DNA of 64,000 bases, from NCBI GenBank assembly GCA_965250045.1, contig OZ252286.1, positions 2,870,317-2,934,316 on the forward strand, read 5' to 3'. How positions within the stretch are numbered: the first letter of the stretch is position 1; every line of letters begins with the position of its first letter. This document shows positions 1-64,000 of this stretch, in pieces. This DNA is from Candidatus Marinacidobacterium sp. GTDB taxonomy: Bacteria; Acidobacteriota; Vicinamibacteria; Marinacidobacterales; Marinacidobacteraceae. A program made the translations under genes and the position numbers. The notes beneath the pieces are model-generated. The model was not told where the DNA came from and did not search any database. It saw nothing but the letters and a program-made list of their open reading frames with translations.

Positions 1-397
1 CCTCACCGAGCAGAACACCGTCTGGAGCTATCGCCGGCGCGTCCCGCAGCTTCCCTCGCCCCTGCTCTATGGCGGCGTCCTCTACATGGTCAGTGACGGA
101 GGGATCGTCACCGCTCTCGACCCGGGCACCGGCGAGATGCTCTCCCAGGGACGGCTCACCGGAGCGGTGGATGCCTACTACGCCTCTCCGGTGGCCGCGG
201 ACGGCAAGATCTACTTCGTGAGCGAGTTGGGGATGGCTGCGGTGGTAAATCCGCTCGACCCGGGAGAGAAGTCGCCGGAACTCGACGTGATCCGGGTGAA
301 TCCGCTGGGAGAATCGGTGTACGCCACTCCGGCGATCGCACCCTCGCGCCTCTACATCCGGACCGTCGAAGCCCTCTACGCTTTCGGGCCGGAGTAG
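1..397 (+). CDS. PQQ-like beta-propeller repeat protein, C-terminal fragment (5' end outside window)
   Basis: ORF ends 397; the 'DGKIYFVS...LYIRTVEALYAFGP' repeat motifs match the two downstream propeller genes. Confidence 0.5.
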   Translation, partial: LTEQNTVWSYRRRVPQLPSPLLYGGVLYMVSDGGIVTALDPGTGEMLSQGRLTGAVDAYYASPVAADGKIYFVSELGMAAVVNPLDPGEKSPELDVIRVNPLGESVYATPAIAPSRLYIRTVEALYAFGPE

Positions 398-463
398 TCG
401 AGCGCCGTTACCACCCGGGTCGGTGGCCGGGCGATTCCGGCCGGAGGACGGGTGGGCCCTTCC

Positions 464-1192
464 TCATCTCGTGGCGGTGTAGGCGATCACTGGCGGATTG
501 TTGAGGAAATCGTCCCAGAAGGGGTTGCCCCGCTCGGCCGGGTGGAGCGAGACGCCGAGCCAGCGGAAATCGTGGAATCCCGCCTCCGCGAACGCTTCCG
601 CGTAAGTCTCCGGTCTCAGGAAGTAGTTTTCGAACCCGAATTGCCGGCCGTCGTTGTTGGTGAACCGGTAGCGGATGGGAGCCCCCTCGCGAAGGACGGG
701 AGGTCCCGTCTTCTCGATGCCGTACTTCTGCAGGGAAACTGTGCCCCGCGGGGGCTTCAGCACGTTGTCGTTGAATCCGACGAGCCGCCCCCCGGGCCGG
801 AGCGCCCCGTGACAGACGCCGAGGAAGCGGCCGAGTTTTTCCGCGCTCCCCGCGTAGTGCAGCAGATACATCGCCACCACCAGGTCCACCGGCCCGGCGG
901 GTCGGTAGTCGGCCGCGTCGGAACAGACGTAGCGGCATCCCAGCGGGTTCTCGTTCTCCTGCCGCTCGGCCAATCGGATCATCGCTTCGGAGATGTCCAC
1001 TCCCGCGACCTCCGCGGCGCCTCGGCGCTTCAGTAGCCGGGTGTAGAAACCCTCGCCGCAGGCGAGGTCCAGCACGGTCTGGCCGTGCACCTCCCCAAGG
1101 GCCTCGAACAGCGTGTAACGCTCGATGTACTTCCGGAAAGGAAGCTGTTTCGAGTCCCGGTAGGCGTCGGCGATCGCGTCGTACTGAGCCAT
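464..1192 (-). CDS. Class I SAM-dependent methyltransferase
   Basis: Start trimmed to the ATG at 1190-1192 (MAQYDAIADAY...); 'VLDLACGEGFYT' SAM-binding motif I; the upstream 130 aa of the ORF look like non-coding GC-rich translation. Confidence 0.7.
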   Translation of the reverse strand: MAQYDAIADAYRDSKQLPFRKYIERYTLFEALGEVHGQTVLDLACGEGFYTRLLKRRGAAEVAGVDISEAMIRLAERQENENPLGCRYVCSDAADYRPAGPVDLVVAMYLLHYAGSAEKLGRFLGVCHGALRPGGRLVGFNDNVLKPPRGTVSLQKYGIEKTGPPVLREGAPIRYRFTNNDGRQFGFENYFLRPETYAEAFAEAGFHDFRWLGVSLHPAERGNPFWDDFLNNPPVIAYTATR

Positions 1193-1279
1193 GGCGGGCC
1201 GAGGATATCCACGGAAGGGATAATGGGGAACGCAGTGGCGGGTCCGACTACAACCCGCCCAGCACGCGGAGGATCCGGT

Positions 1280-3472
1280 GTGAAGTCCCTTCCTTTCCTT
1301 GCAGCCACGCTCGCGCTTCTCGTCGCGCCAGTCGTCGGAGCCCAGGAGGACCCCGGAGAGGCCCTCCGGAGCGCCGCCCGGGAGGGCGACCTGGGGCGGG
1401 TCGAAGAGTTGCTCGCCGGGGGCGCATCCGTTGATGCCCCCAACCGCTACGGAGCGACCGCCCTCTTCTTCGCCGCCGACCGGGGACACCTGGAGGTCGT
1501 CAGGCGCCTCGCCGACGCCGGGGCCGATATTGACCTCTCCGACCGGTTCTACCAGATGACCGCGCTCAGCCGGGCGGCGGGTTCCGGACATCGCGAGGTG
1601 GTGCTCTTTCTCCTGGGAAGGGGCGCGGCGGGTGCGGGGTCGGTCCTCCTCCGGGCGGCGCGCGGGGGTGACGAGGGGTTGCTACGCGCGGTCCTCGAGA
1701 ACGGGAACTTCGACGAGGACGCGCTGTCCGCCGCCCGAGAAGCTGCCGCCTCGGATGATGTGTCGGCGCTGCTCCGGGGGCGCACCGCACGCGCGGTCGC
1801 CGCTCCGGAGCTGACCGAGGAGGCCCGGCGGCGACTCGCCGGCAGCTACTGGAACGAGACCATCGAGCGGGGGGTCCTGGTCACCGCCGAGGATGGAATG
1901 CTTCGGGCGCAGCACTTCGAGCGGGATGCTGATTCCGGGAATGACCGCTTCGCCGCGCCGGCGGTGGTGCTCACCCCACGCGGGGGGCCTCGCTCGTTCG
2001 TGACCGACGAAGGGGGGGATCGCTACGGGTTTCAGGGCCGCGGCGGGATGGTCGAGAACCTGATCGTGGAACGGGGCGGCGAGCCCGTCACCTACCCGCC
2101 GGAGGGGGAGACGGAGGGCCGCGCTGCGGCGAGGGAGACCGCGGAAGCTCCGGTCGAAGCGGACTTGGCCCCCGGGGATCTGGCGCCGATACGGGCGCGC
2201 CCGTGGCCGCAGTTCCGAGGCCCCGGCGGCTCCGGAATCGCGGATGAGCAAGGGGTACCGCTCCGTTGGAACGCCTCCGAGGGCACGGGGATCGCTTGGG
2301 AGGCGCCCCTGCCGGGGCTCGGCATCTCGAGTCCGATCGTGTGGGGCGACCGGGTGTTCGTGGTCGTGGCGGCAAGCCTCACGGAGGACTCGGAGTTCCG
2401 TATCGGCCTTTACGGCGATGTCGCCCCGGTACAGAACGACAGCGAACACCGCTGGGAACTCCGGGCGTACGACGTCTCGACCGGTGAGCCGGTCTGGACC
2501 AGGGAACTCCGGCGAGGCGTGCCCAAAACGCGTCGCCACACGAAGTCCAGCCAGGCGAACGCGACCCCGGTAACCGACGGCGAACGGATCGTGACCCTGA
2601 TCGGCAGCATGGGCGTGTTGATGTGTCACGACCTCGAAGGGAACCTGCTATGGGAGCGAGAAGTGGGCGTCCTGAACAGCGGCTGGTTCTACGACCCCGA
2701 CTACCAGTGGGGGCACGCCTCCTCGCCGGTCATCCACGACGGCGCGGTGATTGTGCTTGCCGACGTTCACGGCGAAGCTTTCCTCGGCGCGTTTGAGCTC
2801 GACACGGGGGAGCCCCGGTGGCGGGCGGCCCGGGACGAGGTCTCCACCTTCTCGACCCCGCTGGTCCACGAGATTTCCGGGGGCGCCGAAATCGTGGTGA
2901 ACGGCACGGTGATCCGCGGGTACGACGCGGCGACCGGCGCCGAGCGCTGGCGCCTCGGTCCCAATTCGGAAATCCCGATCGGCGTCCCGCTGCTTGGAGA
3001 CGGACTCCTGTTCTTACAGGCGGGTTATCCGCCGATCCGGCCCATCTACGCGATCCGCCCCGGCTCGGAAGGGGACCTGAGCCTCACTCCAGGCGAGGAC
3101 TCGAGCGAGGCGATCGCCTGGAGCAAGAACCGGGGTGGGGTCTACATCCCCTCGCCACTCTTCTACCGCGGCGTTCTCTATCTGAACGCCAACAACGGCC
3201 GGCTCTCAGCCTACGACGGCGAGACCGGAGAACGTCTCTACCGGGCCCGGATCGGAGGGGTAGGGGGTTCGTATGCGGCTTCCCCGATCGCCGCGGACGG
3301 CCGGCTCTACTTCACGTCGGAGGAGGGGGAGACGTTCGTGGTCCGCGCTGGGCGCGATTACGAACTCCTCGCGCGGAACAGCGTGGACCGGATCGTGATG
3401 GCCTCTCCGGCAGCGAGCGGCGGCGTGCTGGTCGTCCGCGCGATCGACCGGCTCTACGGGATCGTCCGCTAA
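1280..3472 (+). CDS. Secreted ankyrin-repeat plus PQQ-like beta-propeller (BamB-like) protein
   Basis: GTG start gives signal peptide KSLPFLAATLALLVAPVVGAQE; ankyrin repeats (GATALFFAADRGHLEVVRRLADAGADID); C-terminal half has repeated 'DG.LY' propeller blades. Start choice is uncertain. Confidence 0.6.
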   Translation: MKSLPFLAATLALLVAPVVGAQEDPGEALRSAAREGDLGRVEELLAGGASVDAPNRYGATALFFAADRGHLEVVRRLADAGADIDLSDRFYQMTALSRAAGSGHREVVLFLLGRGAAGAGSVLLRAARGGDEGLLRAVLENGNFDEDALSAAREAAASDDVSALLRGRTARAVAAPELTEEARRRLAGSYWNETIERGVLVTAEDGMLRAQHFERDADSGNDRFAAPAVVLTPRGGPRSFVTDEGGDRYGFQGRGGMVENLIVERGGEPVTYPPEGETEGRAAARETAEAPVEADLAPGDLAPIRARPWPQFRGPGGSGIADEQGVPLRWNASEGTGIAWEAPLPGLGISSPIVWGDRVFVVVAASLTEDSEFRIGLYGDVAPVQNDSEHRWELRAYDVSTGEPVWTRELRRGVPKTRRHTKSSQANATPVTDGERIVTLIGSMGVLMCHDLEGNLLWEREVGVLNSGWFYDPDYQWGHASSPVIHDGAVIVLADVHGEAFLGAFELDTGEPRWRAARDEVSTFSTPLVHEISGGAEIVVNGTVIRGYDAATGAERWRLGPNSEIPIGVPLLGDGLLFLQAGYPPIRPIYAIRPGSEGDLSLTPGEDSSEAIAWSKNRGGVYIPSPLFYRGVLYLNANNGRLSAYDGETGERLYRARIGGVGGSYAASPIAADGRLYFTSEEGETFVVRAGRDYELLARNSVDRIVMASPAASGGVLVVRAIDRLYGIVR

Positions 3473-3593
3473 CAGCCTGTGGTGGAACCCGGGTGAGCGC
3501 CGAGAGCGGGGAGGCGCCCGGCTGACAAGGCGCGTGAGGGAGGAGCCCCCACCGGGAGAACTGGGCCGTCTGGGTTTCACCACAGGCTGCTAA
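3469..3593. repeat. MITE copy a (short deletion variant), TIR CAGCCTGTGGTG / CACCACAGGCTG, flanked by CTAA
   Basis: Inverted termini at 3473-3486 and 3576-3589; internal segments match copies at 35508, 37399 and 45554. The left CTAA overlaps the TAA stop of the upstream gene. Confidence 0.75.
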
Positions 3594-3657
3594 CGGTCGT
3601 GGATGCGGCGCGCCGCTTCTCCGCCTTCTACAATTGAGCCTTTCCGGAGGTACCGCC

Positions 3658-5025
3658 ATGCGCCGCCAGTCTTTTCGTGTTCTCCTGGTCCTGCTGGCCG
3701 CCGGCCTGCTGCCGGCCGGGGTCGTCCTTGGCGAGGACTGGCCGCACTGGCGGGGGCCGACGCATGACGGCGTCAGCGATGAAGTGGGACTCCCGGTGGA
3801 GTGGGACACCGAAAGCGGCATCGTCTGGAAAATCGAGCTGCCCGCCTGGAGCGGGGCGACCCCGATCATTTCCGGCGACACCATCTTTCTGAACGTCTCC
3901 ATCCCCGCCGACCCATCCGGCGTTCCGGCGAATCCCTCCGAGGGCTACGGCCGGGGCCGCCGGGGCGGCGGGGCCGTCTCCGGCCGGGGGAACGTCGCCT
4001 ACTCGGGGCACATCGAGCTCTGGGCGCTCGATCGGAACGACGGTTCGGTCCGCTGGATCCGGCACCTGAGCGACCGGGACCGGCGCGGGCGGAAGCAGAA
4101 CATGTCCTCGCCCTCTCCGGTCACCGACGGGGAGCACGTCTTCGTCCTGACCGGCACCGGAGTCCTCAAGGCCTTCGACTTCGACGGAACGGAACTCTGG
4201 TCCCGCAACATTCCGGCGGACTACGGCGATTTCGGCCTCAACTGGGGCTACGCGAGCAGCCCGCTCCTGTTCGGGGACGGGATCTACGTGCAGGTGCTTC
4301 ACGGAATGAAGACCGACGATCCGTCCTACGTGCTTCGGATTGATCCCGCTTCGGGCGCAACCGTCTGGCGGATGGAGCGGCCCACGGAGGCGATCCGGGA
4401 ATCGCCCGATTCCTATACGACTCCCTTCGTGCACGAGGTGAACGGGCGCTCCGAACTCGTGATCACCGGCGGCGACGTCGTGACCGGGCACGATCTCGAT
4501 ACCGGCCGGGAGCGCTGGCGCTCCCGCGGCCTGAACCCCAAGAACAACGGCGCCTACCGCATCATCGCGTCACCGGTCGTCAAGGACGGGATCATCTACG
4601 CGCCGACCCGGGTGAAGCCGCTGCTCGCGCTCCGTGCCGGCGGGGAAGGGGACATCACCGATTCGCACCGCATCTGGTCGTTCGACCGGGGCCCCGATGT
4701 TCCGAGCCCGGTGACCGACGGCAAGCGCTTCTACGTGGTCACCGACAACGGGGTGCTGTACGCGCTGGATGCCAAGACCGGGGAAGTCCTCCTGGGCCCG
4801 ACACGCCTGCCGTCCGGAACCTACAGCGCTTCACCCGTGCTGGCCGAGGGCCGGCTCTACGTCATCAACGAGGACGGGGTGGCCTCGGTCGTGGGGCTCG
4901 GTGACGACGAACTCGAGATTCTGGCCACGAACGACATGGGCGCCTACACGCTCAGTTCGATGGCGATGTCGAACGGACAGATCTTCCTGAGGACCGCGGA
5001 AGCGCTCTACTGCATCGGGCAGTAG
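3658..5025 (+). CDS. Secreted PQQ-like beta-propeller (BamB family) protein
   Basis: Signal peptide MRRQSFRVLLVLLAAGLLPAGVVLG followed by a W..WRGP motif, repeated blades and C-terminal 'LRTAEALYCIGQ'. It is a paralog of the preceding gene. Confidence 0.65.
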   Translation: MRRQSFRVLLVLLAAGLLPAGVVLGEDWPHWRGPTHDGVSDEVGLPVEWDTESGIVWKIELPAWSGATPIISGDTIFLNVSIPADPSGVPANPSEGYGRGRRGGGAVSGRGNVAYSGHIELWALDRNDGSVRWIRHLSDRDRRGRKQNMSSPSPVTDGEHVFVLTGTGVLKAFDFDGTELWSRNIPADYGDFGLNWGYASSPLLFGDGIYVQVLHGMKTDDPSYVLRIDPASGATVWRMERPTEAIRESPDSYTTPFVHEVNGRSELVITGGDVVTGHDLDTGRERWRSRGLNPKNNGAYRIIASPVVKDGIIYAPTRVKPLLALRAGGEGDITDSHRIWSFDRGPDVPSPVTDGKRFYVVTDNGVLYALDAKTGEVLLGPTRLPSGTYSASPVLAEGRLYVINEDGVASVVGLGDDELEILATNDMGAYTLSSMAMSNGQIFLRTAEALYCIGQ

Positions 5026-5026
5026 A

Positions 5027-5485
5027 TTGTTGCGGCGGCGCGAGGCCGATATCCGTCGGGACAACCGGTCGATCTCGGGATCCTGGCTACGAAGAATCTG
5101 GACCCCCAACGCACTGATTCGATTCGCGCTCGCCAGCGCCCTGCTGCTCACTTCGTGTAGCGGCGACAGCGGCGCCGGTAACCTGACGGCGCCGGCGCTC
5201 TCGCCCCGTGCGCAGCGACTGACCGGCCTCTCGGTGGTCGCTCCACAGACGTCGATCCGGGTGGGCCAGTCGGTCGGGCCGCTCGTGGCCCGCGGCACTT
5301 ACGACGACGGCCCCTCGGCAACGGTCGATGTGACCTGGGCGTCCACGGATCCCGCAGTCTTGACGGTGGACCAGAACGGAGTGGTGACCGGCGTCGGCGT
5401 CGGAGCGGCCAAAGTGACCGCCACCTTCGGGCCGTGGACGGCGGAAGCGGCGTTCACGGTGCTCCCCCGAGCGCCCGGAATCTGA
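5027..5485 (+). CDS. Big_2 (bacterial Ig-like) domain lipoprotein
   Basis: Lipobox-like 'ALLLTSCSG'; Big_2-like 'VDVTWASTDPAVLTVDQNGVVTGVGVGAAKVTATFG'. True start is probably internal (non-ATG). Confidence 0.45.
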   Translation: MLRRREADIRRDNRSISGSWLRRIWTPNALIRFALASALLLTSCSGDSGAGNLTAPALSPRAQRLTGLSVVAPQTSIRVGQSVGPLVARGTYDDGPSATVDVTWASTDPAVLTVDQNGVVTGVGVGAAKVTATFGPWTAEAAFTVLPRAPGI

Positions 5486-7445
5486 CGGATCCGCCGGACG
5501 GCTTCGGGGGCCCGCCGGTGGCGCCCACCACCGCGCGCCGCCTGCCCTTGGACGCGAAGACGAGCAGCGCCGCCAGGGCCGCGAGTCCGAGGAAGTTCGC
5601 GAGGGCGAACAGTTCGTCAGGGGCCGGCGGCCACAGGAGGAGCGCCGCCGCCCCCAGGGCCAGGCTCCGGAATCCAGCGCTCAAAGGACCGAACAGCCAG
5701 CCCACGATGCCCACGGAGAGGAGCAGGACCACCGCGCCCCCAAGCAGGAAAGCGACGATCGCTCCGGGTACGCCCCGTCCGCCGTCCAGAATCAGCAACA
5801 GTTCGGGACGGAAGACGAAGAAATAGGGCAGGGCAAACCCAGCCAGCGCGAAGCGGAAGGCGGTGAGCGCGACGGGCAGGATCGGGGTGCCTGCAATTCC
5901 GGCTGTCGTGTACGCCGCGAGGGCCACCGGGGGAGTCACCATGGACATCATTCCGAAATAGAAGATGAAGAAATGGACCGACAGCGGCGGAACCCCGAGC
6001 TGGCCAATCACCGGGCCGATCAGGATCGCCATCAGGAGGTAACAGACGGCCGAGGGCAGTCCCATCCCCAAGACTATGGACCCAACCATAATGAGGAGGA
6101 GGGCGGGGAGCAGGCCCTCACCGGCAACGGAGAGCACCGTCGCTGGAAAGCGGGTGCCGAGCCCGGTCAGGGTGACCATCCCGAGGATGATTCCAACCGA
6201 GCCGGCGGCCGCCACCAGGGGCGCCGCACCCGCCGCGATGCGGCCCAGCCCTTCCCAGAGCTTCTTGAGATCCGGACGAGTAGCGGGGTGCCAAACGGAA
6301 GTCGCCACGACGATTGCGAGGGCGATGCTGACCGCCCGGAACACCGTCCGGCCCGCCACCAGTGCGACGATGAGGGCTATGAGACCGACACAGAAGACGA
6401 TTCCCGCCTGAATCGGGACGGAGCCGCTTTCTTCCCGCGGCGGCGCTTCGCCATGAGCCCGGCCCAGATAGCGGCGTGCATAAAGATGGACCATGGCGAT
6501 CAGCGCCGCGTAATAGAGGAGCGCCGGCAGGATGGCCGCCCGCACGACCTGCAGGTAACTGACCGGAGGATCCACGAGCTCCAGCATCATGTAGGCGCCG
6601 GCGCCCATTACCGGCGGGACCAGCGCCGCACCGGAACTGGCCGCCGCGGTGATCGCGGCGGCGGCCCGCGCGCTGAACCCGGTGCTCTGCATCAATGGGA
6701 TGGTCAGCGTCCCGGTGGTGGCGGCGCCCGCCACCGCGCTCCCGGAAAGCGAACCCATCATGGCGTTCGCGACCACAGAAACCTTGGCCGCTCCGCCCAC
6801 GGTCCCGCGAAACACCCGGCGCGCCGAAGTGGTGATGAAGCGGATGGCTCCCGTCTGCTGCAGCGCCGCGCCAAAAACGACGAACAGGAACACATAGGCG
6901 AACATCACCTTCATCGCGATCCCGAAGACGCCTTGGCTCTGCAAGAAGCCCTGGGATGCGATGCGGGCGAGGGAATAGCCGCGATGGGGGAAGAGCAATT
7001 CTGGGAGATAGGGGCCAAGGACTGCGTGGAGCAGAAAAAGGCCGGTGAGAATGGGCAGGGCCGGACCGATCACCCGCCAGGTGGCGGCAAGCACGCCGGC
7101 GAGGCCCACAAGGCCCACCGCGATGTCGAGCGAACTCTCGCCGCCGGCACGATCTCCGAGCGTCGTGGGGCCGAAGCCGCTCCAGTAGAGAACGAAGGCG
7201 CACCCGGCAACCGCCGCTACCAGGCCACAAACGTCAACCCCGCGTCGCCACCAGGGATCATCCGCTTTCATTCGAAGGAGAAAGCAGAGCGGCAACCCGA
7301 ACAGCGCGAACGCGGCCAACTGAGCCTGAGGGGTCAGCACCGGCCGATTCACCTCGACCAGCACAAAGGCGGTGAGCAGTAGCGTGAGGATCCCGATCAC
7401 GGCGCTGCGAACGCTCGCCGACGCCCGTGGACCCGATTCAGTCAC
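5454..7445 (-). CDS. TRAP transporter fused 4TM/12TM permease (TAXI-type)
   Basis: 663-aa polytopic membrane protein with the glycine-rich DctM-like core (GAGAYMMLELV..., FIFYFGMMSMVTPPVALAAY) and an N-terminal small-permease-like region. It sits directly upstream of the TAXI receptor. Confidence 0.75.
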   Translation of the reverse strand: MTESGPRASASVRSAVIGILTLLLTAFVLVEVNRPVLTPQAQLAAFALFGLPLCFLLRMKADDPWWRRGVDVCGLVAAVAGCAFVLYWSGFGPTTLGDRAGGESSLDIAVGLVGLAGVLAATWRVIGPALPILTGLFLLHAVLGPYLPELLFPHRGYSLARIASQGFLQSQGVFGIAMKVMFAYVFLFVVFGAALQQTGAIRFITTSARRVFRGTVGGAAKVSVVANAMMGSLSGSAVAGAATTGTLTIPLMQSTGFSARAAAAITAAASSGAALVPPVMGAGAYMMLELVDPPVSYLQVVRAAILPALLYYAALIAMVHLYARRYLGRAHGEAPPREESGSVPIQAGIVFCVGLIALIVALVAGRTVFRAVSIALAIVVATSVWHPATRPDLKKLWEGLGRIAAGAAPLVAAAGSVGIILGMVTLTGLGTRFPATVLSVAGEGLLPALLLIMVGSIVLGMGLPSAVCYLLMAILIGPVIGQLGVPPLSVHFFIFYFGMMSMVTPPVALAAYTTAGIAGTPILPVALTAFRFALAGFALPYFFVFRPELLLILDGGRGVPGAIVAFLLGGAVVLLLSVGIVGWLFGPLSAGFRSLALGAAALLLWPPAPDELFALANFLGLAALAALLVFASKGRRRAVVGATGGPPKPSGGSVRFRALGGAP

Positions 7446-7562
7446 CAGGAGCGCCGGCCAGTCTCCCGGTGGGGGCCTTCAGACCGGCATCGCCGCCCGC
7501 AGGGCGGCGAGATGCGAAGCCGGACTCCTTGAATATCCATCCAGGCCCGAAAGAGCGGCGGG

Positions 7563-8558
7563 CTAACGGCCGGGATTGGAATCCGGCCAGATCCCCGCTT
7601 CCCGATAAAAGCGCACGGCGCCGGGATGGAACGGGACGCCGGTGTTCCGGGAGGCGTTGTTCTCGTTGATGGCTCGGCCGGCGGGATGTTTTTCGACCAC
7701 CGATTCGCGCCGTTCCCACAGCGCGCGCGTCACCTGATAGATGGTTTCCTCATCGGCATCCGCCCGGGTGATGACGTGCATGGAGCCTACGTCGAGGCCC
7801 AGGTAGTCCTCGTCCTGCCCCCGGTAGGTTCCGGCCGGAATGATCGCCTCCCGATAGAACGGATACTGCTCGGCAAGCTGGCTGCGGATCTCCGGGTCCA
7901 ACGGGACGAGCAGCGATTCCATGCCGGCGGTCGCCTGCACGATGGATGCGGTGGGAATCGCACCCCCCAGAAAAGCAGCCACCGCCGAGTCGTCGCTCAG
8001 CATGTCCACGGCGCCCGCCTGGGTGTTGTAGAGCGGAATGAAGTCTTCGTAGGTAACGCCGTGCGCTTCCACGATCGGCCGGATGAAGTGCTCGAACCCG
8101 GCCCCGGCAACGCCAACGACGACCCGGTTGCCGGCGAGGTCCTGAATGCGGTTGATCTCATGCCGGCGGGGTGAAACGAAGGTTGCCACGTTGGGCGCCA
8201 GGGTCATGACCGCCTGAACCGGATAGGACCGGCCCCAGCCGTCCTCGCCGCGCGCCGCGAAGTAGGTGACGGCCGCGTTCGAGATCGCTAGATCCAGTTC
8301 CCCCGTAGCCAGCCGGCGGATGTTCTCGCCCGAACCCTTGGTCGCTTCGGCGGTGACTCGGAGACCTGACTCGCCGAGGACTTGCGCGAGTGCCCCGCCG
8401 ACGACGAAGAATGCCCCACCAGGCGGCGCGGTGCCGAGGCTCAGGAACCGCGGTCCCGCGCCGTCGCCTCCGCTTCCGCATCCCGGCAGAACCAGCAGCG
8501 GGAGAAGCCAGGGAGCCAGGGCACGGAGAATGACCGCGCCGCGGGAGCGGGAATGCAC
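7563..8558 (-). CDS. TAXI-family TRAP transporter solute receptor (lipoprotein)
   Basis: GTG start at 8556-8558 gives a signal peptide with lipobox LLVLPGCGSG. TAXI motifs: GTAPPGGAFFVVGGALAQV, LDLAISNAAVTYFA, PFHPGAVRFYREAG. Confidence 0.7.
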   Translation of the reverse strand: MHSRSRGAVILRALAPWLLPLLVLPGCGSGGDGAGPRFLSLGTAPPGGAFFVVGGALAQVLGESGLRVTAEATKGSGENIRRLATGELDLAISNAAVTYFAARGEDGWGRSYPVQAVMTLAPNVATFVSPRRHEINRIQDLAGNRVVVGVAGAGFEHFIRPIVEAHGVTYEDFIPLYNTQAGAVDMLSDDSAVAAFLGGAIPTASIVQATAGMESLLVPLDPEIRSQLAEQYPFYREAIIPAGTYRGQDEDYLGLDVGSMHVITRADADEETIYQVTRALWERRESVVEKHPAGRAINENNASRNTGVPFHPGAVRFYREAGIWPDSNPGR

Positions 8559-8568
8559 CGGGTACGAG

Positions 8569-9165
8569 CTATCGCGACAGGGCGGCCAGCGGACCGGAGA
8601 GCGCTTCCGCCAGGTCGTCCAGGGTGTCGAACCCTCCGCGCGCTCCGCCGGACTCCGAGAGGGCAAAACCCGGGAGAATCCGTTCCGTGCCGTCCTCATC
8701 GGTCCTCAGGTGCCTTTTCCCGGCCTCCCCGGCTGTCACCCGGGAAAGCCGCCCGCTCTCTCCGCTCAGGAAGACCAGCGCCCGTTCGCCCACCATGAAC
8801 TGGGCGGAGTGCGTAGCGATCATCCGGGTATCCCCGACCGTTCCGCCCGGAATCCGGAAGCGGACGAGATTCCGGACCGCGCCCTTGAAGCTGCGCTCCG
8901 TGCGGAGGGTCACAGTGGTGAAGATCTCGCGGCGGTCAGCCGTCCGGGCCGACCGCATGTCCAGCACCTCTCCGGCAACGATGGTGTCCGAGCGCTCGAG
9001 CAATTCAGAAAGCGCCGGCCATGCGTACGGATTCCGGAAGGGCTCCGGCGTCCGGCCGCGCTGCGCCGGCGCGGACAGCGCCGAGACCAGAACCCCGGCG
9101 GAAACGAGGAGGGCGAAGGCGCCGGCCCGTCTGGCCCACGCATCGTGCTTATGAATACCGCACAT
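8569..9165 (-). CDS. Hypothetical secreted protein
   Basis: ATG at 9163-9165 followed by a signal peptide (AFALLVSAGVLVSALSAPAQ). Protein-like composition starts only at this Met, so the longer ORF to 10518 is rejected. Confidence 0.5.
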   Translation of the reverse strand: MCGIHKHDAWARRAGAFALLVSAGVLVSALSAPAQRGRTPEPFRNPYAWPALSELLERSDTIVAGEVLDMRSARTADRREIFTTVTLRTERSFKGAVRNLVRFRIPGGTVGDTRMIATHSAQFMVGERALVFLSGESGRLSRVTAGEAGKRHLRTDEDGTERILPGFALSESGGARGGFDTLDDLAEALSGPLAALSR

Positions 9166-9279
9166 GGTCCAAGCATACCCACACGGCTTCGGCGCGCGCC
9201 ACCCTCGCGGGCAACCCCCGAAGCGCGTCCGCCGGAGCACGCGCTCCCGAGCGGGGTTGAACGGTGTCACAATTCCCGG

Positions 9280-10428
9280 GTGCGGTTTCTTTCGACATAC
9301 CTCGGGCAGACCGGAGCGTCCCGCGCCCGTCGGCCGCGACCCCGGCTCTATCGCTGCTTCAAGCCGACGGCCGCCGGGGCGGCGCTGGCGCTCCTGGGCG
9401 TTCTGCTTCCCGGCGGAGAGGCGCTTGGGTACCGGTTTTTCTGGCGAACCGCCGACGATCCCGCTGTCCCGATCGCGGCCGAAGGGTTGCGTTGGGACCC
9501 GGCAATTTGGGGTCCGGGGAGAACACTTCGGTGGGTCATCGCCGATTCCCCGGGATGGACGGAGCCGTGGGAGTACCGAGGGGAAACCCAGGAACCCCCG
9601 TTCGGAAGCCGGGAGGAAGTGCTCCCGTTCGTCCGCAAGGCGCTTGACGCCTGGTCTTCGCTCGCCAGCGCCGACATCGAATGGGCCGTTGCCGGTCTGG
9701 GCGGGGAACACCACGCGGAGCGCGACCACGTCAACGCCGTCCGCATGCACCCGCTGGGCCTTCGCGCGTCCTATGTCGACATCTGGGAGGTGAACGGCGA
9801 AATGGTGGAGTGCGACGTGTCTCTGACTCCCGTGCACACCGAGGAGCCGGACGGGCGCGGACTCGAGGTGCTGATACACGAGTTGGGCCACTGCATCGGC
9901 CTCGCCCATTCCGCGATGTTCCCGACCTGGGACACCTGGCCCTATCGGTACGGTTTCCAACCAGCGCTCTGGGACACGGATCCGGTCATGTCCTACGGAT
10001 ACCTGCCGGAGCCGGGACTGACTGCGGACGATGTCGCGGGGGCTTCCCTGCTCCGGCCGTCCCGCGGCTGGTTGGACCGGGTAGGGAGCATCACCGGTCG
10101 AGTGACCATGGCCGGCCGAGCCGCCCGCTACGTTCCGGTTTTTGCGATGCAGATTTCGGGCGAAGAGCTCGTCGCCTCCGCGGGAGCGTTCACGAACGGC
10201 GAGGGGTCCTTCGCGATCGAGGGATTGCCCCCCGGCGACTACCTGCTGGCCGCCGGCACCATGGGTGACATCAGCGGAAACACCTCGCTCGTGGACCGCG
10301 GCGCCACCCTCGGATCGACCGATCAGTACCGGCTGGATCCGGTGCGGGTGGCCGCCGGAGCGGAAACCGCAGTTCCACCGATTCCGTTGCGCGACGGGCG
10401 GGAAGCATCTCCGTGGAGGAACGAATGA
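9280..10428 (+). CDS. Secreted zinc metalloprotease (metzincin, HEXXHXXGXXH) with C-terminal beta-sandwich domain
   Basis: 'VLIHELGHCIGLAHS' zinc-binding motif; hydrophobic signal AAGAALALLGVLLPG. Start (GTG 9280) is uncertain; the upstream ORF extension overlaps genes on the other strand. Confidence 0.6.
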   Translation: MRFLSTYLGQTGASRARRPRPRLYRCFKPTAAGAALALLGVLLPGGEALGYRFFWRTADDPAVPIAAEGLRWDPAIWGPGRTLRWVIADSPGWTEPWEYRGETQEPPFGSREEVLPFVRKALDAWSSLASADIEWAVAGLGGEHHAERDHVNAVRMHPLGLRASYVDIWEVNGEMVECDVSLTPVHTEEPDGRGLEVLIHELGHCIGLAHSAMFPTWDTWPYRYGFQPALWDTDPVMSYGYLPEPGLTADDVAGASLLRPSRGWLDRVGSITGRVTMAGRAARYVPVFAMQISGEELVASAGAFTNGEGSFAIEGLPPGDYLLAAGTMGDISGNTSLVDRGATLGSTDQYRLDPVRVAAGAETAVPPIPLRDGREASPWRNE

Positions 10429-11273
10429 CCCGGCGGGTATTGCTCGCGGCCGCCGCGGCGACCGCGCTCGGATTGTTCGCGTGCGGCGGGGATGACAGCG
10501 CCGGTCCCACTGCGCCACCAGCGCCCGCCCCGCCCCCGCCGCCCGCGTTCGCCGTTTCTTTCGCGGAGGAGGAGCTTCAGGTCCGCGAAGGGGAGACCCT
10601 CGCCGTCAGTGTGCACTTTGAGGTCCGCGAACTCACCGCTCCGGTGCAGGTCCGGCTCAGCCCCGCCCACGACAGCGCCTCGGAAGCCGACTACGAGCTC
10701 TCGGCAGAGAGCGTCTCCGTTCCCGCGGGGCAGGACCTGGCGGGGGACACGGTCATTGAACTCGCCGCTCTCGCCGACCTCCTCTTCACCGAAGGCGCCG
10801 AAAACCTGCTGCTGAGTTTCGCCCCGCCTGCCGGGCCGGCGATTCTCGGGGACCCGGTCGAAATTGCGATCATCGAGACCGGTGCGTCGCCCTGCCCGGG
10901 GGTGACGCTCAGCGGGTTGCCGTGGAGCGAGCAGGAATCGTCCGAGGAGGATGTTCCGAACATGCTCGCAACCACGCTGAGTATCGAACTCGGGCCCGGC
11001 GCCGCCGGAACGCGAGTGGATCTCCTGGGCCCCTACGTCGACCTTGGCACCTACGGCCGGATCGCGGAGTCCGTGTCGGCGTTCGGCATCAATCGGTGGA
11101 GCCTGCGCACCCGGCCGGGCTTCCTCGTCCACGAACTCGACGTCAATTGGTCCGGGGAGGGCTGGTTCGAGGAAGAAGCGGACGAGCGGCTGGAACTGGG
11201 TTTTGCGGGCGGCGCCTGTTCCGGGCAGCCGGTCGCTTCCTGCACCAGCAACGGCTGCGAGGTCGTCCCGTAG
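10425..11273 (+). CDS. Lipoprotein with Calx-beta-like domain
   Basis: ATGA overlap with the protease stop; lipobox ALGLFACGG; proline-rich linker followed by Calx-beta-like repeats. Confidence 0.5.
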   Translation: MTRRVLLAAAAATALGLFACGGDDSAGPTAPPAPAPPPPPAFAVSFAEEELQVREGETLAVSVHFEVRELTAPVQVRLSPAHDSASEADYELSAESVSVPAGQDLAGDTVIELAALADLLFTEGAENLLLSFAPPAGPAILGDPVEIAIIETGASPCPGVTLSGLPWSEQESSEEDVPNMLATTLSIELGPGAAGTRVDLLGPYVDLGTYGRIAESVSAFGINRWSLRTRPGFLVHELDVNWSGEGWFEEEADERLELGFAGGACSGQPVASCTSNGCEVVP

Positions 11274-11292
11274 CCGTTCCACGCAAGACGGG

Positions 11293-12717
11293 TCAGATCG
11301 GCGGCAGCTCCTCGTGCCAGGCGGTGCGCTCCTGGTAGGCGTGGGCCACCTGGAGTAGCCGAGCCTCGGCGAAGGGCGGCCCGTAGATCTGGAGGGCCAG
11401 CGGCCGCGCCGGAGCCTCGGCGGAGAACCCGCAACCCATCGTGAGGCCGGGGTATCCGGTCATATTGCCGATAAAGGTGTTTCCAGGACGGCTGGTCACT
11501 TCGTCGGGGTTGGCGCCGGCGCGGACGTCGCTCCGTGCCGCTTCCTCCGAACGCAGCGGATCTGCAGGGGAGAAGGAGCTCGGCACGATCATCACATCGC
11601 ACTGTCGAAAGACCTCGGCCATCTCCTGTTGCAGGATGGTCCGTACCCGGAGCGCCTTGATGTAGTCGGTAGCCGGATAGAACTTGGCAACCTCCAGGCG
11701 TTCGCGCACCAACGGATCAAGGTCCTCGGGCTGCTCGGCGAGACGTTTTTCGTGGAACGTCGCCGCCTCCGCCATCGCGACGATCCAGCCGGCGCTTCCC
11801 GCCAGCTGGGCGTGCGGCACCGAAACCTCCACCGTTTCCGCGCCGTCGGCGCTGAGAAGTCCGATCGCGGTGTGGACGGCCTCCTGGACCTCTTCGGTGG
11901 CCGCCTCGACGAACCCGGAAACCGGAACCCCGATCCGAAGCCCGGCCACCTCCGGAGTAAGCGCCGCGAGGTAGTCCGGAACCGGCTCGTTCGCCGCCGT
12001 GGGGTCGCGGGGATCGGGACCCGCGATGGCCCCGAGCATCGCCGCAGCGTCCCACGCGGTCCGGGTCATGGGCCCGGCATGGTCCAGGGTCCAACTCAGG
12101 GTGGTGACCCCGAAGCGGCTGATGCGGCCGTAGGTCTGCTTGAGGCCGACGATGCCGCAGGCGGCTGCCGGCCCGCGGATCGAGCCGCCGGTGTCGGTAC
12201 CGATCGAGAGAGGCACCTGCCGGGCCGCGAGCGCCGCTCCGGAACCGGAAGAGGAGCCGGAGGGCGTGTAGTCGGTGGCCCAGGGGTTACGGGCCGGGCC
12301 GAATCCGGAGAGCACCCCACTTCCCATCGCGAACTCAAGGAGGTTGAGCTTGCCGACCAGAATGGCCCCGGCGTCATTCAGCCTTGCGGTGATCGTGGAT
12401 TCGTAGTCCGGCACCCAATCCGCGGTGGCCTTCGAACCGTTCGTGGTCAGGATGCCGGCCGTTGCCAGGATGTCCTTCGGGGCATATGGAATCCCGTGTA
12501 AGGGACCCCGCCACCTGCCGGCGGCGATCTCCGTCTCCGCTTCGCGGGCCCGTTCCCGGGCGTGGTCGCCGGTAACGGTGATGAAGGAGTTGATGGCGGG
12601 ATCCGTCGCCTCGATGTGGGCGAGGTGGGCATCCACCACTTCGACGGGTGAAAGCTCCTGGCGGCGGATGCGCTCCGAGAGCGCGCGGGCGCTGAGACGG
12701 CAGAGTTCAGGGATCAT
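11293..12717 (-). CDS. Amidase (amidase-signature family, GatA-like)
   Basis: Amidase-signature region GGSSSGSGAALAARQVPLSIGTDTGGSIRGPAAACGIVGLKQTYGRIS. Confidence 0.8.
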   Translation of the reverse strand: MIPELCRLSARALSERIRRQELSPVEVVDAHLAHIEATDPAINSFITVTGDHARERAREAETEIAAGRWRGPLHGIPYAPKDILATAGILTTNGSKATADWVPDYESTITARLNDAGAILVGKLNLLEFAMGSGVLSGFGPARNPWATDYTPSGSSSGSGAALAARQVPLSIGTDTGGSIRGPAAACGIVGLKQTYGRISRFGVTTLSWTLDHAGPMTRTAWDAAAMLGAIAGPDPRDPTAANEPVPDYLAALTPEVAGLRIGVPVSGFVEAATEEVQEAVHTAIGLLSADGAETVEVSVPHAQLAGSAGWIVAMAEAATFHEKRLAEQPEDLDPLVRERLEVAKFYPATDYIKALRVRTILQQEMAEVFRQCDVMIVPSSFSPADPLRSEEAARSDVRAGANPDEVTSRPGNTFIGNMTGYPGLTMGCGFSAEAPARPLALQIYGPPFAEARLLQVAHAYQERTAWHEELPPI

Positions 12718-13028
12718 TCTTCCTCCGGGCCGCGCGCCACGAACATCACGGACGGCTCGACCAGGTCCGGAATTTCGAGATCCCGGACCGCCCGGAAGAA
12801 CGCGCGGTTCATTCGTACCGCCGGGAGAATCGTTGAAAGACGCTCGAAGGGCAGGGGGTGATCGATCATGCTGTTCGCGTATTCGAGCGCCGTGACGGTG
12901 GGGCCGTCACCAGGTTCCGGTCCGGCTCCACAACCCGCCAGAAACAGCGGAGCGGCGACCGGAGCGGCCGCCGCGCTCCCGAGGAGGCGCCGGCGCGTGA
13001 TGGTCTTGGGCTTTGTCCGCTTGGTCAT
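12714..13028 (-). CDS. Small Tat-signal lipoprotein, hypothetical
   Basis: RRRLLGSAAAAPVAAPLFLAGCGAG (twin-arginine signal plus lipobox); 4-nt overlap with the amidase start. Confidence 0.45.
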   Translation of the reverse strand: MTKRTKPKTITRRRLLGSAAAAPVAAPLFLAGCGAGPEPGDGPTVTALEYANSMIDHPLPFERLSTILPAVRMNRAFFRAVRDLEIPDLVEPSVMFVARGPEEE

Positions 13029-13107
13029 GGCTGTTGACCTCCCGCTGGCAGTGGGTTTCGCATTCTATCGGCGGCTCGGAACGAATCTCTCCGCGGGCAC
13101 CGTGACG

Positions 13108-13200
13108 CCTGCAGGCGGTGCACAAAGTCACGCCGCCCAGTTCTCCCGGTGGAGTCCCGAGCGGAGCGGGGTCGTGAGCGCTCCGGAACCCGGTACCACG
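13108..13200. repeat. Truncated MITE copy (one terminus only)
   Basis: 'gcaggcggtgcacaaagtcacgccgcccagttctcccggtgg' matches the MITE terminus and internal 'ccaccgggagaactgg' module. Confidence 0.5.
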
Positions 13201-13243
13201 GGTAGGAAGGAAGTCACTGCCGGTCGGGGTATCCTTATGCCCC

Positions 13244-13969
13244 GTGCTGCTTCGAGAGGCGGATCGGACCGCGGTCCGGGAACATTTCGAGGCCCTCGCC
13301 GGGCTCGTCACTGCGACTCTTTATTCCCGGCAAGACAGCCCGCCGGCCGTGCCCGGTCGCACGCCCTGTCCGACCTGCGCCACCACCGAAGCCTTGCTGC
13401 GGGAGGTCGAAGCGCTGTCGGACAAACTCACCGTCGACGTACGGGACGTGGATGAAGCGCCGGATGCGGCCCGGAATGCCGGGATCGCCCGCCTTCCGGC
13501 GATCGAGCTGACCGGCGTGGCAAAGGGAAGAGTCCGCTTCGTGGGCCTGCCCGATGGCCACGAATTCGGGTCGTTAATCCGTGCAGCCGGGTGGGTCTCC
13601 GGAGCACCGCTGACTCTCTCCGCGGAAACCACGGAGCAGTTGTCGGCACTTCGCCGGCCTCTACACGTCAAGGTCTTCACCACCCCTACGTGACCTTGGT
13701 GTGCGCCGGCGGCCAGTCTGGCCGTCCAGTTCGCGGTCATTAGCCCCGAGGTGACCACCGACATCGTCATGGTTCAGGAATTTCCCGATCTGGCGCGGAC
13801 CTACGCGGTGGCTTCGGTGCCGCTGACCGTGGTCGAACCGCTGGAAGACGGCGCCGGATTGGTCGGGCAGGGGACTTCGGTGCTGGGCGCGCGAGGAGAG
13901 GAGGTCTTCCTCTCGGCAGTCGCTGAGGTGGGGGAGATCGGGAATTCGAATCAGGATCCGGGATCGTGA
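13244..13969 (+). CDS. Glutaredoxin-like protein-disulfide oxidoreductase (PDO family, two thioredoxin folds) with in-frame TGA 13691-13693 at the second CxxC; predicted selenoprotein (U-P-W-C)
   Basis: ORFs 13244-13693 and 13751-13969 are in the same frame and separated only by TGA. The protein aligns to the PDO pattern ...RFVGLPDGHEFGSLI...VKVFTTPT-[TGA]-PWCAPAASLAVQFAV...VMVQEFPDLARTYAVASVP, with the TGA exactly where the first Cys of CPxC lies. The first domain has an ordinary CPTC. A hairpin lies 15 nt downstream. Confidence 0.6.
13708..13726 (+). promoter_or_regulatory. Candidate bacterial SECIS hairpin downstream of UGA 13691
   Basis: GGCGGCC-AGUCU-GGCCGUC: 7-bp stem (one G-U pair), 5-nt loop containing GU, starting 15 nt after the UGA. 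Confidence 0.4.
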
Positions 13970-15471
13970 GCATTCATCGTCCTCGGTATCCCCGAGCCGA
14001 CTGGCGCCTCGACCGGCGCCGGGCGCTGCGCATTCTCTCTGGAGGAGCGGCGCTCGCCATTGGGGCTCCGGCCCTCGGAGGAGAAACGGCCCCACCCTTC
14101 TCCGAGGACGCGCTTGCCGACCTCAGCCGCCGACTCCACGCGGTTCGGAGGCGATTCGGTCTGCGCCGGGCCATCGGCATTCACGTGGAGGACCTCGAGA
14201 CCGGCGCACCGCTCTTCAGCCACAACGCGGACCGAACCTACGTGCCGGCCTCCGGGATGAAGCTGCCCATCATGGCGGCCTGCCTTCACTATCTGGGGCC
14301 TAGCTACCGCTTTCCGACGCGCCTTCTGGTGGACGCACCGCCGACCGAGACCGGGGTTATCGAAGGTCCGGTCTACGTTGTGGGTTCCGGCGACCCCAGC
14401 CTGAATCGGCACGACATGGACTTCATCGCGGACTCCCTGGCGGCGTTCGGGATTACCCAAGTCCGTGGGGACATCGTTCTGGACGACTCGTTTTTCGAAG
14501 CCCAGGAGACCGATCAGGCCCTGGTGAAGCGCCGGCTCCGATACAAGGAGCCCATTCAGAGCGCTCTCGGCTATCACTGGAACCAGGTCGAGGTGGCGGG
14601 GGTCCCGGGACAGGCCGACCGGCCCGACGTGCGCGATGAAGGGTATGGCTATTACACCGTCCAGAACCAGATGGTGCTCCGCAATTCCGGACGGCCCTAC
14701 ATCCTGGCCCAGCGCCGGGGAACGCGCCGGATCCGTCTGCAGGGACGAATCCTCAGAAACGGCAATGAGCGCGTCGCGCGTTTCACCGCTACCGAACCGA
14801 CCCTCTATTTCGGGTACGCCCTCAAGGGCAAACTCGTCGAGCGCGGAGTCTTGGTAGCCGGGGAACCACGGCGCGGTGCGATTCCGGCGTCGGGGGACAA
14901 ACTCCTTCTCTACCGAAACGAATCCGCCCCGCTGACCCAGGTCCTGGAGGCGCTCGGCAAATACAGCAACAACTGGTCCGCCGAGCAATTGCTCTTCGCC
15001 GTCGGCGCCCATCGATGGGGGCCTCCCGGGACCGGTGAGAAGGGGATTCGAGCCACCGAGGAGTACCTGGTGGGTCTCGGTTTCCCCGCCGACACGTTCA
15101 CGGTCGACGACGGCTCGGGGCTCTCGAGAAAGAACCGCGTGAGCGCCCGCCTCCTCGTTGCGGTTGTCCGCGACCTGTACAGCCAGCCGGAACTCCGGAC
15201 CGACTTCCTGTGCTCACTCGCCGTTTCCGGAGTGGACGGCACCCTCGCCCGCCGCCTCTGGGGAGAAGAAACCCTCGGCCGGGTGATGGCCAAGACGGGA
15301 ACGCTGAGCGGCGTCAGTTCGCTCTCGGGCGTAGCCTTCCCGCTGGCAGCCGAGAACCGGGCGCTCGGTTTTTCGGTGATGACGAACGGCATCCGCAACT
15401 CGTGGAATGGCGACGCGGTCGAAAACCTGATCGCCGCCGAGCTGGTCCGGTGGGACGGCGTTTCCACCTGA
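13966..15471 (+). CDS. dacB: D-alanyl-D-alanine carboxypeptidase/endopeptidase (PBP4, peptidase S13)
   Basis: ATGA overlap with the upstream gene; Tat-like signal RRRALRILSGGAALAIGAPA; S13 motifs (SGMKLP, GSGDPSL, KTGTLSGVSSLSG). Confidence 0.8.
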   Translation: MSIHRPRYPRADWRLDRRRALRILSGGAALAIGAPALGGETAPPFSEDALADLSRRLHAVRRRFGLRRAIGIHVEDLETGAPLFSHNADRTYVPASGMKLPIMAACLHYLGPSYRFPTRLLVDAPPTETGVIEGPVYVVGSGDPSLNRHDMDFIADSLAAFGITQVRGDIVLDDSFFEAQETDQALVKRRLRYKEPIQSALGYHWNQVEVAGVPGQADRPDVRDEGYGYYTVQNQMVLRNSGRPYILAQRRGTRRIRLQGRILRNGNERVARFTATEPTLYFGYALKGKLVERGVLVAGEPRRGAIPASGDKLLLYRNESAPLTQVLEALGKYSNNWSAEQLLFAVGAHRWGPPGTGEKGIRATEEYLVGLGFPADTFTVDDGSGLSRKNRVSARLLVAVVRDLYSQPELRTDFLCSLAVSGVDGTLARRLWGEETLGRVMAKTGTLSGVSSLSGVAFPLAAENRALGFSVMTNGIRNSWNGDAVENLIAAELVRWDGVST

Positions 15472-15492
15472 GTTGGCCCGGACGGGAGAGCG

Positions 15493-16590
15493 GTGAGGGG
15501 CGTCCCCGGACTCGATCCCCCGGAATACGTCGACTGGAGCGAGGATTCCGCACTCCTCCGTGAGTTCACGGCAGCGCTCCTGAACGACCCGGAGCGCGCT
15601 CCGATCGTGCGCAGCCTCGTCGAGTCGGTCCGGCTCCGGCTCTACGAAGGTCTCGTAAGGAACCGGCTACACGACCTTCAGCTGAAGCGCTGGGTCCGAT
15701 CCGGGGTGGTGTCCAAGGCGTGGCTCGGGCCGGGCGAAGAAGCCGTGACGGTGGGAGCTTGCCACGCGCTGGAGCCGGGCGACGTAGTCGGGCCCATGAT
15801 CCGGAACATAGGCGCCTGCCATGAACGCGGGATGAGTCTTGCTTCCATGTTCCGGGGGGCCCTCGGAACCGAGGACGGACCGGCGCGGGGCAGGGATCTG
15901 CACTTTGGAGACCTTTCGCGCGGCATCGTGGCGCCGATCAGCATGGTCGGTTCGCTGCTCCCGGTCTGCGCCGGCATGGCTCTCGCATTCCGGCTCCGGC
16001 GCGAGTCACGGGTCGCGCTGACCTGGGCGGGGGACGGCACAACCGGAACCGCGGCGTTCCACGAAGGTATGGTGTCGGCGGTCGCGCTCAAGGCTCCCCT
16101 GATCGTGGTCATCCAGAACAACCGGATCGCCCTGGGCACTCCGCTGGCGGATGGAGCTGACGAACGCCTCGCACGCCTCGGGGGCGGATACGGGATTTCC
16201 ACGTTGCGAGTGGATGGCAACAACGTGCTGGACGTTTTCGCGGCCACCGCGCTGGCCCGGAAGGAGGTCCTGCGGGATTCCCGGCCCGTGTTCGTGCTCG
16301 CTGACACCTTCCGGATGGGCGGCCACGCAACCCACGACGAGGGAGAAAGCCGGCGAATCCTGCCCGCCGAACTATTCGATCACTATGGGCGCCGCGATCC
16401 TCTCCGCACCTATCGAGCTTTTCTGCGGATGGGCGGGGCCGGGGGCGAACCCGTAGCCGAGTCCGTCCTGGAGGACATCGAGGCGCAGGTAGCGGCGGAA
16501 GTCGGGGTTGCCGAGCGCGAGGCGCTCTCCTCGCACCGGTCTGCGCGACCCGATCCCGCCGGGGCGGGGGAGGGAGTCTTCGCCCCCTGA
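15493..16590 (+). CDS. Thiamine-diphosphate-dependent 2-oxoacid dehydrogenase E1 component alpha subunit
   Basis: E1-alpha TPP-binding region (WAGDGTTGTAAFHEGMVSAVALKAPLIVVIQNNRIALGTP). No beta subunit gene is adjacent. Confidence 0.7.
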   Translation: MRGVPGLDPPEYVDWSEDSALLREFTAALLNDPERAPIVRSLVESVRLRLYEGLVRNRLHDLQLKRWVRSGVVSKAWLGPGEEAVTVGACHALEPGDVVGPMIRNIGACHERGMSLASMFRGALGTEDGPARGRDLHFGDLSRGIVAPISMVGSLLPVCAGMALAFRLRRESRVALTWAGDGTTGTAAFHEGMVSAVALKAPLIVVIQNNRIALGTPLADGADERLARLGGGYGISTLRVDGNNVLDVFAATALARKEVLRDSRPVFVLADTFRMGGHATHDEGESRRILPAELFDHYGRRDPLRTYRAFLRMGGAGGEPVAESVLEDIEAQVAAEVGVAEREALSSHRSARPDPAGAGEGVFAP

Positions 16591-16619
16591 CTTTCTAGAC
16601 TCTCTAACCTGGGAGGCTG

Positions 16620-17042
16620 TTAGAGCCGAATCTTGGCCGGGAAGTGGTTCAGCCCGAGGCGCGTCGCCGTGCGGTCCGTCTGGTCCACGATCGCGGCGGC
16701 GTTGATGCCGATCGCGATGACGATGGCTTCGCTGATCTCTTCCTTGGTGGCCCCGAGTTTGAGGGCCTTCTTCACATGACCGTCGAGGCATCCCTCGCAC
16801 TTGGCGATGAGCGAGCAGGCGAGGGCGATCAGCTCCTGGATCTTCGGATCCAGATGCTTGTTCTCCGAAAAATAGGTCTCTTTGTAGAACTGACCGTAGA
16901 TGGCCTTCATCCGCGGCTCGAGCATCGAATACGACGTCGGGGCCGAGCCATCCTGCTTTTGGTCCTTTTCCTGATCGCGCTGCCCCGGCTCGTGGTCGAT
17001 GCCGGGAATCCGCGCCTCGGGGGCCGCTACGTTGTCCGCCAT
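16620..17042 (-). CDS. Carboxymuconolactone decarboxylase family protein (AhpD-like, CxxC)
   Basis: 'ALACSLIAKCEGCLDGHVKKALKLGATKEEI' CMD/AhpD core. Start trimmed to the Met with an upstream GAGG. Confidence 0.65.
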   Translation of the reverse strand: MADNVAAPEARIPGIDHEPGQRDQEKDQKQDGSAPTSYSMLEPRMKAIYGQFYKETYFSENKHLDPKIQELIALACSLIAKCEGCLDGHVKKALKLGATKEEISEAIVIAIGINAAAIVDQTDRTATRLGLNHFPAKIRL

Positions 17043-17196
17043 GCCGAATGTTGCCTCGTGCCCGCCGCTTTTGGCCGGGACTTCGTCTCGGGGGACGGCG
17101 GGTGGGACGGCCACTTGTCTGGCGCCGCCCGCTCAGCGCGTCGAAAAGGGAGTAACCGGTGAAGGTTAGCATCAGGGAAACGATGCAGACCTTCCG

Positions 17197-17663
17197 ATGT
17201 TCCGTGGCTCTGGCCGATGTTCCGTAGCTCTGGCGGTTCCGCTCGACGCGGTCTTCCGGTTCTTTTCGGATGCCGGAAACCTGGAAGGCCTCACCCCGCC
17301 CTGGCTCCGTTTCCGGGTCGTCGAAGGAGACGTCCCGATGTTCCGCGGCCGGCGGATCGACTATCGGCTGCGGCTTCGCGGTCTGCCGCTCCGGTGGCAC
17401 AGCGAAATCACTGCGTGGGATCCCCGCATCGCTTTGTTGACGAGCAGGTAGTTGGCCCCTACCGGCGCTGGATTCATGAACACCGGTTCGAGGCCCGCGA
17501 GCGGCCGGGCAGGGGCCCGGTGGTGATCGCGAGCGATGAAGTGCAATACCAGGCCCCGGGTGGACGGCTCGTGAACCGGTTTCTGGTTGCGCCTGACCTG
17601 AAACGCATCTTCGCCTACCGCACGAAAAGGCTGAAGGAGCGGTTCGCAACGCCGGACGACTGA
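17197..17663 (+). pseudogene. SRPBCC-family (polyketide cyclase/dehydrase-like) gene with -1 frameshift in a C4 run near 17425
   Basis: Two overlapping ORFs in different frames together give an SRPBCC protein (...LRWHSEITAWDP | PHRFVDEQVVGPYRRWIHEHRFE...). Adding one C to 'gatccccgc' restores the frame. Confidence 0.5.
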
Positions 17664-17699
17664 CGGCTCTCGTGGAGTCGGCGGTCGGGAGGCCTGCCC

Positions 17700-17992
17700 G
17701 GACACCGCGGACGCGCTTATCGGCCAGGGTGCCGTGAGTGCCTTGAGAATTGGTGCTGTTCGCCGCCTGCGGCGGCGAGTGCCGGTCTGAATACCAGGTC
17801 TGAAGACCGGCGTTCCCAAGCCACGCCAGCGGCTTCGGATAGGCACCGCACCCTTATCGGACGTCGCAAAGGGCCGGCGCGCTTCCGGATTGAGGCTCAA
17901 TCCTTATCGAAAGTCGCCTTCGCGACAAACCGGGGCGCGCCTATCGGATGCCGCGAAGCGGCTTCGGATAGGCACCGCACCCTTATCGGACG
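17700..17992. repeat. Tandem array of ~125-bp repeat units (left part, interrupted by IS insertion)
   Basis: Units of form 'ggcttcggataggcaccgcacccttatcggacgtcgcRaaggg...atccttatcgaaagtcgccttcgcgac...tatcggatgccgcg', with YTTATCGGAYG sub-repeats every ~30 bp. The array continues at 32111. Confidence 0.7.
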
Positions 17993-19380
17993 GAGCTATG
18001 GTCGAAAGTGGGTGACGTCGGGAGAAAGGGGTGGCGTATCGTGGGAGTAACCAACCTTCCACATCTCCAAGGAGGAGTGATACGCCATGACGGAGAGTAC
18101 CGTTGTTTTCCTTCCCTCAGCAGAGGGAGTTGAGGATCCGCTGACGGAGGTTCTGCGAGCGGGAGCCCGCGAGCTGGTGAGGCACGCGGTGGAGGCGGAG
18201 GTGGCGGCGCTGCTGGTGGCGTATGAGGATCACCGGACCGGAGGCGGCCGTCGGCGCGTGGTGCGTCACGGGCATGGCCCGGAGCGGGCGATCCTGACGG
18301 GGATCGGTCCGGTACCGGTGCGTCGGCCGAAGGTTCGGGACCGGGGTGGCGCGGGAGAGGATCGTGTCCGGTTCTCTTCGCGGATCCTGCCGCGATTCGC
18401 GCGGCGGACGCGCTCGCTGGACGCGGCGCTGCCGACGCTGTATCTGCTGGGAGTATCGAGCGGGGACTTTGGGGAAGCGCTGTCGGAGCTGTTGGGTTGT
18501 GGGGCCTCGGGGCTGTCGCCGGGCGTGATCGGCCGTTTGAAGGCGGAGTGGGAGTCGGAACACGAGCGCTGGCGTCTGCGGGATCTGTCGGACCGGCGGT
18601 ATGTCTACGTGTGGGCGGACGGGATCTACCTTCAGGGCCGGCTGGAAGACGAAAAGCAGTGCGTTCTGGTGCTGATCGGGGCGACGCCGGAGGGCAAAAA
18701 GGAACTGCTGGGGTTCCAGACGGGGTTCCGGGAGAGCGCCCAGAGTTGGCGGGAACTGCTGGAGGATCTCAAGGGGCGTGGCCTCCAGATCCCCCCGGAG
18801 CTGGCGATCGGGGACGGAGCTCTCGGCTTCTGGAAGGCGCTGGACGAGGTCTTCCCCAAGACCCGCCGCCAGCGCTGCTGGGTCCACAAGACCGCGAACA
18901 TACTGAACGCGTTGCCCAAGTCCCGGCACCGGAACGCCAAGCAGGACCTGCATCAGATCTGGATGGCGGAGGGGCGCGCCGAGGCGGAGCAGGCGATGGA
19001 CACCTTCGAGGCCAAATACCAGGCCAAGTATGGGAAGGCGGTCACCTGCCTGACCAAGGACCGCGACGCCCTGCTGGCCTTCTACGACTTCCCGGCCGAG
19101 CATTGGCAGCACATCCGGACCACCAACCCCATCGAGAGCGTCTTCGCTACCGTCCGGCATCGGACCGTTCGTAGCAAGGGATGCCTCTCTCACAAGACCG
19201 CACTGGCGATGGTCTTCAAACTGGTCATCGCTGCCAGCAAGACCTGGCGCCGCCTCAACGGCTACGAGCAGTTGCCCCGGCTCATCCAGGGCGTCAAATT
19301 TACCGACGGCATTCAAGCCGACGAAACCGAAACCCGCGCCGCCGCCTGATCATGTTGTCACCCACTTTCGGCCATAGCTC
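17993..19380 (+). mobile_element. IS256-family insertion sequence, copy 1 (1388 bp)
   Basis: Terminal inverted repeats GAGCTATGGTCGAAAGTGGGTGACG / CGTCACCCACTTTCGRCCATAGCTC; encodes a 420-aa transposase. Confidence 0.85.
18087..19349 (+). CDS. IS256-family (mutator-type) transposase
   Basis: 420 aa; typical IS256 architecture with catalytic region ...VWADGIYLQ...CWVHKTANILNALPK... Confidence 0.85.
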   Translation: MTESTVVFLPSAEGVEDPLTEVLRAGARELVRHAVEAEVAALLVAYEDHRTGGGRRRVVRHGHGPERAILTGIGPVPVRRPKVRDRGGAGEDRVRFSSRILPRFARRTRSLDAALPTLYLLGVSSGDFGEALSELLGCGASGLSPGVIGRLKAEWESEHERWRLRDLSDRRYVYVWADGIYLQGRLEDEKQCVLVLIGATPEGKKELLGFQTGFRESAQSWRELLEDLKGRGLQIPPELAIGDGALGFWKALDEVFPKTRRQRCWVHKTANILNALPKSRHRNAKQDLHQIWMAEGRAEAEQAMDTFEAKYQAKYGKAVTCLTKDRDALLAFYDFPAEHWQHIRTTNPIESVFATVRHRTVRSKGCLSHKTALAMVFKLVIAASKTWRRLNGYEQLPRLIQGVKFTDGIQADETETRAAA

Positions 19381-19822
19381 GATTTCTTGAGCGCGAAGCC
19401 ATCAGCGGCTCGGCGGCCGTTCGGTCCGTTGTCCTTCCCGAATACGATCTGCCGAGCCACCCGGGGCGGCGGCTTGAACACGGGCTCCCAGTCCCGCACT
19501 TCGAGCTGTTCGATCCGCCCGTAATTCACCTCCTGCATCAGCTCGACGAGGCGTCGCCTGGCAGGAGTCAGGGCCGCCTTGGTCACATCCGTCATTTCCG
19601 GACCTCCTTTCGCGCTTTGGCGCATCAACGAAATCGCCCCCTCGGAGGCAGGTCCGACGAGGGTTCCTTCCAGGGAGCGTTGCCCGGACTTACCGGACGG
19701 AGCCGTCGGGGGAAGAGCTCTCGTCGGAGAGCTATGGTCGAAAGTGGGTGACGGCGAGAGAAGGGGGTGGCGTATCGTGGGAGTAACCAACCTTCCACAT
19801 CTCCAAAGAGGAGTGATACGCC

Positions 19823-20862
19823 ATGACGGAGAGTACCGTTGTTTTCCTTCCCTCAGCAGAGGGAGTTGAGGACCCGCTGACGGAGGTTCTGCGAGCGGGG
19901 GCCCGTCAGTTGGTGAGGCACGCCGTGGAAGCGGAGGTGGCGGCGCTGCTGGCGGCCTACGCCGATCATCGGACCGAGACGGGCCGTCGGCGACTGGTGC
20001 GTCACGGGCATGGCCCGGAGCGGGAGATCCTGACGGGGATCGGGCCGGTTCCGGTGCGGCGGCCGAAAGTACGGGACCGCGGAGGCGGGGGGGAGGATCG
20101 GATTCGGTTTTCCTCGACGATCCTGCCGCGTTTCGCGCGCCGGACGCGCTCGTTGGACGCGGCGCTGCCGACGCTGTATCTGCTGGGAGTGTCGAGCGGG
20201 GACTTCGGGGAGGCGCTGTCGGAGCTTGTGGGTCCGGGGGCCTCGGGGCTGTCGCCTGGTGTGATCGGTCGTTTGAAGGCGGAGTGGGAGGCTGAGCACC
20301 AGCGCTGGCGTGCGCGGGATCTCTCGGATCGGCGGCATGTGTATGTCTGGGCGGACGGGATCTACCTTCAGGGGCGTCTGGAGGACGAGAAGCAGTGCGT
20401 TCTGGTGCTGATCGGGGCAACGCCGGAGGGCCGGAAGGAGCTGTTGGGGTTCCAGACGGGGTTCCGGGAGAGCACCCAGAGCTGGCGGGAGCTGCTGGAG
20501 GACCTGAAGGGGCGCGGCCTCTCGATCCCCCCGGAGTTGGCGATTGGCGACGGGGCTCTCGGGTTCTGGAAGGCGCTGGATGAGGTCTTCCCGAAGACCC
20601 GCCGCCAGCGCTGCTGGGTTCACAAGACGGCGAACGTGTTGAACGTGTTGCCCAAGTCCCGGCAGCGGAATGCAAAGCAGGATCTGCATCAGATCTGGAT
20701 GGCGGCGAGCCGCGCCGAGGCGGAGCAGGCGATGGACACCTTCGAGGCCAAATACCACGCGAAGTATGCGAAGGCGGTCCCCTGCCTGACCAAGGACCGG
20801 GAGGCGTTGCTTGCGTTCTACGACTTTCCGGCCGAGCACTGGCAGCACATCCGGACCACGAA
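19823..20862 (+). pseudogene. IS256-family transposase of copy 2, interrupted (N-terminal 346 codons; C-terminal remnant 22635-22857)
   Basis: Collinear with the copy 1 transposase until the nested IS insertion point. Confidence 0.75.
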
Positions 20863-22625
20863 GGACTGTCAGAAATTCCGTGTGTAGGCCGGCGATTTTG
20901 GAAACTGGGCTTGGTTTGCTTCCCGGCATTGTATGACCGGGCCGATGGGGATCTGGCCGGCGCGCCCGAGGGGGCCAGCCGGGGGCGGGTAGGGACGCCG
21001 GGGGTTTTTGGAGTTCAAGGAGAGGGGCGGCGCCCGAGGCTCTCCACGGGCCAAACCTCTCCAGCAAACTCCAAGCTCCAAGGAGAGCCTGTGGGAAGGG
21101 TGGGAAACGCGTCCCGCTCCCCGAATCGTCCGGCAGCAAGGCGCGATGCGGTTCCAGCGTTTTCCAAGTCCTGGGGGAATCGCTCCGGACGAAGCGGTCC
21201 CTCGCGATCCGGTCGCCACGGGCGCCGCGATTTCCCCGGGACGGCGCTTTCCACGGGCTCAAGGCGGCGCTTTCGCGAACCCGCCGGGGGCCGTGAGGCG
21301 GACCGGCCGCCGCGCCCCGGGGGGCGGCACGCGGCGGGCTCACACGACCTCCACCGGGAATCGGTCCCCGAACAGGATGGCGAACTCGGCCCGCGCCTGG
21401 AACCAGTAGATCTGCGGCCGCTGCCACTTCCGCTCGATCTTCCGCAGCGTCAGGTAGATCAGCTTCGCCGCCGCCCGGTCGTTCGGAAAGTGGCCCCGCG
21501 TCCGTACCGCCCGCCGCACCGTGCTGTTCAGGCTCTCGATGGCGTTCGTCGTGTAGATCACCCGCCGGATCGGCGCCGAAAACGCGAAGTACGGGATCAC
21601 CTGCGTCCAGTTCCGCCGCCAACTCCGCACGATCGCCGGGAACTTCCGGCCCCAGGCACCCGCCTCGAACGCGTCCAGCGCCTCCTCCGCCTCCTCCAGC
21701 GTGTCCGCCCGGTAGATCGGACGCAGCGCCGACGCCAGCTCCTTGCGCTCCTTCCAGGACGCGTGCGCCAGCGAATACCGGATCAGGTGCACCACGCAGG
21801 TCTGCACCGTCGCCTCCGGAAACGCCGCCTCGATCGCCTCCGGAAACCCCTTCAGCCCGTCCACCACCACGATCAACACATCCCGAACGCCCCGCGCCTT
21901 CAGCTCGTTCATCACCCCCAGCCAGAACTTCGCCCCCTCGTTCGCCGCCGTCCACATCCCCAGGATCTCCTTCCGCCCCAGCGCCGTCACCCCGATCGCC
22001 AGGTGCACCGCCTTGTTCTGAACCAAACCCTCCTCCCGGATCTTCACCCGCAACGCGTCGAAATACACGATCGGATACACCGCCTCCAACGGCCGCGAAC
22101 GCCACTCCCGCAGCTCCTCGTGAACCTCGTCCGTCACCTTCGAGATCAACTCCCGAGACACCGTAACCCCATACAACTCCTCCACATGCGCCCGGATCTC
22201 CCGCGTCGTCATCCCCCGCGCATACAGCGAAATCACCTTCTCGTCGAACCCCGGTAGACGACGAACCCACTTCTCGATCAACTGCGGCTCAAAACGTCCC
22301 CCTCGATCCCGCGGAACCGCCAACTCCACCGATCCCGCCCCCGTCAACACCCGCTTCCGGTTGTGCCCGTTCCGGTGGTTCCCTGACCCCACCTCCTCCT
22401 CCCGCGAAAGGTGCAACTCCATCTCCACCTCCAGCGCACGCTCCGCCAGCGACTTCTGAAGCGCCGCAAACAACTCCCCGCTCCGGAGCGCCTCCCGTGG
22501 ATCCTCTCCCCCCAGAAGCTCGTCCAAAAGCTCTCCGCCGATCCGACTCTGCCGTCGCGTCATCTCTCTTCTCCTTAGCTCGTCTAGGTTACGCCCCTCC
22601 TACACACGGAATTTCTGACAGGCTC
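20863..22625 (-). mobile_element. Second, unrelated IS256-family IS nested inside copy 2; 9-bp TSD GACCACGAA
   Basis: TIRs GGACTGTCAGAAATTCCGTGTGTAGG / CCTACACACGGAATTTCTGACAGGCTC. GACCACGAA is duplicated at 20854-20862 and 22626-22634. Confidence 0.75.
21340..22563 (-). CDS. IS256-family transposase (second family)
   Basis: 407 aa; classic IS256 transposase (…VYPIVYFDALRVKIREEG…VDGLKGFPEAIEAAFPEATVQTCVVHLIRYSL…). Confidence 0.85.
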   Translation of the reverse strand: MTRRQSRIGGELLDELLGGEDPREALRSGELFAALQKSLAERALEVEMELHLSREEEVGSGNHRNGHNRKRVLTGAGSVELAVPRDRGGRFEPQLIEKWVRRLPGFDEKVISLYARGMTTREIRAHVEELYGVTVSRELISKVTDEVHEELREWRSRPLEAVYPIVYFDALRVKIREEGLVQNKAVHLAIGVTALGRKEILGMWTAANEGAKFWLGVMNELKARGVRDVLIVVVDGLKGFPEAIEAAFPEATVQTCVVHLIRYSLAHASWKERKELASALRPIYRADTLEEAEEALDAFEAGAWGRKFPAIVRSWRRNWTQVIPYFAFSAPIRRVIYTTNAIESLNSTVRRAVRTRGHFPNDRAAAKLIYLTLRKIERKWQRPQIYWFQARAEFAILFGDRFPVEVV

Positions 22626-23924
22626 GACCACGAACCCCATCGAGAGCGTCTTCGCCACCGTCCGGCATCGCACTGTTCGCAGCAAGGGATGCCTCTCCCA
22701 CAAGACGGCGCTGGCGATGGTCTTCAAGCTGGTCATGGCCGCCAGCAAGACCTGGCGCCGGCTCAACGGCTACCAACATTTGCCCCGGCTCATCCAGGGC
22801 GTCAAATTTACCGACGGCATTCAAGCCGACGAAACCGAAACCCGCGCCGCCGCCTGATCATGCCGTCACCCACTTTCGACCATAGCTCCTCGTCGGAGCC
22901 TTCACCCCTCAATGGCGAAATTTCGTTAAGCGGCAGGAGGCGCCACGAACAGCGGAAGCGCCCCCGGCGTGCGGTCCATCCGCCTCGCCGTCTCCGGGGC
23001 GTTAACTCGTGTCATGAATGAAGGCTTCGGTGGCCCGAACTATCAAGTCGTTTCTCCGTAACCACTTGGGAATGCTCGACTTTCTCGGCTTCACTCCCCG
23101 ATTCAGCCAGGATGCGGCGCCTCTTGCGGTGCCGGAGGTAGCCTTGGGCCAGGATCGAGGCGATCTCCGCGACGACCTCGTCGAGGGCGTCGGGGATGGG
23201 TGGGTTGCTCGGCATCCGGTTCTCCTCCTCGCGGGCGCCGCGAAAGAGGAGGCGTCGTGGATGCCGGACGGGACGGAATGGTCGTCAGGAGCCGTTGGAG
23301 TCCGCTCGACACCGCGCGCGGGCGATGTCGCCGGCACCCACAACGGGCTCCGTTCTCACGGCCGCTGCCGCTGTCTGGTGATCAGCCGGCCCCCCGTGGC
23401 CCGGCTTCCGCTGGATACCTACCGGCGCCGGTTAGGAAATGTCGAAACGCGGGGGCCCTTGGCAAAACGGGCTGTTAAACAACGCGGAGCGAAAAATGGA
23501 GAATCGGAGAATTCGGAAACGAAATCGCGGGGTCCCCATGCGCAACCCCCCTGGTTGCACGCGGCACCCCGCGTGGATCTTCCTAACCGGAGAATCGAGG
23601 AGAATGTGGGAATGGGCGTAACTGCTTGGAACAACGGTAGATACGACGAAGCCCCGGAGGGGTCACCCTCCGGGGCTTCGCGTTAACTATCGAGGCACTT
23701 TAGTTCGTCCTCGAAAAAATGGCTCCCCTTGCGCAACTTTCCCTTGTTCCGATCCAGCAATTTCGAGGCGGAAGCGTTGTCAAGCCCATTTCCGCCCCGC
23801 TGGTCAAAAAAGGCCCATCTCCAACGTCGGGACCAGGATATCTGGGTCGTCGTTCACCCTGGTGCTGACGGCGGGCCGCCCGTAGGGACCGGCAGGGGTT
23901 CACCCACTGCTCGGGGTCAGCTCC

Positions 23925-26900
23925 TCAGAAGGGGATCGACATTCGCACCATCACCGCTAGATCAGTCGGACCCGTTCTGTTCTTCCGCCTCGTGGCTTCC
24001 ATTTCCAACCTCAATGGCAGCGCCAGCTGCGAGCGTGGAGGCAGGCTACAAGCGGTCCCCCAGGCCAGCTCCCGGCCCTGTCCGGCCCAGCGCAGCCGGC
24101 TATAGGGCGTCAGCAGACACGGTAAGCCCAGCGCCTTCAGGCCGCCGTAGGCCACCTCGCTTTCCATCCGCGACTGCGAACCCATTCCCGCGGCATCCAT
24201 TCCCACCGGGTGCGTGACCATATTAGCGTTGTTCCATAGCGTCGTTCGGCCGCCTCCATCCTGGCCCCGCGAGGAGTTCACCGACACCCGCAACCCGCGC
24301 TGCTTCTCCCCCGGGTCCCAGCTCACCTGCAAGCCCGCACCCCAGTCCCGGTAGTCACTCTCATGCACCACCAGCACCCGCCCGTACAGCGCCGCGTCCA
24401 GGCCACTGTGCGCGTCCAGATACCCCAGACGGAAACCGGTTTCCATCCCAGCGCCCCGATCCGCGTCGCCCCGGTCAAAACGCCCGCCCGCTTCCGCCGT
24501 CAGGCTCAGTGACCGACCCGCCGACAGCGCCGCGTCATGCACCCACTCCAGCATCAACCGGCCCCGCTGGGCTTCACCGCGCACCGCCGCGATGTCCGCC
24601 AACGCGTCGGTCCCCAGTTGCGTCGTGAAGGCATCCGCGCGCACACCCCACTCATTGCTGCCCCGCCCCCCGAGCACCGCCCGCACGCCCCCGGCGAACA
24701 TCCGAAACTCGGCGCCGAAGTCGTGCGTCCGGCCCGGCTCTTCCACCTCCACTTGACCCTGTCCCAAGCCGCCAATGCCCCACACGCTCAACCGCGCGCT
24801 CGGCTGCCAGTACACATACGGGTGAACCGTGTTCATCCGACTCTCCAGCAACCCCGCCACCCCATCGTCCGTGTACTCCAGGTCCCCCCAGCTGCGCATG
24901 AACGACAGCCCCGCCAGAACCCGATCGTTGGCATACAGGTCCAGACCTACATGCGCGGCTTCGAGACCGCCGCCATAGTCCATACCCAGCCGCGTCAAGT
25001 CGCCGTTGAAGCGCTGCAGATCACCCTGGGCCCACATTACCGGCACCCAACTCGTCTCGCCCTCGCTCTCTCCCAGGGACATCTCGAACGACGCTCCAGA
25101 AAGGTTGAGCGCTTGCCCCACCATGGCCGAGTACCCAGCCGATCCCGCGTCCCTGGTCCCAGCACCCGGGATGAGCTCTTGATCCCGCATCCCGGAGAAG
25201 TCCCCCGAGCCCGGTCCCAGCCGCGCGTCTCCAAACCCGGAACCAAAGTGTCGATCCTGACCGGAGACTCGCCCGCCAGGCGCCGCACCGTAGCCGGAAG
25301 ACATGGCCGAGCCGCTCTGGGCGGCGCGCGCGAGGTTCTCAAACGAACCCAGCACCACATTGCGCAGCCACGAGACGGGCGTGCCGGTCTCCCGATGCTC
25401 CGAGTTCCAATCCGATCCCGTTGCCGCGCTGGTCCGGGCTGCGCCGGCCTGGTCTGCGCCCCGCGCGTGCTCAACCAAGGAGCCTTCTGCTCCTCTGCCG
25501 CCGCTGCCCTCACTGCCTACCCGCTCCGATTCGCCCGCGCCCAGAGCCGCCGCGCGATTGGCGCGCCCCGGCTGCAATGTCGATACCGCCCCACCCGACG
25601 ACCCCAGACGACTCCACTGCCGATGCCGCTCAAAGCGACCCTCTATCGCCGTCTGCGCGCTCGCTCCCATCGAGCGTCCCATCACCGCCAACATCGCCTC
25701 CAGCGAGGACGTGAACTGCTCCGCCGTCCGCCGCTGTCTGAAGCTCACTCTTGTCTCCGAGAGCTCTCCGCCGCTCACCGCCTCCGGCAATACGCCCAGG
25801 CTCAGCACGATCCCCTCCCCGGGATCGCTCACTTCATCCGTCAGCACCTCCACGGAAATCGTCCCCTCACGCTCGCCTTCCTCGAACACCAACGTCGACG
25901 GCACTTCCTGAAAGTCCTCGGGCGTCGTCCCGCCTTCGAGCGCCACCACGAGCGGTATCTCCAGCCGCCGGTCCGCGGCCGGGGAAACTGTCACCTTGAT
26001 CTCTGCCACCTCGCCTTCCTGCACTTCATACGCTGCCTGCCCAAAGCTCACCACGAGCTCCACCAGCCCCTTGTCTTCGAGCGTCACTATCGCCACGGCC
26101 GGTTCCCCGGCCAGCACGATCTCCGGCAGCTCCCCAAAGCCCAGCTCCACCGTCTCGTCGTCCCCATCCCCATCATGGTTGGCTGCAATCGTGAAGGTCT
26201 GTTCCGTCGCGCCGGCCCCGAAGGTAAGCGTTCCCGTGCCCGCCTCGGCATCCCAATCCTTCAACCCCTCGACCTGGTAGTCGCCTACTTCCGTCGTCTC
26301 CGGCCGCGTCACCCGGACCGGAATCGCCAACTCTTCGTCACCCGCCTTGCTCAGCTTCACCGTCACCGTCACCGACTCCCCACCTTCGGTTGCCGTGTAG
26401 CTCTCCGCCGCATAGCTCACCACAATGCCTGTCGCAATGACGAACGGCGCCGCCGCCTCATTGCCGTTGCTGGCGGCGTCCTCAGCCACATCCTCGGCAA
26501 CCTCCACCACCACCGGCTGTCCCACCACCGTCGGCTCGATTGTGGCTCGATACTCACTCGATGACACCGCGGTGAAGTCCGCTACCGTCCCGTTGGTGAC
26601 CTGAATATCGCTCTGCTCGAAACCCGTGACCGCCTCGCTAAAGGTGATCGTTACCTCGAACGCACCCCCCACCGGTCCCGCGGCCGCGCTGGTGATCTCC
26701 ACCTTCGGTGGGGCCGCCGCCTCGCTCGTGATCGCCACCGTGGGGCCGGCGCGGTCCCTCGCCGCGGCCCGGTGGACCTTGATGGTGTAGGTCTGAGTGG
26801 GCGTCCCGTCCGCGGCAGTCACCTGCACCGGGATGGAGGTTGCAGCACCCAAGGCCAGGGCAATCGCGTCACTGGCGCTCCGGCTCGCCACCACGCTGCC

Positions 26901-29900
26901 GTTCACCGTCACCGTCGCGCCGACTTCAGCCGTCGTCGGCGTCACTTTCACACTGTCTGTAGAGGCCTCCACGGCGACGGCGTAGCTCGTGGTCGTCGCG
27001 GCGAAGTCCGGTGTCAGCGTCCCCGGCGAGACGGTCAGGTTCAACAGGTTCGCGTTGGAGCCGCTCTCAAGGATCGCCACGCTCACCGGTACGTCGATCG
27101 TGACGATCCCGTCCGTGACGGCGTAGCGAAACATATCGGTGCCGGTGAAGCCGGCCTTGGGCGTATAGGTGACGGTGGTCCCGTTGGTGTTGATCTCGGC
27201 GGTCCCGTTGCTCGGGCCCGTTCCGGGTAAGCCCACCTCGACCACGCGGAGGATCGTCCCCGCGTCCACGTCCGAGTCGTTTTCCAACACGCCAATGACG
27301 ATTGGAATGTCTTGGCTGGTCTCGGCGGTGTCAGCCTTCGCCTCCGGCGGGTCGTTCACGGCATTCACGTTAATGGTGATGGTGTATGACGCCGCGCTGT
27401 CGAGCTCGCCGTCATTGACCTTGAAGTCGAACGTCGCGAAAGCGGCGCCGTTGGCATTGGCTGGCGGGGTGTACCTGAACTCGTCGGTGGCGGAGAACGT
27501 CACTTGCGGAGCCGTGTTGAGGTCGGTAATGTCCGTGCCATTGAACGACAGCGTCCCCCGGTCCGTCCCGGGCAGCGCGGTGATCTTCACATGGTCCAAC
27601 GTGGCGCCGTCGACGTCCGAGAAGCCAAAGTCCGCCTCACCAAACGTGTACGTCGTGTCCTCGTCCATGGACACCGTCTTGTCGGAACCCGTGAGGGAGT
27701 CGTCCACGGCATTCACGTTAATGGTGATGGTGTATGCCAACTCGCTGTCGGCCGCGCCGTCATTGACCTTGAAGTCGAACGTCGCGAAAGCGGCGCCGTT
27801 GGCATTGGCTGACGGGGTGTATGTGAGATTGCCGGCATCGAGCCCGGTCTTTGCCACCTGCCTGGGCGTCCTGACATCGGTAATGGGCGTGCCGCCAACC
27901 GACAGCGTTCCCCGGTTCTGCTCGGGCAGTGCAGTGATCTTCAAGCGGTTCAGCGTGGCGCCGGATTTGACGCTCGTGAAGCCGAAGTCCGCCACCTTAA
28001 AGGTGTACGTCGTGTCCTCGTCCGTGGACACTGTGTTGTGGGAAGCCGTGGGGGCGTCGTTCACCGGCGTGGCGGTCGTGGTGGATGCAGGGCCGCGACC
28101 GGAAGCGTTCTCGGCACGCACCGCAAACGTGTACTGGGTGCCGTTGGTCAGTCCGATCACGGTGGTGGTGGTAGTGCTCGCACCGCTGTCGCTGATGTCG
28201 GCGAAGGTCGTGCCACCGTCCTTGCTGACCTGGTACTTGGTGATCGTGTTGTTGCCCGGATCGTCCCAGGACAGAGTGACTTGGCCGTTACTCGGCGTGG
28301 CCGTGAGGTTCGTCGGGGGGGCCGGCGAGACCACCATCGGCGTGGCATCCACGGCGGCTGGCCAACTGCTGTCCGCGGAGTCCTGTGTCGCCAGCACCGT
28401 GAAGGTGTATTCGGTGCCGTTGTTCAACGAGTCAATGGCAGCGATCGTCTTCGACCCCGAACCGGCTGGCACGTCCACCGAATTGCCGTCCGAGATGTCT
28501 ACCCGATAATCGGTGATCCCGGGGTTCCTGTCCCACTCCAGGAAGACCCGGCTGCTGTCCGGCGTCGCCACCAAATTGGTCGGCGCGGGCCACAGTGGCG
28601 TGGCAGTCGCGGTGGATGCCGCGCCGTAACCCCACCAGTTCACCCCGCGCACCGCCAGCGTGTACTGGGTGCCGTTGGTCAGACCGGTCACGGTGGTGGT
28701 GGTAGTGCTCTTGCTGCTGCCGCTGATGTCGGTGAAGGTCGTGCCACCGTCCATGCTGATCTGGTACTTGTAGATCGTGTCGTTGTCCGGATCGCTCCAG
28801 GACAGAGTGGTCTGGCGGTCGTCACCCTCGGTGGCCGTAAGGTTCTCCGGGGCCGGCATGGATATCGGTCTGGCCGTCACGGTGGGTGATTCCTTACCGT
28901 TCAGCGCCCGCACACTGAAGGCGTACAGGGTGCCGTTGGTCAGTGGATAAACGGTGCGAGTCGTCGTCGAACCCGATCCGGGAGGAAGGAATATGGTGTT
29001 ACGCCGGACACCGTCTTCATAGACATAGATATAATAATCGTCGATGTCGTCGTGGCCGTTGTTCCACTCCACGGTAACCCGACCCTGGCCCGCCGTCGCC
29101 ACCAAACCGGTCGGCGCGGGCCACAGTGGCGTGGCGGTCACGGTGGATTCCGCGCCGTTACCGCCAGCGTTCACCGCCCGCACCGCAAACGTGTACTGGG
29201 TGCCGTTGGTCAGACCGGTCACGGTGTAGCTGGTCGTGGTGTCATCGCTGCCGCTGATGACGCTGAAGGAGCCACCGTCGGTGCTGTACTCGTACTCGTC
29301 GATTGTGCTGTCGCCCGGATCGTCCCAGGTAAGACCGATCTGTCTGTCACCCACCTCGGCCTCGAGATTCGTCGGGGCGGTCGGGGCCAGTGCCGGCGTG
29401 GCGGTCACGGTGGATTCCGCGCCGTTACCGCCAGCGTTCACCGCCCGCACCGCAAACGTGTACTGGGTGCCGTTGGTCAGGCCGGTCACGGTGTAGCTGG
29501 TCGTGGTGTCACCGCTGTTGGGGATGTCGGCCCAGCTGCTGTAGGTCCCCGTGTCGGTTTTCCGGCGATACTGGTATTTCGTGATGGTGTTGTTGGCCGG
29601 ATTGGCCCAGGACAGAGTGACCTGGCCGTCATCCGGCGTGGCCGAGAGGTTCATTGGGGCGGCCGGGGCGCGAATTTGCCCATTGACCCTGATTTGTAAC
29701 ACACTGAAATTAATCGAACTCCACCCGGTTGAGCCCGGGGTGCGCGCGTGGCGTTCATTCCTGATGCTCCACCCGATGGCCGAAGCGGAATCTTGGAGGT
29801 TAGATGTCGTATTGTCCCATTGGGGGTAACTAGCACTGCCGTTAGGCGCGAAAACCATTTGCACGAAGTATTGGGTGTTTGCACTCAGACTGGCACCGGC

Positions 29901-30290
29901 AGGGGCGGTGAACGTTCGGAGTCCCGCCGCCACGTTGGCCGGGTTGTTCAAGGTATATAATGTATTGCCCCCCGGATCGCCCGATCCGTCGTCACCCCTC
30001 ACCGTTACCGTCAGGGTTCCGCTACCCGAAGCCACGCCTACGCCCAATTCGATACTTGTCAAGGAGTAGCCCAGTGTATTCTGGCCCGTGGTGAACCCCT
30101 GAGCATGGTCACTGGGATTTACGGGTGTCTGACCGGCGTTAGATTGGCCCGTATTGCTCACGAGCACGGTCTGGGCGTGCGCTGGCGCCGGAAAGCCAAG
30201 CATCAGCATCGCGGCGGCGAGGAATAAGCCGATGATTCTCAGCCGCGGGTCTTTCCTCCGCATCACGCCCTGAATATCCGAGCGGTCCAA
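23925..30290 (-). CDS. Giant (2121 aa) autotransporter-like surface adhesin: signal peptide, multiple FN3, cadherin-like/Ig-like and Calx-beta domains, C-terminal outer-membrane beta-barrel
   Basis: N-terminal signal RIIGLFLAAAMLMLGFPAPAHA; repeated FN3 units (...TKYQY...TSYTVTGLTNGTQYTFAVRAVNAGGNG...); VNDAPTA/VNDPPEA cadherin-like units; Calx-beta-like blocks. The C-terminal ~600 aa is Gly/aromatic-rich with alternating pattern and ends ...VRMSIPF (terminal Phe). Near-identical intragenic DNA repeats. Confidence 0.7.
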   Translation of the reverse strand: MDRSDIQGVMRRKDPRLRIIGLFLAAAMLMLGFPAPAHAQTVLVSNTGQSNAGQTPVNPSDHAQGFTTGQNTLGYSLTSIELGVGVASGSGTLTVTVRGDDGSGDPGGNTLYTLNNPANVAAGLRTFTAPAGASLSANTQYFVQMVFAPNGSASYPQWDNTTSNLQDSASAIGWSIRNERHARTPGSTGWSSINFSVLQIRVNGQIRAPAAPMNLSATPDDGQVTLSWANPANNTITKYQYRRKTDTGTYSSWADIPNSGDTTTSYTVTGLTNGTQYTFAVRAVNAGGNGAESTVTATPALAPTAPTNLEAEVGDRQIGLTWDDPGDSTIDEYEYSTDGGSFSVISGSDDTTTSYTVTGLTNGTQYTFAVRAVNAGGNGAESTVTATPLWPAPTGLVATAGQGRVTVEWNNGHDDIDDYYIYVYEDGVRRNTIFLPPGSGSTTTRTVYPLTNGTLYAFSVRALNGKESPTVTARPISMPAPENLTATEGDDRQTTLSWSDPDNDTIYKYQISMDGGTTFTDISGSSKSTTTTTVTGLTNGTQYTLAVRGVNWWGYGAASTATATPLWPAPTNLVATPDSSRVFLEWDRNPGITDYRVDISDGNSVDVPAGSGSKTIAAIDSLNNGTEYTFTVLATQDSADSSWPAAVDATPMVVSPAPPTNLTATPSNGQVTLSWDDPGNNTITKYQVSKDGGTTFADISDSGASTTTTTVIGLTNGTQYTFAVRAENASGRGPASTTTATPVNDAPTASHNTVSTDEDTTYTFKVADFGFTSVKSGATLNRLKITALPEQNRGTLSVGGTPITDVRTPRQVAKTGLDAGNLTYTPSANANGAAFATFDFKVNDGAADSELAYTITINVNAVDDSLTGSDKTVSMDEDTTYTFGEADFGFSDVDGATLDHVKITALPGTDRGTLSFNGTDITDLNTAPQVTFSATDEFRYTPPANANGAAFATFDFKVNDGELDSAASYTITINVNAVNDPPEAKADTAETSQDIPIVIGVLENDSDVDAGTILRVVEVGLPGTGPSNGTAEINTNGTTVTYTPKAGFTGTDMFRYAVTDGIVTIDVPVSVAILESGSNANLLNLTVSPGTLTPDFAATTTSYAVAVEASTDSVKVTPTTAEVGATVTVNGSVVASRSASDAIALALGAATSIPVQVTAADGTPTQTYTIKVHRAAARDRAGPTVAITSEAAAPPKVEITSAAAGPVGGAFEVTITFSEAVTGFEQSDIQVTNGTVADFTAVSSSEYRATIEPTVVGQPVVVEVAEDVAEDAASNGNEAAAPFVIATGIVVSYAAESYTATEGGESVTVTVKLSKAGDEELAIPVRVTRPETTEVGDYQVEGLKDWDAEAGTGTLTFGAGATEQTFTIAANHDGDGDDETVELGFGELPEIVLAGEPAVAIVTLEDKGLVELVVSFGQAAYEVQEGEVAEIKVTVSPAADRRLEIPLVVALEGGTTPEDFQEVPSTLVFEEGEREGTISVEVLTDEVSDPGEGIVLSLGVLPEAVSGGELSETRVSFRQRRTAEQFTSSLEAMLAVMGRSMGASAQTAIEGRFERHRQWSRLGSSGGAVSTLQPGRANRAAALGAGESERVGSEGSGGRGAEGSLVEHARGADQAGAARTSAATGSDWNSEHRETGTPVSWLRNVVLGSFENLARAAQSGSAMSSGYGAAPGGRVSGQDRHFGSGFGDARLGPGSGDFSGMRDQELIPGAGTRDAGSAGYSAMVGQALNLSGASFEMSLGESEGETSWVPVMWAQGDLQRFNGDLTRLGMDYGGGLEAAHVGLDLYANDRVLAGLSFMRSWGDLEYTDDGVAGLLESRMNTVHPYVYWQPSARLSVWGIGGLGQGQVEVEEPGRTHDFGAEFRMFAGGVRAVLGGRGSNEWGVRADAFTTQLGTDALADIAAVRGEAQRGRLMLEWVHDAALSAGRSLSLTAEAGGRFDRGDADRGAGMETGFRLGYLDAHSGLDAALYGRVLVVHESDYRDWGAGLQVSWDPGEKQRGLRVSVNSSRGQDGGGRTTLWNNANMVTHPVGMDAAGMGSQSRMESEVAYGGLKALGLPCLLTPYSRLRWAGQGRELAWGTACSLPPRSQLALPLRLEMEATRRKNRTGPTDLAVMVRMSIPF

Positions 30291-30722
30291 TGCGTGACGA
30301 CCCCTACAATGAGCCGTCCGGTCAGGACTTTTCTTCGCAGGTTTGGCGCGTCAACAAAGTTGGGGACCCTCCTTGTTCTGTTTCAGCCATTGTACAGCGT
30401 TGTTGCATGGATCATCCCGAAGGATGCCTTATCATCGTGTTTTTCAACACAGGGGATAACCTTGGATGCCACATAAGTTCAACGTAGCGCGACGGCACAA
30501 GTTTGCTAAGGCGCAGTACCGGGTGTCAAGGGCGGACCAAAACTAGACCAGAGTGGCGGAGGGGAATTCGCTACCACCAACTCCACGAAGCGAAGCTCTT
30601 GCGCCTGATCGTCCTTCAGGATGCCCAAGAACCGCTCGAGCTGTCTGGCGTACGTAATCTGGCTCTCGTTCTCGTACTCGCAGGTCTTGCCGAAATATCG
30701 GGAGGCGAGGCGGTTGGCGATC

Positions 30723-32110
30723 GAGCTATGGTCGAAAGTGGGTGACGTCGGGAGAAAGGGGTGGCGTATCGTGGGAGTAACCAACCTTCCACATCTCCAA
30801 GGAGGAGTGATACGCCATGACGGAGAGTACCGTTGTTTTCCTTCCCTCAGCAGAGGGAGTTGAGGATCCGCTGACGGAGGTTCTGCGAGCGGGAGCCCGC
30901 GAGCTGGTGAGGCACGCGGTGGAGGCGGAGGTGGCGGCGCTGCTGGTGGCGTATGAGGATCACCGGACCGGAGGCGGCCGTCGGCGCGTGGTGCGTCACG
31001 GGCATGGCCCGGAGCGGGCGATCCTGACGGGGATCGGTCCGGTACCGGTGCGTCGGCCGAAGGTTCGGGACCGGGGTGGCGCGGGAGAGGATCGTGTCCG
31101 GTTCTCTTCGCGGATCCTGCCGCGATTCGCGCGGCGGACGCGCTCGCTGGACGCGGCGCTGCCGACGCTGTATCTGCTGGGAGTATCGAGCGGGGACTTT
31201 GGGGAAGCGCTGTCGGACCTGTTGGGTTGTGGGGCCTCGGGGCTGTCGCCGGGCGTGATCGGCCGTTTGAAGGCGGAGTGGGAGTCGGAACACGAGCGCT
31301 GGCGTCTGCGGGATCTGTCGGACCGGCGGTATGTCTACGTGTGGGCGGACGGGATCTACCTTCAGGGCCGGCTGGAAGACGAAAAGCAGTGCGTTCTGGT
31401 GCTGATCGGGGCGACGCCGGAGGGCAAAAAGGAACTGCTGGGGTTCCAGACGGGGTTCCGGGAGAGCGCCCAGAGTTGGCGGGAACTGCTGGAGGATCTC
31501 AAGGGGCGTGGCCTCCAGATCCCCCCGGAGCTGGCGATCGGGGACGGAGCTCTCGGCTTCTGGAAGGCGCTGGACGAGGTCTTCCCCAAGACCCGCCGCC
31601 AGCGCTGCTGGGTCCACAAGACCGCGAACATACTGAACGCGTTGCCCAAGTCCCGGCACCGGAACGCCAAGCAGGACCTGCATCAGATCTGGATGGCGGA
31701 GGGGCGCGCCGAGGCGGAGCAGGCGATGGACACCTTCGAGGCCAAATACCAGGCCAAGTATGGGAAGGCGGTCACCTGCCTGACCAAGGACCGCGACGCC
31801 CTGCTGGCCTTCTACGACTTCCCGGCCGAGCATTGGCAGCACATCCGGACCACCAACCCCATCGAGAGCGTCTTCGCTACCGTCCGGCATCGGACCGTTC
31901 GTAGCAAGGGATGCCTCTCTCACAAGACCGCACTGGCGATGGTCTTCAAACTGGTCATCGCTGCCAGCAAGACCTGGCGCCGCCTCAACGGCTACGAGCA
32001 GTTGCCCCGGCTCATCCAGGGCGTCAAATTTACCGACGGCATTCAAGCCGACGAAACCGAAACCCGCGCCGCCACCTGATCATGTCGTCACCCACTTTCG
32101 ACCATAGCTC
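30723..32110 (+). mobile_element. IS256-family IS, copy 3 (near-identical to copy 1)
   Basis: Same TIRs; transposase differs from copy 1 at only ~2 residues. Confidence 0.85.
30817..32079 (+). CDS. IS256-family transposase (copy 3)
   Basis: 420 aa, ~99.5% identical to 18087-19349. Confidence 0.85.
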   Translation: MTESTVVFLPSAEGVEDPLTEVLRAGARELVRHAVEAEVAALLVAYEDHRTGGGRRRVVRHGHGPERAILTGIGPVPVRRPKVRDRGGAGEDRVRFSSRILPRFARRTRSLDAALPTLYLLGVSSGDFGEALSDLLGCGASGLSPGVIGRLKAEWESEHERWRLRDLSDRRYVYVWADGIYLQGRLEDEKQCVLVLIGATPEGKKELLGFQTGFRESAQSWRELLEDLKGRGLQIPPELAIGDGALGFWKALDEVFPKTRRQRCWVHKTANILNALPKSRHRNAKQDLHQIWMAEGRAEAEQAMDTFEAKYQAKYGKAVTCLTKDRDALLAFYDFPAEHWQHIRTTNPIESVFATVRHRTVRSKGCLSHKTALAMVFKLVIAASKTWRRLNGYEQLPRLIQGVKFTDGIQADETETRAAT

Positions 32111-32335
32111 TATCGGACGTCGCGAAGGGCCGGCGCGGTTCCAGATTGAGGCTCAATCCTTATCGAAAGTCGCCTTCGCGACGAATCCGGGCGCGCTTAT
32201 CGGATGCCGCGCCAGCGGCTTCGGATAAGCACCGCCTCCTTATCGGACGTCGCGAAGGGGCCTCCGGGGTCCAAAACGTGGCTGCATCCTTATCGAAAGT
32301 CGCCTTCGCGACTTCCGATAAGGATGCTTATGTTA
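32111..32335. repeat. Tandem ~125-bp repeat array (right part)
   Basis: About two further units continuing the array interrupted at 17992. Confidence 0.7.
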
Positions 32336-32379
32336 AATAACGAGGTGCAGAGCCAATCGCCAGCCCAGAACGGCCGCCA

Positions 32380-33282
32380 CTAACCCTCCTCCCGAAACGC
32401 CGTCACGTCGCGATGGAAGACGAAAAGCGAATCCATGTTCCCCGACGGCGATTCGAAGTTGTAGGTTCGCCCGCGGAGCACTTTCACCCCCAGGTTGTTG
32501 TTCAGATAGTCCAGCTCGAAGCGCTCCACCTGTGCGAACGGCAATTGGAACGCATCCTTGTGATCCGTCTGGTAGTCGAACCCCTCGGGCGTCGCAACCA
32601 GCGTCCCTTCGCAGGACCCGAACCGATGTTTGTGTACCGCGGCCACCTTGACGTCCAGTGACGCCACCATGTCGCCGAAGTCCACTCGCACCGGCACCGC
32701 TTTCCTTTCGACCGCCACCCGACGGGAAACGACCTCGTACCCCTCGATGGACACCGTCAGGTTGTACTCCCCGGGCTGAAGATCCGCGATCGTGACCGGG
32801 GTGTTTCCCTTGAAGTTTCGGTCCACAAAGACGTTCGCTCCGGCGATGTCACTCTCCACGACGATGGACCCGAGCATTTCAGTGAGGTTCGCCGCCAGCG
32901 AGCGGATCCGGCCTCCGCGGATGGTGATGGTTGTCTCCAGGGAGTGATATCCCTCTTTTTCCACCCGAACCGGGTACTCGCCGACGCCCAATTCCTCCCA
33001 GGCCCCCGGAACCGTGCCAAGCAAACGGCCGTCCAGGAGAACACTGGCGCCCTCGGTGCCCTCTATCTGCAGGGTGCCGGTGGTGGGCGGCGCCGGGGGT
33101 GGAGGCGGTGGCGCTCTCTCTGCTTCGGGCGCCTTGGGCGGCGGCGCCTCTTCGGCCGGTGCGGTTTCTTCCGCTGGGGCCGCAGACTCCTCGCCTCCAC
33201 CACATCCTGCGAGGGAAGCGAGGCTGGCCAGGAGAGCGAGTGATCGAAAGAAGATGCGCGTCGACTCAGAGCGACGAATCAT
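32380..33282 (-). CDS. PEGA-domain lipoprotein
   Basis: Signal/lipobox LALLASLASLAGCGG; Pro/Ala-rich linker; PEGA-like repeats (LQIEGTEGASVLLDGRLLGTVPG..., ANVFVDRNFKGNTPVTIADLQPGEYNLTV). Confidence 0.6.
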   Translation of the reverse strand: MIRRSESTRIFFRSLALLASLASLAGCGGGEESAAPAEETAPAEEAPPPKAPEAERAPPPPPPAPPTTGTLQIEGTEGASVLLDGRLLGTVPGAWEELGVGEYPVRVEKEGYHSLETTITIRGGRIRSLAANLTEMLGSIVVESDIAGANVFVDRNFKGNTPVTIADLQPGEYNLTVSIEGYEVVSRRVAVERKAVPVRVDFGDMVASLDVKVAAVHKHRFGSCEGTLVATPEGFDYQTDHKDAFQLPFAQVERFELDYLNNNLGVKVLRGRTYNFESPSGNMDSLFVFHRDVTAFREEG

Positions 33283-33784
33283 CCGCAGAGCCTCCCACCT
33301 CACGGTAACCCCGGTCGTAGTAGAGAAGCGGTGCGGCGTCCTCCCGCTCTACCCTGCCCCCGGTCACCCGGCCGATGAACAGCGTGTGATCGCCCTCCGG
33401 GTGGGCGCCGACAGTGCTGCACTCGAGCCAACCGATACAGCCGGAGAGCTGCGGCGGATTCCCAGCCCCGCCGGCTCCCACCGCGGCGGCAAAAGACTCG
33501 CCGAACTGATCGGCCGAGTCGGACCCCGGCTTCGCGAAATGCCCCGAAACGTCAGCCTGATCAGCAGCGAGAAGGTGCACCCGAAACCCCCCGGCGGCGA
33601 TCGCAGAGTGCGCCCGGGCGGAGTTCACGATGGAGACGAGCACCAACGGCGGTTCGAGACTCACCGGAATGAACGAACTGACGGTGATCCCTCTCGGCCC
33701 CCCCGGACCGCTCGCGGTCACAACGGTCACAAGTTGCGGAGCGCGACGCATCAGCGCACGGATCGCCGAGGCCGCGTCGCTCAT
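33266..33784 (-). CDS. Flavin reductase-like (FMN-binding split-barrel) protein
   Basis: 'LVTVVTASGPGGPRGITVSSFIPVSLEPPLVLVSI' flavin reductase domain signature. ATGA overlap with the OsmC stop. Confidence 0.7.
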   Translation of the reverse strand: MSDAASAIRALMRRAPQLVTVVTASGPGGPRGITVSSFIPVSLEPPLVLVSIVNSARAHSAIAAGGFRVHLLAADQADVSGHFAKPGSDSADQFGESFAAAVGAGGAGNPPQLSGCIGWLECSTVGAHPEGDHTLFIGRVTGGRVEREDAAPLLYYDRGYREVGGSADDSSL

Positions 33785-34266
33785 CCAGCTACGCCTGCGT
33801 CGTCCAGTTCCTCGAAATCGGCTGTATAGCTGACGTCCACGGCACCCTTCAGGGTGTTCGCGAGAGGGCAGCCGCGCTCATGGAAACGCAGCGCCCGTTC
33901 CGCTTCTTCGCGTTTGCCGGCTGGCAACGCCACGCGGTACCGAATCCGGATGGCGCGCAGGGCCATGACGCCGCCCTCGTCCACGATGTCGCCTTCGATT
34001 TCTGCCGAGAGCCGGTCCGGCTGACTCGGGATGCCGCGTACTTCGAGCGCCCGCCCGAACGTCCCCACCATTCAACCACCGGTGGCGGCCACCACGTAGT
34101 CAAGGGTCGCCGGCAACTCTTCTGCCGGAGTTACCCCATAGAAGGCGGCGATTCCGCTGTGGACGCCGAAACGGACCGGCTGGTCGAAGTCCTCCAGGAA
34201 GGCCTGCCGGACCGGGCCGGCCTGCTTGACTATCCGGGCGTGGCAGGTATGGACGACTTTGCTCAT
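33781..34266 (-). CDS. OsmC/Ohr-family peroxiredoxin with in-frame TGA 34072-34074 at the peroxidatic Cys position; predicted selenoprotein
   Basis: ORFs 34072-34368 and 33781-34071 are contiguous in the same frame: ...PAEELPATLDYVVAATGG-[TGA]-MVGTFGRALEVRG... The second conserved OsmC Cys is present (ERGCPLANTL). Start taken at MSKVV (34266), overlapping the upstream gene stop. Confidence 0.55.
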
Positions 34267-34808
34267 CGCGACTCTACGAAGATCTCGGAATGGAGCATCT
34301 TCACCGGGGCCCCGGGCTTCGCCGTCGGCAGGGACAGTTCCAGGGTGGTGTTCGTAGGAGCACTGCAAGCGTTGTCCGTGCAGAGCTGGTAGCGGACCAG
34401 CACTTCAGCGTCCGCCGAACGTCCACTCTTGAGGATGGAAGTAACGGGAATGCGGATCGCCACCGTCCCCTCATAGAGATCGTATTCGCCAAGACCGGAA
34501 AGGTCCCGCCGGATCGGGTCGGGATAGAACGGGTGTCCGCTTTCGAAAGCTCCACCCTCGACCAGTTCCACGACCGTGGCGGTGGGGAATGCCTCCTCGG
34601 GTCCGTAGAGGTGATACCCCTCTTCAAGTTCGGCGACCACTGCGACTTCGAAGCTGTCGCCGGGACGCACCGGGGACTGGGAGGCCACCAATTCGAATTT
34701 CGCCGCGTTCTCCCAGTCGGGAATCATCGGCGGTTGGGCGGCGAGGGTGGCAGCAAGACCGCCGGACACGGTCAGGGCGAGACCGGACAGCAGGAGAGGG
34801 TGTTTCAT
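34263..34808 (-). CDS. Periplasmic DsbD N-terminal-domain-like thiol-disulfide relay protein
   Basis: Signal peptide MKHPLLLSGLALTVSGGLAATLAAQ; nDsbD-like beta-sandwich with the 'YQLCTDNAC' Cys pair. Confidence 0.5.
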   Translation of the reverse strand: MKHPLLLSGLALTVSGGLAATLAAQPPMIPDWENAAKFELVASQSPVRPGDSFEVAVVAELEEGYHLYGPEEAFPTATVVELVEGGAFESGHPFYPDPIRRDLSGLGEYDLYEGTVAIRIPVTSILKSGRSADAEVLVRYQLCTDNACSAPTNTTLELSLPTAKPGAPVKMLHSEIFVESR

Positions 34809-34839
34809 GGGTCGAAACTCCTTGGGATTGGACTCGCGG

Positions 34840-35421
34840 TCAGGATCCGGCGAGACGGGAGATCTCGGACAGGATCTCCTTGGGGGAGGTTCGGTCGCGG
34901 TAGTTCACCCACACGTTGACGAACCGAACTACGCCGTCACCATCCACGATGATGGTTGCCGGATGGGGAATTCCTTCCCGTTCCGTGCCGTTGTGGTCCG
35001 GATTGGGGATTCCATATTCGCTGATGACCGGACCTCCGTCCACCATGATGGGGAACGTCCAGGCATTCTTCGAGAGCCACATCAGGGTGTCTCCCACCCC
35101 GTATTTGGAAATGCCGAGCACCGTGGCGCTCTGCGCCTCGAACTGATCCAGGGACTCTTGCAACTCGCCGAGTTGCGCAATGCAGAATGGTCACCAACCG
35201 CCACTGCGGAAGAACTCAAGAACGACCGGCCCTCGCTTCACGAGTTCGGAAAGTCGGTAGGAGGCGCCGTGGGCGTCCTTGAGTTCGAAATCGGGCGCCC
35301 GATCCCCGACCTTCACCGTCGGGATGTCGGTGTCCTGTGCGGATCCGCTGGAAGGGGCGAGGCCCGTGGCCAAGCCGACGACCAGCAATGCAGAGACGGG
35401 AAGTCGAGACATGCGGGCCAT
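34840..35421 (-). CDS. Secreted thioredoxin-fold peroxiredoxin-like (AhpC/TSA-redoxin) protein with in-frame TGA 35191-35193 in the CxxC motif (W-U-P-F-C); predicted selenoprotein
   Basis: ORFs 35191-35421 and 34840-35163 share a frame; read through the TGA gives ...GDRAPDFELKDAHGASYRLSELVKRGPVVLEFFRSGGW-U-PFCIAQLGELQ...PATIIVDGDGVVRF... N-terminal signal peptide. A perfect 7-bp stem hairpin lies 14 nt downstream of the UGA. Confidence 0.6.
35160..35176 (-). promoter_or_regulatory. Candidate bacterial SECIS hairpin downstream of UGA 35191-35193
   Basis: mRNA GCAACUC-GGC-GAGUUGC: perfect 7-bp stem, G-containing apical loop, beginning 14 nt 3' of the UGA. Confidence 0.4.
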
Positions 35422-35507
35422 TTTAGCCCGGCTGTTTCGATGCCAAAGAGACGGCCAAGGCCGAAAGGAACGATTCGTCTCCCACGGGTTTCTTGGTCGA
35501 TCACCGG

Positions 35508-35694
35508 CTAACAGCCTGTGGTGAAACCCACGCGGCGTTCGAGCGGCGATGCATCCCGCCTGAACCGCGCCGCTTTGCGGCGCTCTGCGTTGCGTTTCGG
35601 TCGAAATACACTCGGTATTCCTCCCTCACGCGCCTTGTCAGCCGGGCGCCTCGCCGCTCTCGGCGCTCACCTGGGTTCCACCACAGGCTGCTAA
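35508..35694. repeat. MITE copy b (187 bp) with TIRs and CTAA flanks
   Basis: CTAA-CAGCCTGTGGTG...CACCACAGGCTG-CTAA; the internal sequence is highly similar to copy d. Lies in the promoter region of the Prx-like selenoprotein operon. Confidence 0.8.
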
Positions 35695-35773
35695 CCACGA
35701 TTTGCGGCGCACAACGGGCCGCCCCACCAGCACTGGCCGCCGGCATTCCCCCTCGAGGACCCTGTCGATCTGT

Positions 35774-36649
35774 CTATCCTGTTGATTCACCATCGCTTGT
35801 GTCCGATGTCGGCACGCCGACATCCTCACGTTGTTCTTCAAGTTGGCGTAACAGCGTGCGGAGTGCCTCCACCACTTCCGCCTCCTCGACCTCACTGCGC
35901 CGGAAGGTCAACTGGAGGCGAAAGGGGCCGCCCTTGGGGGCGTATCGGAAGACAAACGGCCGCGCTCGTTCTCCCTTGGACTTTCTGCGCTTCGGGGCCG
36001 GTTCGGCCAGTCCCTGGGTGAGGCGTTGGACGCACACCAGCATGGCCTCGACATCCGGTTCGCGGGCCACTCGCAGCAACTGTCGGCGAGACACGATCCC
36101 CGATGCCCAACAGACCTCGCGGATCTCTTCCGGAATGTTGAGTAGGGCAAGCGTCTCCGTGATCGAGGTGCGCCCTTTGCCCACCCGGCGGGCGAGGGAG
36201 TCGTGAGTATGTCCGTGCTCCCTGATGAGCCCCTCGTACGCGGTTGCCTCCTCAAAGGGAGACAGGTCATCCCGGAGCAAGTTCTCCACCAGAGCCAGCT
36301 CGAGGGCATCCCCTTCCCCGGCCTCCCTCTCGACGCAAGGCACTTCGCGCAATCCAGCCAGCAACGCCGCCCGGTAGCGGCGCTCGCCGGCGATGATCTG
36401 AAAATCCTTCGAGCCCAGTCGGCGCACCAGGATCGGCTGCAGGATTCCCTGGTCCCGGATCGAGGTGGCGAGCGGCTCCAGCGCTCCGATTCGCTGGCGC
36501 GGCTGATCGGGATTGGGGTGGATCTGAGCGATTGGGATCATCCGTTGATGGGCGCCCGGCTCATCGGGGGTCAGCCCCGCCACATAGTGGCTGTCACGCG
36601 GTTTCAAGCTGACTTTTTCAGGAAGACCGGTTCGCTTGGACACGGGCAA
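35774..36649 (-). CDS. parB: ParB/Spo0J chromosome partitioning protein
   Basis: ParB box motifs (QPRQRIGALEPLATSIRDQGILQPILVRR..., IIAGERRYRAALLAGL) and C-terminal HTH. Confidence 0.8.
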   Translation of the reverse strand: MPVSKRTGLPEKVSLKPRDSHYVAGLTPDEPGAHQRMIPIAQIHPNPDQPRQRIGALEPLATSIRDQGILQPILVRRLGSKDFQIIAGERRYRAALLAGLREVPCVEREAGEGDALELALVENLLRDDLSPFEEATAYEGLIREHGHTHDSLARRVGKGRTSITETLALLNIPEEIREVCWASGIVSRRQLLRVAREPDVEAMLVCVQRLTQGLAEPAPKRRKSKGERARPFVFRYAPKGGPFRLQLTFRRSEVEEAEVVEALRTLLRQLEEQREDVGVPTSDTSDGESTG

Positions 36650-37394
36650 GCACCTCCTGAGACAGACCTCGGTAGTCCTCCGCTCCTCGAGAGTTGGGGG
36701 CGAACGCGAAGATGGACTCCTTGTACGCCGGGCTCTCCTCGAGTCGGACGTTGCGGCTGATCAGCGTTCGGAACACTGCTTTCCCGAAATGCCCGCGGAT
36801 CTTGCGGATTGCGTCCCGTGCAATCCGCGTGCGCTGATCGGCCATGGTGATCACCACCCCGAGGAGGGACAGATCCGGATTGGGGCGCCGGCGGACCTGC
36901 TCGAGCGTGTCGAGGAGATCGTCGGCCCCTTCGAGGGCGTAGTACGTCGGCGGCAGCGGCAACAGCAGGTAGTCGCTGGCAACCATCGCATTCACCGTGA
37001 TGAGCCCCAGCGTGGGAGGGGTGTCGATCACCATGAAATCGAACTGCTCCCGGACATGCTGGATCCGATCGCGGAGCCGGTAATGGGCGTCGATGTCGCC
37101 AAAAAGCTGTCGTTCCAATTTGGCCAGCGAGATGCGCGCCTCGGCCACCGACAGGCGTTCGACCGATGTGGGGCTGATGATGTCCGCAAACCGCACCTCA
37201 CCGGTCAGAGCCTCGAGCATCGAGGCTCGGGATGGATCAGGGTCGATGACGCTTACCGAGGCGTTTGCCTGCGGGTCCACATCAACGAGCAGCGTGCGGT
37301 GTCCGGCGTCCGCGAACGCCGCCGCAAGGTTGACCGCGGTCGTGGTCTTGGCCACCCCGCCCTTCTGATTGGCGATTGTGATGGTGGCGCACAT
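36618..37394 (-). CDS. parA: ParA/Soj partitioning ATPase
   Basis: Deviant Walker A 'IANQKGGVAKTTTAVNLAAAFA'. Start trimmed to MCATITIAN; the longer upstream extension is rejected. Confidence 0.8.
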   Translation of the reverse strand: MCATITIANQKGGVAKTTTAVNLAAAFADAGHRTLLVDVDPQANASVSVIDPDPSRASMLEALTGEVRFADIISPTSVERLSVAEARISLAKLERQLFGDIDAHYRLRDRIQHVREQFDFMVIDTPPTLGLITVNAMVASDYLLLPLPPTYYALEGADDLLDTLEQVRRRPNPDLSLLGVVITMADQRTRIARDAIRKIRGHFGKAVFRTLISRNVRLEESPAYKESIFAFAPNSRGAEDYRGLSQEVLARVQANRSS

Positions 37395-37398
37395 CCTG

Positions 37399-37648
37399 CT
37401 AGCAGCCGGTGGACAAAGTGGAGTGGCCGCCGAGGCTGGCCAATCTCCCGGTGGGGGCGAGGCGCCCGGCTGACCCAATTCTCCCGGTGGGGGCGGCGCG
37501 ATTTGGGAGGAGCCCCCAGCGAGAGAACTGGCCCGGGTGTATTCCGACCGAATCGGAACAGAGAGCGTAGCGGTTCAGCCTGGATGCATCGCCAGCCGAG
37601 CCCCCACGGGGAGAACCGGGCCAGGTGACTTTGTTCACAGGCTGCTTG
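37399..37648. repeat. MITE copy c (250 bp, inverted orientation, degenerate TIRs)
   Basis: The reverse complement aligns to copy d across its length. Sits immediately upstream of the parA start. Confidence 0.7.
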
Positions 37649-37652
37649 GTGC

Positions 37653-38153
37653 TCAGTGCGCGTCGCCGAGATCATCCTCGTCGAGGGCTTCAAGCCAGTC
37701 GCCGAGCGCCTCGCTGTCCTCTGGCGGTTCCACGTCCTCTGCCATGAGTTCTTCGGCCCGCCGCGCCCCGCGTTCGATGACGCGCGAATGGACGAAGATG
37801 GGTGCCCGGGTTCTGAGCGCCAGCGCTATCGCGTCGCTCGGGCGGGCATCCACCGCGAGCCGTTGCCGTTTTCGCTCCAGATGAACATGCGCATAGAAGG
37901 TGTTGTCCTGAACATCATGGATCACCACCTTGGTAACCCGGGCATCCAGTTCCCTCAGGAGTTCCCGGATCAGGTCGTGCGTGAACGGGCGCGGGGGTTC
38001 GTAGTTCTCGATCTGAAGGCCGATCGCGCGCACCTCCATGGGTCCCACCCAGATGGGAACTTCGCGATCTCCGGATTCCTCCTTGAGCATCACCACTGCG
38101 GCGCTGGTCCGCGGCACCATCAGGATCGCCTTGATGCTTACCTCAATCTCCAC
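37653..38153 (-). CDS. Bifunctional nuclease (BFN/DUF151) domain protein
   Basis: 'AVVMLKEESGDREVPIWVGPMEVRAIGLQIENYEPPRPFTHDLI' matches the BFN domain; acidic C-terminus. Confidence 0.6.
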   Translation of the reverse strand: MEIEVSIKAILMVPRTSAAVVMLKEESGDREVPIWVGPMEVRAIGLQIENYEPPRPFTHDLIRELLRELDARVTKVVIHDVQDNTFYAHVHLERKRQRLAVDARPSDAIALALRTRAPIFVHSRVIERGARRAEELMAEDVEPPEDSEALGDWLEALDEDDLGDAH

Positions 38154-38174
38154 GGTCAGCTCCTTGTTGGTTCT

Positions 38175-39704
38175 TCATCCGGGCAGTATCTGCTGGCGAA
38201 CTCCGCTGCCGGAGACCGCCTGTACTACCGGAAGAGGGATTTCGGATGCCCACGCGTCCGGACCCGCCGCGGGAGCCGGAGATTCGCGGGCGGACCGGCG
38301 TTGCTTCGGTGAACTCACAAGCTCTCCGATCAGGCTGTTCGGGCCGTATCCCGTAATCATGACCTCGCCGAAGCCTCCGGTGGCTTCCACCGGACCGTCG
38401 AAATTCACAATCCGGTTGTCGGGGCCGCGTCCCGCGAGCTCGCTGCCTTTGCGGCTGGGTCCTTCAATCAGGACTTCGACCTTGCGACCCACGAGATCCC
38501 GGTGAAGAGATAGCTGGATCTCCCGCTGTCTCGTGTGCAATTCGATGAGCCGTTCGGTTTTTTGGGTGTCCGGGACATCGTTCGGCAGACGCTTCGACGC
38601 GAGCGTGTGTGGACGCTCGGAGTACTTGAAGGAATACACCGACGAAAAGCCCACCTCGTCGAGGAGGGTCAACGTGTCTTCGAACTCGCCCGCGGTTTCA
38701 CCGCAGAACCCGACGATGAGGTCCGTGGAGAGCGCAAGTTCGGGAGCCCTCTCGCGCGCCCGGCGGACGAGTTCCAGGAATTCCTCGCGGCTGTAACCGC
38801 GGCGCATGCGCTCCAGCACACTCGTGGAACCCGACTGCGCGGGCAGATGCATGTGCGGCATCAACGGTCCCCCGGCCGCAAAGCGATCCATGAGATCTTC
38901 GCTGAAATCCTTGGGATGAGGACTCGTAAAGCGGATCCGGCGGATTCCCGGAACTGCCCCCACCGCGTCGGTCAACTCGGCAAAGCCGCGTCCGTCCTCC
39001 GGGTTCCGATAGGAATTCACGTTCTGGCCCAGTAGCTGAACCTCCTGGAACCCCGACGCTGCGAGGGATTCGGCTTCCCGCACGATCGACGCTACGGTCC
39101 GGCATCGCTCACGTCCCCTGGTGAAGGGCACAACACAGAAGGAGCAGAAGTTGTCGCAGCCCTCCATGATGGTGATGTACGCTTTTACCCCGGGAATCCG
39201 ATCGATCTGCTCCGGCGGGATGTCGAGGTTGTCCGGGTGCCGCCCGATTTCGACAATCCGGGATTCGCCATCGAGTAGCCGGCGCACGACATCCGGAAGA
39301 CACACGAGGCTCTGGGTGCCGAGGACGAAGTCGACTGCGGGCGCCCGGCCGAAGATGGCTGCCCCTTCCTGCTGGGCTACGCATCCTGCCACGCCGATCA
39401 GTTGGGGGCGCTTCCGGCCCCGACCCACGAGCTGGTCCACGCGGGCAAAGACCTTTTCCTGCGCCTTCTCGCGAACCGAACAAGTGTTCAGGACGACGAC
39501 CTCCGCGGGTTCGGCTCCCGCCGGACGGCAGCCCAGGGTTCCGAGCGCGGCGGCCATCTTTTCCGAGTCGTGGACGTTCATCTGGCATCCCCAGGTCTCG
39601 ATCCGGAACCGGAGGGGAGAGCGCGATCCCCGGCCGGAGCGATCGCTGGCTGAACCGGGAAGGGCGACGGGACCAGCCAAGGGGTCTGTTGTACAGACGG
39701 TCAT
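38175..39704 (-). CDS. miaB: tRNA methylthiotransferase (radical SAM MTTase, MiaB-like)
   Basis: N-terminal MTTase motif ETWGCQMNVHDSE, radical-SAM CDNFCSFCVVP, C-terminal TRAM. Exact start and C-terminal extent are uncertain. Confidence 0.75.
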   Translation of the reverse strand: MTVCTTDPLAGPVALPGSASDRSGRGSRSPLRFRIETWGCQMNVHDSEKMAAALGTLGCRPAGAEPAEVVVLNTCSVREKAQEKVFARVDQLVGRGRKRPQLIGVAGCVAQQEGAAIFGRAPAVDFVLGTQSLVCLPDVVRRLLDGESRIVEIGRHPDNLDIPPEQIDRIPGVKAYITIMEGCDNFCSFCVVPFTRGRERCRTVASIVREAESLAASGFQEVQLLGQNVNSYRNPEDGRGFAELTDAVGAVPGIRRIRFTSPHPKDFSEDLMDRFAAGGPLMPHMHLPAQSGSTSVLERMRRGYSREEFLELVRRARERAPELALSTDLIVGFCGETAGEFEDTLTLLDEVGFSSVYSFKYSERPHTLASKRLPNDVPDTQKTERLIELHTRQREIQLSLHRDLVGRKVEVLIEGPSRKGSELAGRGPDNRIVNFDGPVEATGGFGEVMITGYGPNSLIGELVSSPKQRRSARESPAPAAGPDAWASEIPLPVVQAVSGSGVRQQILPG

Positions 39705-41492
39705 TCAGGAACCCGCAAGCGCCCCCGGAAACCCTGGACGCTCGCCGCCGGAAGACTCGGTATTCGCGCCGGCGAGCAATTGCGACGCATGCTCCCGGGC
39801 GCTGTGGGTAATCTGGGGACCAGCGAGCATACGGGCGATTTCTTCGATCCGGGCGCTGTCGCCGAGACAGCGAACGCGAACCGCATCGCCGGATTCTAGT
39901 TTCTCGACGACCAGATGAGTTCGGCCGAGGGCAGCCACCTGCGGAAGATGCGTGACCGAGACGACCTGGCGCGACACGGCAAGACGACGAAGGCGCCGCC
40001 CCACGGCATCGGCAATGCGCCCGGAGGTGCCGGTGTCCGCTTCGTCGAAGATCAGGGTGTCCGCGCCTCCCTCCCCCGCCCCGGCCGCTTTGAGCGCCAG
40101 GAAGAAACGTGAGGACTCACCGCCCGATGCGACCTCGCCAATGGGCGCGGGCGTCATTTCGCGGCTGGCGCTGAAGAGAAAGTGGACGCGATCCAACCCG
40201 TGCTCGGTGAAGTGCTCCGTGCCCCCGTCCGCTTCCGGTTCAGACCGTCCTCGTAGAGCCTCGATCCCAATTGAGAACCGCGCGCGTGGAATGCCCAGCC
40301 CGACGAGTTCGTGCTGTACCTTGCGAGCGAGCGCCTCGGCAGCGGTCTCGCGGGCAGCGTGGAGCGATGCGGCCAGGTCCCGATAGCGGACGGCGCCAGC
40401 CTCGGCGGCCGTCACCGCCCTTCGGCGCTCCTGGGCCTGGTCGGTGAGTGCGGAGAGCGCGACCCGAATCTCTTTCGCGCGCTCGAGCAGGGCGTCCGTG
40501 CCGCCTGTTCCACCCGCGTGGCGGCGCTCGAGACCGCGTAGCACGACGAGGCGGTCTTCGATCTCCGCGAGCCGCTCGGGCGCCGCCCGGACGCTGTCCC
40601 GCCGATCCCGCACGGCAGCAGCCAGATCCTCCACTTCAACAAGCAGATCCGGACGTCCGTCGAATAGCCGGGCGGTCTCCGGGTCCACCGCGGCCGCATC
40701 CTCAAGCGCACGAAGCGCGACCGCCAACTGCGCACCCGCCGCCGTTTCTGACCCGTAAAGCGCCTGATACGCACTCTCGAGACGGCCGGCGAGCTGGTCC
40801 GCGTGCCCGAGTGCACGCCGCTCAACCAGGAGGGACTCCGTCTCGCCCGGTTCCGGCGCAGCACGCTCGATCTCCTCAAGAGCGCGTTCCATTGCGGCGC
40901 GATGAATCTCCGCCTGGCGGAGGCGGTCTTCCAGAGCGTCACGCTCTTCCTCGGCAGCACGAAGGACCCGGAGGGCCACCGCCACCTCCCGCCGCAAGGC
41001 GGCATGGCCGCCCACCGCATCCACCGTTTCCCGCGCGGCCCCGGGCTGGAGCAGGGCCAGATATTCTCCTTGGCTGTACACCTCGGCGAGGAGAATTCCC
41101 ACCGCCCGGAGCGCGGCCACCGGGACCGCCGCGCCGTTCAGCGCAATCCGATTGGCAACCGAGCGCCGCCCTGGCGCGAAACGCAATTCCCGCCGCACCA
41201 CGAGTTCGCCGTCCTCCGTCGAAACGCCAGCATCTTCACATAGCGCCCGCAGCCGCTCGCCGGCTGGTGACGCCTCCTCCGACAGGGTGAACCCCGCCTC
41301 CACAACGGCGCGATCTCCGGCAGGTCCTATGAGCTGGGAACGGCCGCGCCCGCCGAGGATGAGGCCCAACGCCTGCAGGAGAATGCTCTTTCCGACGCCG
41401 GTCTCGCCGGTAACGACGTTCAGGCCTTCCCCGAACTCGAGAGAGACGTCCTTGAGGAGGGCGACGTTTCGCGCCCGCAGCCAGTGCAGCAT
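39705..41492 (-). CDS. recN: DNA repair protein RecN
   Basis: SMC-like N-terminal Walker A (GETGVGKSILLQALGLILGGR), coiled coil, C-terminal signature/Walker B. Start trimmed to MLHWLRARN. Confidence 0.8.
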   Translation of the reverse strand: MLHWLRARNVALLKDVSLEFGEGLNVVTGETGVGKSILLQALGLILGGRGRSQLIGPAGDRAVVEAGFTLSEEASPAGERLRALCEDAGVSTEDGELVVRRELRFAPGRRSVANRIALNGAAVPVAALRAVGILLAEVYSQGEYLALLQPGAARETVDAVGGHAALRREVAVALRVLRAAEEERDALEDRLRQAEIHRAAMERALEEIERAAPEPGETESLLVERRALGHADQLAGRLESAYQALYGSETAAGAQLAVALRALEDAAAVDPETARLFDGRPDLLVEVEDLAAAVRDRRDSVRAAPERLAEIEDRLVVLRGLERRHAGGTGGTDALLERAKEIRVALSALTDQAQERRRAVTAAEAGAVRYRDLAASLHAARETAAEALARKVQHELVGLGIPRARFSIGIEALRGRSEPEADGGTEHFTEHGLDRVHFLFSASREMTPAPIGEVASGGESSRFFLALKAAGAGEGGADTLIFDEADTGTSGRIADAVGRRLRRLAVSRQVVSVTHLPQVAALGRTHLVVEKLESGDAVRVRCLGDSARIEEIARMLAGPQITHSAREHASQLLAGANTESSGGERPGFPGALAGS

Positions 41493-41614
41493 CGTGGCCA
41501 GTACGAGGTTCGAGTGCGCTACAACGATGTGCGGGCGGCTTCGGCCCTGCCGCCCCCCGGGAAGCGCATCCCGGGGGGTCCACACCCCGAAATGAACGAG
41601 AACCCCAACGGGTA

Positions 41615-42508
41615 GTGGTTGAGCATGGGTTAGGCTACTATATGTTGGGTATCCTGGTTCCTCGCCGCTTCTACGTGTTCGCCCGGTTCACGGCTTCGTG
41701 CAACGCTGTTCTCCGGGCCGGGGTCTCGCTGCTGGTGGCCCAGGGAGCATGGGCGGCACAGCAGCCACCCGAGCCGCAGGCCGCCGGTGAGACGGTAACC
41801 GCGGTTGACATCGCTTCCTCCGGGGGATTCTTCGAAGAGGGCGGTTTTCTGGCGCTGGTGCTGGGGGCGGGGCCGGTCTCGTGGTTCGTGCTGGCGACGC
41901 TGGTCTTCTTCAGCCTCGTTTCCTGGGCCATCATCCTGAACAAGTCACGACGGCTCCGCCAGGCCGAGCGGGACTCGGCCGCCTTCCTGAACCACTTCCG
42001 GTCCGCCAAGCGGTTCGCCGACGTCGTGACCTGGGCCCGGAAACATCCGGGCAGCCCCTTGGCCCGGTTGTTCAACGCCGGCTATCAGGAGGTCCGCTAT
42101 CAATCCCGGCAGGAAGACGAAGAATCCATGCGGCTCCAGGTATCCAACATGGAAGCCGTGGCGCGATCCTTGCTCCGTACATCCTCGGCCGAAACGGCCG
42201 CACTCGAGCACCGGATGATCTTTCTCGCCACGACCGGCAGCGCCACTCCGTTCATCGGTCTCTTCGGGACCGTCTGGGGCATCATGAGCGCATTTCAGGA
42301 CATCGCCCTCACTCAGGCCGCGAACATCAGCGTCGTCGCCCCGGGAGTTTCTGAGGCCCTCGTCGCTACCGCCGCCGGTCTGGGCGCGGCGATTCCGGCC
42401 GTCATCGCCTATAACGCCTTCCTCGCCCAGATCCGCCGGATCACAAACACCATGGACGATTTCTCGATGGAGTACGTGGCTATGCTGGAACGGCGCCTGG
42501 CCCGCTGA
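41615..42508 (+). CDS. tolQ: TolQ/ExbB-family proton channel
   Basis: MotA/TolQ/ExbB motifs (...FLATTGSATPFIGLFGTVWGIMSAF...); first gene of the tol-pal cluster. True start may be downstream. Confidence 0.7.
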   Translation: MVEHGLGYYMLGILVPRRFYVFARFTASCNAVLRAGVSLLVAQGAWAAQQPPEPQAAGETVTAVDIASSGGFFEEGGFLALVLGAGPVSWFVLATLVFFSLVSWAIILNKSRRLRQAERDSAAFLNHFRSAKRFADVVTWARKHPGSPLARLFNAGYQEVRYQSRQEDEESMRLQVSNMEAVARSLLRTSSAETAALEHRMIFLATTGSATPFIGLFGTVWGIMSAFQDIALTQAANISVVAPGVSEALVATAAGLGAAIPAVIAYNAFLAQIRRITNTMDDFSMEYVAMLERRLAR

Positions 42509-42512
42509 CGGC

Positions 42513-43004
42513 ATGGCGATGGGGACCGCTGGCGGCTCTGCCGGGGGCTCAGGTTCGGGTTCCGGTTCTGCGCTGGCCCAGCTCGGCGCCCGCCGGAGAG
42601 CTACTGCGGGGAGTGCTCTCTCCGAGATCAACGTGACCCCGTTCGTGGATGTCGTGCTCGTGCTGCTGATCATCTTCATGGTGACCGCTCCGCTCCTCGT
42701 GCGGTCGCTGGAGGTGAGCCTTCCCACCGCCCGGATGCGTTCCGCCGAGGCAACCGAGCGCGTCATCGTCACCGTCGACGCTGAAGGCCGGACATTCGTT
42801 GGCGAGCGGGCGGTGAATCCGTTGCTATTGGAGGAGCGGCTCCGCGAAATCGTCGCTATCGAGGGAGCTCGCGAAGGCTATCTGCAGGGGGATGTCTCGC
42901 TAGAATACGGACAGGTCATCGAAGTGATCGACACGATGAAACGAGCGGGTTTTGACCGTGTCGGTCTCGTGTATGCCTACCCGGGCGAACAACGGCGGAG
43001 GTAA
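42513..43004 (+). CDS. tolR: TolR/ExbD-family protein
   Basis: 'EINVTPFVDVVLVLLIIFMVTAPL' ExbD/TolR TM plus periplasmic domain. Confidence 0.75.
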   Translation: MAMGTAGGSAGGSGSGSGSALAQLGARRRATAGSALSEINVTPFVDVVLVLLIIFMVTAPLLVRSLEVSLPTARMRSAEATERVIVTVDAEGRTFVGERAVNPLLLEERLREIVAIEGAREGYLQGDVSLEYGQVIEVIDTMKRAGFDRVGLVYAYPGEQRRR

Positions 43005-43061
43005 GCCGGTGCCGGATCCACCCCGGAGTCCATCGGCTTCGCAATCGCCGATGGCAACCTC

Positions 43062-43126
43062 CCGATCAAGTCGGACCCGATCGAGTCGGACCCGATCAAG
43101 TCGGACCCGATCAAGTCCGACCGAGG
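43062..43126 (+). repeat. 15-bp tandem repeat x4 (GATCAAGTCGGACCC-like)
   Basis: gatcaagtcggacccgatcgagtcggacccgatcaagtcggacccgatcaagtccgacc, between tolR and the probable tolA start. Confidence 0.7.
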
Positions 43127-43146
43127 ATACGTTTCGGCGCAATCTG

Positions 43147-43995
43147 ATGTGGTCGGCGACGGCGCACCTCGTCTTGCTGGGAGGCGCGGCCGTGGGCCTG
43201 GACCTCGATCAGGGTCCTGATCTCGCTCTCCCCTCGGCGGCCTTCATCGAACTCGGGATGTCCGGTCCAAACCCAACCCCCAATCTCGGCAGCGCCGCAG
43301 CACCGAGTCCGACGCCGCCCCCGGAACCCGAGCCGGAACCGCCCGCTCCCGAGCCTCCGGAGCCGGAGCCGCCCGCACCCGAAGCTCCGGAGTCCCGTCC
43401 GGAAGTGGTTCGGCCGACAGTGGAAAACCGCGACCGAATGCCGGTTCCCGACGCCCGGGAACGCCAGCGGGCCGCTCGGCCCCAGCGTCCGGAGTCGGGT
43501 CTCAGAGGCCGCGATGCGGCCTGGGCTGACTCCGCGCAACTCGAAACCCGCCGCCCTGTCGATACGAAATCACGCCCCACCAGAAGGGCGGCCCCCAATG
43601 CTTCGAACCAGGGGGCTGCCGGCAACACCGGGATCGGCCTCGGAGGTAGACCGGGGGGCACCCGCTTCGATCAGGATTTCGAGTACGCCTTCTATCAGCG
43701 CCAGATGGTCGCCCGGATCCAGGCGAACTGGCAACAGATCCCCGTTCGCGGGCGGGCCACCGTGGTGGTCAAGTTCACCATTTCCCGCGACGGCGCCATC
43801 AGCGGCGCCGAGGTGGAGACTTCAAGCGGACAGTCGCTCCTTGACCGGGCGGCGCTCCGGGCCGTCGTTCTGGCGGAGCCCCTGCCGCGGCTTCCGGACA
43901 GCTATCCGAGAGACCGGGTCGGGGTACACCTTCTCTTCACGTACTCGCAGGAAGCGAACGGCAACCCGGACGGACCTCCAGCCGAGGCTCCATGA
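43147..43995 (+). CDS. tolA: TolA (TonB-family C-terminal domain) protein
   Basis: N-terminal TM (MWSATAHLVLLGGAAVGL), Pro/Glu-rich spacer (PEPEPEPPAPEPPEPEPP), TonB_C-like end (...RGRATVVVKFTISRDGAISGAEVETSSG...). Confidence 0.6.
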   Translation: MWSATAHLVLLGGAAVGLDLDQGPDLALPSAAFIELGMSGPNPTPNLGSAAAPSPTPPPEPEPEPPAPEPPEPEPPAPEAPESRPEVVRPTVENRDRMPVPDARERQRAARPQRPESGLRGRDAAWADSAQLETRRPVDTKSRPTRRAAPNASNQGAAGNTGIGLGGRPGGTRFDQDFEYAFYQRQMVARIQANWQQIPVRGRATVVVKFTISRDGAISGAEVETSSGQSLLDRAALRAVVLAEPLPRLPDSYPRDRVGVHLLFTYSQEANGNPDGPPAEAP

Positions 43996-45518
43996 GACAT
44001 CTTCCCCTGCCCCGCTTCGGTCCAGCACTGGCCCTCCTCGGCGCCGCGCTGGCCACTGGAGCCGCGGCCGGTTTGGCGCCCAAGTCCGTCGTCCACTCCG
44101 GAGCCACGCGACATCCGGCGTCAGTCGAAGTTGCGAAGCTTCTCCCGGAGTCTGGCGCAACTGACTCCCGCGTGGCCAGTGCGCCCGCGGCACTCCCTCA
44201 AGAAGCCGGCGATTGGTACCTCGACATCACCCGTCCCGGTGCTCCGGTCCGGATGGCCGTTCCCGATTTCGAGGTGCTTCCGAGCGACTCGGCGCCCGAG
44301 GCCGGTTCCGGGGAGTCTCCCGGCGACGACGGGGACCCGCTGGGCCAAGAGGCGACGGAGGCTGCGTCCGTGGCCAGTGCCGTGTTGTGGGATGACATCG
44401 AGTACGCCGGGGTGTACCGGATGCTTCCCAAGCGCTTTTATCGGATCGCGGAAGCCGGGTCCGCCGAAGGAGTCCTGGACTATTACCAGTGGGAGTCCAT
44501 CGGAGCCGACATCCTGATCGATGCGAAGCTCTGGATCGAGGGAGACTTGCTCCTCGCCGAAGTGCGCATGCACGCCGTACGGGCGCAGGAAAACGTCTTC
44601 GGACGGCGGTACACGGCTGCGCGCGGGGCCGCCCGGACGCTGGCCCACCGGATCGCCGACGACATCCTGCAGCATGCCGGGAACTACCAGGGAGTCGCCC
44701 GAACTCGTATCGCTTTCTCCACCAGCCGATCGCAGCCGCGCAGCAAAGAGATCTACCTGATGGACTACGACGGACACGGACAGCGCCCGGTGACCGCCAA
44801 CGGTTCACTGAACATCACCCCGAGCTGGTCGCCGGATGGACGAGCGCTCAGTTATATCTCCTACCGCGAAGGCGCGCCTTCCCTCTATCTCGCCTTTCTC
44901 TATCAGGGCCGCGGGGAAAAACTGGTCGGAGAGTTCCAATCATTCACTCCGGCCTGGTCTCCGGATGGGCAGTGGATCGCGTTCACTTCGAATCGTGACG
45001 GCCAGTCCGAGATCTACCTGGCAGCGGTGGACGGCAGCGAGTTGCGACGGATCACCGACAACCGCGCCATTGATGTCGCACCCACCTGGTCCCCGAACGG
45101 GCGCACGATCGCCTTTACCTCCGACCGCACCGGAGCCCCGCAGATCTACACCATGGACCGGGACGGATTGAACCTGAGGCGGATTTCCTTTGAAGGCTCG
45201 TACAATGATTCGCCGGCGTGGTCTCCCTCGCGGCAGCACAGTGAGATCGCCTATGCCTCGCGGATCGAACGCGGCCCCTTCGACATCGTAGTACACGACT
45301 TCGAGACCCGGCAGACCCGGCAACTCACAACGGGACGCGGCAGCAACGAGAGTCCCTCCTGGGCTCCGAACGGCCTGCATATTGCGTTCACATCCAACCG
45401 GGCCGGCAACGACCAGGTGTTCACCATGCACCGGGACGGCTCCAATCTGAAGCAGCTCACCCGAGAAGGGAGCAATACCACCCCCCGTTGGGGTAACCCC
45501 CCTGGGGGTCCGCAATGA
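43992..45518 (+). CDS. tolB: Tol-Pal system beta-propeller protein TolB
   Basis: TolB N-domain plus repeated WD40-like 'SPSWSPDG...' blades; ATGA overlap with tolA. Confidence 0.85.
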   Translation: MRHLPLPRFGPALALLGAALATGAAAGLAPKSVVHSGATRHPASVEVAKLLPESGATDSRVASAPAALPQEAGDWYLDITRPGAPVRMAVPDFEVLPSDSAPEAGSGESPGDDGDPLGQEATEAASVASAVLWDDIEYAGVYRMLPKRFYRIAEAGSAEGVLDYYQWESIGADILIDAKLWIEGDLLLAEVRMHAVRAQENVFGRRYTAARGAARTLAHRIADDILQHAGNYQGVARTRIAFSTSRSQPRSKEIYLMDYDGHGQRPVTANGSLNITPSWSPDGRALSYISYREGAPSLYLAFLYQGRGEKLVGEFQSFTPAWSPDGQWIAFTSNRDGQSEIYLAAVDGSELRRITDNRAIDVAPTWSPNGRTIAFTSDRTGAPQIYTMDRDGLNLRRISFEGSYNDSPAWSPSRQHSEIAYASRIERGPFDIVVHDFETRQTRQLTTGRGSNESPSWAPNGLHIAFTSNRAGNDQVFTMHRDGSNLKQLTREGSNTTPRWGNPPGGPQ

Positions 45519-45553
45519 GGTCGCGTTGATGAGACTCCATTCGGCCTGCCGGG

Positions 45554-45778
45554 CTACAGCAGCCTGTGCACAAAGTCACGCGGCGTTCGGCTGGCGATGC
45601 ATCCCGGCTGAACCGCGCCTCTGCGAGGCGCTCATCGTTGCGCTTCGGTCGAAATACACTCGGTATTTCTCCCTCGCGCGCCTTGTCAGCCGGGTCCCCA
45701 CCGGGAGAACTGGCCCCACCGGGAGAACTGGGCCTCGTCAGCCTCGGCGCTCACGCCACTTTGTCCACAGGCTGCTAA
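45554..45778. repeat. MITE copy d (225 bp; long TIRs CAGCCTGTGSACAAAGT...)
   Basis: TIR cagcctgtgcacaaagtcacgcggcg / cgtcagcctcggcgctcacgccactttgtccacaggctg, flanked by CTAC / CTAA. Overlaps the 5' end of the pal ORF. Confidence 0.8.
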
Positions 45779-45834
45779 CAGCCCACGGCCCTTTCTTCGC
45801 CATCCTCCCGGCCGCCCTGCTCGCTCTGTCGCTG

Positions 45835-46416
45835 ATGGGGACGTCCTGTTCTTCCGTCTCTCGCAGCCCGGCGACCGGAGGCGATCCGGTGGCTGCGCCC
45901 GTAGCCGCTCCCGCCCAGCCTGTGGATTCAGCAGCAGACCCGGAGCCGGAACCCGAGCCGGAGCCTGCGAGTTCCGGCGGACTGACCGAAGACGAGATCC
46001 TCGCGATCCCGCCAGAGGTCGGAGGAGAAACCGACCTTCTGGACATCGGATCAAGGAGCCTTGAGGACTTGAATACCGAGGAGCACCTCAAGGACGTGCT
46101 TTTCGAGTACGACAGCGCTGAACTCAGTGCCACCATCCGGGCCACTCTGGAGGAAAACGCTGATTGGTTGTCCCGCTATCCCTCGGTCCGAATTCTGGTC
46201 GAAGGGCACTGCGACGAACGCGGCACCGTGGAATACAACCTGGCCCTCGGCGAAGAACGTGCCCGGGCTGTCCGCGATTACCTGCGGGACCTCGGCGTCG
46301 GTTCCGGCCGGATGCGGATCATTAGCTACGGGAAGGAATTCCCTCTCGATCCGGCTCACAACGAGGCTTCCTGGCGGCGGAACCGCCGCGCCCATCTGGA
46401 GATCATCGCCAAGTGA
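45835..46416 (+). CDS. pal: Peptidoglycan-associated lipoprotein Pal (OmpA-like)
   Basis: OmpA_C motifs (VLFEYDSAELS...RILVEGHCDERGTVEYNLALGEERARAVRDYL). The start is uncertain: the in-frame upstream ORF continues into MITE d, and 'FFAILPAALLALSLMGTSC' looks like a signal peptide lacking a canonical start codon. Confidence 0.7.
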   Translation: MGTSCSSVSRSPATGGDPVAAPVAAPAQPVDSAADPEPEPEPEPASSGGLTEDEILAIPPEVGGETDLLDIGSRSLEDLNTEEHLKDVLFEYDSAELSATIRATLEENADWLSRYPSVRILVEGHCDERGTVEYNLALGEERARAVRDYLRDLGVGSGRMRIISYGKEFPLDPAHNEASWRRNRRAHLEIIAK

Positions 46417-47321
46417 AATCTTCCCGAACCGCATTCCCGTCCGTGCCGCTTTTCGCCGGAACCCTCTTTCTTTCCCTTTCTCTGGTTCCGGCCGTTCCGG
46501 AAGCACGCACCGTCACCCAGCGGGACCAGAACCGCGTCGTGTCCGAAATTCGGCAGATTCAGGTGCAACTGGCCACCCTGGTCGAGACGCAGACGGCTCT
46601 TTCTCAGGCAGTGGAACGCCTTCTCGAGGATCGGGAGGAACAACTGACCGCCGATCGCCGAAGCCGTGCCGAAACCCTGAACACCCTGAACCGGATGGAG
46701 CGGAGTGTCGCCACCCTGAGCGAGGCGTTTCGGGAGGTGGGCGAGCGCCTTTCGGCCCTCATGGTGGAAGTGGAGTCGGTGCGGGAGGCGCAACGCCGTG
46801 CGGCGCTTCGCGGGGACCCTCCGGGAACGGCGGACGACACGGAGCCCTCCGAGGAAGATGTCGCAGCGGAGGAAGCTGCCGGCGAGGGGGAAACTCCTGC
46901 GGAGGAGGACGAGGGAGCGACGGTGCTCGACGAACCGAGCGTTGCCGAAACCTATTACGAAGCGGAGTCCGACTACCACCGGGAACGCTACGACCTCGCC
47001 TTTGCCAGCTTCCAGCGGGTTGCGGACCAAGGGGGAGAACTGGCGGACAACGCCCGCTTCTGGATGGGGGAATGCCGCCTGGCCGAGGATCGGCTCGACG
47101 ACGCCCTCGAACAGTTCGAGATCGTGATCCGCGACTTCGCGGATAGCAGCAAGATTGGCGAGGCCTGGTACAAGAAGGGTCTCATTCTCGGGCGGATGGG
47201 CCATGAGTCCGACGCCCGCGAAATCTTTGAGGACATCTTGAATGTTTTTGCCGGCACCCCGGCGGCGCGTCTGGCGAAGAGAGAGCTGGACGCCATGCCC
47301 CCGAGGGATCCCGGCTGCTGA
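46413..47321 (+). CDS. cpoB: Tol-Pal system protein CpoB/YbgF (coiled coil plus TPR)
   Basis: Signal peptide; long coiled coil; C-terminal TPR-like segment (YYEAESDYHRERYDLAFASFQRVADQ...AWYKKGLILGRMGHESDAREIF). ATGA overlap with pal. Confidence 0.7.
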   Translation: MKSSRTAFPSVPLFAGTLFLSLSLVPAVPEARTVTQRDQNRVVSEIRQIQVQLATLVETQTALSQAVERLLEDREEQLTADRRSRAETLNTLNRMERSVATLSEAFREVGERLSALMVEVESVREAQRRAALRGDPPGTADDTEPSEEDVAAEEAAGEGETPAEEDEGATVLDEPSVAETYYEAESDYHRERYDLAFASFQRVADQGGELADNARFWMGECRLAEDRLDDALEQFEIVIRDFADSSKIGEAWYKKGLILGRMGHESDAREIFEDILNVFAGTPAARLAKRELDAMPPRDPGC

Positions 47322-47356
47322 GAGCCGGCCGCGCCACGCGGCCGGAAGGAGTAGAT

Positions 47357-48163
47357 GTGATGCGAGATGTGAACAAGGTCGTGCTGCGCGGTGTGATTTC
47401 CGACGCTCCGCGGACGAAGGTCTTCGAGGACGGGCGCAAGCTGGTCAACCTGAACGTCAAGACCGTGACCATCGAGAACGACGATACGGGGGCGATGCGG
47501 GAACGCCCAGCCTGGCACCAGGTCGTCGTGCGCGGCGAGCGGAACGTGGAGGTTGCGGAGCGGGTGGCGCCGGATAGTCCGATCTACGTGGAAGGACAAC
47601 TCCGGACCCGCAAATACCAGAACAAGCAGGGTGAAGACGTGTACTTCACGGAAGTTCGCGCCGACATCGTGCGCACGACCGAGAGCGCCGATCCTCACGT
47701 CAACCGTTCGATCGTCCTGGGAAATCTGGGGCGGACACCGGAACTGCGGAAGTTCGATTCCTTCATGGTGATGAACCTCACGGTAGCCACCAGCGAAAGC
47801 TGGACCCGACGGGGCGGGGAAACGAACGAAGAGACCGAATGGCACCAGGTCGCGGTGTTCGGAGAGGCTGCCCAGCGTCTGGAGGGCCAGCTCGAGAAGG
47901 GGCAGCGGGTCCTCGTGGAAGGCCGAGTGCAGACCCGGAAGTACACGGACCGGAGTGGTCGGGAACGCCGGAGCACCGAAACTCAGGCTCACTCGGTATT
48001 CGGAAGCGGGAACACGCAGCGCGACGGTTATCAATCTCCGGGGCGTTCCGCCACCGAGAGAAGCGCGCCAGACGCCGGGACGCGCGAGAACCGGAACCGG
48101 CAGGACGCCTGGGGATCCAGCGGAGTCGATACCAAGGACGACGTGGACGACGTCCCGTTCTGA
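47357..48163 (+). CDS. ssb: Single-stranded DNA-binding protein with two OB folds
   Basis: Two tandem SSB OB domains (KVVLRGVIS...VYFTEVRADIV and IVLGNLGRTPELR...HQVAVFGEAAQRL...), Gly/Ser/Arg-rich tail and acidic C-terminus ...DDVDDVPF. Confidence 0.75.
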   Translation: MMRDVNKVVLRGVISDAPRTKVFEDGRKLVNLNVKTVTIENDDTGAMRERPAWHQVVVRGERNVEVAERVAPDSPIYVEGQLRTRKYQNKQGEDVYFTEVRADIVRTTESADPHVNRSIVLGNLGRTPELRKFDSFMVMNLTVATSESWTRRGGETNEETEWHQVAVFGEAAQRLEGQLEKGQRVLVEGRVQTRKYTDRSGRERRSTETQAHSVFGSGNTQRDGYQSPGRSATERSAPDAGTRENRNRQDAWGSSGVDTKDDVDDVPF

Positions 48164-48450
48164 CGACGAGCGTTCCGGGAACGGGGCACGAGAAAGGCAT
48201 GGCGTAGCGATAACCAAGGGAACAAAGTAGGGGCCCCGTTCCCGAAACGCCCGGCGCTCCGCGCCGGGATCGCAACTCCCTTGCGCGCCCTCGGCGCGCG
48301 GCGGCGAGTTCCGATTCGATGTCGTCTTTTTGTGAAAGAGGGAGTTCCCCCTTTCACACTTTCCCCCTGATCTCGCGGTCAGCGAACAAAGTTCGCTGCC
48401 ATCAGTCTTTGCTGCTTGCTTGGTGCTGCGCCGTTCGCCCTCACGGGATG

Positions 48451-48620
48451 CAGGCACGGGAACGCCGACCTCCGGTCGGCACAGCGGCGCGGAGCGCCGC
48501 GGACGGCGTGGACGCGGAGTGGCGTCATGGTGCCCATCTCGGCAATGACTCCATCAGGCGTAATGGTGTGCAGGCACGGGAACGCCAACTTCAGACCGGC
48601 ACCGCGGCCCGCAGGGCCGC
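48451..48620 (+). repeat. Two ~45-bp direct repeats (TGCAGGCACGGGAACGCCRACYTC...CGGCAC.GCGGC) separated by ~75 bp in the ssb-lexA intergenic region
   Basis: Copies at ~48451-48497 and ~48572-48620, each with an internal short hairpin (gccgacctccggtcggc). Confidence 0.55.
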
Positions 48621-48701
48621 GAGAGCCTCGCTATCCATCCTCTATCGTCGCCACCTGACGGCGTGGTCCAATCCAGGAAAGCTCCACCCCCTTCAATCTG
48701 G

Positions 48702-48725
48702 CATAGCAGACAAATGTCTGCTATG
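48702..48725 (+). promoter_or_regulatory. Candidate LexA operator: perfect 10-bp inverted repeat CATAGCAGAC-AAAT-GTCTGCTATG
   Basis: Ends 8 bp upstream of the lexA ATG, where a self-regulating SOS box is expected. Confidence 0.5.
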
Positions 48726-48733
48726 CTGCGTGC

Positions 48734-49369
48734 ATGCCCAAAACGCCGCCGGGGCAGACCCGGAACCGGATCTTTCACTTCGTCCGCGACCGCCTGCTTC
48801 AGGGCGACTCTCCTTCCCTTCGTGAGGTACAGCGGCATTTCGGTTTCCGGGCCGTCGAGACCGTCCGGGCCCATCTCACCGCTCTCGTGGGAGAAGGACG
48901 ACTGGTCAAGGAATCAGGTCGTTCCCGCGGCTATCGGTTGCCTTCCCCAGCGTCAGGCCAAGCGTGGGGATGGTCTCCCAACCGCCTTCAGCCGGTTCCC
49001 CTCCTGGGCGAAGTCGCCGCCGGCGGTTTCGAAGAGGCCATCGAGAACCCGGAGGGGAATCTCCCGGTAGAGATCCCCGATTCCCGGGATCTCTCGGACT
49101 ACTTCGCACTCCGGGTGCGGGGGGAAAGCATGTCCGGGGCCGGCATCCTGCCCGGCGACACAGTCATCGTCGAACGCCAAGGGGCGCCAGTTTCCGGTCA
49201 GATCGTAGTGGCGCTCCTCGAAGAGGAAGCCACGGTGAAGCGACTCTACCTGGGGCAAGACGGAATGGAACTGCGTCCGGAGAACCCCGCCTTCAAAGCG
49301 CTCCGTCCACCTCCCGGGTCTTGTCGGATTCTCGGGAGAGTCGTGGAATTGCGCCGCCAGCTCCGCTGA
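48734..49369 (+). CDS. lexA: LexA repressor (S24 peptidase)
   Basis: N-terminal wHTH; Ala-Gly cleavage site (EVAAGGFEE); catalytic Ser/Lys region (ALRVRGESMSGAGILPGDTVIVERQ...KRL). Confidence 0.85.
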   Translation: MPKTPPGQTRNRIFHFVRDRLLQGDSPSLREVQRHFGFRAVETVRAHLTALVGEGRLVKESGRSRGYRLPSPASGQAWGWSPNRLQPVPLLGEVAAGGFEEAIENPEGNLPVEIPDSRDLSDYFALRVRGESMSGAGILPGDTVIVERQGAPVSGQIVVALLEEEATVKRLYLGQDGMELRPENPAFKALRPPPGSCRILGRVVELRRQLR

Positions 49370-49492
49370 TATCCAATGTCCCGCTGAATATCCGATGTCC
49401 CGCTGAATATCCAATGTCCCGCTGAATATCCGATGTCCCGCTGAATATCCAATGTCCCGCTGAATATCCGATGTTCGCTGAATACCCGGTGC
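49366..49492 (+). repeat. 19-bp tandem repeat x~6.5 (TATCCRATGTCCCGCTGAA) in the lexA-imuA intergenic region
   Basis: Begins 3 bp upstream of the lexA stop; near-perfect copies alternating A/G at position 6. Confidence 0.8.
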
Positions 49493-49511
49493 CCCCCGAA
49501 AGAGAACCCTG

Positions 49512-50471
49512 ATGCAGCAAACCCTCGCCCCTGCCCTGCACCAACAGCAGACATCCCTTCCCCAACTCGGCTTTCCCCAACTCGGCCGGTCGCCTGCCTC
49601 CCACAAACTTCCCCATAAACCCCCAAGTCCCCGGATCTCCCACCCTGCCCTGTCGACCCCTGACTCAGGATTTGTGAAATGGGGGCTGGCCCGGCTTGCC
49701 GGCAGTCTGGTGGAAATCTCTGGAACGGCTGATTCCGGAGTCCTGTCCTCAGCGCTGGCGCTTGTTGCCGAGGCCCAGCATCATCAGGCTCGACACCACA
49801 AAAAGCGTCATGGCCTGCATCCCGGTTCACATCCGGATCCTGCTGCAGGTTCTGCTCTGATCGCCTGGGTAGCGACAACCCACAGCCTCTTCTTCCCTCC
49901 GGACGCGGTGGAGTCCGGAATCGCTCTGGAGCGATTGGTTCTTCTTCGACTGGAAACGCCGGCGGCGCAGATCCGCGCCGCTACCCGGATTGTCCACTCA
50001 GGAGCTTTTGGGCTGGTGGTCGTGGACCTTGCCGATTCTGTTCAGCCGGAGAGTCCGGCCCGGAGACCGACCCCGGGATCCGTCGTGACATCCCCGCGAC
50101 TTCAAAGCCCGAGAACCCGAAGTCCGAGAGCCCAGAGCCCGAGAACCCTGGAAACCCGAAACCTGATGTCCCGCCCGAGCACCCCCCTCGGGATCCCTCC
50201 CCTGTCACGGCTTGCCGGACTCGCGCACAAATATCGAACCGCTGTCGTCCTGCTGACCGACAAGCCGCCGGCCGCCCCATCGATCGACCCCCGGGTGGGG
50301 AAGCGTTTCGACGCGAGCCGCAGGGAAAACGACATCGTCATCACCGTTCTCAAGGACAAGGGGAGCGGAGGTTCTTCCTCTACGGAATTTCCGCCGGTCC
50401 GCGGCAGGGATCGCCTTTTCCCCGGATTCCGTTTCGAAAGGAAATGCCGTGAGCCGGCTGGCATGTGTTGA
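49512..50471 (+). CDS. imuA: ImuA-like (RecA-fold, SulA/ImuA') SOS mutagenesis protein
   Basis: Position between lexA and imuB; RecA-like core (LVEISGTADSGVLSSALALVAEAQ...GAFGLVVVDL). The start is uncertain; 23-nt overlap with imuB. Confidence 0.5.
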   Translation: MQQTLAPALHQQQTSLPQLGFPQLGRSPASHKLPHKPPSPRISHPALSTPDSGFVKWGLARLAGSLVEISGTADSGVLSSALALVAEAQHHQARHHKKRHGLHPGSHPDPAAGSALIAWVATTHSLFFPPDAVESGIALERLVLLRLETPAAQIRAATRIVHSGAFGLVVVDLADSVQPESPARRPTPGSVVTSPRLQSPRTRSPRAQSPRTLETRNLMSRPSTPLGIPPLSRLAGLAHKYRTAVVLLTDKPPAAPSIDPRVGKRFDASRRENDIVITVLKDKGSGGSSSTEFPPVRGRDRLFPGFRFERKCREPAGMC

Positions 50472-52071
50472 CGTTCCGGCGCTGCCGCTACAGATCTTGC
50501 TCCGGCGTCACCCCGAATGGCGGCAGGAACCGGTGGCGGTGGTCACCGAAGACAAAACGCAGGCGCGAATTCACTGGGCAAACCGTCGGGCGGTCACTCA
50601 CGGGGTGCGTCCGGGTATGCGGCAAGCCGCTGCAGTCGCCTGCTGCCCCGCGCTCCGGATCGACCATGTCCGCTCTTCGGAAGTAGAACAGGAAGTCCGC
50701 CGACTGGCAGAGCGACTCCATCGCTGGAGTCCTCAGGTCGAATCGGCTTCATCCCTTGATCCGCACCTTTCCGGATTCGGTGCTGCCGGGACTTTCTGGC
50801 TTCGGGCATCCGGCCTGGCCGGATTGTTTGGTCCGCTTTCAGATTGGACCGACGCGCTACACCAGGATCTCGTGGAAGAGGGTTTTCATGTCTCGATCGC
50901 AGTGGGTTTCAACCGGTTCGGAACCTTTGCGGCGGCGCGGGCCATCTTCGGGCTGCAGATCTTTGAGAGTCCCACCGAGGAAAGAACCGCTGCCCTCAGG
51001 GCGCCGCTCGTCCGCTTTGGACTGTCGGAGAAGACTCTCGCCAGTCTGGGAAAGCTCGGCATCTCATCTCTTCGAGACTTGCTGCGCTTGGCCGGGAATG
51101 GACTGTCCGGGAAAGGACTGGCGAGCCGCTTTGGGAAAGAAGTTCTGGAACTCCATCGCCTTGCATCCGGAGGGAGTCCCGCGCCGGTTTGCGACGCCTT
51201 CCGCCCGGAAACACCGATCGAACAACGGATTTCCTTCGAGCCGCCCGAGATCGACATCGAACGGCTCATCTTCCACGCGAAGCGCCTCCTTGATCAGATC
51301 CTCGCCGATCTCGGCAAACGGGGCCTCGCGCTTGTCGAGCTCGCTTACGAAGTGAAATGCGAGGACGCTCCGCCAATTTCCGGATCGGTCCGCCCCGCCC
51401 TTCCCACCGAAGACAGCGTGAAGCTTCTTTCCCTGCTCCGCCTGCGGCTCAGAGCCATCTCCCCGGAAAACAGGGCCATCGCCAGGGGGCAGGAAGGTGA
51501 ACCCGGAAGAAGGATCCTCGCCCTCGTTCTCCGTGCTCTCGGCGGCCTTTACGTCTCTGAACAGCCCGGCCTGTACCAAAGCCCCGGCGAGGCTCTTTCC
51601 CGGGGTCCGAAAAAGGCGTCGGAAGCGCTGGCCCAGATTCAGGCCGAGTTCGGCGAGGACTCTCTGGTCCGGTTGGAAACCCGGGATGCGCACCTTCCCC
51701 GGGGGCGCTATCGCTGCCGGCCGGTCTCTCCAGAAAAGGCCGTCTCTCGCAGTCGCTCAGGCGAAAGCTTCCCGAAGGAATTTTTCGAGACCCGAGCGCC
51801 TCGCCTGATTCGCCGCATTTACGACCAGCCGCTCATCCTTCCCCATCGGGGTTCGGACGAACCGGACGGCTGGCTGCTTCGGGGAATCGAACACGGCCCC
51901 GTTCAGAGTTTCACCGGGCCCTATCGCATCTCCGGAGGCTGGTGGCGCCTCCTTTCGGGACGGCCGATCTCTCGCGACTACTTTTTTGTCCGCCTGAAGC
52001 GCGGCGATGTCTGCTGGGTTTTCTTCGACCGGGAGCGACGCTCATGGTTCCTCGAAGGCCGCGTTGAATGA
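50449..52071 (+). CDS. imuB: ImuB, Y-family DNA polymerase-like accessory protein
   Basis: N-terminus MSRLACVDVPALPLQILLRR is typical of ImuB; degenerate Y-family catalytic residues; located upstream of dnaE2. Confidence 0.75.
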   Translation: MSRLACVDVPALPLQILLRRHPEWRQEPVAVVTEDKTQARIHWANRRAVTHGVRPGMRQAAAVACCPALRIDHVRSSEVEQEVRRLAERLHRWSPQVESASSLDPHLSGFGAAGTFWLRASGLAGLFGPLSDWTDALHQDLVEEGFHVSIAVGFNRFGTFAAARAIFGLQIFESPTEERTAALRAPLVRFGLSEKTLASLGKLGISSLRDLLRLAGNGLSGKGLASRFGKEVLELHRLASGGSPAPVCDAFRPETPIEQRISFEPPEIDIERLIFHAKRLLDQILADLGKRGLALVELAYEVKCEDAPPISGSVRPALPTEDSVKLLSLLRLRLRAISPENRAIARGQEGEPGRRILALVLRALGGLYVSEQPGLYQSPGEALSRGPKKASEALAQIQAEFGEDSLVRLETRDAHLPRGRYRCRPVSPEKAVSRSRSGESFPKEFFETRAPRLIRRIYDQPLILPHRGSDEPDGWLLRGIEHGPVQSFTGPYRISGGWWRLLSGRPISRDYFFVRLKRGDVCWVFFDRERRSWFLEGRVE

Positions 52072-55000
52072 CACCTTGTACTTTCCTCTTTTCTGCAAGA
52101 GCAACGCTTCCTTCCTGGAAGGGGCGAGTCATCCTGAAGAACTGATCGAGGAGGCCCACGCCCTCGGCCTTCCCGGGATTGCACTCACCGACCGGAACGG
52201 CCTGTACGGGGCCGTCAAGGCCCATGTCGCGGCACGGGAGCGGGGTATCCGCTTGATACTCGGCGCTGAAACATCGGTGGCCGCAGCCGCAACCGGAAGA
52301 GGCAGGCCAGGCGAACAGGGAAGCATCCTCCTGCTCGCCCGGAACCGGACCGGTTACCGGAATCTGTGCCGGCTCCTGACCCGGGGGCTGTTACGAGGCC
52401 CCGGCGCCGTCTCTGACAAAGACCCCGAGGGGAATTCCCCGGGCATCCGATCCGGAACGGGCGGACGACCATCCCGCAAGGGAACCGCCGGTGTTTCCTG
52501 GGAAGAAATCGCTTCTCATGCCGAAGGGCTTCACGCACTCTGGGGAGGAGGCGTCTCTGCCCTCAAGCAGGAAACCCCTCCCGAGAAGCCGGCGCACCTG
52601 CTCCGGGAGGCTTTCGGGGAAAACATCCATGTCCTCATTACCCGGCACCGGGCTGACAACGACGTTCCCGAAGAGGCCCTTCTCCGCCAGCGGGCGAAGC
52701 AGTACCGGATCCCGATAACCGCCGCTACCGAGGTGCTCTACCACCGTCCGGGACGCCGGGAACTGCAGGATGTGCTCACCGCCATCCGTCACGGCGTGCC
52801 ACTTCAGGGTGCCGGACGACGTCTTCGTCCGAACGCGGAGCACTACCTGCTTTCCCCTGCCCTGTTCGCGGAACTCTTCGCCGACGATCCGATCGCGGTT
52901 GCCCGAACCCTGGAAATTGCCGAAACCTGCCGCTTCTCGCTCGACGAACTCCGTTACCGCTACCCCGCCGAGGATCTTCCCGGGGGCATGGATTCTTCAG
53001 CGCGACTCCGGGAACTGACGTTCAAAGGCGCAGCCGAGCGTTATCCCAGCGGCATTCCACCGGCTGTCCGACAGCAACTGGAAAAGGAACTGGCGCTGAT
53101 CCGTGAACTCGACTACGGCGGTTACTTCCTCACCATGGTCGAGATCGTGCGTTTTTGTCATGAGCAGGAAATCCTCTGTCAGGGACGGGGCTCGGCAGCA
53201 AACTCCGCAGTCTGCTACTGCCTCGGCATCACTGCGGTGGACCCGGTGCGAATGGGACTCTTGTTTGAGCGGTTCCTGTCCCGCGAACGCGCCGAGCCAC
53301 CCGATATTGACCTGGACATCATGCATTCCCGCCGGGAGGAGGTCATCCAGTTCCTGTACCGCAAGTACGGTGAGGGACGCGCCGCCATGGTGGCCAACAC
53401 CGTCTGTTATCGGACCCGGTCGGCAATCCGGGAGGTGGGGAAGACGCTCGGGTTTTCCGAGCGATCCGTGGATCGCCTGGCCCGCGCTTTTTCTCATCAC
53501 GAACCACTCTCGAGTGACCGGTTGTCGGCTGCCGGCTGGTCTTCTGAGGGAGCAGCAGCCCACCATCTCCTCCGTCTCGCGAACGAGATCCAGGGGTTTC
53601 CGCGACACCTCTCGATTCATCCCGGCGGATTCCTGCTCGGAGAAGAGCCGGTCTCTCACATCGTGCCCGTCGAAAACGCCGCGATGGAGGGAAGAACGGT
53701 CATCCAGTGGAACAAGGACGACATCGAGGAACTGGGCCTTTTCAAGGTGGATCTGCTGGGACTCGGAGCCCTGACCCAACTGGATCTCTGTTTCCGGATG
53801 CTCCGGAACTCACGGGGGCTCGATCTCTCCATGGCCAGCGTCCCCGCCAACGATCCGGAAACTTTTGCGATGATCCGGAAAGCCGCAACCATCGGTGTTT
53901 TCCAGATCGAAAGCCGAGCCCAAATGGCCATGCTGCCGCGACTTCTGCCCCGCAACTACTACGACCTGGTGATCGAAGTGAGCATCGTTCGGCCCGGGCC
54001 CATCGCCGGAGGAATGGTGCATCCCTACCTCCGCCGCCGTCGGGGAGAAGAAGCGGTGGAATACCCTCACCCGTCCCTCCGGCCCGTTCTGGAAAAGACC
54101 CTTGGGGTGCCGCTGTTTCAGGAACAGGTGATGCGGCTCGCGGTGGTCGCCGCCGACTACACCGCCGGCGAGGCCGATCAACTCCGCCGCGACATGGCGG
54201 CCTGGCGGCGCACCGGCCGGATGGAACGACATCGGAGCCGCCTGCTTTCCCGGATGTGCGCCAAGGGGATCGCTCCCGAGTTCGCGAAACGCGTATTCGA
54301 GCAGATTCAGGGATTTGGCGAGTACGGCTTTCCCGAAAGCCACGCCGCCAGTTTCGCTCTCATCAGCTATGCCGGCGCTTTCCTGCTCTGTCACTACCCG
54401 GCGGAGTTCGCATGCGCGCTGCTGAATGCGCAACCGATGGGTTTTTATGCTCCGGCAACAATCATCGAGGACGCCAAACGACGGGGAGTGCGCTTTCTTC
54501 CGGTGGATCTGACTGCGAGTAGCTGGGACTGTTCTCTGGTTACCGGCTCCGCATCCTCCCAAGAAGCCGGGAAACCGGACGTCCGCATAGGCCTCCGCTA
54601 CGTGAAGGGGCTCGGTTCCGTCGATGGAGAGAAGATCGTGGCGGCTCGCCGGGAGTCGCCCTTTTCTTCCATCGCCGCCTTGGCGCGTCGTACCGGTCTT
54701 GGGAAAAAGGTGATGGTTGCACTTGCCGAGGCGGATGCACTCCAGAACCTCGGACCGAAAAACCGACGCGATGCGATTTGGCAGGCGCTTGCCGCGACAC
54801 CGGAAGACCCGCCCCTCCTGCGGGAAACCGTTCCCGGCTTTGCCTCGCTGGACAGTTTCGAATCCATCGTCTGGGACCATCGGACAACGGGCAGCAGCAC
54901 CCGAGGACATCCTCTGCTGCCGCTACGAAGCCAGCTAACCGCCGCCGGACTGCCCACCGCCCTCGAGGTAACGAAGCTTCGAAACGGGACGCGAGCGCGT

Positions 55001-55276
55001 TACGCGGGGATTGTGATCTGCCGCCAACGGCCGGGAACTGCTTCCGGGGTGGTGTTCATGACCCTAGAAGACGAAACCGGATTCGTGAATCTCATCCTCT
55101 GGCCGGACGTCTTCGAAGAACACCGCCACCTGGCTCAGACCCTGTCGTTCCTCGGAGCCGCCGGGCGGATTCAGGCGGAACAGGGCGCCACCCACATCGT
55201 GGTGGACCAACTCTTCCGGCCCCAGATTTCAAGGATGCCGAAACCGCCGGAGGTTCCGAGCCGCGATTTCCATTGA
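52007..55276 (+). CDS. dnaE2: Error-prone DNA polymerase DnaE2 (ImuC)
   Basis: N-terminal PHP domain (FPLFCKSNASFLEGASHPEEL...GIALTDRNGLYG), Pol III alpha catalytic core, C-terminal OB. Start may be the TTG at 52064, overlapping the imuB stop. Confidence 0.85.
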   Translation: MSAGFSSTGSDAHGSSKAALNDTLYFPLFCKSNASFLEGASHPEELIEEAHALGLPGIALTDRNGLYGAVKAHVAARERGIRLILGAETSVAAAATGRGRPGEQGSILLLARNRTGYRNLCRLLTRGLLRGPGAVSDKDPEGNSPGIRSGTGGRPSRKGTAGVSWEEIASHAEGLHALWGGGVSALKQETPPEKPAHLLREAFGENIHVLITRHRADNDVPEEALLRQRAKQYRIPITAATEVLYHRPGRRELQDVLTAIRHGVPLQGAGRRLRPNAEHYLLSPALFAELFADDPIAVARTLEIAETCRFSLDELRYRYPAEDLPGGMDSSARLRELTFKGAAERYPSGIPPAVRQQLEKELALIRELDYGGYFLTMVEIVRFCHEQEILCQGRGSAANSAVCYCLGITAVDPVRMGLLFERFLSRERAEPPDIDLDIMHSRREEVIQFLYRKYGEGRAAMVANTVCYRTRSAIREVGKTLGFSERSVDRLARAFSHHEPLSSDRLSAAGWSSEGAAAHHLLRLANEIQGFPRHLSIHPGGFLLGEEPVSHIVPVENAAMEGRTVIQWNKDDIEELGLFKVDLLGLGALTQLDLCFRMLRNSRGLDLSMASVPANDPETFAMIRKAATIGVFQIESRAQMAMLPRLLPRNYYDLVIEVSIVRPGPIAGGMVHPYLRRRRGEEAVEYPHPSLRPVLEKTLGVPLFQEQVMRLAVVAADYTAGEADQLRRDMAAWRRTGRMERHRSRLLSRMCAKGIAPEFAKRVFEQIQGFGEYGFPESHAASFALISYAGAFLLCHYPAEFACALLNAQPMGFYAPATIIEDAKRRGVRFLPVDLTASSWDCSLVTGSASSQEAGKPDVRIGLRYVKGLGSVDGEKIVAARRESPFSSIAALARRTGLGKKVMVALAEADALQNLGPKNRRDAIWQALAATPEDPPLLRETVPGFASLDSFESIVWDHRTTGSSTRGHPLLPLRSQLTAAGLPTALEVTKLRNGTRARYAGIVICRQRPGTASGVVFMTLEDETGFVNLILWPDVFEEHRHLAQTLSFLGAAGRIQAEQGATHIVVDQLFRPQISRMPKPPEVPSRDFH

Positions 55277-55308
55277 ACCGGGAGAGGGGATCTGCAGATG
55301 GGAGACTG

Positions 55309-57075
55309 CTAATTCCCTGCGTCGCTCCGTTCCCGAACCGCCCGGAGCACCCGGGCCCGGACCCGGCGCGAAGTCGTCAGCCGGACGCTCTGCTGGGCGA
55401 TGTCTTCGGCTTTTTTGGTGTCCTGAAGGGCGATCAGGCGCTTCATTTCGGGAATCGCGTTCGGGCTCATCGAGAACGTCCGCACTCCGAAGCCAAGCAG
55501 CAGGGGAATCATCAGCGGCTCGGCGGCTACCTCGCCGCAGACCGCGAGCGGCAGGCCGCTGCGGCGGCAGACCCGGGTTACGAAACGGAGCGTGCGCAGG
55601 AGCGCCGGATGGAACGGATCGCTGAAGTGCGCCACCCGTTCGTTCGCCCGGTCCACGCCAAACAGATACTGCATCAGGTCGTTCGTTCCGATGCTGAGGA
55701 ATTCCGCCTCCTGCCCTAGCAGATCCGCGGTCGCTGCCGCCGAGGGCACTTCCAGCATGGCTCCCACCGGCACTTCGCGGAACGGAACATCCCGGTAGCG
55801 GAGCGCCCGGATCGCCGCCCGGACATGGGTCCTCGCGGCCCTGAATTCCTCAAGTCCCCCCACCATCGGGAACATCAACTGGACCTTTCCGTGGACGGCG
55901 GCACGCAGTATGGCCCGGATCTGCGTCTCGAAGATCCCCGACGCCAGCACGAGCAGCCGGGTGCCGCGGAGGCCGAGCGCCGGATTGAGTTCAGGCGCGC
56001 GACCGATGTCCGTAGCGCTCAGATCGAAGGCCCGGATCACCAAAGGATGCGGATCGAGAGCCTGGGCGAGATCCCGGTAGATGCGGAACTGTGCCTCCTC
56101 GGACGGGATCTCCTGGACCGCAATCCGTTCGGTGCGGAAGAGGCCGACCCCCTCGGCGCCATTGCGGCGGACGAGCCCGATTTCCCCCGGTTCGTCCATG
56201 TTCGCCATCAGGACAACGCGCTCGCCGTTCGCGGTTCGGGCCTGCGCCGCGGTGGCGGCGAGCAGACGACGGCGGCGCTCACGCTTCCTCTCCCGCTTCC
56301 TCCGGTACTCGACAACGGTTTCCGGCGCGGGATTCACCACCACGATGCCCTCGGAACCGTCGACGACGACTGGCAGGTCGGTGTGGATATGGTCGAGAAG
56401 ACCAGGGATCCCGGTGACGCACGGAACATCGTGGGTCCTCGCCAGGATGGCCGTGTGGTACGTCGGCCCGCCTGCCTCCATGACGACTCCCAGGATCTTG
56501 CTCCAGTCCAGCTCCGCGGTATCCGACGGGCGAAGGTCGTCGGCTGCGACCACGTGCCGACGTTCCCAGCGCTCCAGGGCAGGCCTCGTGGCCCCACCAA
56601 GGTTTTGGAGCAACCGCCCGCCTACATCCGCGATGTCTCCCTTCCGCTGACGCAGATACTCGTCGGCCAACCCGTCGAACACCGCCTCGAGCTCCCTCAG
56701 CACGGTGCGCACCGCCCATTCCGCATTCACGCGCTCTGACCGGATCACCTCCTCCACCCGCTCGACCAGCAGCGGGTCGGCGAGCATGAGGCGCTGCGCT
56801 TCAAAAAGATACGCCGGGTCCTGCCCCAGGGCGCGGCGGGTGGATTCGCGGATTTCGCGGAGCTGCTCCGCCGCGCGGTCGCGGGCCTTTTGGAAACGGC
56901 GGAGCTCGCGACCGATCTCCCTTTGGCTGATTTCCACCCGGAACACCGGAACGGCGCGTCGCTCGAACACGATCGTCGGCGCCACACAAATCCCGGGCGC
57001 TGCGGGTTCTCCGCGCAGTACGGTCTCTCCCGCAGATACCCGCAAGGAGTCGCTCCGGGACGCGGACACCATCAT
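55309..57075 (-). CDS. ptsI: Phosphoenolpyruvate-protein phosphotransferase (PTS enzyme I)
   Basis: PEP-utilising enzyme motifs (GGPTYHTAILARTHDVPCVTG; GTNDLMQYLFGVDRANE). Convergent with dnaE2. Confidence 0.85.
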   Translation of the reverse strand: MMVSASRSDSLRVSAGETVLRGEPAAPGICVAPTIVFERRAVPVFRVEISQREIGRELRRFQKARDRAAEQLREIRESTRRALGQDPAYLFEAQRLMLADPLLVERVEEVIRSERVNAEWAVRTVLRELEAVFDGLADEYLRQRKGDIADVGGRLLQNLGGATRPALERWERRHVVAADDLRPSDTAELDWSKILGVVMEAGGPTYHTAILARTHDVPCVTGIPGLLDHIHTDLPVVVDGSEGIVVVNPAPETVVEYRRKRERKRERRRRLLAATAAQARTANGERVVLMANMDEPGEIGLVRRNGAEGVGLFRTERIAVQEIPSEEAQFRIYRDLAQALDPHPLVIRAFDLSATDIGRAPELNPALGLRGTRLLVLASGIFETQIRAILRAAVHGKVQLMFPMVGGLEEFRAARTHVRAAIRALRYRDVPFREVPVGAMLEVPSAAATADLLGQEAEFLSIGTNDLMQYLFGVDRANERVAHFSDPFHPALLRTLRFVTRVCRRSGLPLAVCGEVAAEPLMIPLLLGFGVRTFSMSPNAIPEMKRLIALQDTKKAEDIAQQSVRLTTSRRVRARVLRAVRERSDAGN

Positions 57076-57380
57076 GGCGCAACACCAGGCCGATGTCCGT
57101 CGGATCCGGGGTGCGGAGGATCCCCGATTCCGTCCCTGACCAGTCGCACCAAGGCTTCGAGCGCCGCCCTTGCTTCACGCCCGGAAGTGTGAATCCGCAG
57201 CCGGCTCCCCTTCGCGGCAGCGAGAAACAGGAGACCCAGGATGCTCTTCCCATCAATGGTGGTCTCGCCCCGGGTTACCGTCACCACGGCGTCGTAGCGC
57301 GTCGCCGTCTTCACAAAGCGGGCTGCCGCGCGCGCGTGTATGCCTAGCGGGTTCGTGACCAGGACCACCCGCTCCGGCAC
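57072..57380 (-). CDS. ptsH: HPr-family phosphocarrier protein
   Basis: 'LGIHARAAARFV' with the His15-type active site; 4-nt overlap with ptsI. Confidence 0.7.
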   Translation of the reverse strand: MPERVVLVTNPLGIHARAAARFVKTATRYDAVVTVTRGETTIDGKSILGLLFLAAAKGSRLRIHTSGREARAALEALVRLVRDGIGDPPHPGSDGHRPGVAP

Positions 57381-57407
57381 GGTCCCTCCTCGAAGATTCC
57401 CCTGGAA

Positions 57408-57899
57408 TCAGCCCTGGCTCGAGCCGGTCTGATCCTGCGGATCCGCTTCGGCCGCTTCCTCTGATTCCTCGCGCGCGGGCGCCGGGCCCGGCCCGCCGCC
57501 AAGCAATTCGGAAGCGAGATAGATGTTCTCCTTGCCCTGATAAAGAGCCGCCCGCGCTGCCTCCGCTGGACCCACCTGTTCTTCCTCACGGATCGAAATG
57601 AGGCGAATGAGCATGGGAAGGTTCACTCCCGTCACCACTTCCACCCGGTCTTCCTCAAGTAGGCTGAGTGCCAGGTTGGAGGGCGTCCCCCCGAACATGT
57701 CCGTCAGGATTACCGAACCTTCATCTCCGGAAACCCGGCCGACCGCGGTCACGATGGCCCGCTGCGCATCCTCCGGGGAATCGTGCCAACCGATCGAAAC
57801 GCTGGTGGCGTTCGGAATGTCCTCCCCCGTAATCATCTCCGCCGCGGCTACCAGCTCCCGCGCCAACTGACCGTGCGTAACCACGACAATCCCTATCAT
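57408..57899 (-). CDS. PTS EIIA component, mannose/fructose (EIIA-Man) family
   Basis: 'MIGIVVVTHGQLARELVAAAEMI' N-terminus with the active-site His of the EIIA-Man fold. Confidence 0.7.
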   Translation of the reverse strand: MIGIVVVTHGQLARELVAAAEMITGEDIPNATSVSIGWHDSPEDAQRAIVTAVGRVSGDEGSVILTDMFGGTPSNLALSLLEEDRVEVVTGVNLPMLIRLISIREEEQVGPAEAARAALYQGKENIYLASELLGGGPGPAPAREESEEAAEADPQDQTGSSQG

Positions 57900-57932
57900 C
57901 GGAAGCGAGTATCCGGGAGCCGCCGCGGCGGG

Positions 57933-59429
57933 TCAACTCCCGGGAGACGCGGGTGGCCGGTTCCGGTAGCGGGCCCGTCGCTCGTTGGAAGACGGAATGC
58001 GAAGCGATTTCCGGTACTTGGCCACCGTGCGGCGCGCGATGATGACCCCTTCCCGGTCGAGAAGCTGCACGATCTGATCATCGGTCAGCGGGTACTGCGG
58101 ATCCTCGCGCGCCACGATCTTCTGGACCCGCGCCCGGACAGCCTCCGAAGACACCTGACGCCCATCCCGCAGCGACAGCGCGCTGTGAAAAAACCGGCGG
58201 AACGGGATGACGCCGCGTGGGGTTTCCAGATACTTGTTACTGACGACCCGCGAGACGGTGGACTCCGCACGCCCGATGTCCTGTGCTACATCATTCAGGA
58301 CCAGCGGTCGGATGTGGGCGATCCCGCGAGTCAGAAACTCGGACTGCTTGTGCACGATGTCTTCAGCGACAAGACGAACGGTTTCCTGGCGCTGCTGAAC
58401 CGACCGCTGGAACCCCTTCGCGCGGACCCATGCATCCCGCGCGAACGCCTGTTCCGCGGGCGTGTGCCGGTTGGGACTCCTGATGACCTCCCGGTAGACC
58501 CGGCTGGCGCGAAGCTTGGGGATCCCATCGCTCATCTCGACGCGCCATTCCCCATTGAAGAGGTAGACCCGGGCATCCGGCACCACAATCTGGTCTGGAC
58601 TCAGTGAAAACCGGCTCCCCGGGCGGAAGTCCAGCTCTCCGATCCGCCGGACCCAGCGCATTACGACGGTCACCTCGGTGGACATCGCACGAGCCAGCTC
58701 TCTGAACCGCTCCCGGATGATTAGATCCAGGTGCTCCCGCACGATTTTCCCCAGTGGCCCCGCGGCCTGGTTCGCCGCTTCCAACTGGACGAGCAAACAC
58801 TCGGCAAGGTCCAGGCAGGCCACTCCGGTCGGGTCGAAACGCAGGATCCGCCTCCTTACCGACTCCACTTCTTCTTCCGTCACCCCGACCGACGCCGCAA
58901 TCTCCGCTACGGAGCCGTCCAGGTACCCGCGTTCGTCCAGGTTGCCGATGATCTGCAGGCCTATCGTTCGCTCGAGTTCCGTATCGACGGACAGACCGAG
59001 TTGCTCGATGAGATGCTGGGCCAGAGTACGCCCCGCGGCGAGCGTTCGCTCAAGAGCGGGGGGCTCCTCTCCGAGGGCCAGTCCGCCGGTGTTCTCCTGG
59101 TTCTCGAAAAAGAAATCCTCGGGCTCGATTTCCGTCATCGGGTCGGGCTCGCTGTCCGACCCGGCGTCGTCGCTTTCGCTCCCCTCCGACTTCTCCGGCG
59201 CGGCCTCGATGGATTCGGAGTCTTCTTCCTCTTCTTCCTCTTCTTCCGTCAACTCTTCGAGCGCCGGATTCTGGAGCAGTTCCTGCTGGACCCGGACCCG
59301 CAATTCGGTGAGGGGCAGCACCAGCATCTCGATCGTCTGCCGCACCTGCGGCGTCAGCGTCAGCCGCTGCTGCTGGCGAACGCCGACCCGAAGCTCCGTT
59401 CGGGTTCCGGACCTCGTGCTCACTGCCAC
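57933..59429 (-). CDS. rpoN: RNA polymerase sigma-54 factor
   Basis: Gln/Leu-rich region I, acidic region II, C-terminal RpoN box ARRTVAKYR. Confidence 0.85.
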   Translation of the reverse strand: MAVSTRSGTRTELRVGVRQQQRLTLTPQVRQTIEMLVLPLTELRVRVQQELLQNPALEELTEEEEEEEEDSESIEAAPEKSEGSESDDAGSDSEPDPMTEIEPEDFFFENQENTGGLALGEEPPALERTLAAGRTLAQHLIEQLGLSVDTELERTIGLQIIGNLDERGYLDGSVAEIAASVGVTEEEVESVRRRILRFDPTGVACLDLAECLLVQLEAANQAAGPLGKIVREHLDLIIRERFRELARAMSTEVTVVMRWVRRIGELDFRPGSRFSLSPDQIVVPDARVYLFNGEWRVEMSDGIPKLRASRVYREVIRSPNRHTPAEQAFARDAWVRAKGFQRSVQQRQETVRLVAEDIVHKQSEFLTRGIAHIRPLVLNDVAQDIGRAESTVSRVVSNKYLETPRGVIPFRRFFHSALSLRDGRQVSSEAVRARVQKIVAREDPQYPLTDDQIVQLLDREGVIIARRTVAKYRKSLRIPSSNERRARYRNRPPASPGS

Positions 59430-60277
59430 TCGAAGTCCTGCCCGAGATACGCACGCCGCACTTCCGAACTGCGGACCAACTCAGCGGGGGTACCTTCAAA
59501 GAGGATTCGACCCTCCTCGATGATGTAGGCGCGATCGGTCACCCGGAGAGTCTCGCGGACGCTGTGGTCCGTCACGAGGACCCCGAGGCCACGGTCGCGA
59601 AGCCGTCCGACGATCCTCTGCAGTTCGGATACCGCGATCGGGTCGATGGCGGCGAAAGGCTCGTCGAGCAGCAGGAATCGCGGATCCGGAGCGAGCGCGC
59701 GGGCGATCTCCGCACGCCGCCGCTCTCCGCCGGAAAGAGAGTGCCCCAGGTTGCGCCGGCGTTCCACGAGCCCAAACTCGGCCAGGAGCGCCTCCGCTCG
59801 CTCGCGCCGCTCCCGGCGGCCCAATCGGGGGACCTGCTCGAGAATGGCCAGTACGTTTTCCTCGACGGTGAGACCCCGGAAGATGGACGGTTCCTGCGCG
59901 AGGTACCCGATCCCGTGACGCGCGCGCTTGTGCATGGCAAGGCCGGTGAGATCCCGATCATCAAGGGATACGGCCCCCTGATCCGGCTGGATCAATCCGA
60001 CGATCATGCGAAACGTCGTCGTCTTGCCCGCGCCGTTGGGCCCAAGCAGACCCACAACCTCGCCGCTCCCGACCTGGACTGTTACCTGATCCACCACCCG
60101 GCGCTGTCCATAGCTTTTGACCAGGTCGTGACAGGCGAGCAGGTGACTCCCGGCAGTATCTTGATCCTTGTTGGCCGGTTGCCCGTTCGCGGTCGGGAGG
60201 CGCCCTTGCCGTTGGTCCTCCACCTCCGCGGCGACGTTTCCGGACGCGGCATCGGCACCGGAGGAGGAGACGTTCAC
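59420..60277 (-). CDS. lptB: LPS export ABC transporter ATP-binding protein LptB
   Basis: Walker A GPNGAGKTTTF, signature LSGGERRR, Walker B LLLDEPF; conserved lptB-rpoN synteny. Start set to the GTG at 60275-60277 just after the upstream gene stop; the longer Arg-rich ORF extension is rejected. Confidence 0.75.
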   Translation of the reverse strand: MNVSSSGADAASGNVAAEVEDQRQGRLPTANGQPANKDQDTAGSHLLACHDLVKSYGQRRVVDQVTVQVGSGEVVGLLGPNGAGKTTTFRMIVGLIQPDQGAVSLDDRDLTGLAMHKRARHGIGYLAQEPSIFRGLTVEENVLAILEQVPRLGRRERRERAEALLAEFGLVERRRNLGHSLSGGERRRAEIARALAPDPRFLLLDEPFAAIDPIAVSELQRIVGRLRDRGLGVLVTDHSVRETLRVTDRAYIIEEGRILFEGTPAELVRSSEVRRAYLGQDFEWQ

Positions 60278-60284
60278 GACGTGC

Positions 60285-62420
60285 TCACCGGCGGGCCTCG
60301 GCCCCCCTGTTCGCGATACGGCTCCGGGTGACGGCCCGTCTGATCCTGGTTGGGTGGATTTCGGTCCGATTGTCCGCGAGCGCCAGTTCCACAAGGCCTC
60401 CCTCCGAACTCCTTCCGTCCACTTCCACAACCGCCGGAGAGCCCCACGCGACGAGGAGATCGGCGCCGGGTTCATAGCGGATCCGCGATCCGCGCACCAG
60501 ATTCCTCCCCCGCTCGAACCGGGCGCCCTGAATGCCCCGCACCGCTCCCAGGGACCCGTCCGTCGTGAGGTCCGCTTCGATGCGACCCGCGAGGAGTCTG
60601 CTGACCTCGCCAGCTGGCCCCCGGTGTTCGAGACTGGGGGCACCGCCGTAGGAAAGCTGTCCCTCCTTGGCCGCATAGCGGAAGCGCTCCGCCTGCGCCG
60701 TGAAGACAAATGGCGACGCCGGCGAGGCCTCACCGGCCGGAGGCACCCCGCCTTCCGCCACGGGCGTCCCGCCCCCCGCCCCGCCCGGCGCGCCGCTCAG
60801 TCCCGACGCCGTCTCATCCGGTTCCGTCGGATTGGGGACCGGCATGTCGAGTTCCAGCGAGGTAGCGACGCCACCCATAGCTTCGAGGGCTCTGCCATCA
60901 GCATCCACTTTCACTTCGTCCGCGAGAAGCCGGTTCTTGCCGAAAAGCAGCCGTACCCCACCCGTGAACACCCCCTGACCGCGCCCGGTCTCGATGACGG
61001 CGGAGTTCCCGGTCAGAACCACCCCTTCGAACCGGCCCGGCAGCCAGTCCAGCCGGGCCGGCAGGAAACGGGCCGTTACCGCCCCGCCAGCCTCGACGCG
61101 GCTCGGTTCCGCGATCACCAGCCGTAGATCGCGACCCTCCAGTTCGAGGAGCGACGAATCCACGACCCGCGGATTGCCCTCGAGCACCAAGGTGTCGGAG
61201 CCGTTCCAGTGGGCACCCTCCGCGGTCGCCGACGCCCGGCCGTAACGGGCCCTGACTCCCTCTCCGAACACGGCCATCGCGATGTTTCCCTGCGGATCGA
61301 AGGTGACCTCCAGTTGCGACGAGTCCACGGAAATCAACTGGCGCCGCCCATCCCCCGCGGGGAGACGGGAAGTCACCGCGCCGGTCATGCTGAGCCGCTC
61401 CGGTGTTCCCTCGGGATCCAGCGCGAAGCTTCCCTCGTCTCCCCGAAGTTCGGCTCCCGAGCTCCCGAAAAACGACGGGTTTTCCGTCACCCGCACCAAG
61501 CGCGGGATCCGTCCGTGCTCCAGCCTGATTTCGAGTGCGTCGCCGCGAAGCCTCGCAGCCTCTCGGTTCGTCTCCTCCAAGGGAGCCGCGCCCTCCTCGC
61601 CGGTAGCGCCGACCAGAGTCAGTTCCGTTCCAAACCCCGCCTCAATCGAGCGCATCTGGTTCCGCTCCCGATCCCGGCGGGCAATCACGGACTCTTTGGA
61701 GAAGAGCTCGATCTGGTCCGAGGAAATTTCCACTTTCCCGAAGAGCGTGGTGTCGGCTGTTTCCCGATCGAAGCGCACCCGCTCGGCGACCACTGAAAAG
61801 CCGTCTTCCTCCACCGGCCCCGCGACGACGCCGTGCAGGGAGACGTCTCCAGCTTCGATGTCGAACTGCATCGAAGCAGCGATTCCGACGAAATCCTCAC
61901 TACGAAACTGCACCGGGTCGCGCGACCAGAGACGATCCGGCGCGCGCCGGAAGTGCAGGTGGGGCCCCGAGAGTTCGAGGCCTTCGACGCTGAGGAGAGC
62001 GTTGCCGATGAACTCGACCGCCGGAGTCTGCGGATCGAGGAGGAGTTCGTCGGCGGTTACCACGGCATCTTCGCCGGCATACACCCCAATCAGACGCAAC
62101 TCGACTTCCAAAAAGCGCTGCTGGCCGTCACTGCGCCCGAGCGCTTGCTCCGCGCGGCCCTGCAGCAGCGGGCGGCCCTGCTCGTCGAACCACGTGAACT
62201 CCGGCTCTTCGGAGACCACTTCGTCCCGTTCTTCGGGGACCTCATCGGCCGATTCGAACCACTCCGTGGCCCGCCTCTCAAAACCCTCCTGGAGACGAAG
62301 GACCAAGAACACCGTGAAACCCGCGAACAAGAGCACGGTAACTGCCGTGCCGATCCATCTCGAAGAGCGCGCGGCGCGCCGCCGGGGGGCGCCGGGCCCG
62401 GCGCGAGGCAGTGTGGGCAC
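60285..62420 (-). CDS. LptC/LptA-like (OstA-N family) periplasmic LPS transport protein, elongated
   Basis: N-terminal TM anchor (WIGTAVTVLLFAGFTVFLVL) followed by repeated OstA-like beta-jellyroll segments. Position upstream of lptB. Confidence 0.5.
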   Translation of the reverse strand: MPTLPRAGPGAPRRRAARSSRWIGTAVTVLLFAGFTVFLVLRLQEGFERRATEWFESADEVPEERDEVVSEEPEFTWFDEQGRPLLQGRAEQALGRSDGQQRFLEVELRLIGVYAGEDAVVTADELLLDPQTPAVEFIGNALLSVEGLELSGPHLHFRRAPDRLWSRDPVQFRSEDFVGIAASMQFDIEAGDVSLHGVVAGPVEEDGFSVVAERVRFDRETADTTLFGKVEISSDQIELFSKESVIARRDRERNQMRSIEAGFGTELTLVGATGEEGAAPLEETNREAARLRGDALEIRLEHGRIPRLVRVTENPSFFGSSGAELRGDEGSFALDPEGTPERLSMTGAVTSRLPAGDGRRQLISVDSSQLEVTFDPQGNIAMAVFGEGVRARYGRASATAEGAHWNGSDTLVLEGNPRVVDSSLLELEGRDLRLVIAEPSRVEAGGAVTARFLPARLDWLPGRFEGVVLTGNSAVIETGRGQGVFTGGVRLLFGKNRLLADEVKVDADGRALEAMGGVATSLELDMPVPNPTEPDETASGLSGAPGGAGGGTPVAEGGVPPAGEASPASPFVFTAQAERFRYAAKEGQLSYGGAPSLEHRGPAGEVSRLLAGRIEADLTTDGSLGAVRGIQGARFERGRNLVRGSRIRYEPGADLLVAWGSPAVVEVDGRSSEGGLVELALADNRTEIHPTRIRRAVTRSRIANRGAEARR

Positions 62421-62425
62421 TGGGG

Positions 62426-63481
62426 TCAGCTCGTGCCGGCCGGTCCGTAGCCGACGGCCTCTCTTGCCGCGGCCCCCTTGCCCGCCGGGGAAGACACCGC
62501 TTGGGGCCGCGGGGAGGGCGCTTCCTCCAGTCCCACGTTTCCCATTTCTCGAAACTTCCGGTAGCGCGCTTCCCGCCGGTCCGCCGGAGCGACTTCCTCG
62601 AGGGAACGAATGGCAAGGCGCAAGCTCTCACCCAGGATCGCCGCCGCCCCGTCGTGGTCGGAGTGCGCTCCCCCCGGTGGTTCCGGCACGATTTCGTCAA
62701 TCAGTCCGTTCCGAAGGTGCTCGGGGGCCGTGATGCGCATCCGCGCCGCCGCCTCCTCCGTCGCCGCGTACGCCCTTTCCGGGTCTTTCCACAGAATGGC
62801 CGCACATCCTTCGGGAGAAATCACCGAATAGATGGCGTTCTCCATCATCAGAATCCGGTCACCGACCGCGATGCCGAGCGCCCCTCCGCTGCCTCCCTCG
62901 CCGATGATCGCCACCACGACCGGCACCTCGAGACGAGCCATTTCGCGCAGATTCCGCGCGATGGCCTCGGCCTGGCCGCGCTCTTCCGCTTCGATGCCGG
63001 GAAACGCTCCCGGGGTATCCACCAGCGCAATGATCGGTCTGCCGAACTTTTCGGCCATTTTCATGAGCCGCAGCGCCTTCCGGTATCCCTCGGGGCGCGG
63101 CATTCCGTAGTTGCGATGGATCCGCTCCGCCGTGTCGCGACCCTTCTGCTGCCCAATCACCATCACCGGCTTTCCCGAAAGCCAGGCGGGACCTCCTACT
63201 ACGGCCGGATCGTCCGCGTAACTCCGGTCTCCGTGAATCTCCGTGAACCCGGTGAAGATGCGCTGCACATGGTCGAGCGTGTAGGGCCGTTCCGGATGGC
63301 GGGCCACCCGAACCCGCTGCCAGGGCGTCAGTCCGGCGTAGATCCGCCGGCGGCGCCGCAGCAGTTCGCGCTGCAGCCCGGCGATCTCCGCCCGGTGGCT
63401 GTCGGGATATCCGGTGAGTGCTTCGATGCGCTGAACAATTGCCTGAATGTCAGCTTCGAAGTCGAGAAACTCGCGCTGCAC
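62426..63481 (-). CDS. accA: Acetyl-CoA carboxylase carboxyltransferase alpha subunit
   Basis: '[22 protein letters not shown]' N-terminus, '...[40 protein letters not shown]' motif; Ala/Pro-rich C-terminal tail. Confidence 0.85.
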
Positions 63482-63567
63482 GATGTGAAGTGTAGCGAGC
63501 GCCGCTCAGGCAAATCCCGTACCACCGTGGTGACGGTTTTGAACGTAAGGGCCCGAAGTCCGGCCCG

Positions 63568-64000
63568 TTAGCGCGCGAAAGAAGGTGGCAACTTTCCATC
63601 GAGGCGGACGCTGTCCGGCCCCAGGAGCTCTGCGGCGGCTCGCGCCAGACTGCGGCAGGCGTGCACCGGAGTCGCCGTCTCCAGGATGAATTCGACCCCC
63701 GGGACGCGCAGCCTGAGCACCAGAGGTTTCTCGCCAGGGTGATGAGCGAGCAGATCCCGCAACGGGGTCTCGATGTTCTCCGGCTCGGTCACGAACAATT
63801 CCAACCGCCGGGCGAGTCGGAACGGAACCTCGTCGGCAAGCAGGATTTGCGAAGCGGCGAGTTCACCCCGCTGGGCGCTACGGCCGCTCCCTCCAGATCC
63901 GCCGGTCCCGCTCTTGAGCCGCCCTCGGACGACGACCACCGGCTCGCTCTCCAGAGGGGGACACGTCTCCCACAGGTCCGGGAACACCACCACCCCGATC
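63568..64000 (-). CDS. dnaE: DNA polymerase III alpha subunit, C-terminal fragment (gene continues beyond window)
   Basis: ORF runs off the window end. C-terminal DnaE pattern (…VVVVRGRL…LADEVPF…); dnaE-accA adjacency is common. Confidence 0.6.
   Translation of the reverse strand, partial: IGVVVFPDLWETCPPLESEPVVVVRGRLKSGTGGSGGSGRSAQRGELAASQILLADEVPFRLARRLELFVTEPENIETPLRDLLAHHPGEKPLVLRLRVPGVEFILETATPVHACRSLARAAAELLGPDSVRLDGKLPPSFAR

Follow-up and report, generated by a model that had tools for sequence, protein, structure and literature searches.

A predicted exported Prx-like selenoprotein with an in-frame TGA at its redox motif in Vicinamibacteria

Introduction

The Prx-like selenoproteins were first described in 2004-2005 and have been known for about twenty years. 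Among thiol oxidoreductases, TlpA, ResA, and CcmG (DsbE) are reduced via DsbD, CcdA, or ScsB pathways, and the N-terminal domains of DsbD (nDsbD) and of ScsB reduce periplasmic CxxC reductases of the TlpA/ResA/CcmG type, including a periplasmic peroxiredoxin of Caulobacter. The SECIS of E. coli fdhF is the prototype of the bacterial SECIS (bSECIS) model. The Prx-like selenoproteins with a UxxC motif in a PF00578 domain form an established family (PMC1088965; PMC2398784; PMC9312934; PMC13188914), and selenoproteins are on record in Acidobacteria (PMC1794560, Table 2). A literature search on selenoproteins in sponge-associated Acidobacteria found no report. The gene described here is, judged by its sequence, a new and unannotated member of the known "Prx-like thiol:disulfide oxidoreductase" selenoprotein family (PF00578, UxxC). 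Its features and those of its neighbors are listed in Table 1, with positions given in the window, that is, the whole 64-kb stretch of DNA that was analyzed.

Table 1. Positions of the Prx-like gene, its predicted elements, and the adjoining genes in the window.
Feature	Position	Strand	Details
Complete Prx-like gene (predicted selenoprotein)	34840..35421	-	193 codons including predicted Sec77; ATG 35421-35419; terminating TGA 34842-34840
Predicted Sec-type signal peptide, residues 1-28	35338..35421	-	MARMSRLPVSALLVVGLATGLAPSSGSA-QD cleavage; from sequence features
In-frame TGA, predicted to encode Sec (U77) at the head of the redox motif U-P-F-C	35191..35193	-	TGA in 30/31 loci; Cys in 31/31 WCPFC homologs
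TGC for Cys80, the C of UxxC	35182..35184	-	Invariant in 39/39 homologs; aligned to Cys of AhpE FTGIC
Candidate bacterial SECIS core	35160..35176	-	7-bp stem 35176-35170 / 35166-35160; GGC loop 35169-35167
Exported stand-alone DsbD N-terminal-like protein (predicted), 181 aa	34263..34808	-	Pfam DsbD_N 1.3e-11; synteny in all 27 genomes
OsmC-like gene with second in-frame TGA (34074-34072)	33781..34266	-	Pfam OsmC 3.3e-12, spanning the TGA
Candidate SECIS of the OsmC-like gene, UUCGGGC-GGGC-GCUCGAA	34042..34059	-	19 nt after the UGA
Flavin reductase gene, last conserved gene of the putative operon	33266..33784	-	Pfam Flavin_Reduct 1.5e-40; synteny

Results

A single reading frame across the TGA

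The two open reading frames at 35191-35421 (76 aa) and 34840-35163 (107 aa) share a common frame in which the TGA at 35193-35191 is the sole intervening stop, and translation through it reproduced the product given in the preliminary description (...VVLEFFRSGGW-[TGA]-PFCIAQLGEL...). The 193-aa read-through product, written with Cys for the stop codon, hits the Pfam AhpC-TSA profile with E=2.2e-27 (residues 38-167; profile positions 1-123 of 124). The score is 95.9 bits against the curated cut-off of 26 bits for AhpC/TSA (PF00578), and the match runs from one side of the TGA to the other, so that a single domain bridges it. Only two such single domains spanning a TGA occur in the 64-kb window, where TGA is the commonest stop codon and ends 34 of the 50 predicted genes, including the Prx-like gene itself. 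The tryptic peptide across the TGA would be SGGW-X-PFCIAQLGELQESLDQFEAQSATVLGISK, where X is the residue at the TGA. A basic N-terminus, a hydrophobic core, and a c-region of small residues are found in orthologs with an intact N-terminal part. Taken at the sequence level, 35421-34840 on the minus strand is a single unbroken gene, the product of which is a redox enzyme of the thioredoxin fold with predicted export, and its in-frame TGA is almost certainly a selenocysteine codon.

Orthologs were sampled from Vicinamibacteria / 'Ca. Marinacidobacterium' genomes, several of which are sponge MAGs going by isolate name. The TGA is kept in 30 of 31 orthologous loci and in 26 of 27 species-level Acidobacteriota genomes at identities down to ~50%, and both the Prx-like and the OsmC-like in-frame TGA are kept, for example, in OZ244986.1, OY821641.1, and OZ220713.1. 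These three are among the complete or near-complete chromosomes with the locus, to which OY729431.1, OZ242011.1, OZ251549.1, and CAXXLQ010000004.1 also belong. Substitutions at codon positions 1/2/3 number 114/83/387 upstream of the TGA; the nine codons that separate it from the next possible start have 4/13/32, and the stretch downstream of these has 430/324/1103. The third-position excess in all three stretches indicates that all three are translated in one frame, and the dominance of third positions places the UGA and both of its flanks under purifying selection among the orthologs. Orthologs share 47-100% protein identity over the N-terminal portion and 54-96% over the C-terminal one, and the Prx-like gene has no further stop or frameshift in 25 of 27 genomes, the copies at loci L030 (genome CAUZCL01) and L031 being truly disrupted by additional frameshifts or stops. 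Close homologs in a database of 5.8 billion proteins are all split at the identical column, with N-terminal fragments that all end in ...FFRSGGW; the public records found (17 C-terminal and 9 N-terminal fragment clusters) are every one a split gene, and the gene calls on four metagenome contigs likewise give two "peroxiredoxin" fragments.

Active site and relation to peroxiredoxins

An alignment with Cys-containing homologs, which the preliminary description had proposed as a check, places Cys at the TGA column in 31/31 full-length homologs of the WCPFC type. In true peroxiredoxins, the same column aligns with the Thr of TxxC (Thr in 8/8 BCP/PrxQ homologs), Cys80 matches the peroxidatic Cys (alignment to the FTGIC motif of M. 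tuberculosis AhpE), and the catalytic Arg is replaced by His here ("GIANRGTF" in AhpE vs "GIPHPATI"). The Arg column holds R in BCP homologs and H or other residues in the Vicinamibacteria clade and its Cys relatives. A canonical peroxiredoxin of the AhpC, BCP, PrxQ, or AhpE type was rejected, as the protein has neither the T/S-x-x-Cp motif nor the conserved catalytic Arg. In the earlier designation of the product as a canonical AhpC/TSA-redoxin domain, the word canonical is too strong. The predicted Sec at the Thr column, the His in place of Arg, and Cys80 at the peroxidatic position point to a thioredoxin-style UxxC oxidoreductase on a peroxiredoxin scaffold, just as in the known Prx-like selenoproteins.

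None of the curated NCBIfam selenoprotein models reaches its cut-off on the Prx-like product, for example, NF040769 (SelL-related redox protein; 40.0 vs 120 bits) and NF040737 (PrxU; 22.8 vs 270 bits). The proteins of the ResA, CcmG, and DsbE structures show weak but significant sequence similarity (E 1e-5 to 1e-3), and the TlpA/ResA/CcmG family scores are all far under their cut-offs (NCBIfam ResA, 41.8 bits).

A conserved hairpin downstream of the TGA

The perfect 7-bp hairpin reported earlier at 35176-35160 (GCAACUC-GGC-GAGUUGC), starting 14 nt past the TGA, was recovered, with a spacing of 21 nt from the UGA to the loop and a ΔG of -7.7 kcal/mol, only just beyond the -7.5 threshold. The published bSECIS constraints are a loop of 3-9 nt with G at loop positions 1-2, a stem of 4-16 bp, a spacing of 16-37 nt, and an MFE <= -7.5 (PMC13188914). 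The comparison with a bSECIS model, likewise suggested beforehand, gave hairpins within all four published constraints (PMC13188914) in 29/29 orthologs tested (loop GGC/GGU, 7 bp, 21 nt, -7.7/-10.1 kcal/mol). The stem is 100% paired in 24 distinct sequences, without an A-C mismatch; one of its seven pairs covaries by a compensatory change from A:U to G:C with G:U intermediates (AU16/GC6/GU2), and the hairpin is the sole consensus structure returned by RNAalifold.

As a background, 9.6% of the 17,108 codons in predicted genes have a hairpin within the constraints after them, and 1.0% have such a hairpin with a Watson-Crick stem of 7 bp or more. The invariant peptide AQLGELQ forces part of the nucleotide conservation of the hairpin, and random synonymous encoding retains the 7-bp stem in 5.5% of cases. 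Rare codons are retained in the hairpin (CAA, 16% of Gln; TTG, 10% of Leu), and the codon entropy at invariant codons of at least four-fold degeneracy is 0.39 in the hairpin vs 1.07 gene-wide (p=0.0028). The 63-nt region folds no more stably than its shuffles (z=0.01), and in this sequence of 66% GC the thermodynamic z was dropped as a criterion in favor of conservation, covariation, and the codon-level background. The weight of the hairpin evidence is its conservation; thermodynamics alone is not significant. Rfam searches at gathering thresholds (whole window) and at E<=10 (35050-35300) gave only chance matches, a result that is uninformative because Rfam has no bSECIS family to match.

Redox genes adjoining the Prx-like gene

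The DsbD_N-like protein carries an invariant YQxCTDxACSAP cysteine pair in 31/31 loci, with CTDNAC as its core here, and its gene is overlapped at the stop by the start of the OsmC-like gene (ATGA), the stop of which is in turn overlapped by the start of the flavin reductase gene (ATGA). The putative operon adjoins parAB in 27/27 sampled genomes of marine and sponge-associated Vicinamibacteria. The OsmC-like TGA, two genes downstream of the Prx-like gene, is present in 31/31 loci, with the L030 gene disrupted just beyond it. In an alignment with OsmC 1UKK it falls on the first Cys of that protein, the peroxidatic-Cys column, and the second Cys (GCP) is retained. The candidate SECIS of this gene lies within the bSECIS constraints in 16 of 17 orthologs; its alifold consensus is weak, and a distant clade has an OsmC-like gene with a different hairpin. 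The OsmC-like product scores 26 bits against the NF041052 cut-off of 95 bits, which marks the gene as part of a divergent subgroup.

No selA, selB, or selD was found in the 64-kb window (Pfam annotation of ~50 predicted genes) or in the 31 loci, and ARAGORN scans of the window and of the 31 loci were negative for tRNA-Sec.

Discussion

Alternative readings of the in-frame TGA

A recent nonsense mutation, or a TGC/TGT miscalled as TGA during sequencing or assembly, in a Cys-type redoxin gene without a functional product would account for the splitting of the gene by gene callers everywhere, and true decay does occur in the L030 and L031 copies. An identical TGA in 30/31 independently assembled loci and in 26 species-level genomes, third-position-dominated substitutions on both sides, and 25/27 genomes without any other stop or frameshift speak against such an origin, since neutral decay would not preserve identities of 47-100% (N-terminal) and 54-96% (C-terminal); the conservation of the TGA together with coding-type substitution on both sides excludes a pseudogene or a sequencing error for practical purposes, the probability left to them being extremely small. 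The earlier preference for selenocysteine over a pseudogene is borne out by the same data. Similarly, two separate genes, an exported 76-aa peptide ending at the TGA and a 107-aa C-terminal protein initiated at TTG 35163, would agree with the public annotation calls, and TTG is usable as a start codon, but the nine codons between TGA and TTG (PFC[I/K][A/K]QLGE) are conserved as protein, including the invariant second Cys, and vary synonymously (CCA/CCG/CCT/CCC, TTC/TTT, TGC/TGT). In addition, six loci have CTG in place of this TTG, and no other start candidate lies nearby; neither half holds a complete thioredoxin fold, the Pfam domain requiring both, so that a pair of genes is very improbable. 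Termination at UGA is a known by-product of Sec decoding (PMC4513850) and may occur here too.

The residue inserted at the UGA is not readable from sequence alone, and recoding to another residue, either SECIS/SelB-dependent or by a suppressor such as a selC* tRNACys, an acidobacterial allo-tRNA, or near-cognate read-through by tRNATrp, has precedents in the tRNASec-like tRNACys opal decoders and in suppressor-type allo-tRNAs described specifically in Acidobacteria (PMC5389517). However, the lineages with reported selC* genes are anaerobic Firmicutes, Thermodesulfobacteria, Nitrospirae, and Proteobacteria, with no Acidobacteria among them, and what the allo-tRNAs of Acidobacteria do is still unproven (PMC5389517). 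An ordinary Cys would need no more than a TGC codon, and both TGAs stand at the catalytic Cys of redox families already known as selenoproteins, the classical signature of Sec, which makes insertion of a different residue unlikely, though less so than the readings weighed above. A genome-wide reassignment of UGA to Trp or Gly, as in Mycoplasma or Gracilibacteria, could draw on the two in-frame TGAs and on nothing beyond them; it is ruled out, its remaining probability being negligible, by the use of TGA as terminator in 34/50 genes of the window, the Prx-like gene among them, and by the mere two TGAs in 64 kb that lie inside a continuous protein domain.

Proposed mechanism

An exported Prx-like selenoprotein in which UGA 77 is decoded as Sec via a SECIS, and in which Sec77 and Cys80 act in thiol:disulfide oxidoreduction, is very probable. 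The Sec reading follows from the domain that spans the TGA, the conservation of the TGA, its flanks, and the hairpin, the Cys/Sec column, the use of TGA elsewhere as a stop, and the second Sec-type TGA in the operon; the use of the SelA/SelB/SelC/SelD machinery, the export, the chemistry, and the partner are what we infer. During translation, UGA codon 77 would not be read as a stop, the hairpin 14 nt downstream would serve as a SECIS and recruit SelB-GTP-Sec-tRNASec for the insertion of Sec, and the ribosome would carry on to the real stop, another TGA, 116 codons further. The 193-aa precursor would then be exported via its N-terminal signal peptide. As the N-terminal nucleophile of U-P-F-C, Sec77 may attack an oxidized substrate, be it a disulfide, a sulfenate, or a hydroperoxide, before forming a selenenylsulfide with Cys80. 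A partner protein would then reduce this bond again; the most plausible one is the nDsbD-like protein, which has a conserved Cys pair and would be exported and co-transcribed with the Prx-like gene. The DsbD_N-like protein is accordingly proposed, from its sequence, as the redox partner of the Prx-like selenoprotein.

On a wider and more tentative view, which we consider possible but somewhat doubtful, the locus may be an undescribed, clade-specific redox operon with two selenoproteins, in which the exported UxxC Prx-like protein and its exported stand-alone nDsbD-like carrier with a Cys pair are translationally coupled to a cytoplasmic Sec-OsmC peroxidase and a flavin reductase, giving Se-dependent oxidative-stress defense in both compartments, and which was lost as a unit in L030 at least.

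Significance

Annotation pipelines routinely split the genes of the Prx-like selenoprotein family in two. The split public records and the sub-cut-off scores of the NCBI curated models imply that counts of the selenoproteome of this clade, that is, of abundant marine and sponge-associated acidobacteria, miss two or more genes in each genome. The locus would add the Vicinamibacteria to the lineages with Sec in predicted exported thiol oxidoreductases, and it offers a clean natural example of a minimal candidate bSECIS (7 bp, triloop) inside an invariant peptide. A Prx-like and an OsmC-like predicted selenoprotein share a putative operon, which also encodes a candidate electron carrier, and this conserved two-selenoprotein operon is the one aspect that is mildly new. 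The present gene leaves knowledge of the Sec decoding mechanism and of the nature of Prx-like selenoproteins unchanged.

Comparison with known systems

The closest described proteins are the Prx-like selenoproteins ("Prx-like 1" of the GOS survey; WP_010940744.1 of Geobacter sulfurreducens), which likewise have a PF00578 domain with Sec first in UxxC and not in TxxU, and which have in common with the present gene many Cys homologs, a bSECIS directly downstream, and a frequent occurrence in marine metagenomes (PMC1088965; PMC2398784; PMC9312934; PMC13188914). In contrast to these, the present ortholog group is limited, as sampled, to Vicinamibacteria / 'Ca. Marinacidobacterium' Acidobacteriota, and the gene adds a predicted signal peptide and conserved operon partners, namely the genes of an nDsbD-like protein and of a predicted OsmC-like selenoprotein. 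PrxU (TxxU, NF040737) has the Pfam domain, the overall fold, and the nature of a bSECIS-bearing selenoprotein in common with it, but carries Sec at the peroxidatic position, which is that of Cys80 here, whereas the predicted Sec of the present protein stands at the Thr position. TlpA, ResA, and CcmG (DsbE) resemble it in predicted export, in a WCxxC-type site on a thioredoxin/redoxin fold, and, through the neighboring gene, in the DsbD-N-like protein, but have Cys where Sec is predicted here.

Among the neighboring genes, the nDsbD-like protein is a stand-alone form, and the membrane and C-terminal domains found in DsbD are missing from it. The OsmC-like product resembles the known OsmC-like selenoproteins (PF02566, "UxxT", NF041052) in an OsmC domain that extends across a TGA at the peroxidatic Cys, but its motif, within the sequence ATGGUMVGTFGR, is U-M-V-G-T (UxxxT) and not UxxT. 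The candidate SECIS of the Prx-like gene agrees with the bSECIS consensus (bSECISearch) in having G at the first two loop positions, C-GGN-G fitting N1-G[G/U]N-N2 (PMC13188914), and it differs from the SECIS of E. coli fdhF, which has a lower stem and a bulged U, in being without both and in having a very small triloop.

Reading Frame, Domain and Catalytic Column

The two ORFs, shared frame, single TGA and hairpin position of the preliminary description are all present in the window sequence, where the TGA is the sole stop between the 76-aa and 107-aa ORFs and the Prx-like read-through translation runs MARMSRLPVSALLVVGLATGLAPSSGSAQDTDIPTVKVGDRAPDFELKDAHGASYRLSELVKRGPVVLEFFRSGGW, the TGA, then PFCIAQLGELQ... 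When the stop is read as Cys, a single domain extends across it: the 193-aa product hits Pfam AhpC-TSA at E=2.2e-27 (residues 38-167, profile 1-123 of 124) and also Redoxin (2.2e-13). A systematic scan found ten TGAs in the window with 40 or more open, coding-like codons on either side; eight reflect neighbouring genes in one frame or antisense frames, and only the TGAs of the Prx-like and OsmC-like genes listed in the table lie within a continuous protein domain. The Prx-like protein begins with a predicted signal peptide, recognized by eye from a basic MARMSR, a hydrophobic LPVSALLVVGLATGL and a small-residue G-S-A/Q site (cleavage between A and Q), and these features are conserved in type in orthologs with an intact N-terminal part.

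Positions of the features discussed (window positions unless a locus is named)
Feature	Position	Strand	Remarks
Prx-like gene	ATG at 35421; in-frame TGA 35193-35191; terminating TGA 34842-34840	-	Window sequence
Two mechanically listed ORFs	35191-35421 (76 aa); 34840-35163 (107 aa)	-	One shared frame
Hairpin GCAACUC-GGC-GAGUUGC	35176-35160	-	Starts 14 nt after TGA
OsmC-like gene	34266-33781; TGA 34074-34072	-	Two genes downstream of Prx-like; OsmC family, candidate selenoprotein
Cluster of Prx-like(U), DsbD_N-like, OsmC-like(U) and flavin reductase genes (U, predicted Sec)	33266-35421	-	Syntenic; adjoins parAB
CMD/AhpD-like gene, 164 aa	16620-17114	-	Near operon; full-length, no in-frame stop
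Protein of 795 aa, ankyrin repeats and PQQ/BamB-type beta-propeller	1085-3472	+	
Two IS256/Mutator-family transposase copies	17993-19380; 30723-32110		100% identical over 300 nt compared
Fourth transposase	21340-22563	Other strand	Inside ~14 kb insertion
Protein of 2121 aa, fn3/cadherin-like/Calx-beta surface protein	23925-30290		Inside ~14 kb insertion
Frameshifted Prx-like gene of L031	L031 2700-3300		TGA and hairpin retained
Extra ORF of ~170 codons	L024, L026-L028 and L031, about 3830-4380		Not in window's clade

When 39 full-length homologs are aligned to the read-through protein, Cys stands opposite the TGA in 31/31 proteins with a WCPFC motif and Thr in 8/8 true BCP/PrxQ-type peroxiredoxins, while Cys80 is invariant (39/39). 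Among solved structures, M. tuberculosis AhpE (Rv2238c, E=2.8e-10) and archaeal BCPs come closest, and ResA, CcmG and DsbE rank lower. Alignment of FFRSGGW-C-PF-C with FFPL-AF-T-GI-C of AhpE places the Sec column on the Thr that opens the peroxiredoxin TxxC motif, with Cys80 as the equivalent of the peroxidatic Cys, and the catalytic Arg of AhpE (GIANRGTF) lies opposite a His (GIPHPATI). The domain had been described as canonical AhpC/TSA; the AhpC-TSA domain does extend across the TGA, but the Thr of TxxC and the catalytic Arg are absent, so the protein lacks the defining features of a canonical peroxiredoxin and is, as judged from these alignments, a predicted thioredoxin-style U/CxxC oxidoreductase on a Prx scaffold.

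Conservation of the TGA Among Orthologous Loci

In a search of 5.8 billion proteins, close relatives of the Prx-like protein (68-94% identity) were without exception fragments: 17 clusters of 106-107 aa are limited to the last 55% of the query, nine others represent its N-terminal part (ending in ...VVLEFFRSGGW in 7/7 retrieved), and full-length relatives appeared only at 41% identity or below. At the DNA level, the comparison covered 31 loci from 27 reference genomes at species level and four metagenome contigs; all of these are Acidobacteriota, under the labels Vicinamibacteria, 'Candidatus Marinacidobacterium' or Marinacidobacterales, and several bear sponge-MAG isolate names. A TGA directly follows the conserved Trp in 30/31 loci (26/27 species); in L030, the one locus that lacks it, the motif is gone and there are additional stops, and one further locus, L031, keeps the TGA and hairpin with frameshifts on both sides of the TGA. 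In the most distant loci, the N-terminal part is 47-58% identical to the window and the C-terminal part 54%.

Counted by codon position (1/2/3), changes relative to the window are 114/83/387 before the TGA, 4/13/32 over the nine codons that separate it from the earliest potential restart codon, and 430/324/1103 downstream, so that all three stretches evolve as protein in the Prx-like frame. A pseudogene is excluded by the conservation of the TGA together with coding-type substitutions on both flanks, and a sequencing error at the TGA by the comparison of orthologous loci. Two separate genes are likewise excluded, since the stretch between TGA and restart evolves as protein and the candidate restart codon TTG is CTG in six loci. 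The comparative evidence from the 31 loci thus favours Sec over a pseudogene, as had been proposed.

The Hairpin as a Candidate SECIS

The hairpin by itself is weak evidence in a sequence of 66% GC: shuffled sequence folds as well as the 63 nt that follow the TGA (z=0.01), some hairpin satisfying the constraints of a bacterial SECIS (bSECIS) follows 9.6% of 17,108 codons of predicted genes (1.0% when the stem must have 7 or more Watson-Crick pairs), and a 7-bp stem survives in 5.5% of random synonymous encodings of the peptide AQLGEL. The case for Sec is accordingly a comparative one. In 29 sequences, 24 of them distinct, every cell of the 7-bp stem is paired (100%), and sliding controls drop to 14-57%; six pairs are invariant and the fourth is A:U in 16, G:C in 6 and G:U in 2, with no mismatches. 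This variable pair consists of synonymous sites in Gln (CAA/CAG) and Leu (TTG/CTG); CAA and TTG are seldom used here (16% and 10% of their families), yet they occur together in most species. Within the hairpin, Leu45 is CTC and Glu47 is GAG (each 28/28), against three to four codons in other invariant Leu columns, and mean codon entropy of invariant codons of at least four-fold degeneracy is 0.39, compared with 1.07 gene-wide (p=0.0028). Unconstrained RNAalifold returned the 7-bp hairpin as the sole consensus structure.

The bSECIS model specifies an apical loop of 3-9 nt with G at its first two positions, an upper stem of 4-16 bp, a UGA-to-loop distance of 16-37 nt and an MFE of at most -7.5 kcal/mol (PMC13188914). 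The Prx-like hairpin has a GGC/GGU loop, 7 bp, 21 nt to the loop and -7.7 or -10.1 kcal/mol, its C-GGN-G loop also matches the N1-G[G|U]N-N2 pattern, and 29/29 orthologs fall within the model downstream of the UGA.

A Second TGA and the Gene Cluster

Public assemblies call the OsmC-like gene as abutting ORFs of 64 and 94 aa, separated by a TGA (...LDYVVAATGG-TGA-MVGTFGRAL...). The fused product matches Pfam OsmC across this TGA (3.3e-12), which lies opposite the first Cys, the peroxidatic one, of OsmC from T. thermophilus (1UKK); the second Cys (GCP) is retained. The TGA is present in 31/31 loci, the L030 gene being destroyed directly downstream, and the following hairpin passes the bSECIS constraints in 16/17 orthologs. 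The window's clade has UUCGGGC-GGGC-GCUCGAA, with a U:A to C:G double change in L019, and a distant clade has a different one, CGCGCGC-UGGAA-GUGCGCG; no single consensus structure was recovered among the orthologs compared. Two independent conserved TGAs at catalytic sites in one cluster are strong indirect evidence that the clade decodes Sec.

The order parA-parB, Prx-like(U), DsbD_N, OsmC-like(U), flavin reductase and PEGA is kept in 27/27 genomes, and ATGA overlaps (DsbD_N stop with OsmC-like start, OsmC-like stop with flavin reductase start) suggest translational coupling. Two of the four cluster products are predicted to be exported and two cytoplasmic. The DsbD_N-like protein has a signal-peptide-like N-terminus of its own and a cysteine pair, YQ[LIV]CTDxACSAP, invariant in 31/31 loci. 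Since the N-terminal domain of DsbD and ScsB passes electrons to periplasmic thioredoxin-fold proteins, this neighbour would be the most plausible reductant of the Prx-like selenoprotein. In L030 (CAUZCL010000002.1, 2800-4600) the Prx-like gene (motif lost, internal stops) and OsmC-like gene (truncated) are degraded together and the DsbD_N and flavin reductase genes are still present; this joint decay could reflect lineage loss of the Sec trait or poor assembly. A distant Marinacidobacterales clade carries an extra ORF (…LGYDIRR…MYFIYFD…) between the DsbD_N-like and OsmC-like genes.

Decoding of UGA

Genome-wide reassignment of UGA is excluded, since TGA terminates 34/50 predicted genes of the window, the Prx-like gene included. 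Insertion of a residue other than Sec is a minor alternative: Acidobacteria have unusual tRNASec-like 'allo-tRNAs' of uncertain function, and selC* tRNAs decode UGA as Cys in some other phyla (PMC5389517). The evidence on Sec machinery covers the window and the 31 loci, together with literature at the level of Acidobacteria, where a 2006 survey recorded four selenoproteins in three families (PMC1794560). No tRNA gene was found in the 64-kb window or the 31 fetched loci, no Rfam family reached gathering score in the window, and SelA, SelB and SelD are not among its ~50 annotated genes. Given the conserved TGA, the Cys column and the conserved hairpin, the selenocysteine interpretation is supported, and the gene very probably encodes a Sec-decoded Prx-like oxidoreductase.

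Other Features of the Window

Relative to the syntenic loci L001-L004, the window contains a ~14 kb insertion (17993-32110), which looks like a composite transposon with adhesin cargo, a third transposase copy (92%) lying between the two outer ones. Two further PQQ_2 propeller proteins come after the ankyrin/propeller protein. Sponge symbionts typically encode eukaryote-like repeat proteins of this sort, in keeping with the presence of sponge MAGs among the relatives. The CMD/AhpD-like gene, being full-length without an in-frame stop, is a Cys representative of a family in which selenoproteins are common, and its product gave weak, sub-threshold matches to several AhpD-domain selenoprotein models.

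Comparison With Known Selenoproteins

Scores against NCBI curated models are far below the cut-offs, both for the Prx-like protein (ResA 41.8/170, thiol peroxidase 40.3/140, SelL-related 40/120, PrxU 22.8/270) and for the OsmC-like protein (OsmC-related selenoprotein 26/95), which explains why pipelines split the gene. The arrangement of Prx-like, nDsbD, OsmC-like and flavin reductase genes is not among the selenoprotein operons given in PMC13188914, which are frhA-frhD-hdrA, Prx/SelW, Prx-like/AhpD-like, SAO and Tso. OsmC-like selenoproteins (PF02566) are already known (PMC1088965, PMC2398784, PMC13188914). 'Prx-like' selenoproteins, with a thioredoxin-like UxxC as against the TxxU of Sec-peroxiredoxins, were already an established family in the Sargasso Sea survey of 2005 (22 sequences; PMC1088965), and 'Prx-like 1' (pfam00578, UxxC) ranked eighth in abundance in the GOS survey (225 selenoproteins, 2,740 Cys homologs; PMC2398784). 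The features by which the literature defines this family, a PF00578 domain, UxxC at the Cys column and a bSECIS, are all found here. The gene adds a hitherto unannotated member to a selenoprotein family of long standing, in a lineage for which that family had not been pointed out before, and only two points are mildly new beside the known systems: a conserved operon with two selenoproteins, and a SECIS of very small size.

Follow-up and report, generated by a model that had tools for sequence, protein, structure and literature searches.

Does a block of short tandem repeats at the entry to an SOS mutagenesis operon tune the output of that operon, or is it an ordinary piece of variable DNA that was born where it lies? 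This question is raised by a 64-kb stretch of DNA (the whole stretch analysed is referred to below as the window), in which a 19-bp repeat is iterated between lexA and a cassette of genes for error-prone DNA synthesis. An earlier note on this DNA had proposed that the array could act as a variable-length promoter, an attenuator or a binding-site array, and that changes in repeat number might tune mutagenesis. We analysed the anatomy of the array, its origin and copy number in relatives, the signals present in and around it, and its relation to the translation start of imuA.

Results

The array lies between lexA and imuA of a lexA-imuA-imuB-dnaE2 cassette

The features of the region are given in Table 1. 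LexA (S24 plus wHTH), a RecA-like ImuA, a Y-family ImuB and DnaE2 are encoded in one order on one strand. The placing of the array at the entry to such a cassette was therefore correct: LexA, ImuB and DnaE2 were confirmed by profiles, and imuA is supported by its context and homologues. LexA scored 117.2 bits against NCBIfam TIGR00498 (cut-off 110.95); its closest named homologues come from Acidobacteriota MAGs, and the closest genomes are 3.7-3.9 Mb. DnaE2 scored 1280.8 bits against NF004225 (cut-off 939) in an alignment that begins at residue 25, and the true dnaE2 start probably lies some tens of nucleotides downstream of 52007. The first 23 nt of imuB lie within the end of imuA. The imuA ORF gave no Pfam or NCBIfam match above threshold; its product is 33% identical to RecA-like ImuA-type proteins, and many of its homologues carry PF00154. 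The assignment of ORF 49512-50471 as imuA is supported by gene context together with these RecA-like homologues.

Table 1. Features of the lexA-imuA region and of the downstream cassette (positions are those of the window)
Feature	Position	Strand	Evidence
Candidate LexA operator, 12+12 palindrome GCATAGCAGACA-AA-TGTCTGCTATGC	48701..48726		inverted repeat, 100% complementary
lexA, 211 aa, stop TGA 49367-49369	48734..49369	+	Pfam Peptidase_S24 and LexA_DNA_bind
Five exact 19-bp units TATCCRATGTCCCGCTGAA, R = A,G,A,G,A	49370..49464	+	TRF and exact matching
Mini-ORFs ATG TCC CGC TGA, one per exact unit	49376-49387, 49395-49406, 49414-49425, 49433-49444, 49452-49463	+	
Sixth unit, 18 nt, TATCCGATGT-TCGCTGAA	49465..49482	+	
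13-codon ORF MFAEYPVPPEREP* opened by the sixth-unit ATG	49471 to 49512	+	
Conserved ancestral imuA leader TACCCGGTGCCCCCCGAAAGAGAACCCTG	49483..49511	+	comparison with relatives
7-codon upstream ORF in the leader	GTG 49489 to TGA 49510-49512	+	
imuA-like gene, 319 aa, RecA-like core from residue 55	49512..50471	+	weak RecA match, homologues, position
imuB, Y-family, IMS domain	50449..52071	+	Pfam PF00817; same gene order in relatives
dnaE2, error-prone DNA polymerase	52007..55276	+	NCBIfam NF004225, Pfam domains

A 26-bp palindrome is situated 8 nt upstream of the lexA ATG, where it overlaps a -10-like TATGCT. Its core, CAGACAAATGTCTG, is kept upstream of lexA in all fetched lineages, down to 73% LexA identity. 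Because the palindrome is conserved in every relative and contains the sole perfect CAGAC-N4-GTCTG dyad in the window, we take it as a candidate LexA operator, and the operon is likely to be controlled at this site only. That lexA and imuA are co-transcribed would follow from the 30-nt ancestral spacer, the ATGA overlap of the two genes in a relative and the lack of promoter and terminator matches (all described below). lexA has no Shine-Dalgarno sequence (-1.7 kcal/mol), and its ATG follows the TATGCT of the operator after 7 nt (48715-48736), a distance which suggests that the lexA mRNA is leaderless or near-leaderless.

The tol-pal cluster and ssb are found upstream of lexA. SSB (47357-48163) has 268 aa, and the better of its two SSB matches spans only residues 115-214; the SSB proteins of relatives likewise have two SSB hits. 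Judged by these matches, the SSB upstream of this SOS operon is an unusually long or double-OB form. Between ssb and lexA, two copies of a 53-nt element with a GC-rich hairpin are present (48449-48501 and 48569-48621), which are 83% identical, lie 120 bp apart and share a 17-nt core that occurs exactly at only these two sites of the window. The same gap is an IS insertion site in relatives, with an IS1595-type element in L004 and L005 and DDE_Tnp_1 in L028 and L043. Elsewhere in the window, two transposase ORFs of the Mutator family (IS256-like), each of 420 aa and in direct orientation (18087-19349 and 30817-32079), flank about 11 kb that include a 2121-aa fn3/cadherin/Calx-beta surface-protein ORF (23925-30290, minus strand), and the two ORFs with the DNA between them may form a composite transposon.

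Five exact units are followed by a degenerate sixth and an ancestral leader

TRF detected a head-to-tail array at 49363-49484 with a period of 19 (6.5 copies, 92% matches, score 202), and with a period of 38 the same array gave 3.3 copies, 96% matches and a score of 223. It is the top-scoring TRF array in the 64-kb window. The 19-mer, with R at position 6, had five exact matches, all at 49370-49464, versus none in 100 shuffles, and the alternation of A and G at this one position, which had been noticed before, holds across all five exact units. The complete layout of 49363-49511 is ...CAGCTCCGCTGA / TATCCAATGTCCCGCTGAA TATCCGATGTCCCGCTGAA (x2.5) TATCCGATGT-TCGCTGAA TACCCGGTGCCCCCCGAAAGAGAACCCTG / imuA ATG. 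As also noticed before, the array begins within the end of lexA, since the last 7 nt of this gene, CCGCTGA, are the 3' part of the repeat unit.

The array had been described as six and a half perfect repeats that fill the whole gap to imuA. A 19-bp array is indeed present there, but only five of its units are perfect. The sixth is shorter by a 1-nt deletion, carries one substitution (C-to-T) and is the same in form as the single old unit of a sister species (see below). The supposed half unit is no expansion product: it is part of the conserved 29-nt imuA leader, which occupies the rest of the gap and is found in relatives that lack the array. This leader is array-free in L004 and L005, and it is also conserved in L002, L031-L040, L049-L058 and L007.

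The array contains more C than G (GC skew -0.25 to -0.29) and is AT-richer than its flanks. It is not a CRISPR array, in agreement with the earlier note, given that the units abut directly without unique spacers and that their start-to-start spacing of 19 nt equals the unit length. A coding repeat was ruled out as well: the 19-nt unit is no multiple of three, and stops are present in all three plus-strand frames of the array. ORFs on the minus strand that run across the array overlap lexA and imuA and were taken as high-GC artefacts.

The array was born from the lexA-imuA junction and is hypervariable in one species

Fifty-one lexA-imuA junction loci were fetched by exact-protein look-ups, and all alleles come from metagenome assemblies (Table 2). 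Conspecific contigs, with flanks that are 98-99.8% identical to the window, hold six, four, four in another order, or three units next to an identical LexA, and sister species hold none or one. The expectation that repeat number might vary is thus borne out. L028 and L029 stem from one sample yet differ (four versus three units), and the difference between the window and L028 is exactly one 38-bp dimer of an A and a G unit. Hypervariability is confined to the species of the window; in the sister species the number, 0 or 1, is invariant in 23 contigs, and the repeat unit is not conserved outside one species.

Table 2. The lexA-imuA junction in the window and in relatives (G* denotes the 18-nt unit)
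Relation	Locus	Similarity	Junction
Same species	window		6 units (A G A G A G*)
Same species	L028	identical LexA protein	4 units (A G A G*)
Same species	L029	identical LexA protein	3 units (A G G*)
Same species	L001 (= L030)	identical LexA protein	4 units, other order (G A G G)
Sister species	L002, L031-L040, L049-L058 (21 contigs)	flanks 90-93%	a single old, diverged unit of 17 nt that does not vary
Sister species	L004, L005	flanks 87-91%	spacer of 30 nt, ATATCCGATGCCCTCCGAAAGAGAACCCTG, without an extra unit
More distant lineage	L006, L041-L048, L003	flanks about 79-88%	12-nt unit ACACCCCGCTRA: one copy in L006 and in 7 of L041-L048, three copies in L003 and L043
More distant lineage	L007-L012	flanks about 79-83%	18/20-nt two-copy duplication
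More distant lineage	L059-L064	LexA 86%	no repeat
Most distant	L065, L066	LexA 73%	lexA stop overlaps imuA start (ATGA)

The unrepeated junction of L004 and L005, CCGCTGAATATCCGATGCC, consists of the last codon and stop of lexA (CGC TGA), 7 nt, and the ATG of the 7-codon upstream ORF. When the repeat unit is rotated to CCGCTGAATATCCGATGTC, it is identical to this junction at 18 of 19 positions. The array thus arose by local tandem amplification of the lexA-imuA junction. L065 and L066, for which a circular genome of 2.88 Mb is available, have their ATGA overlap at 2139-2142 and a perfect operator palindrome of 26 bp, and they carry thiolase and DUF547 genes in place of the ssb/tol-pal neighbourhood.

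The 19-mer was also searched for elsewhere. With up to three mismatches allowed, the 64-kb window contained no further copy, among the fetched loci the 19-mer occurred only at the lexA-imuA junction, and there was none in viral contigs. The 596 Gb of representative genomes gave two single matches, in the unrelated taxa Desulfosporosinus and Ruegeria, where about nine are expected by chance. Scattered arrays, which the earlier note had named as the observation that would speak against a regulatory role, are thus absent from all sequence searched, and a dispersed or mobile repeat family was rejected for the sequence searched, on the chance-level genome matches and the lack of matches in viral contigs. 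A metagenome scan with the 3' end of lexA, GTCGTGGAATTGCGNCGCCA, yielded 13 matches, all of them in unrelated sequences.

Tandem duplication is a general habit of these genomes

Over about 9 kb, nearly all indels between conspecific contigs are tandem-repeat indels, which are in frame where they lie inside genes; the other sites concern 9-15-nt in-frame units in imuA, imuB and pal. Moreover, L001 carries a 188-bp tandem duplication, 99% identical, upstream of lexA (2882-3261, corresponding to ~48545-48736 in the window). Together these observations indicate that tandem duplication is a general mutational habit of these genomes. As a result of the duplication, L001 has two copies each of the candidate LexA operator, the promoter region and the lexA ATG, with the operators 188 bp apart; a second duplication, of about 250 bp, is present further upstream (about 2260-2760).

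The repeats downstream in imuA have units of 12 or 15 nt and keep the frame, and a 12-nt in-frame repeat in the imuA N-terminus of sister species varies widely in copy number. It is only by its freedom from the multiple-of-three constraint that the intergenic array, with its 19-nt unit, differs from these other repeats. Four of the 10 TRF arrays in the window that score at least 50 fall within 1.8 kb around imuA, although this is a post-hoc count. This clustering, together with duplications at the same junction in three lineages, could have its cause in selection for variability and not in a hotspot of mutation.

The N-terminus of ImuA is clade-specific, C-rich, proline/serine-rich and of low complexity. 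In this N-terminus and in an internal loop, imuA contains in-frame VNTRs (49558-49586 and 50103-50148), with 15-nt and 12-nt units (PQLG, PLSA/SLST). Strain-variable VNTRs of this kind, also seen in L031-L040 (~2317-2400), place 55-92 residues before the conserved core. A 7-nt partial unit in the N-terminal VNTR of L038 (~2330-2360) frameshifts the gene, for which a 101-aa fragment was called; this may be a slippage off-switch, a pseudogene or an assembly error.

imuA lacks a Shine-Dalgarno sequence and is preceded by a chain of mini-ORFs

The imuA start was placed at 49512 because the MQQTLAP that follows it is conserved with synonymous changes and because the repeats inside imuA stay in frame, as opposed to those of the array. 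Of 23 haplotypes, 22 have an N-terminus that remains open and keeps its frame despite the 12- and 15-nt repeat variation. A later start at GTG 49674, which would leave a gap of about 300 nt, is ruled out by the same conserved residues and open N-terminus. At -2.9 kcal/mol, the anti-SD duplex of imuA is weaker than those of ssb and pal, which reach about -9. The lack of a Shine-Dalgarno sequence and the ATGA overlap in a distant relative suggest that translation of imuA is normally coupled to translation upstream.

Each mini-ORF of the array encodes MSR* and starts 6-7 nt past the preceding stop; no Shine-Dalgarno pairing was found upstream of the array ATGs. The stop of the 7-codon ORF in the leader shares one base with the imuA ATG (TGATG), and the 13-codon ORF opened by the sixth unit ends in the same TGA. 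The terminal 7-codon ORF is present in the species with no or one unit and in L007, there is none in L059, and in the lineage with the 12-nt unit it is fused in frame to imuA.

This arrangement invites the reading that the array is a selected contingency locus, or rheostat, in which slippage would set the number of mini-cistrons and hence the output of ImuA-ImuB-DnaE2 relative to LexA. An extra unit would cost either a further termination-reinitiation step or a longer stretch of C-rich, unstructured RNA on which Rho could load, and the setting would be heritable but reversible through copy number. Several observations agree with such a role. Copy number is hypervariable among conspecific contigs; every unit has its ATG TCC CGC TGA at a spacing of 7 nt from the preceding stop, and the last unit reads into the upstream ORF ending in TGATG in three of the four alleles. 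imuA has no Shine-Dalgarno sequence of its own and tight lexA-imuA coupling, by ATGA overlap, is seen in relatives, and coupling has been reported to fall as the distance between stop and start grows (review PMC12548453). The array has more C than G and its sense RNA is unstructured, so that it could expose RNA suited to Rho loading, and independent duplications have occurred at the same junction in other lineages. Against this, the chain of mini-ORFs arises automatically when a segment with a stop and a start is duplicated, and gives no evidence of design. L001 has no in-frame last unit, which indicates that this feature is not constrained; in the 23 contigs of the sister species the number stays at 0 or 1; and tandem-repeat indels are common everywhere in these genomes. 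We therefore consider a selected rheostat rather unlikely. That the number of mini-cistrons sets the passage of ribosomes (or of Rho-free transcripts) from lexA to imuA is in our estimate unlikely too.

Promoters, protein binding sites and RNA structures are not apparent in the array

Another reading places the function in the DNA, as iterated sites for LexA or another protein or as an internal imuA promoter of variable length. The regular 19-bp spacing directly upstream of imuA would suit it, and ATGTC, a part of the operator half-site, is found in each unit too. However, a search for sigma-70-type consensus promoters (-35 and -10 boxes at 16-18 nt spacing) gave none in 48200-49800 on either strand. 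The best match of the operator dyad in the array has 4 of 10 mismatches, a quality equalled by 96% of random window segments, and there was no match with two or fewer mismatches within 49370-49511. GAAC-N4-GTTC was matched at least as well by 53% of random 160-nt segments of the window, and the other motifs tested by 75% or more. An array of LexA sites, DnaA boxes, GTTC-N7-GTTC and GAAC-N4-GTTC were accordingly discarded, and with them the proposed binding-site array. In addition, the unit is missing from sister species that have the same operon and operator, and the 30-nt ancestral spacer is too short for a promoter. A regulatory array acting at the DNA level is hence very unlikely.

The other two roles that had been proposed fared no better. 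A variable-length promoter is not supported, as neither a sigma-70-like promoter nor a terminator was found in or around the array; the only terminator-like site (48218-48243, minus strand) lies far away. An attenuator is not supported either, as the sense RNA does not fold beyond its shuffles (z = -1.16) and no Rfam family reaches gathering score in the array. Alleles with 3, 4 and 6 units do not differ in the predicted accessibility of the imuA start region, and a structured sense RNA or one that sequesters the ribosome-binding site was rejected on these grounds. The antisense strand of the array (49350-49530) does fold better than shuffles (z = -3.8), owing to G-U pairs that GGAUAUUC forms with itself between adjacent units; a search for an antisense promoter at the array gave none.

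Tandem repeats are a known source of assembly errors, and all alleles come from metagenome assemblies, but a mis-called repeat number in these long-read data is extremely unlikely in view of the array length of only 114-142 bp, which is far below read length, of the linkage of different unit orders (AGAGAG*, AGAG*, AGG*, GAGG) to flanking SNPs, and of the occurrence of arrays in independent samples at coverages from 11x to 130x.

Discussion

The results presented here argue that the array, which lies between two cistrons of an SOS mutagenesis operon, is quite probably an ordinary VNTR that was born locally and has become hypervariable. A 19-bp piece of the junction, composed of the last lexA codon with its stop, 7 nt and the ATG of the short upstream ORF, would have been amplified by replication slippage or unequal recombination, and the same processes would keep changing the array. 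The array would lie in the untranslated spacer of a lexA-imuA-imuB-dnaE2 transcript that is driven from the operator/promoter upstream of lexA, and it would have no sequence-specific function of its own. Its growth would have lengthened the spacer from the ancestral 30 nt to 142 nt and inserted five start-stop mini-cistrons, none with a Shine-Dalgarno sequence, between lexA and the short ORF that overlaps the imuA start. As imuA has no Shine-Dalgarno sequence either, the likeliest functional side-effect of a rising copy number would be a weaker translational coupling of imuA to lexA. Tuning of mutagenesis, as proposed earlier, would on the sequence features described here be possible only through spacer length and translational coupling.

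The closest known elements are generic bacterial VNTRs and, functionally, intercistronic repeats of the MIRU type. Like the bacterial VNTR or minisatellite loci used for MLVA typing, the array consists of near-identical head-to-tail units in the range of 10-100 bp without spacers, and its copy number differs between near-identical strains (6, 4, 4' and 3 units), with changes by a single unit or by a block of two at a time. Nothing essential sets it apart from such loci; here, the origin from a local gene junction can be reconstructed. The array is thus a previously undescribed VNTR locus in an uncultured Acidobacteriota lineage.

MIRUs, such as the intercistronic VNTR of senX3-regX3, have units of about 46-101 bp and belong to a family that is dispersed over many loci and apparently mobile. 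The present array resembles them in having tandem units within an operon, here an inferred one, between co-oriented genes, with five MSR* mini-ORFs and a 13-codon ORF whose TGA overlaps the imuA ATG. It is not a member of this family, as its unit has 19 bp, is found at one locus only in the searched sequence and derives from the junction itself, and as its host belongs to the Acidobacteriota instead of Mycobacterium. MIRUs contain an internal ORF that is coupled to the downstream gene, at -4 nt (review PMC12548453), whereas the overlap at imuA is -1 nt (TGATG).

The contingency loci of Haemophilus, Neisseria and Campylobacter are similar in that slippage-prone repeats with a high allelic diversity adjoin a gene whose dosage could be relevant under stress. 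Classical contingency repeats have units of 1-8 nt, lie inside an ORF or between -35 and -10, and mediate on/off switching. The units described here differ in having 19 nt, in lying in an intercistronic spacer and in changing the frame of no gene.

The arrangement lexA-imuA-imuB-dnaE2 is prevalent across Bacteria, and a lexA-imuA gap of 264 bp in Opitutus terrae is still treated as part of an operon (PMC4951493). The cassette studied here has the same gene order with a putatively self-regulated lexA at its head, but its candidate operator, CAGAC-N4-GTCTG in a 26-bp palindrome, is not among the motifs given in that study (PMC4951493). A limited literature check found no report of a tandem array in the lexA-imuA spacer.

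The series from no unit to one and then to three to six units, seen across species at 90% and then at 99% identity, amounts to the birth of a minisatellite from a gene junction, and strains of this uncultured Acidobacteriota lineage could be told apart by the array. If copy number altered the output of ImuA and DnaE2, the locus would exemplify how repeat length can naturally control translational coupling or polarity within an operon, and it would connect a hypermutable sequence with the expression of an inducible mutagenesis machinery. If the number of mini-cistrons did set passage into imuA, sub-populations would differ in the strength of their mutasome after SOS induction, with a mutable element controlling mutability.
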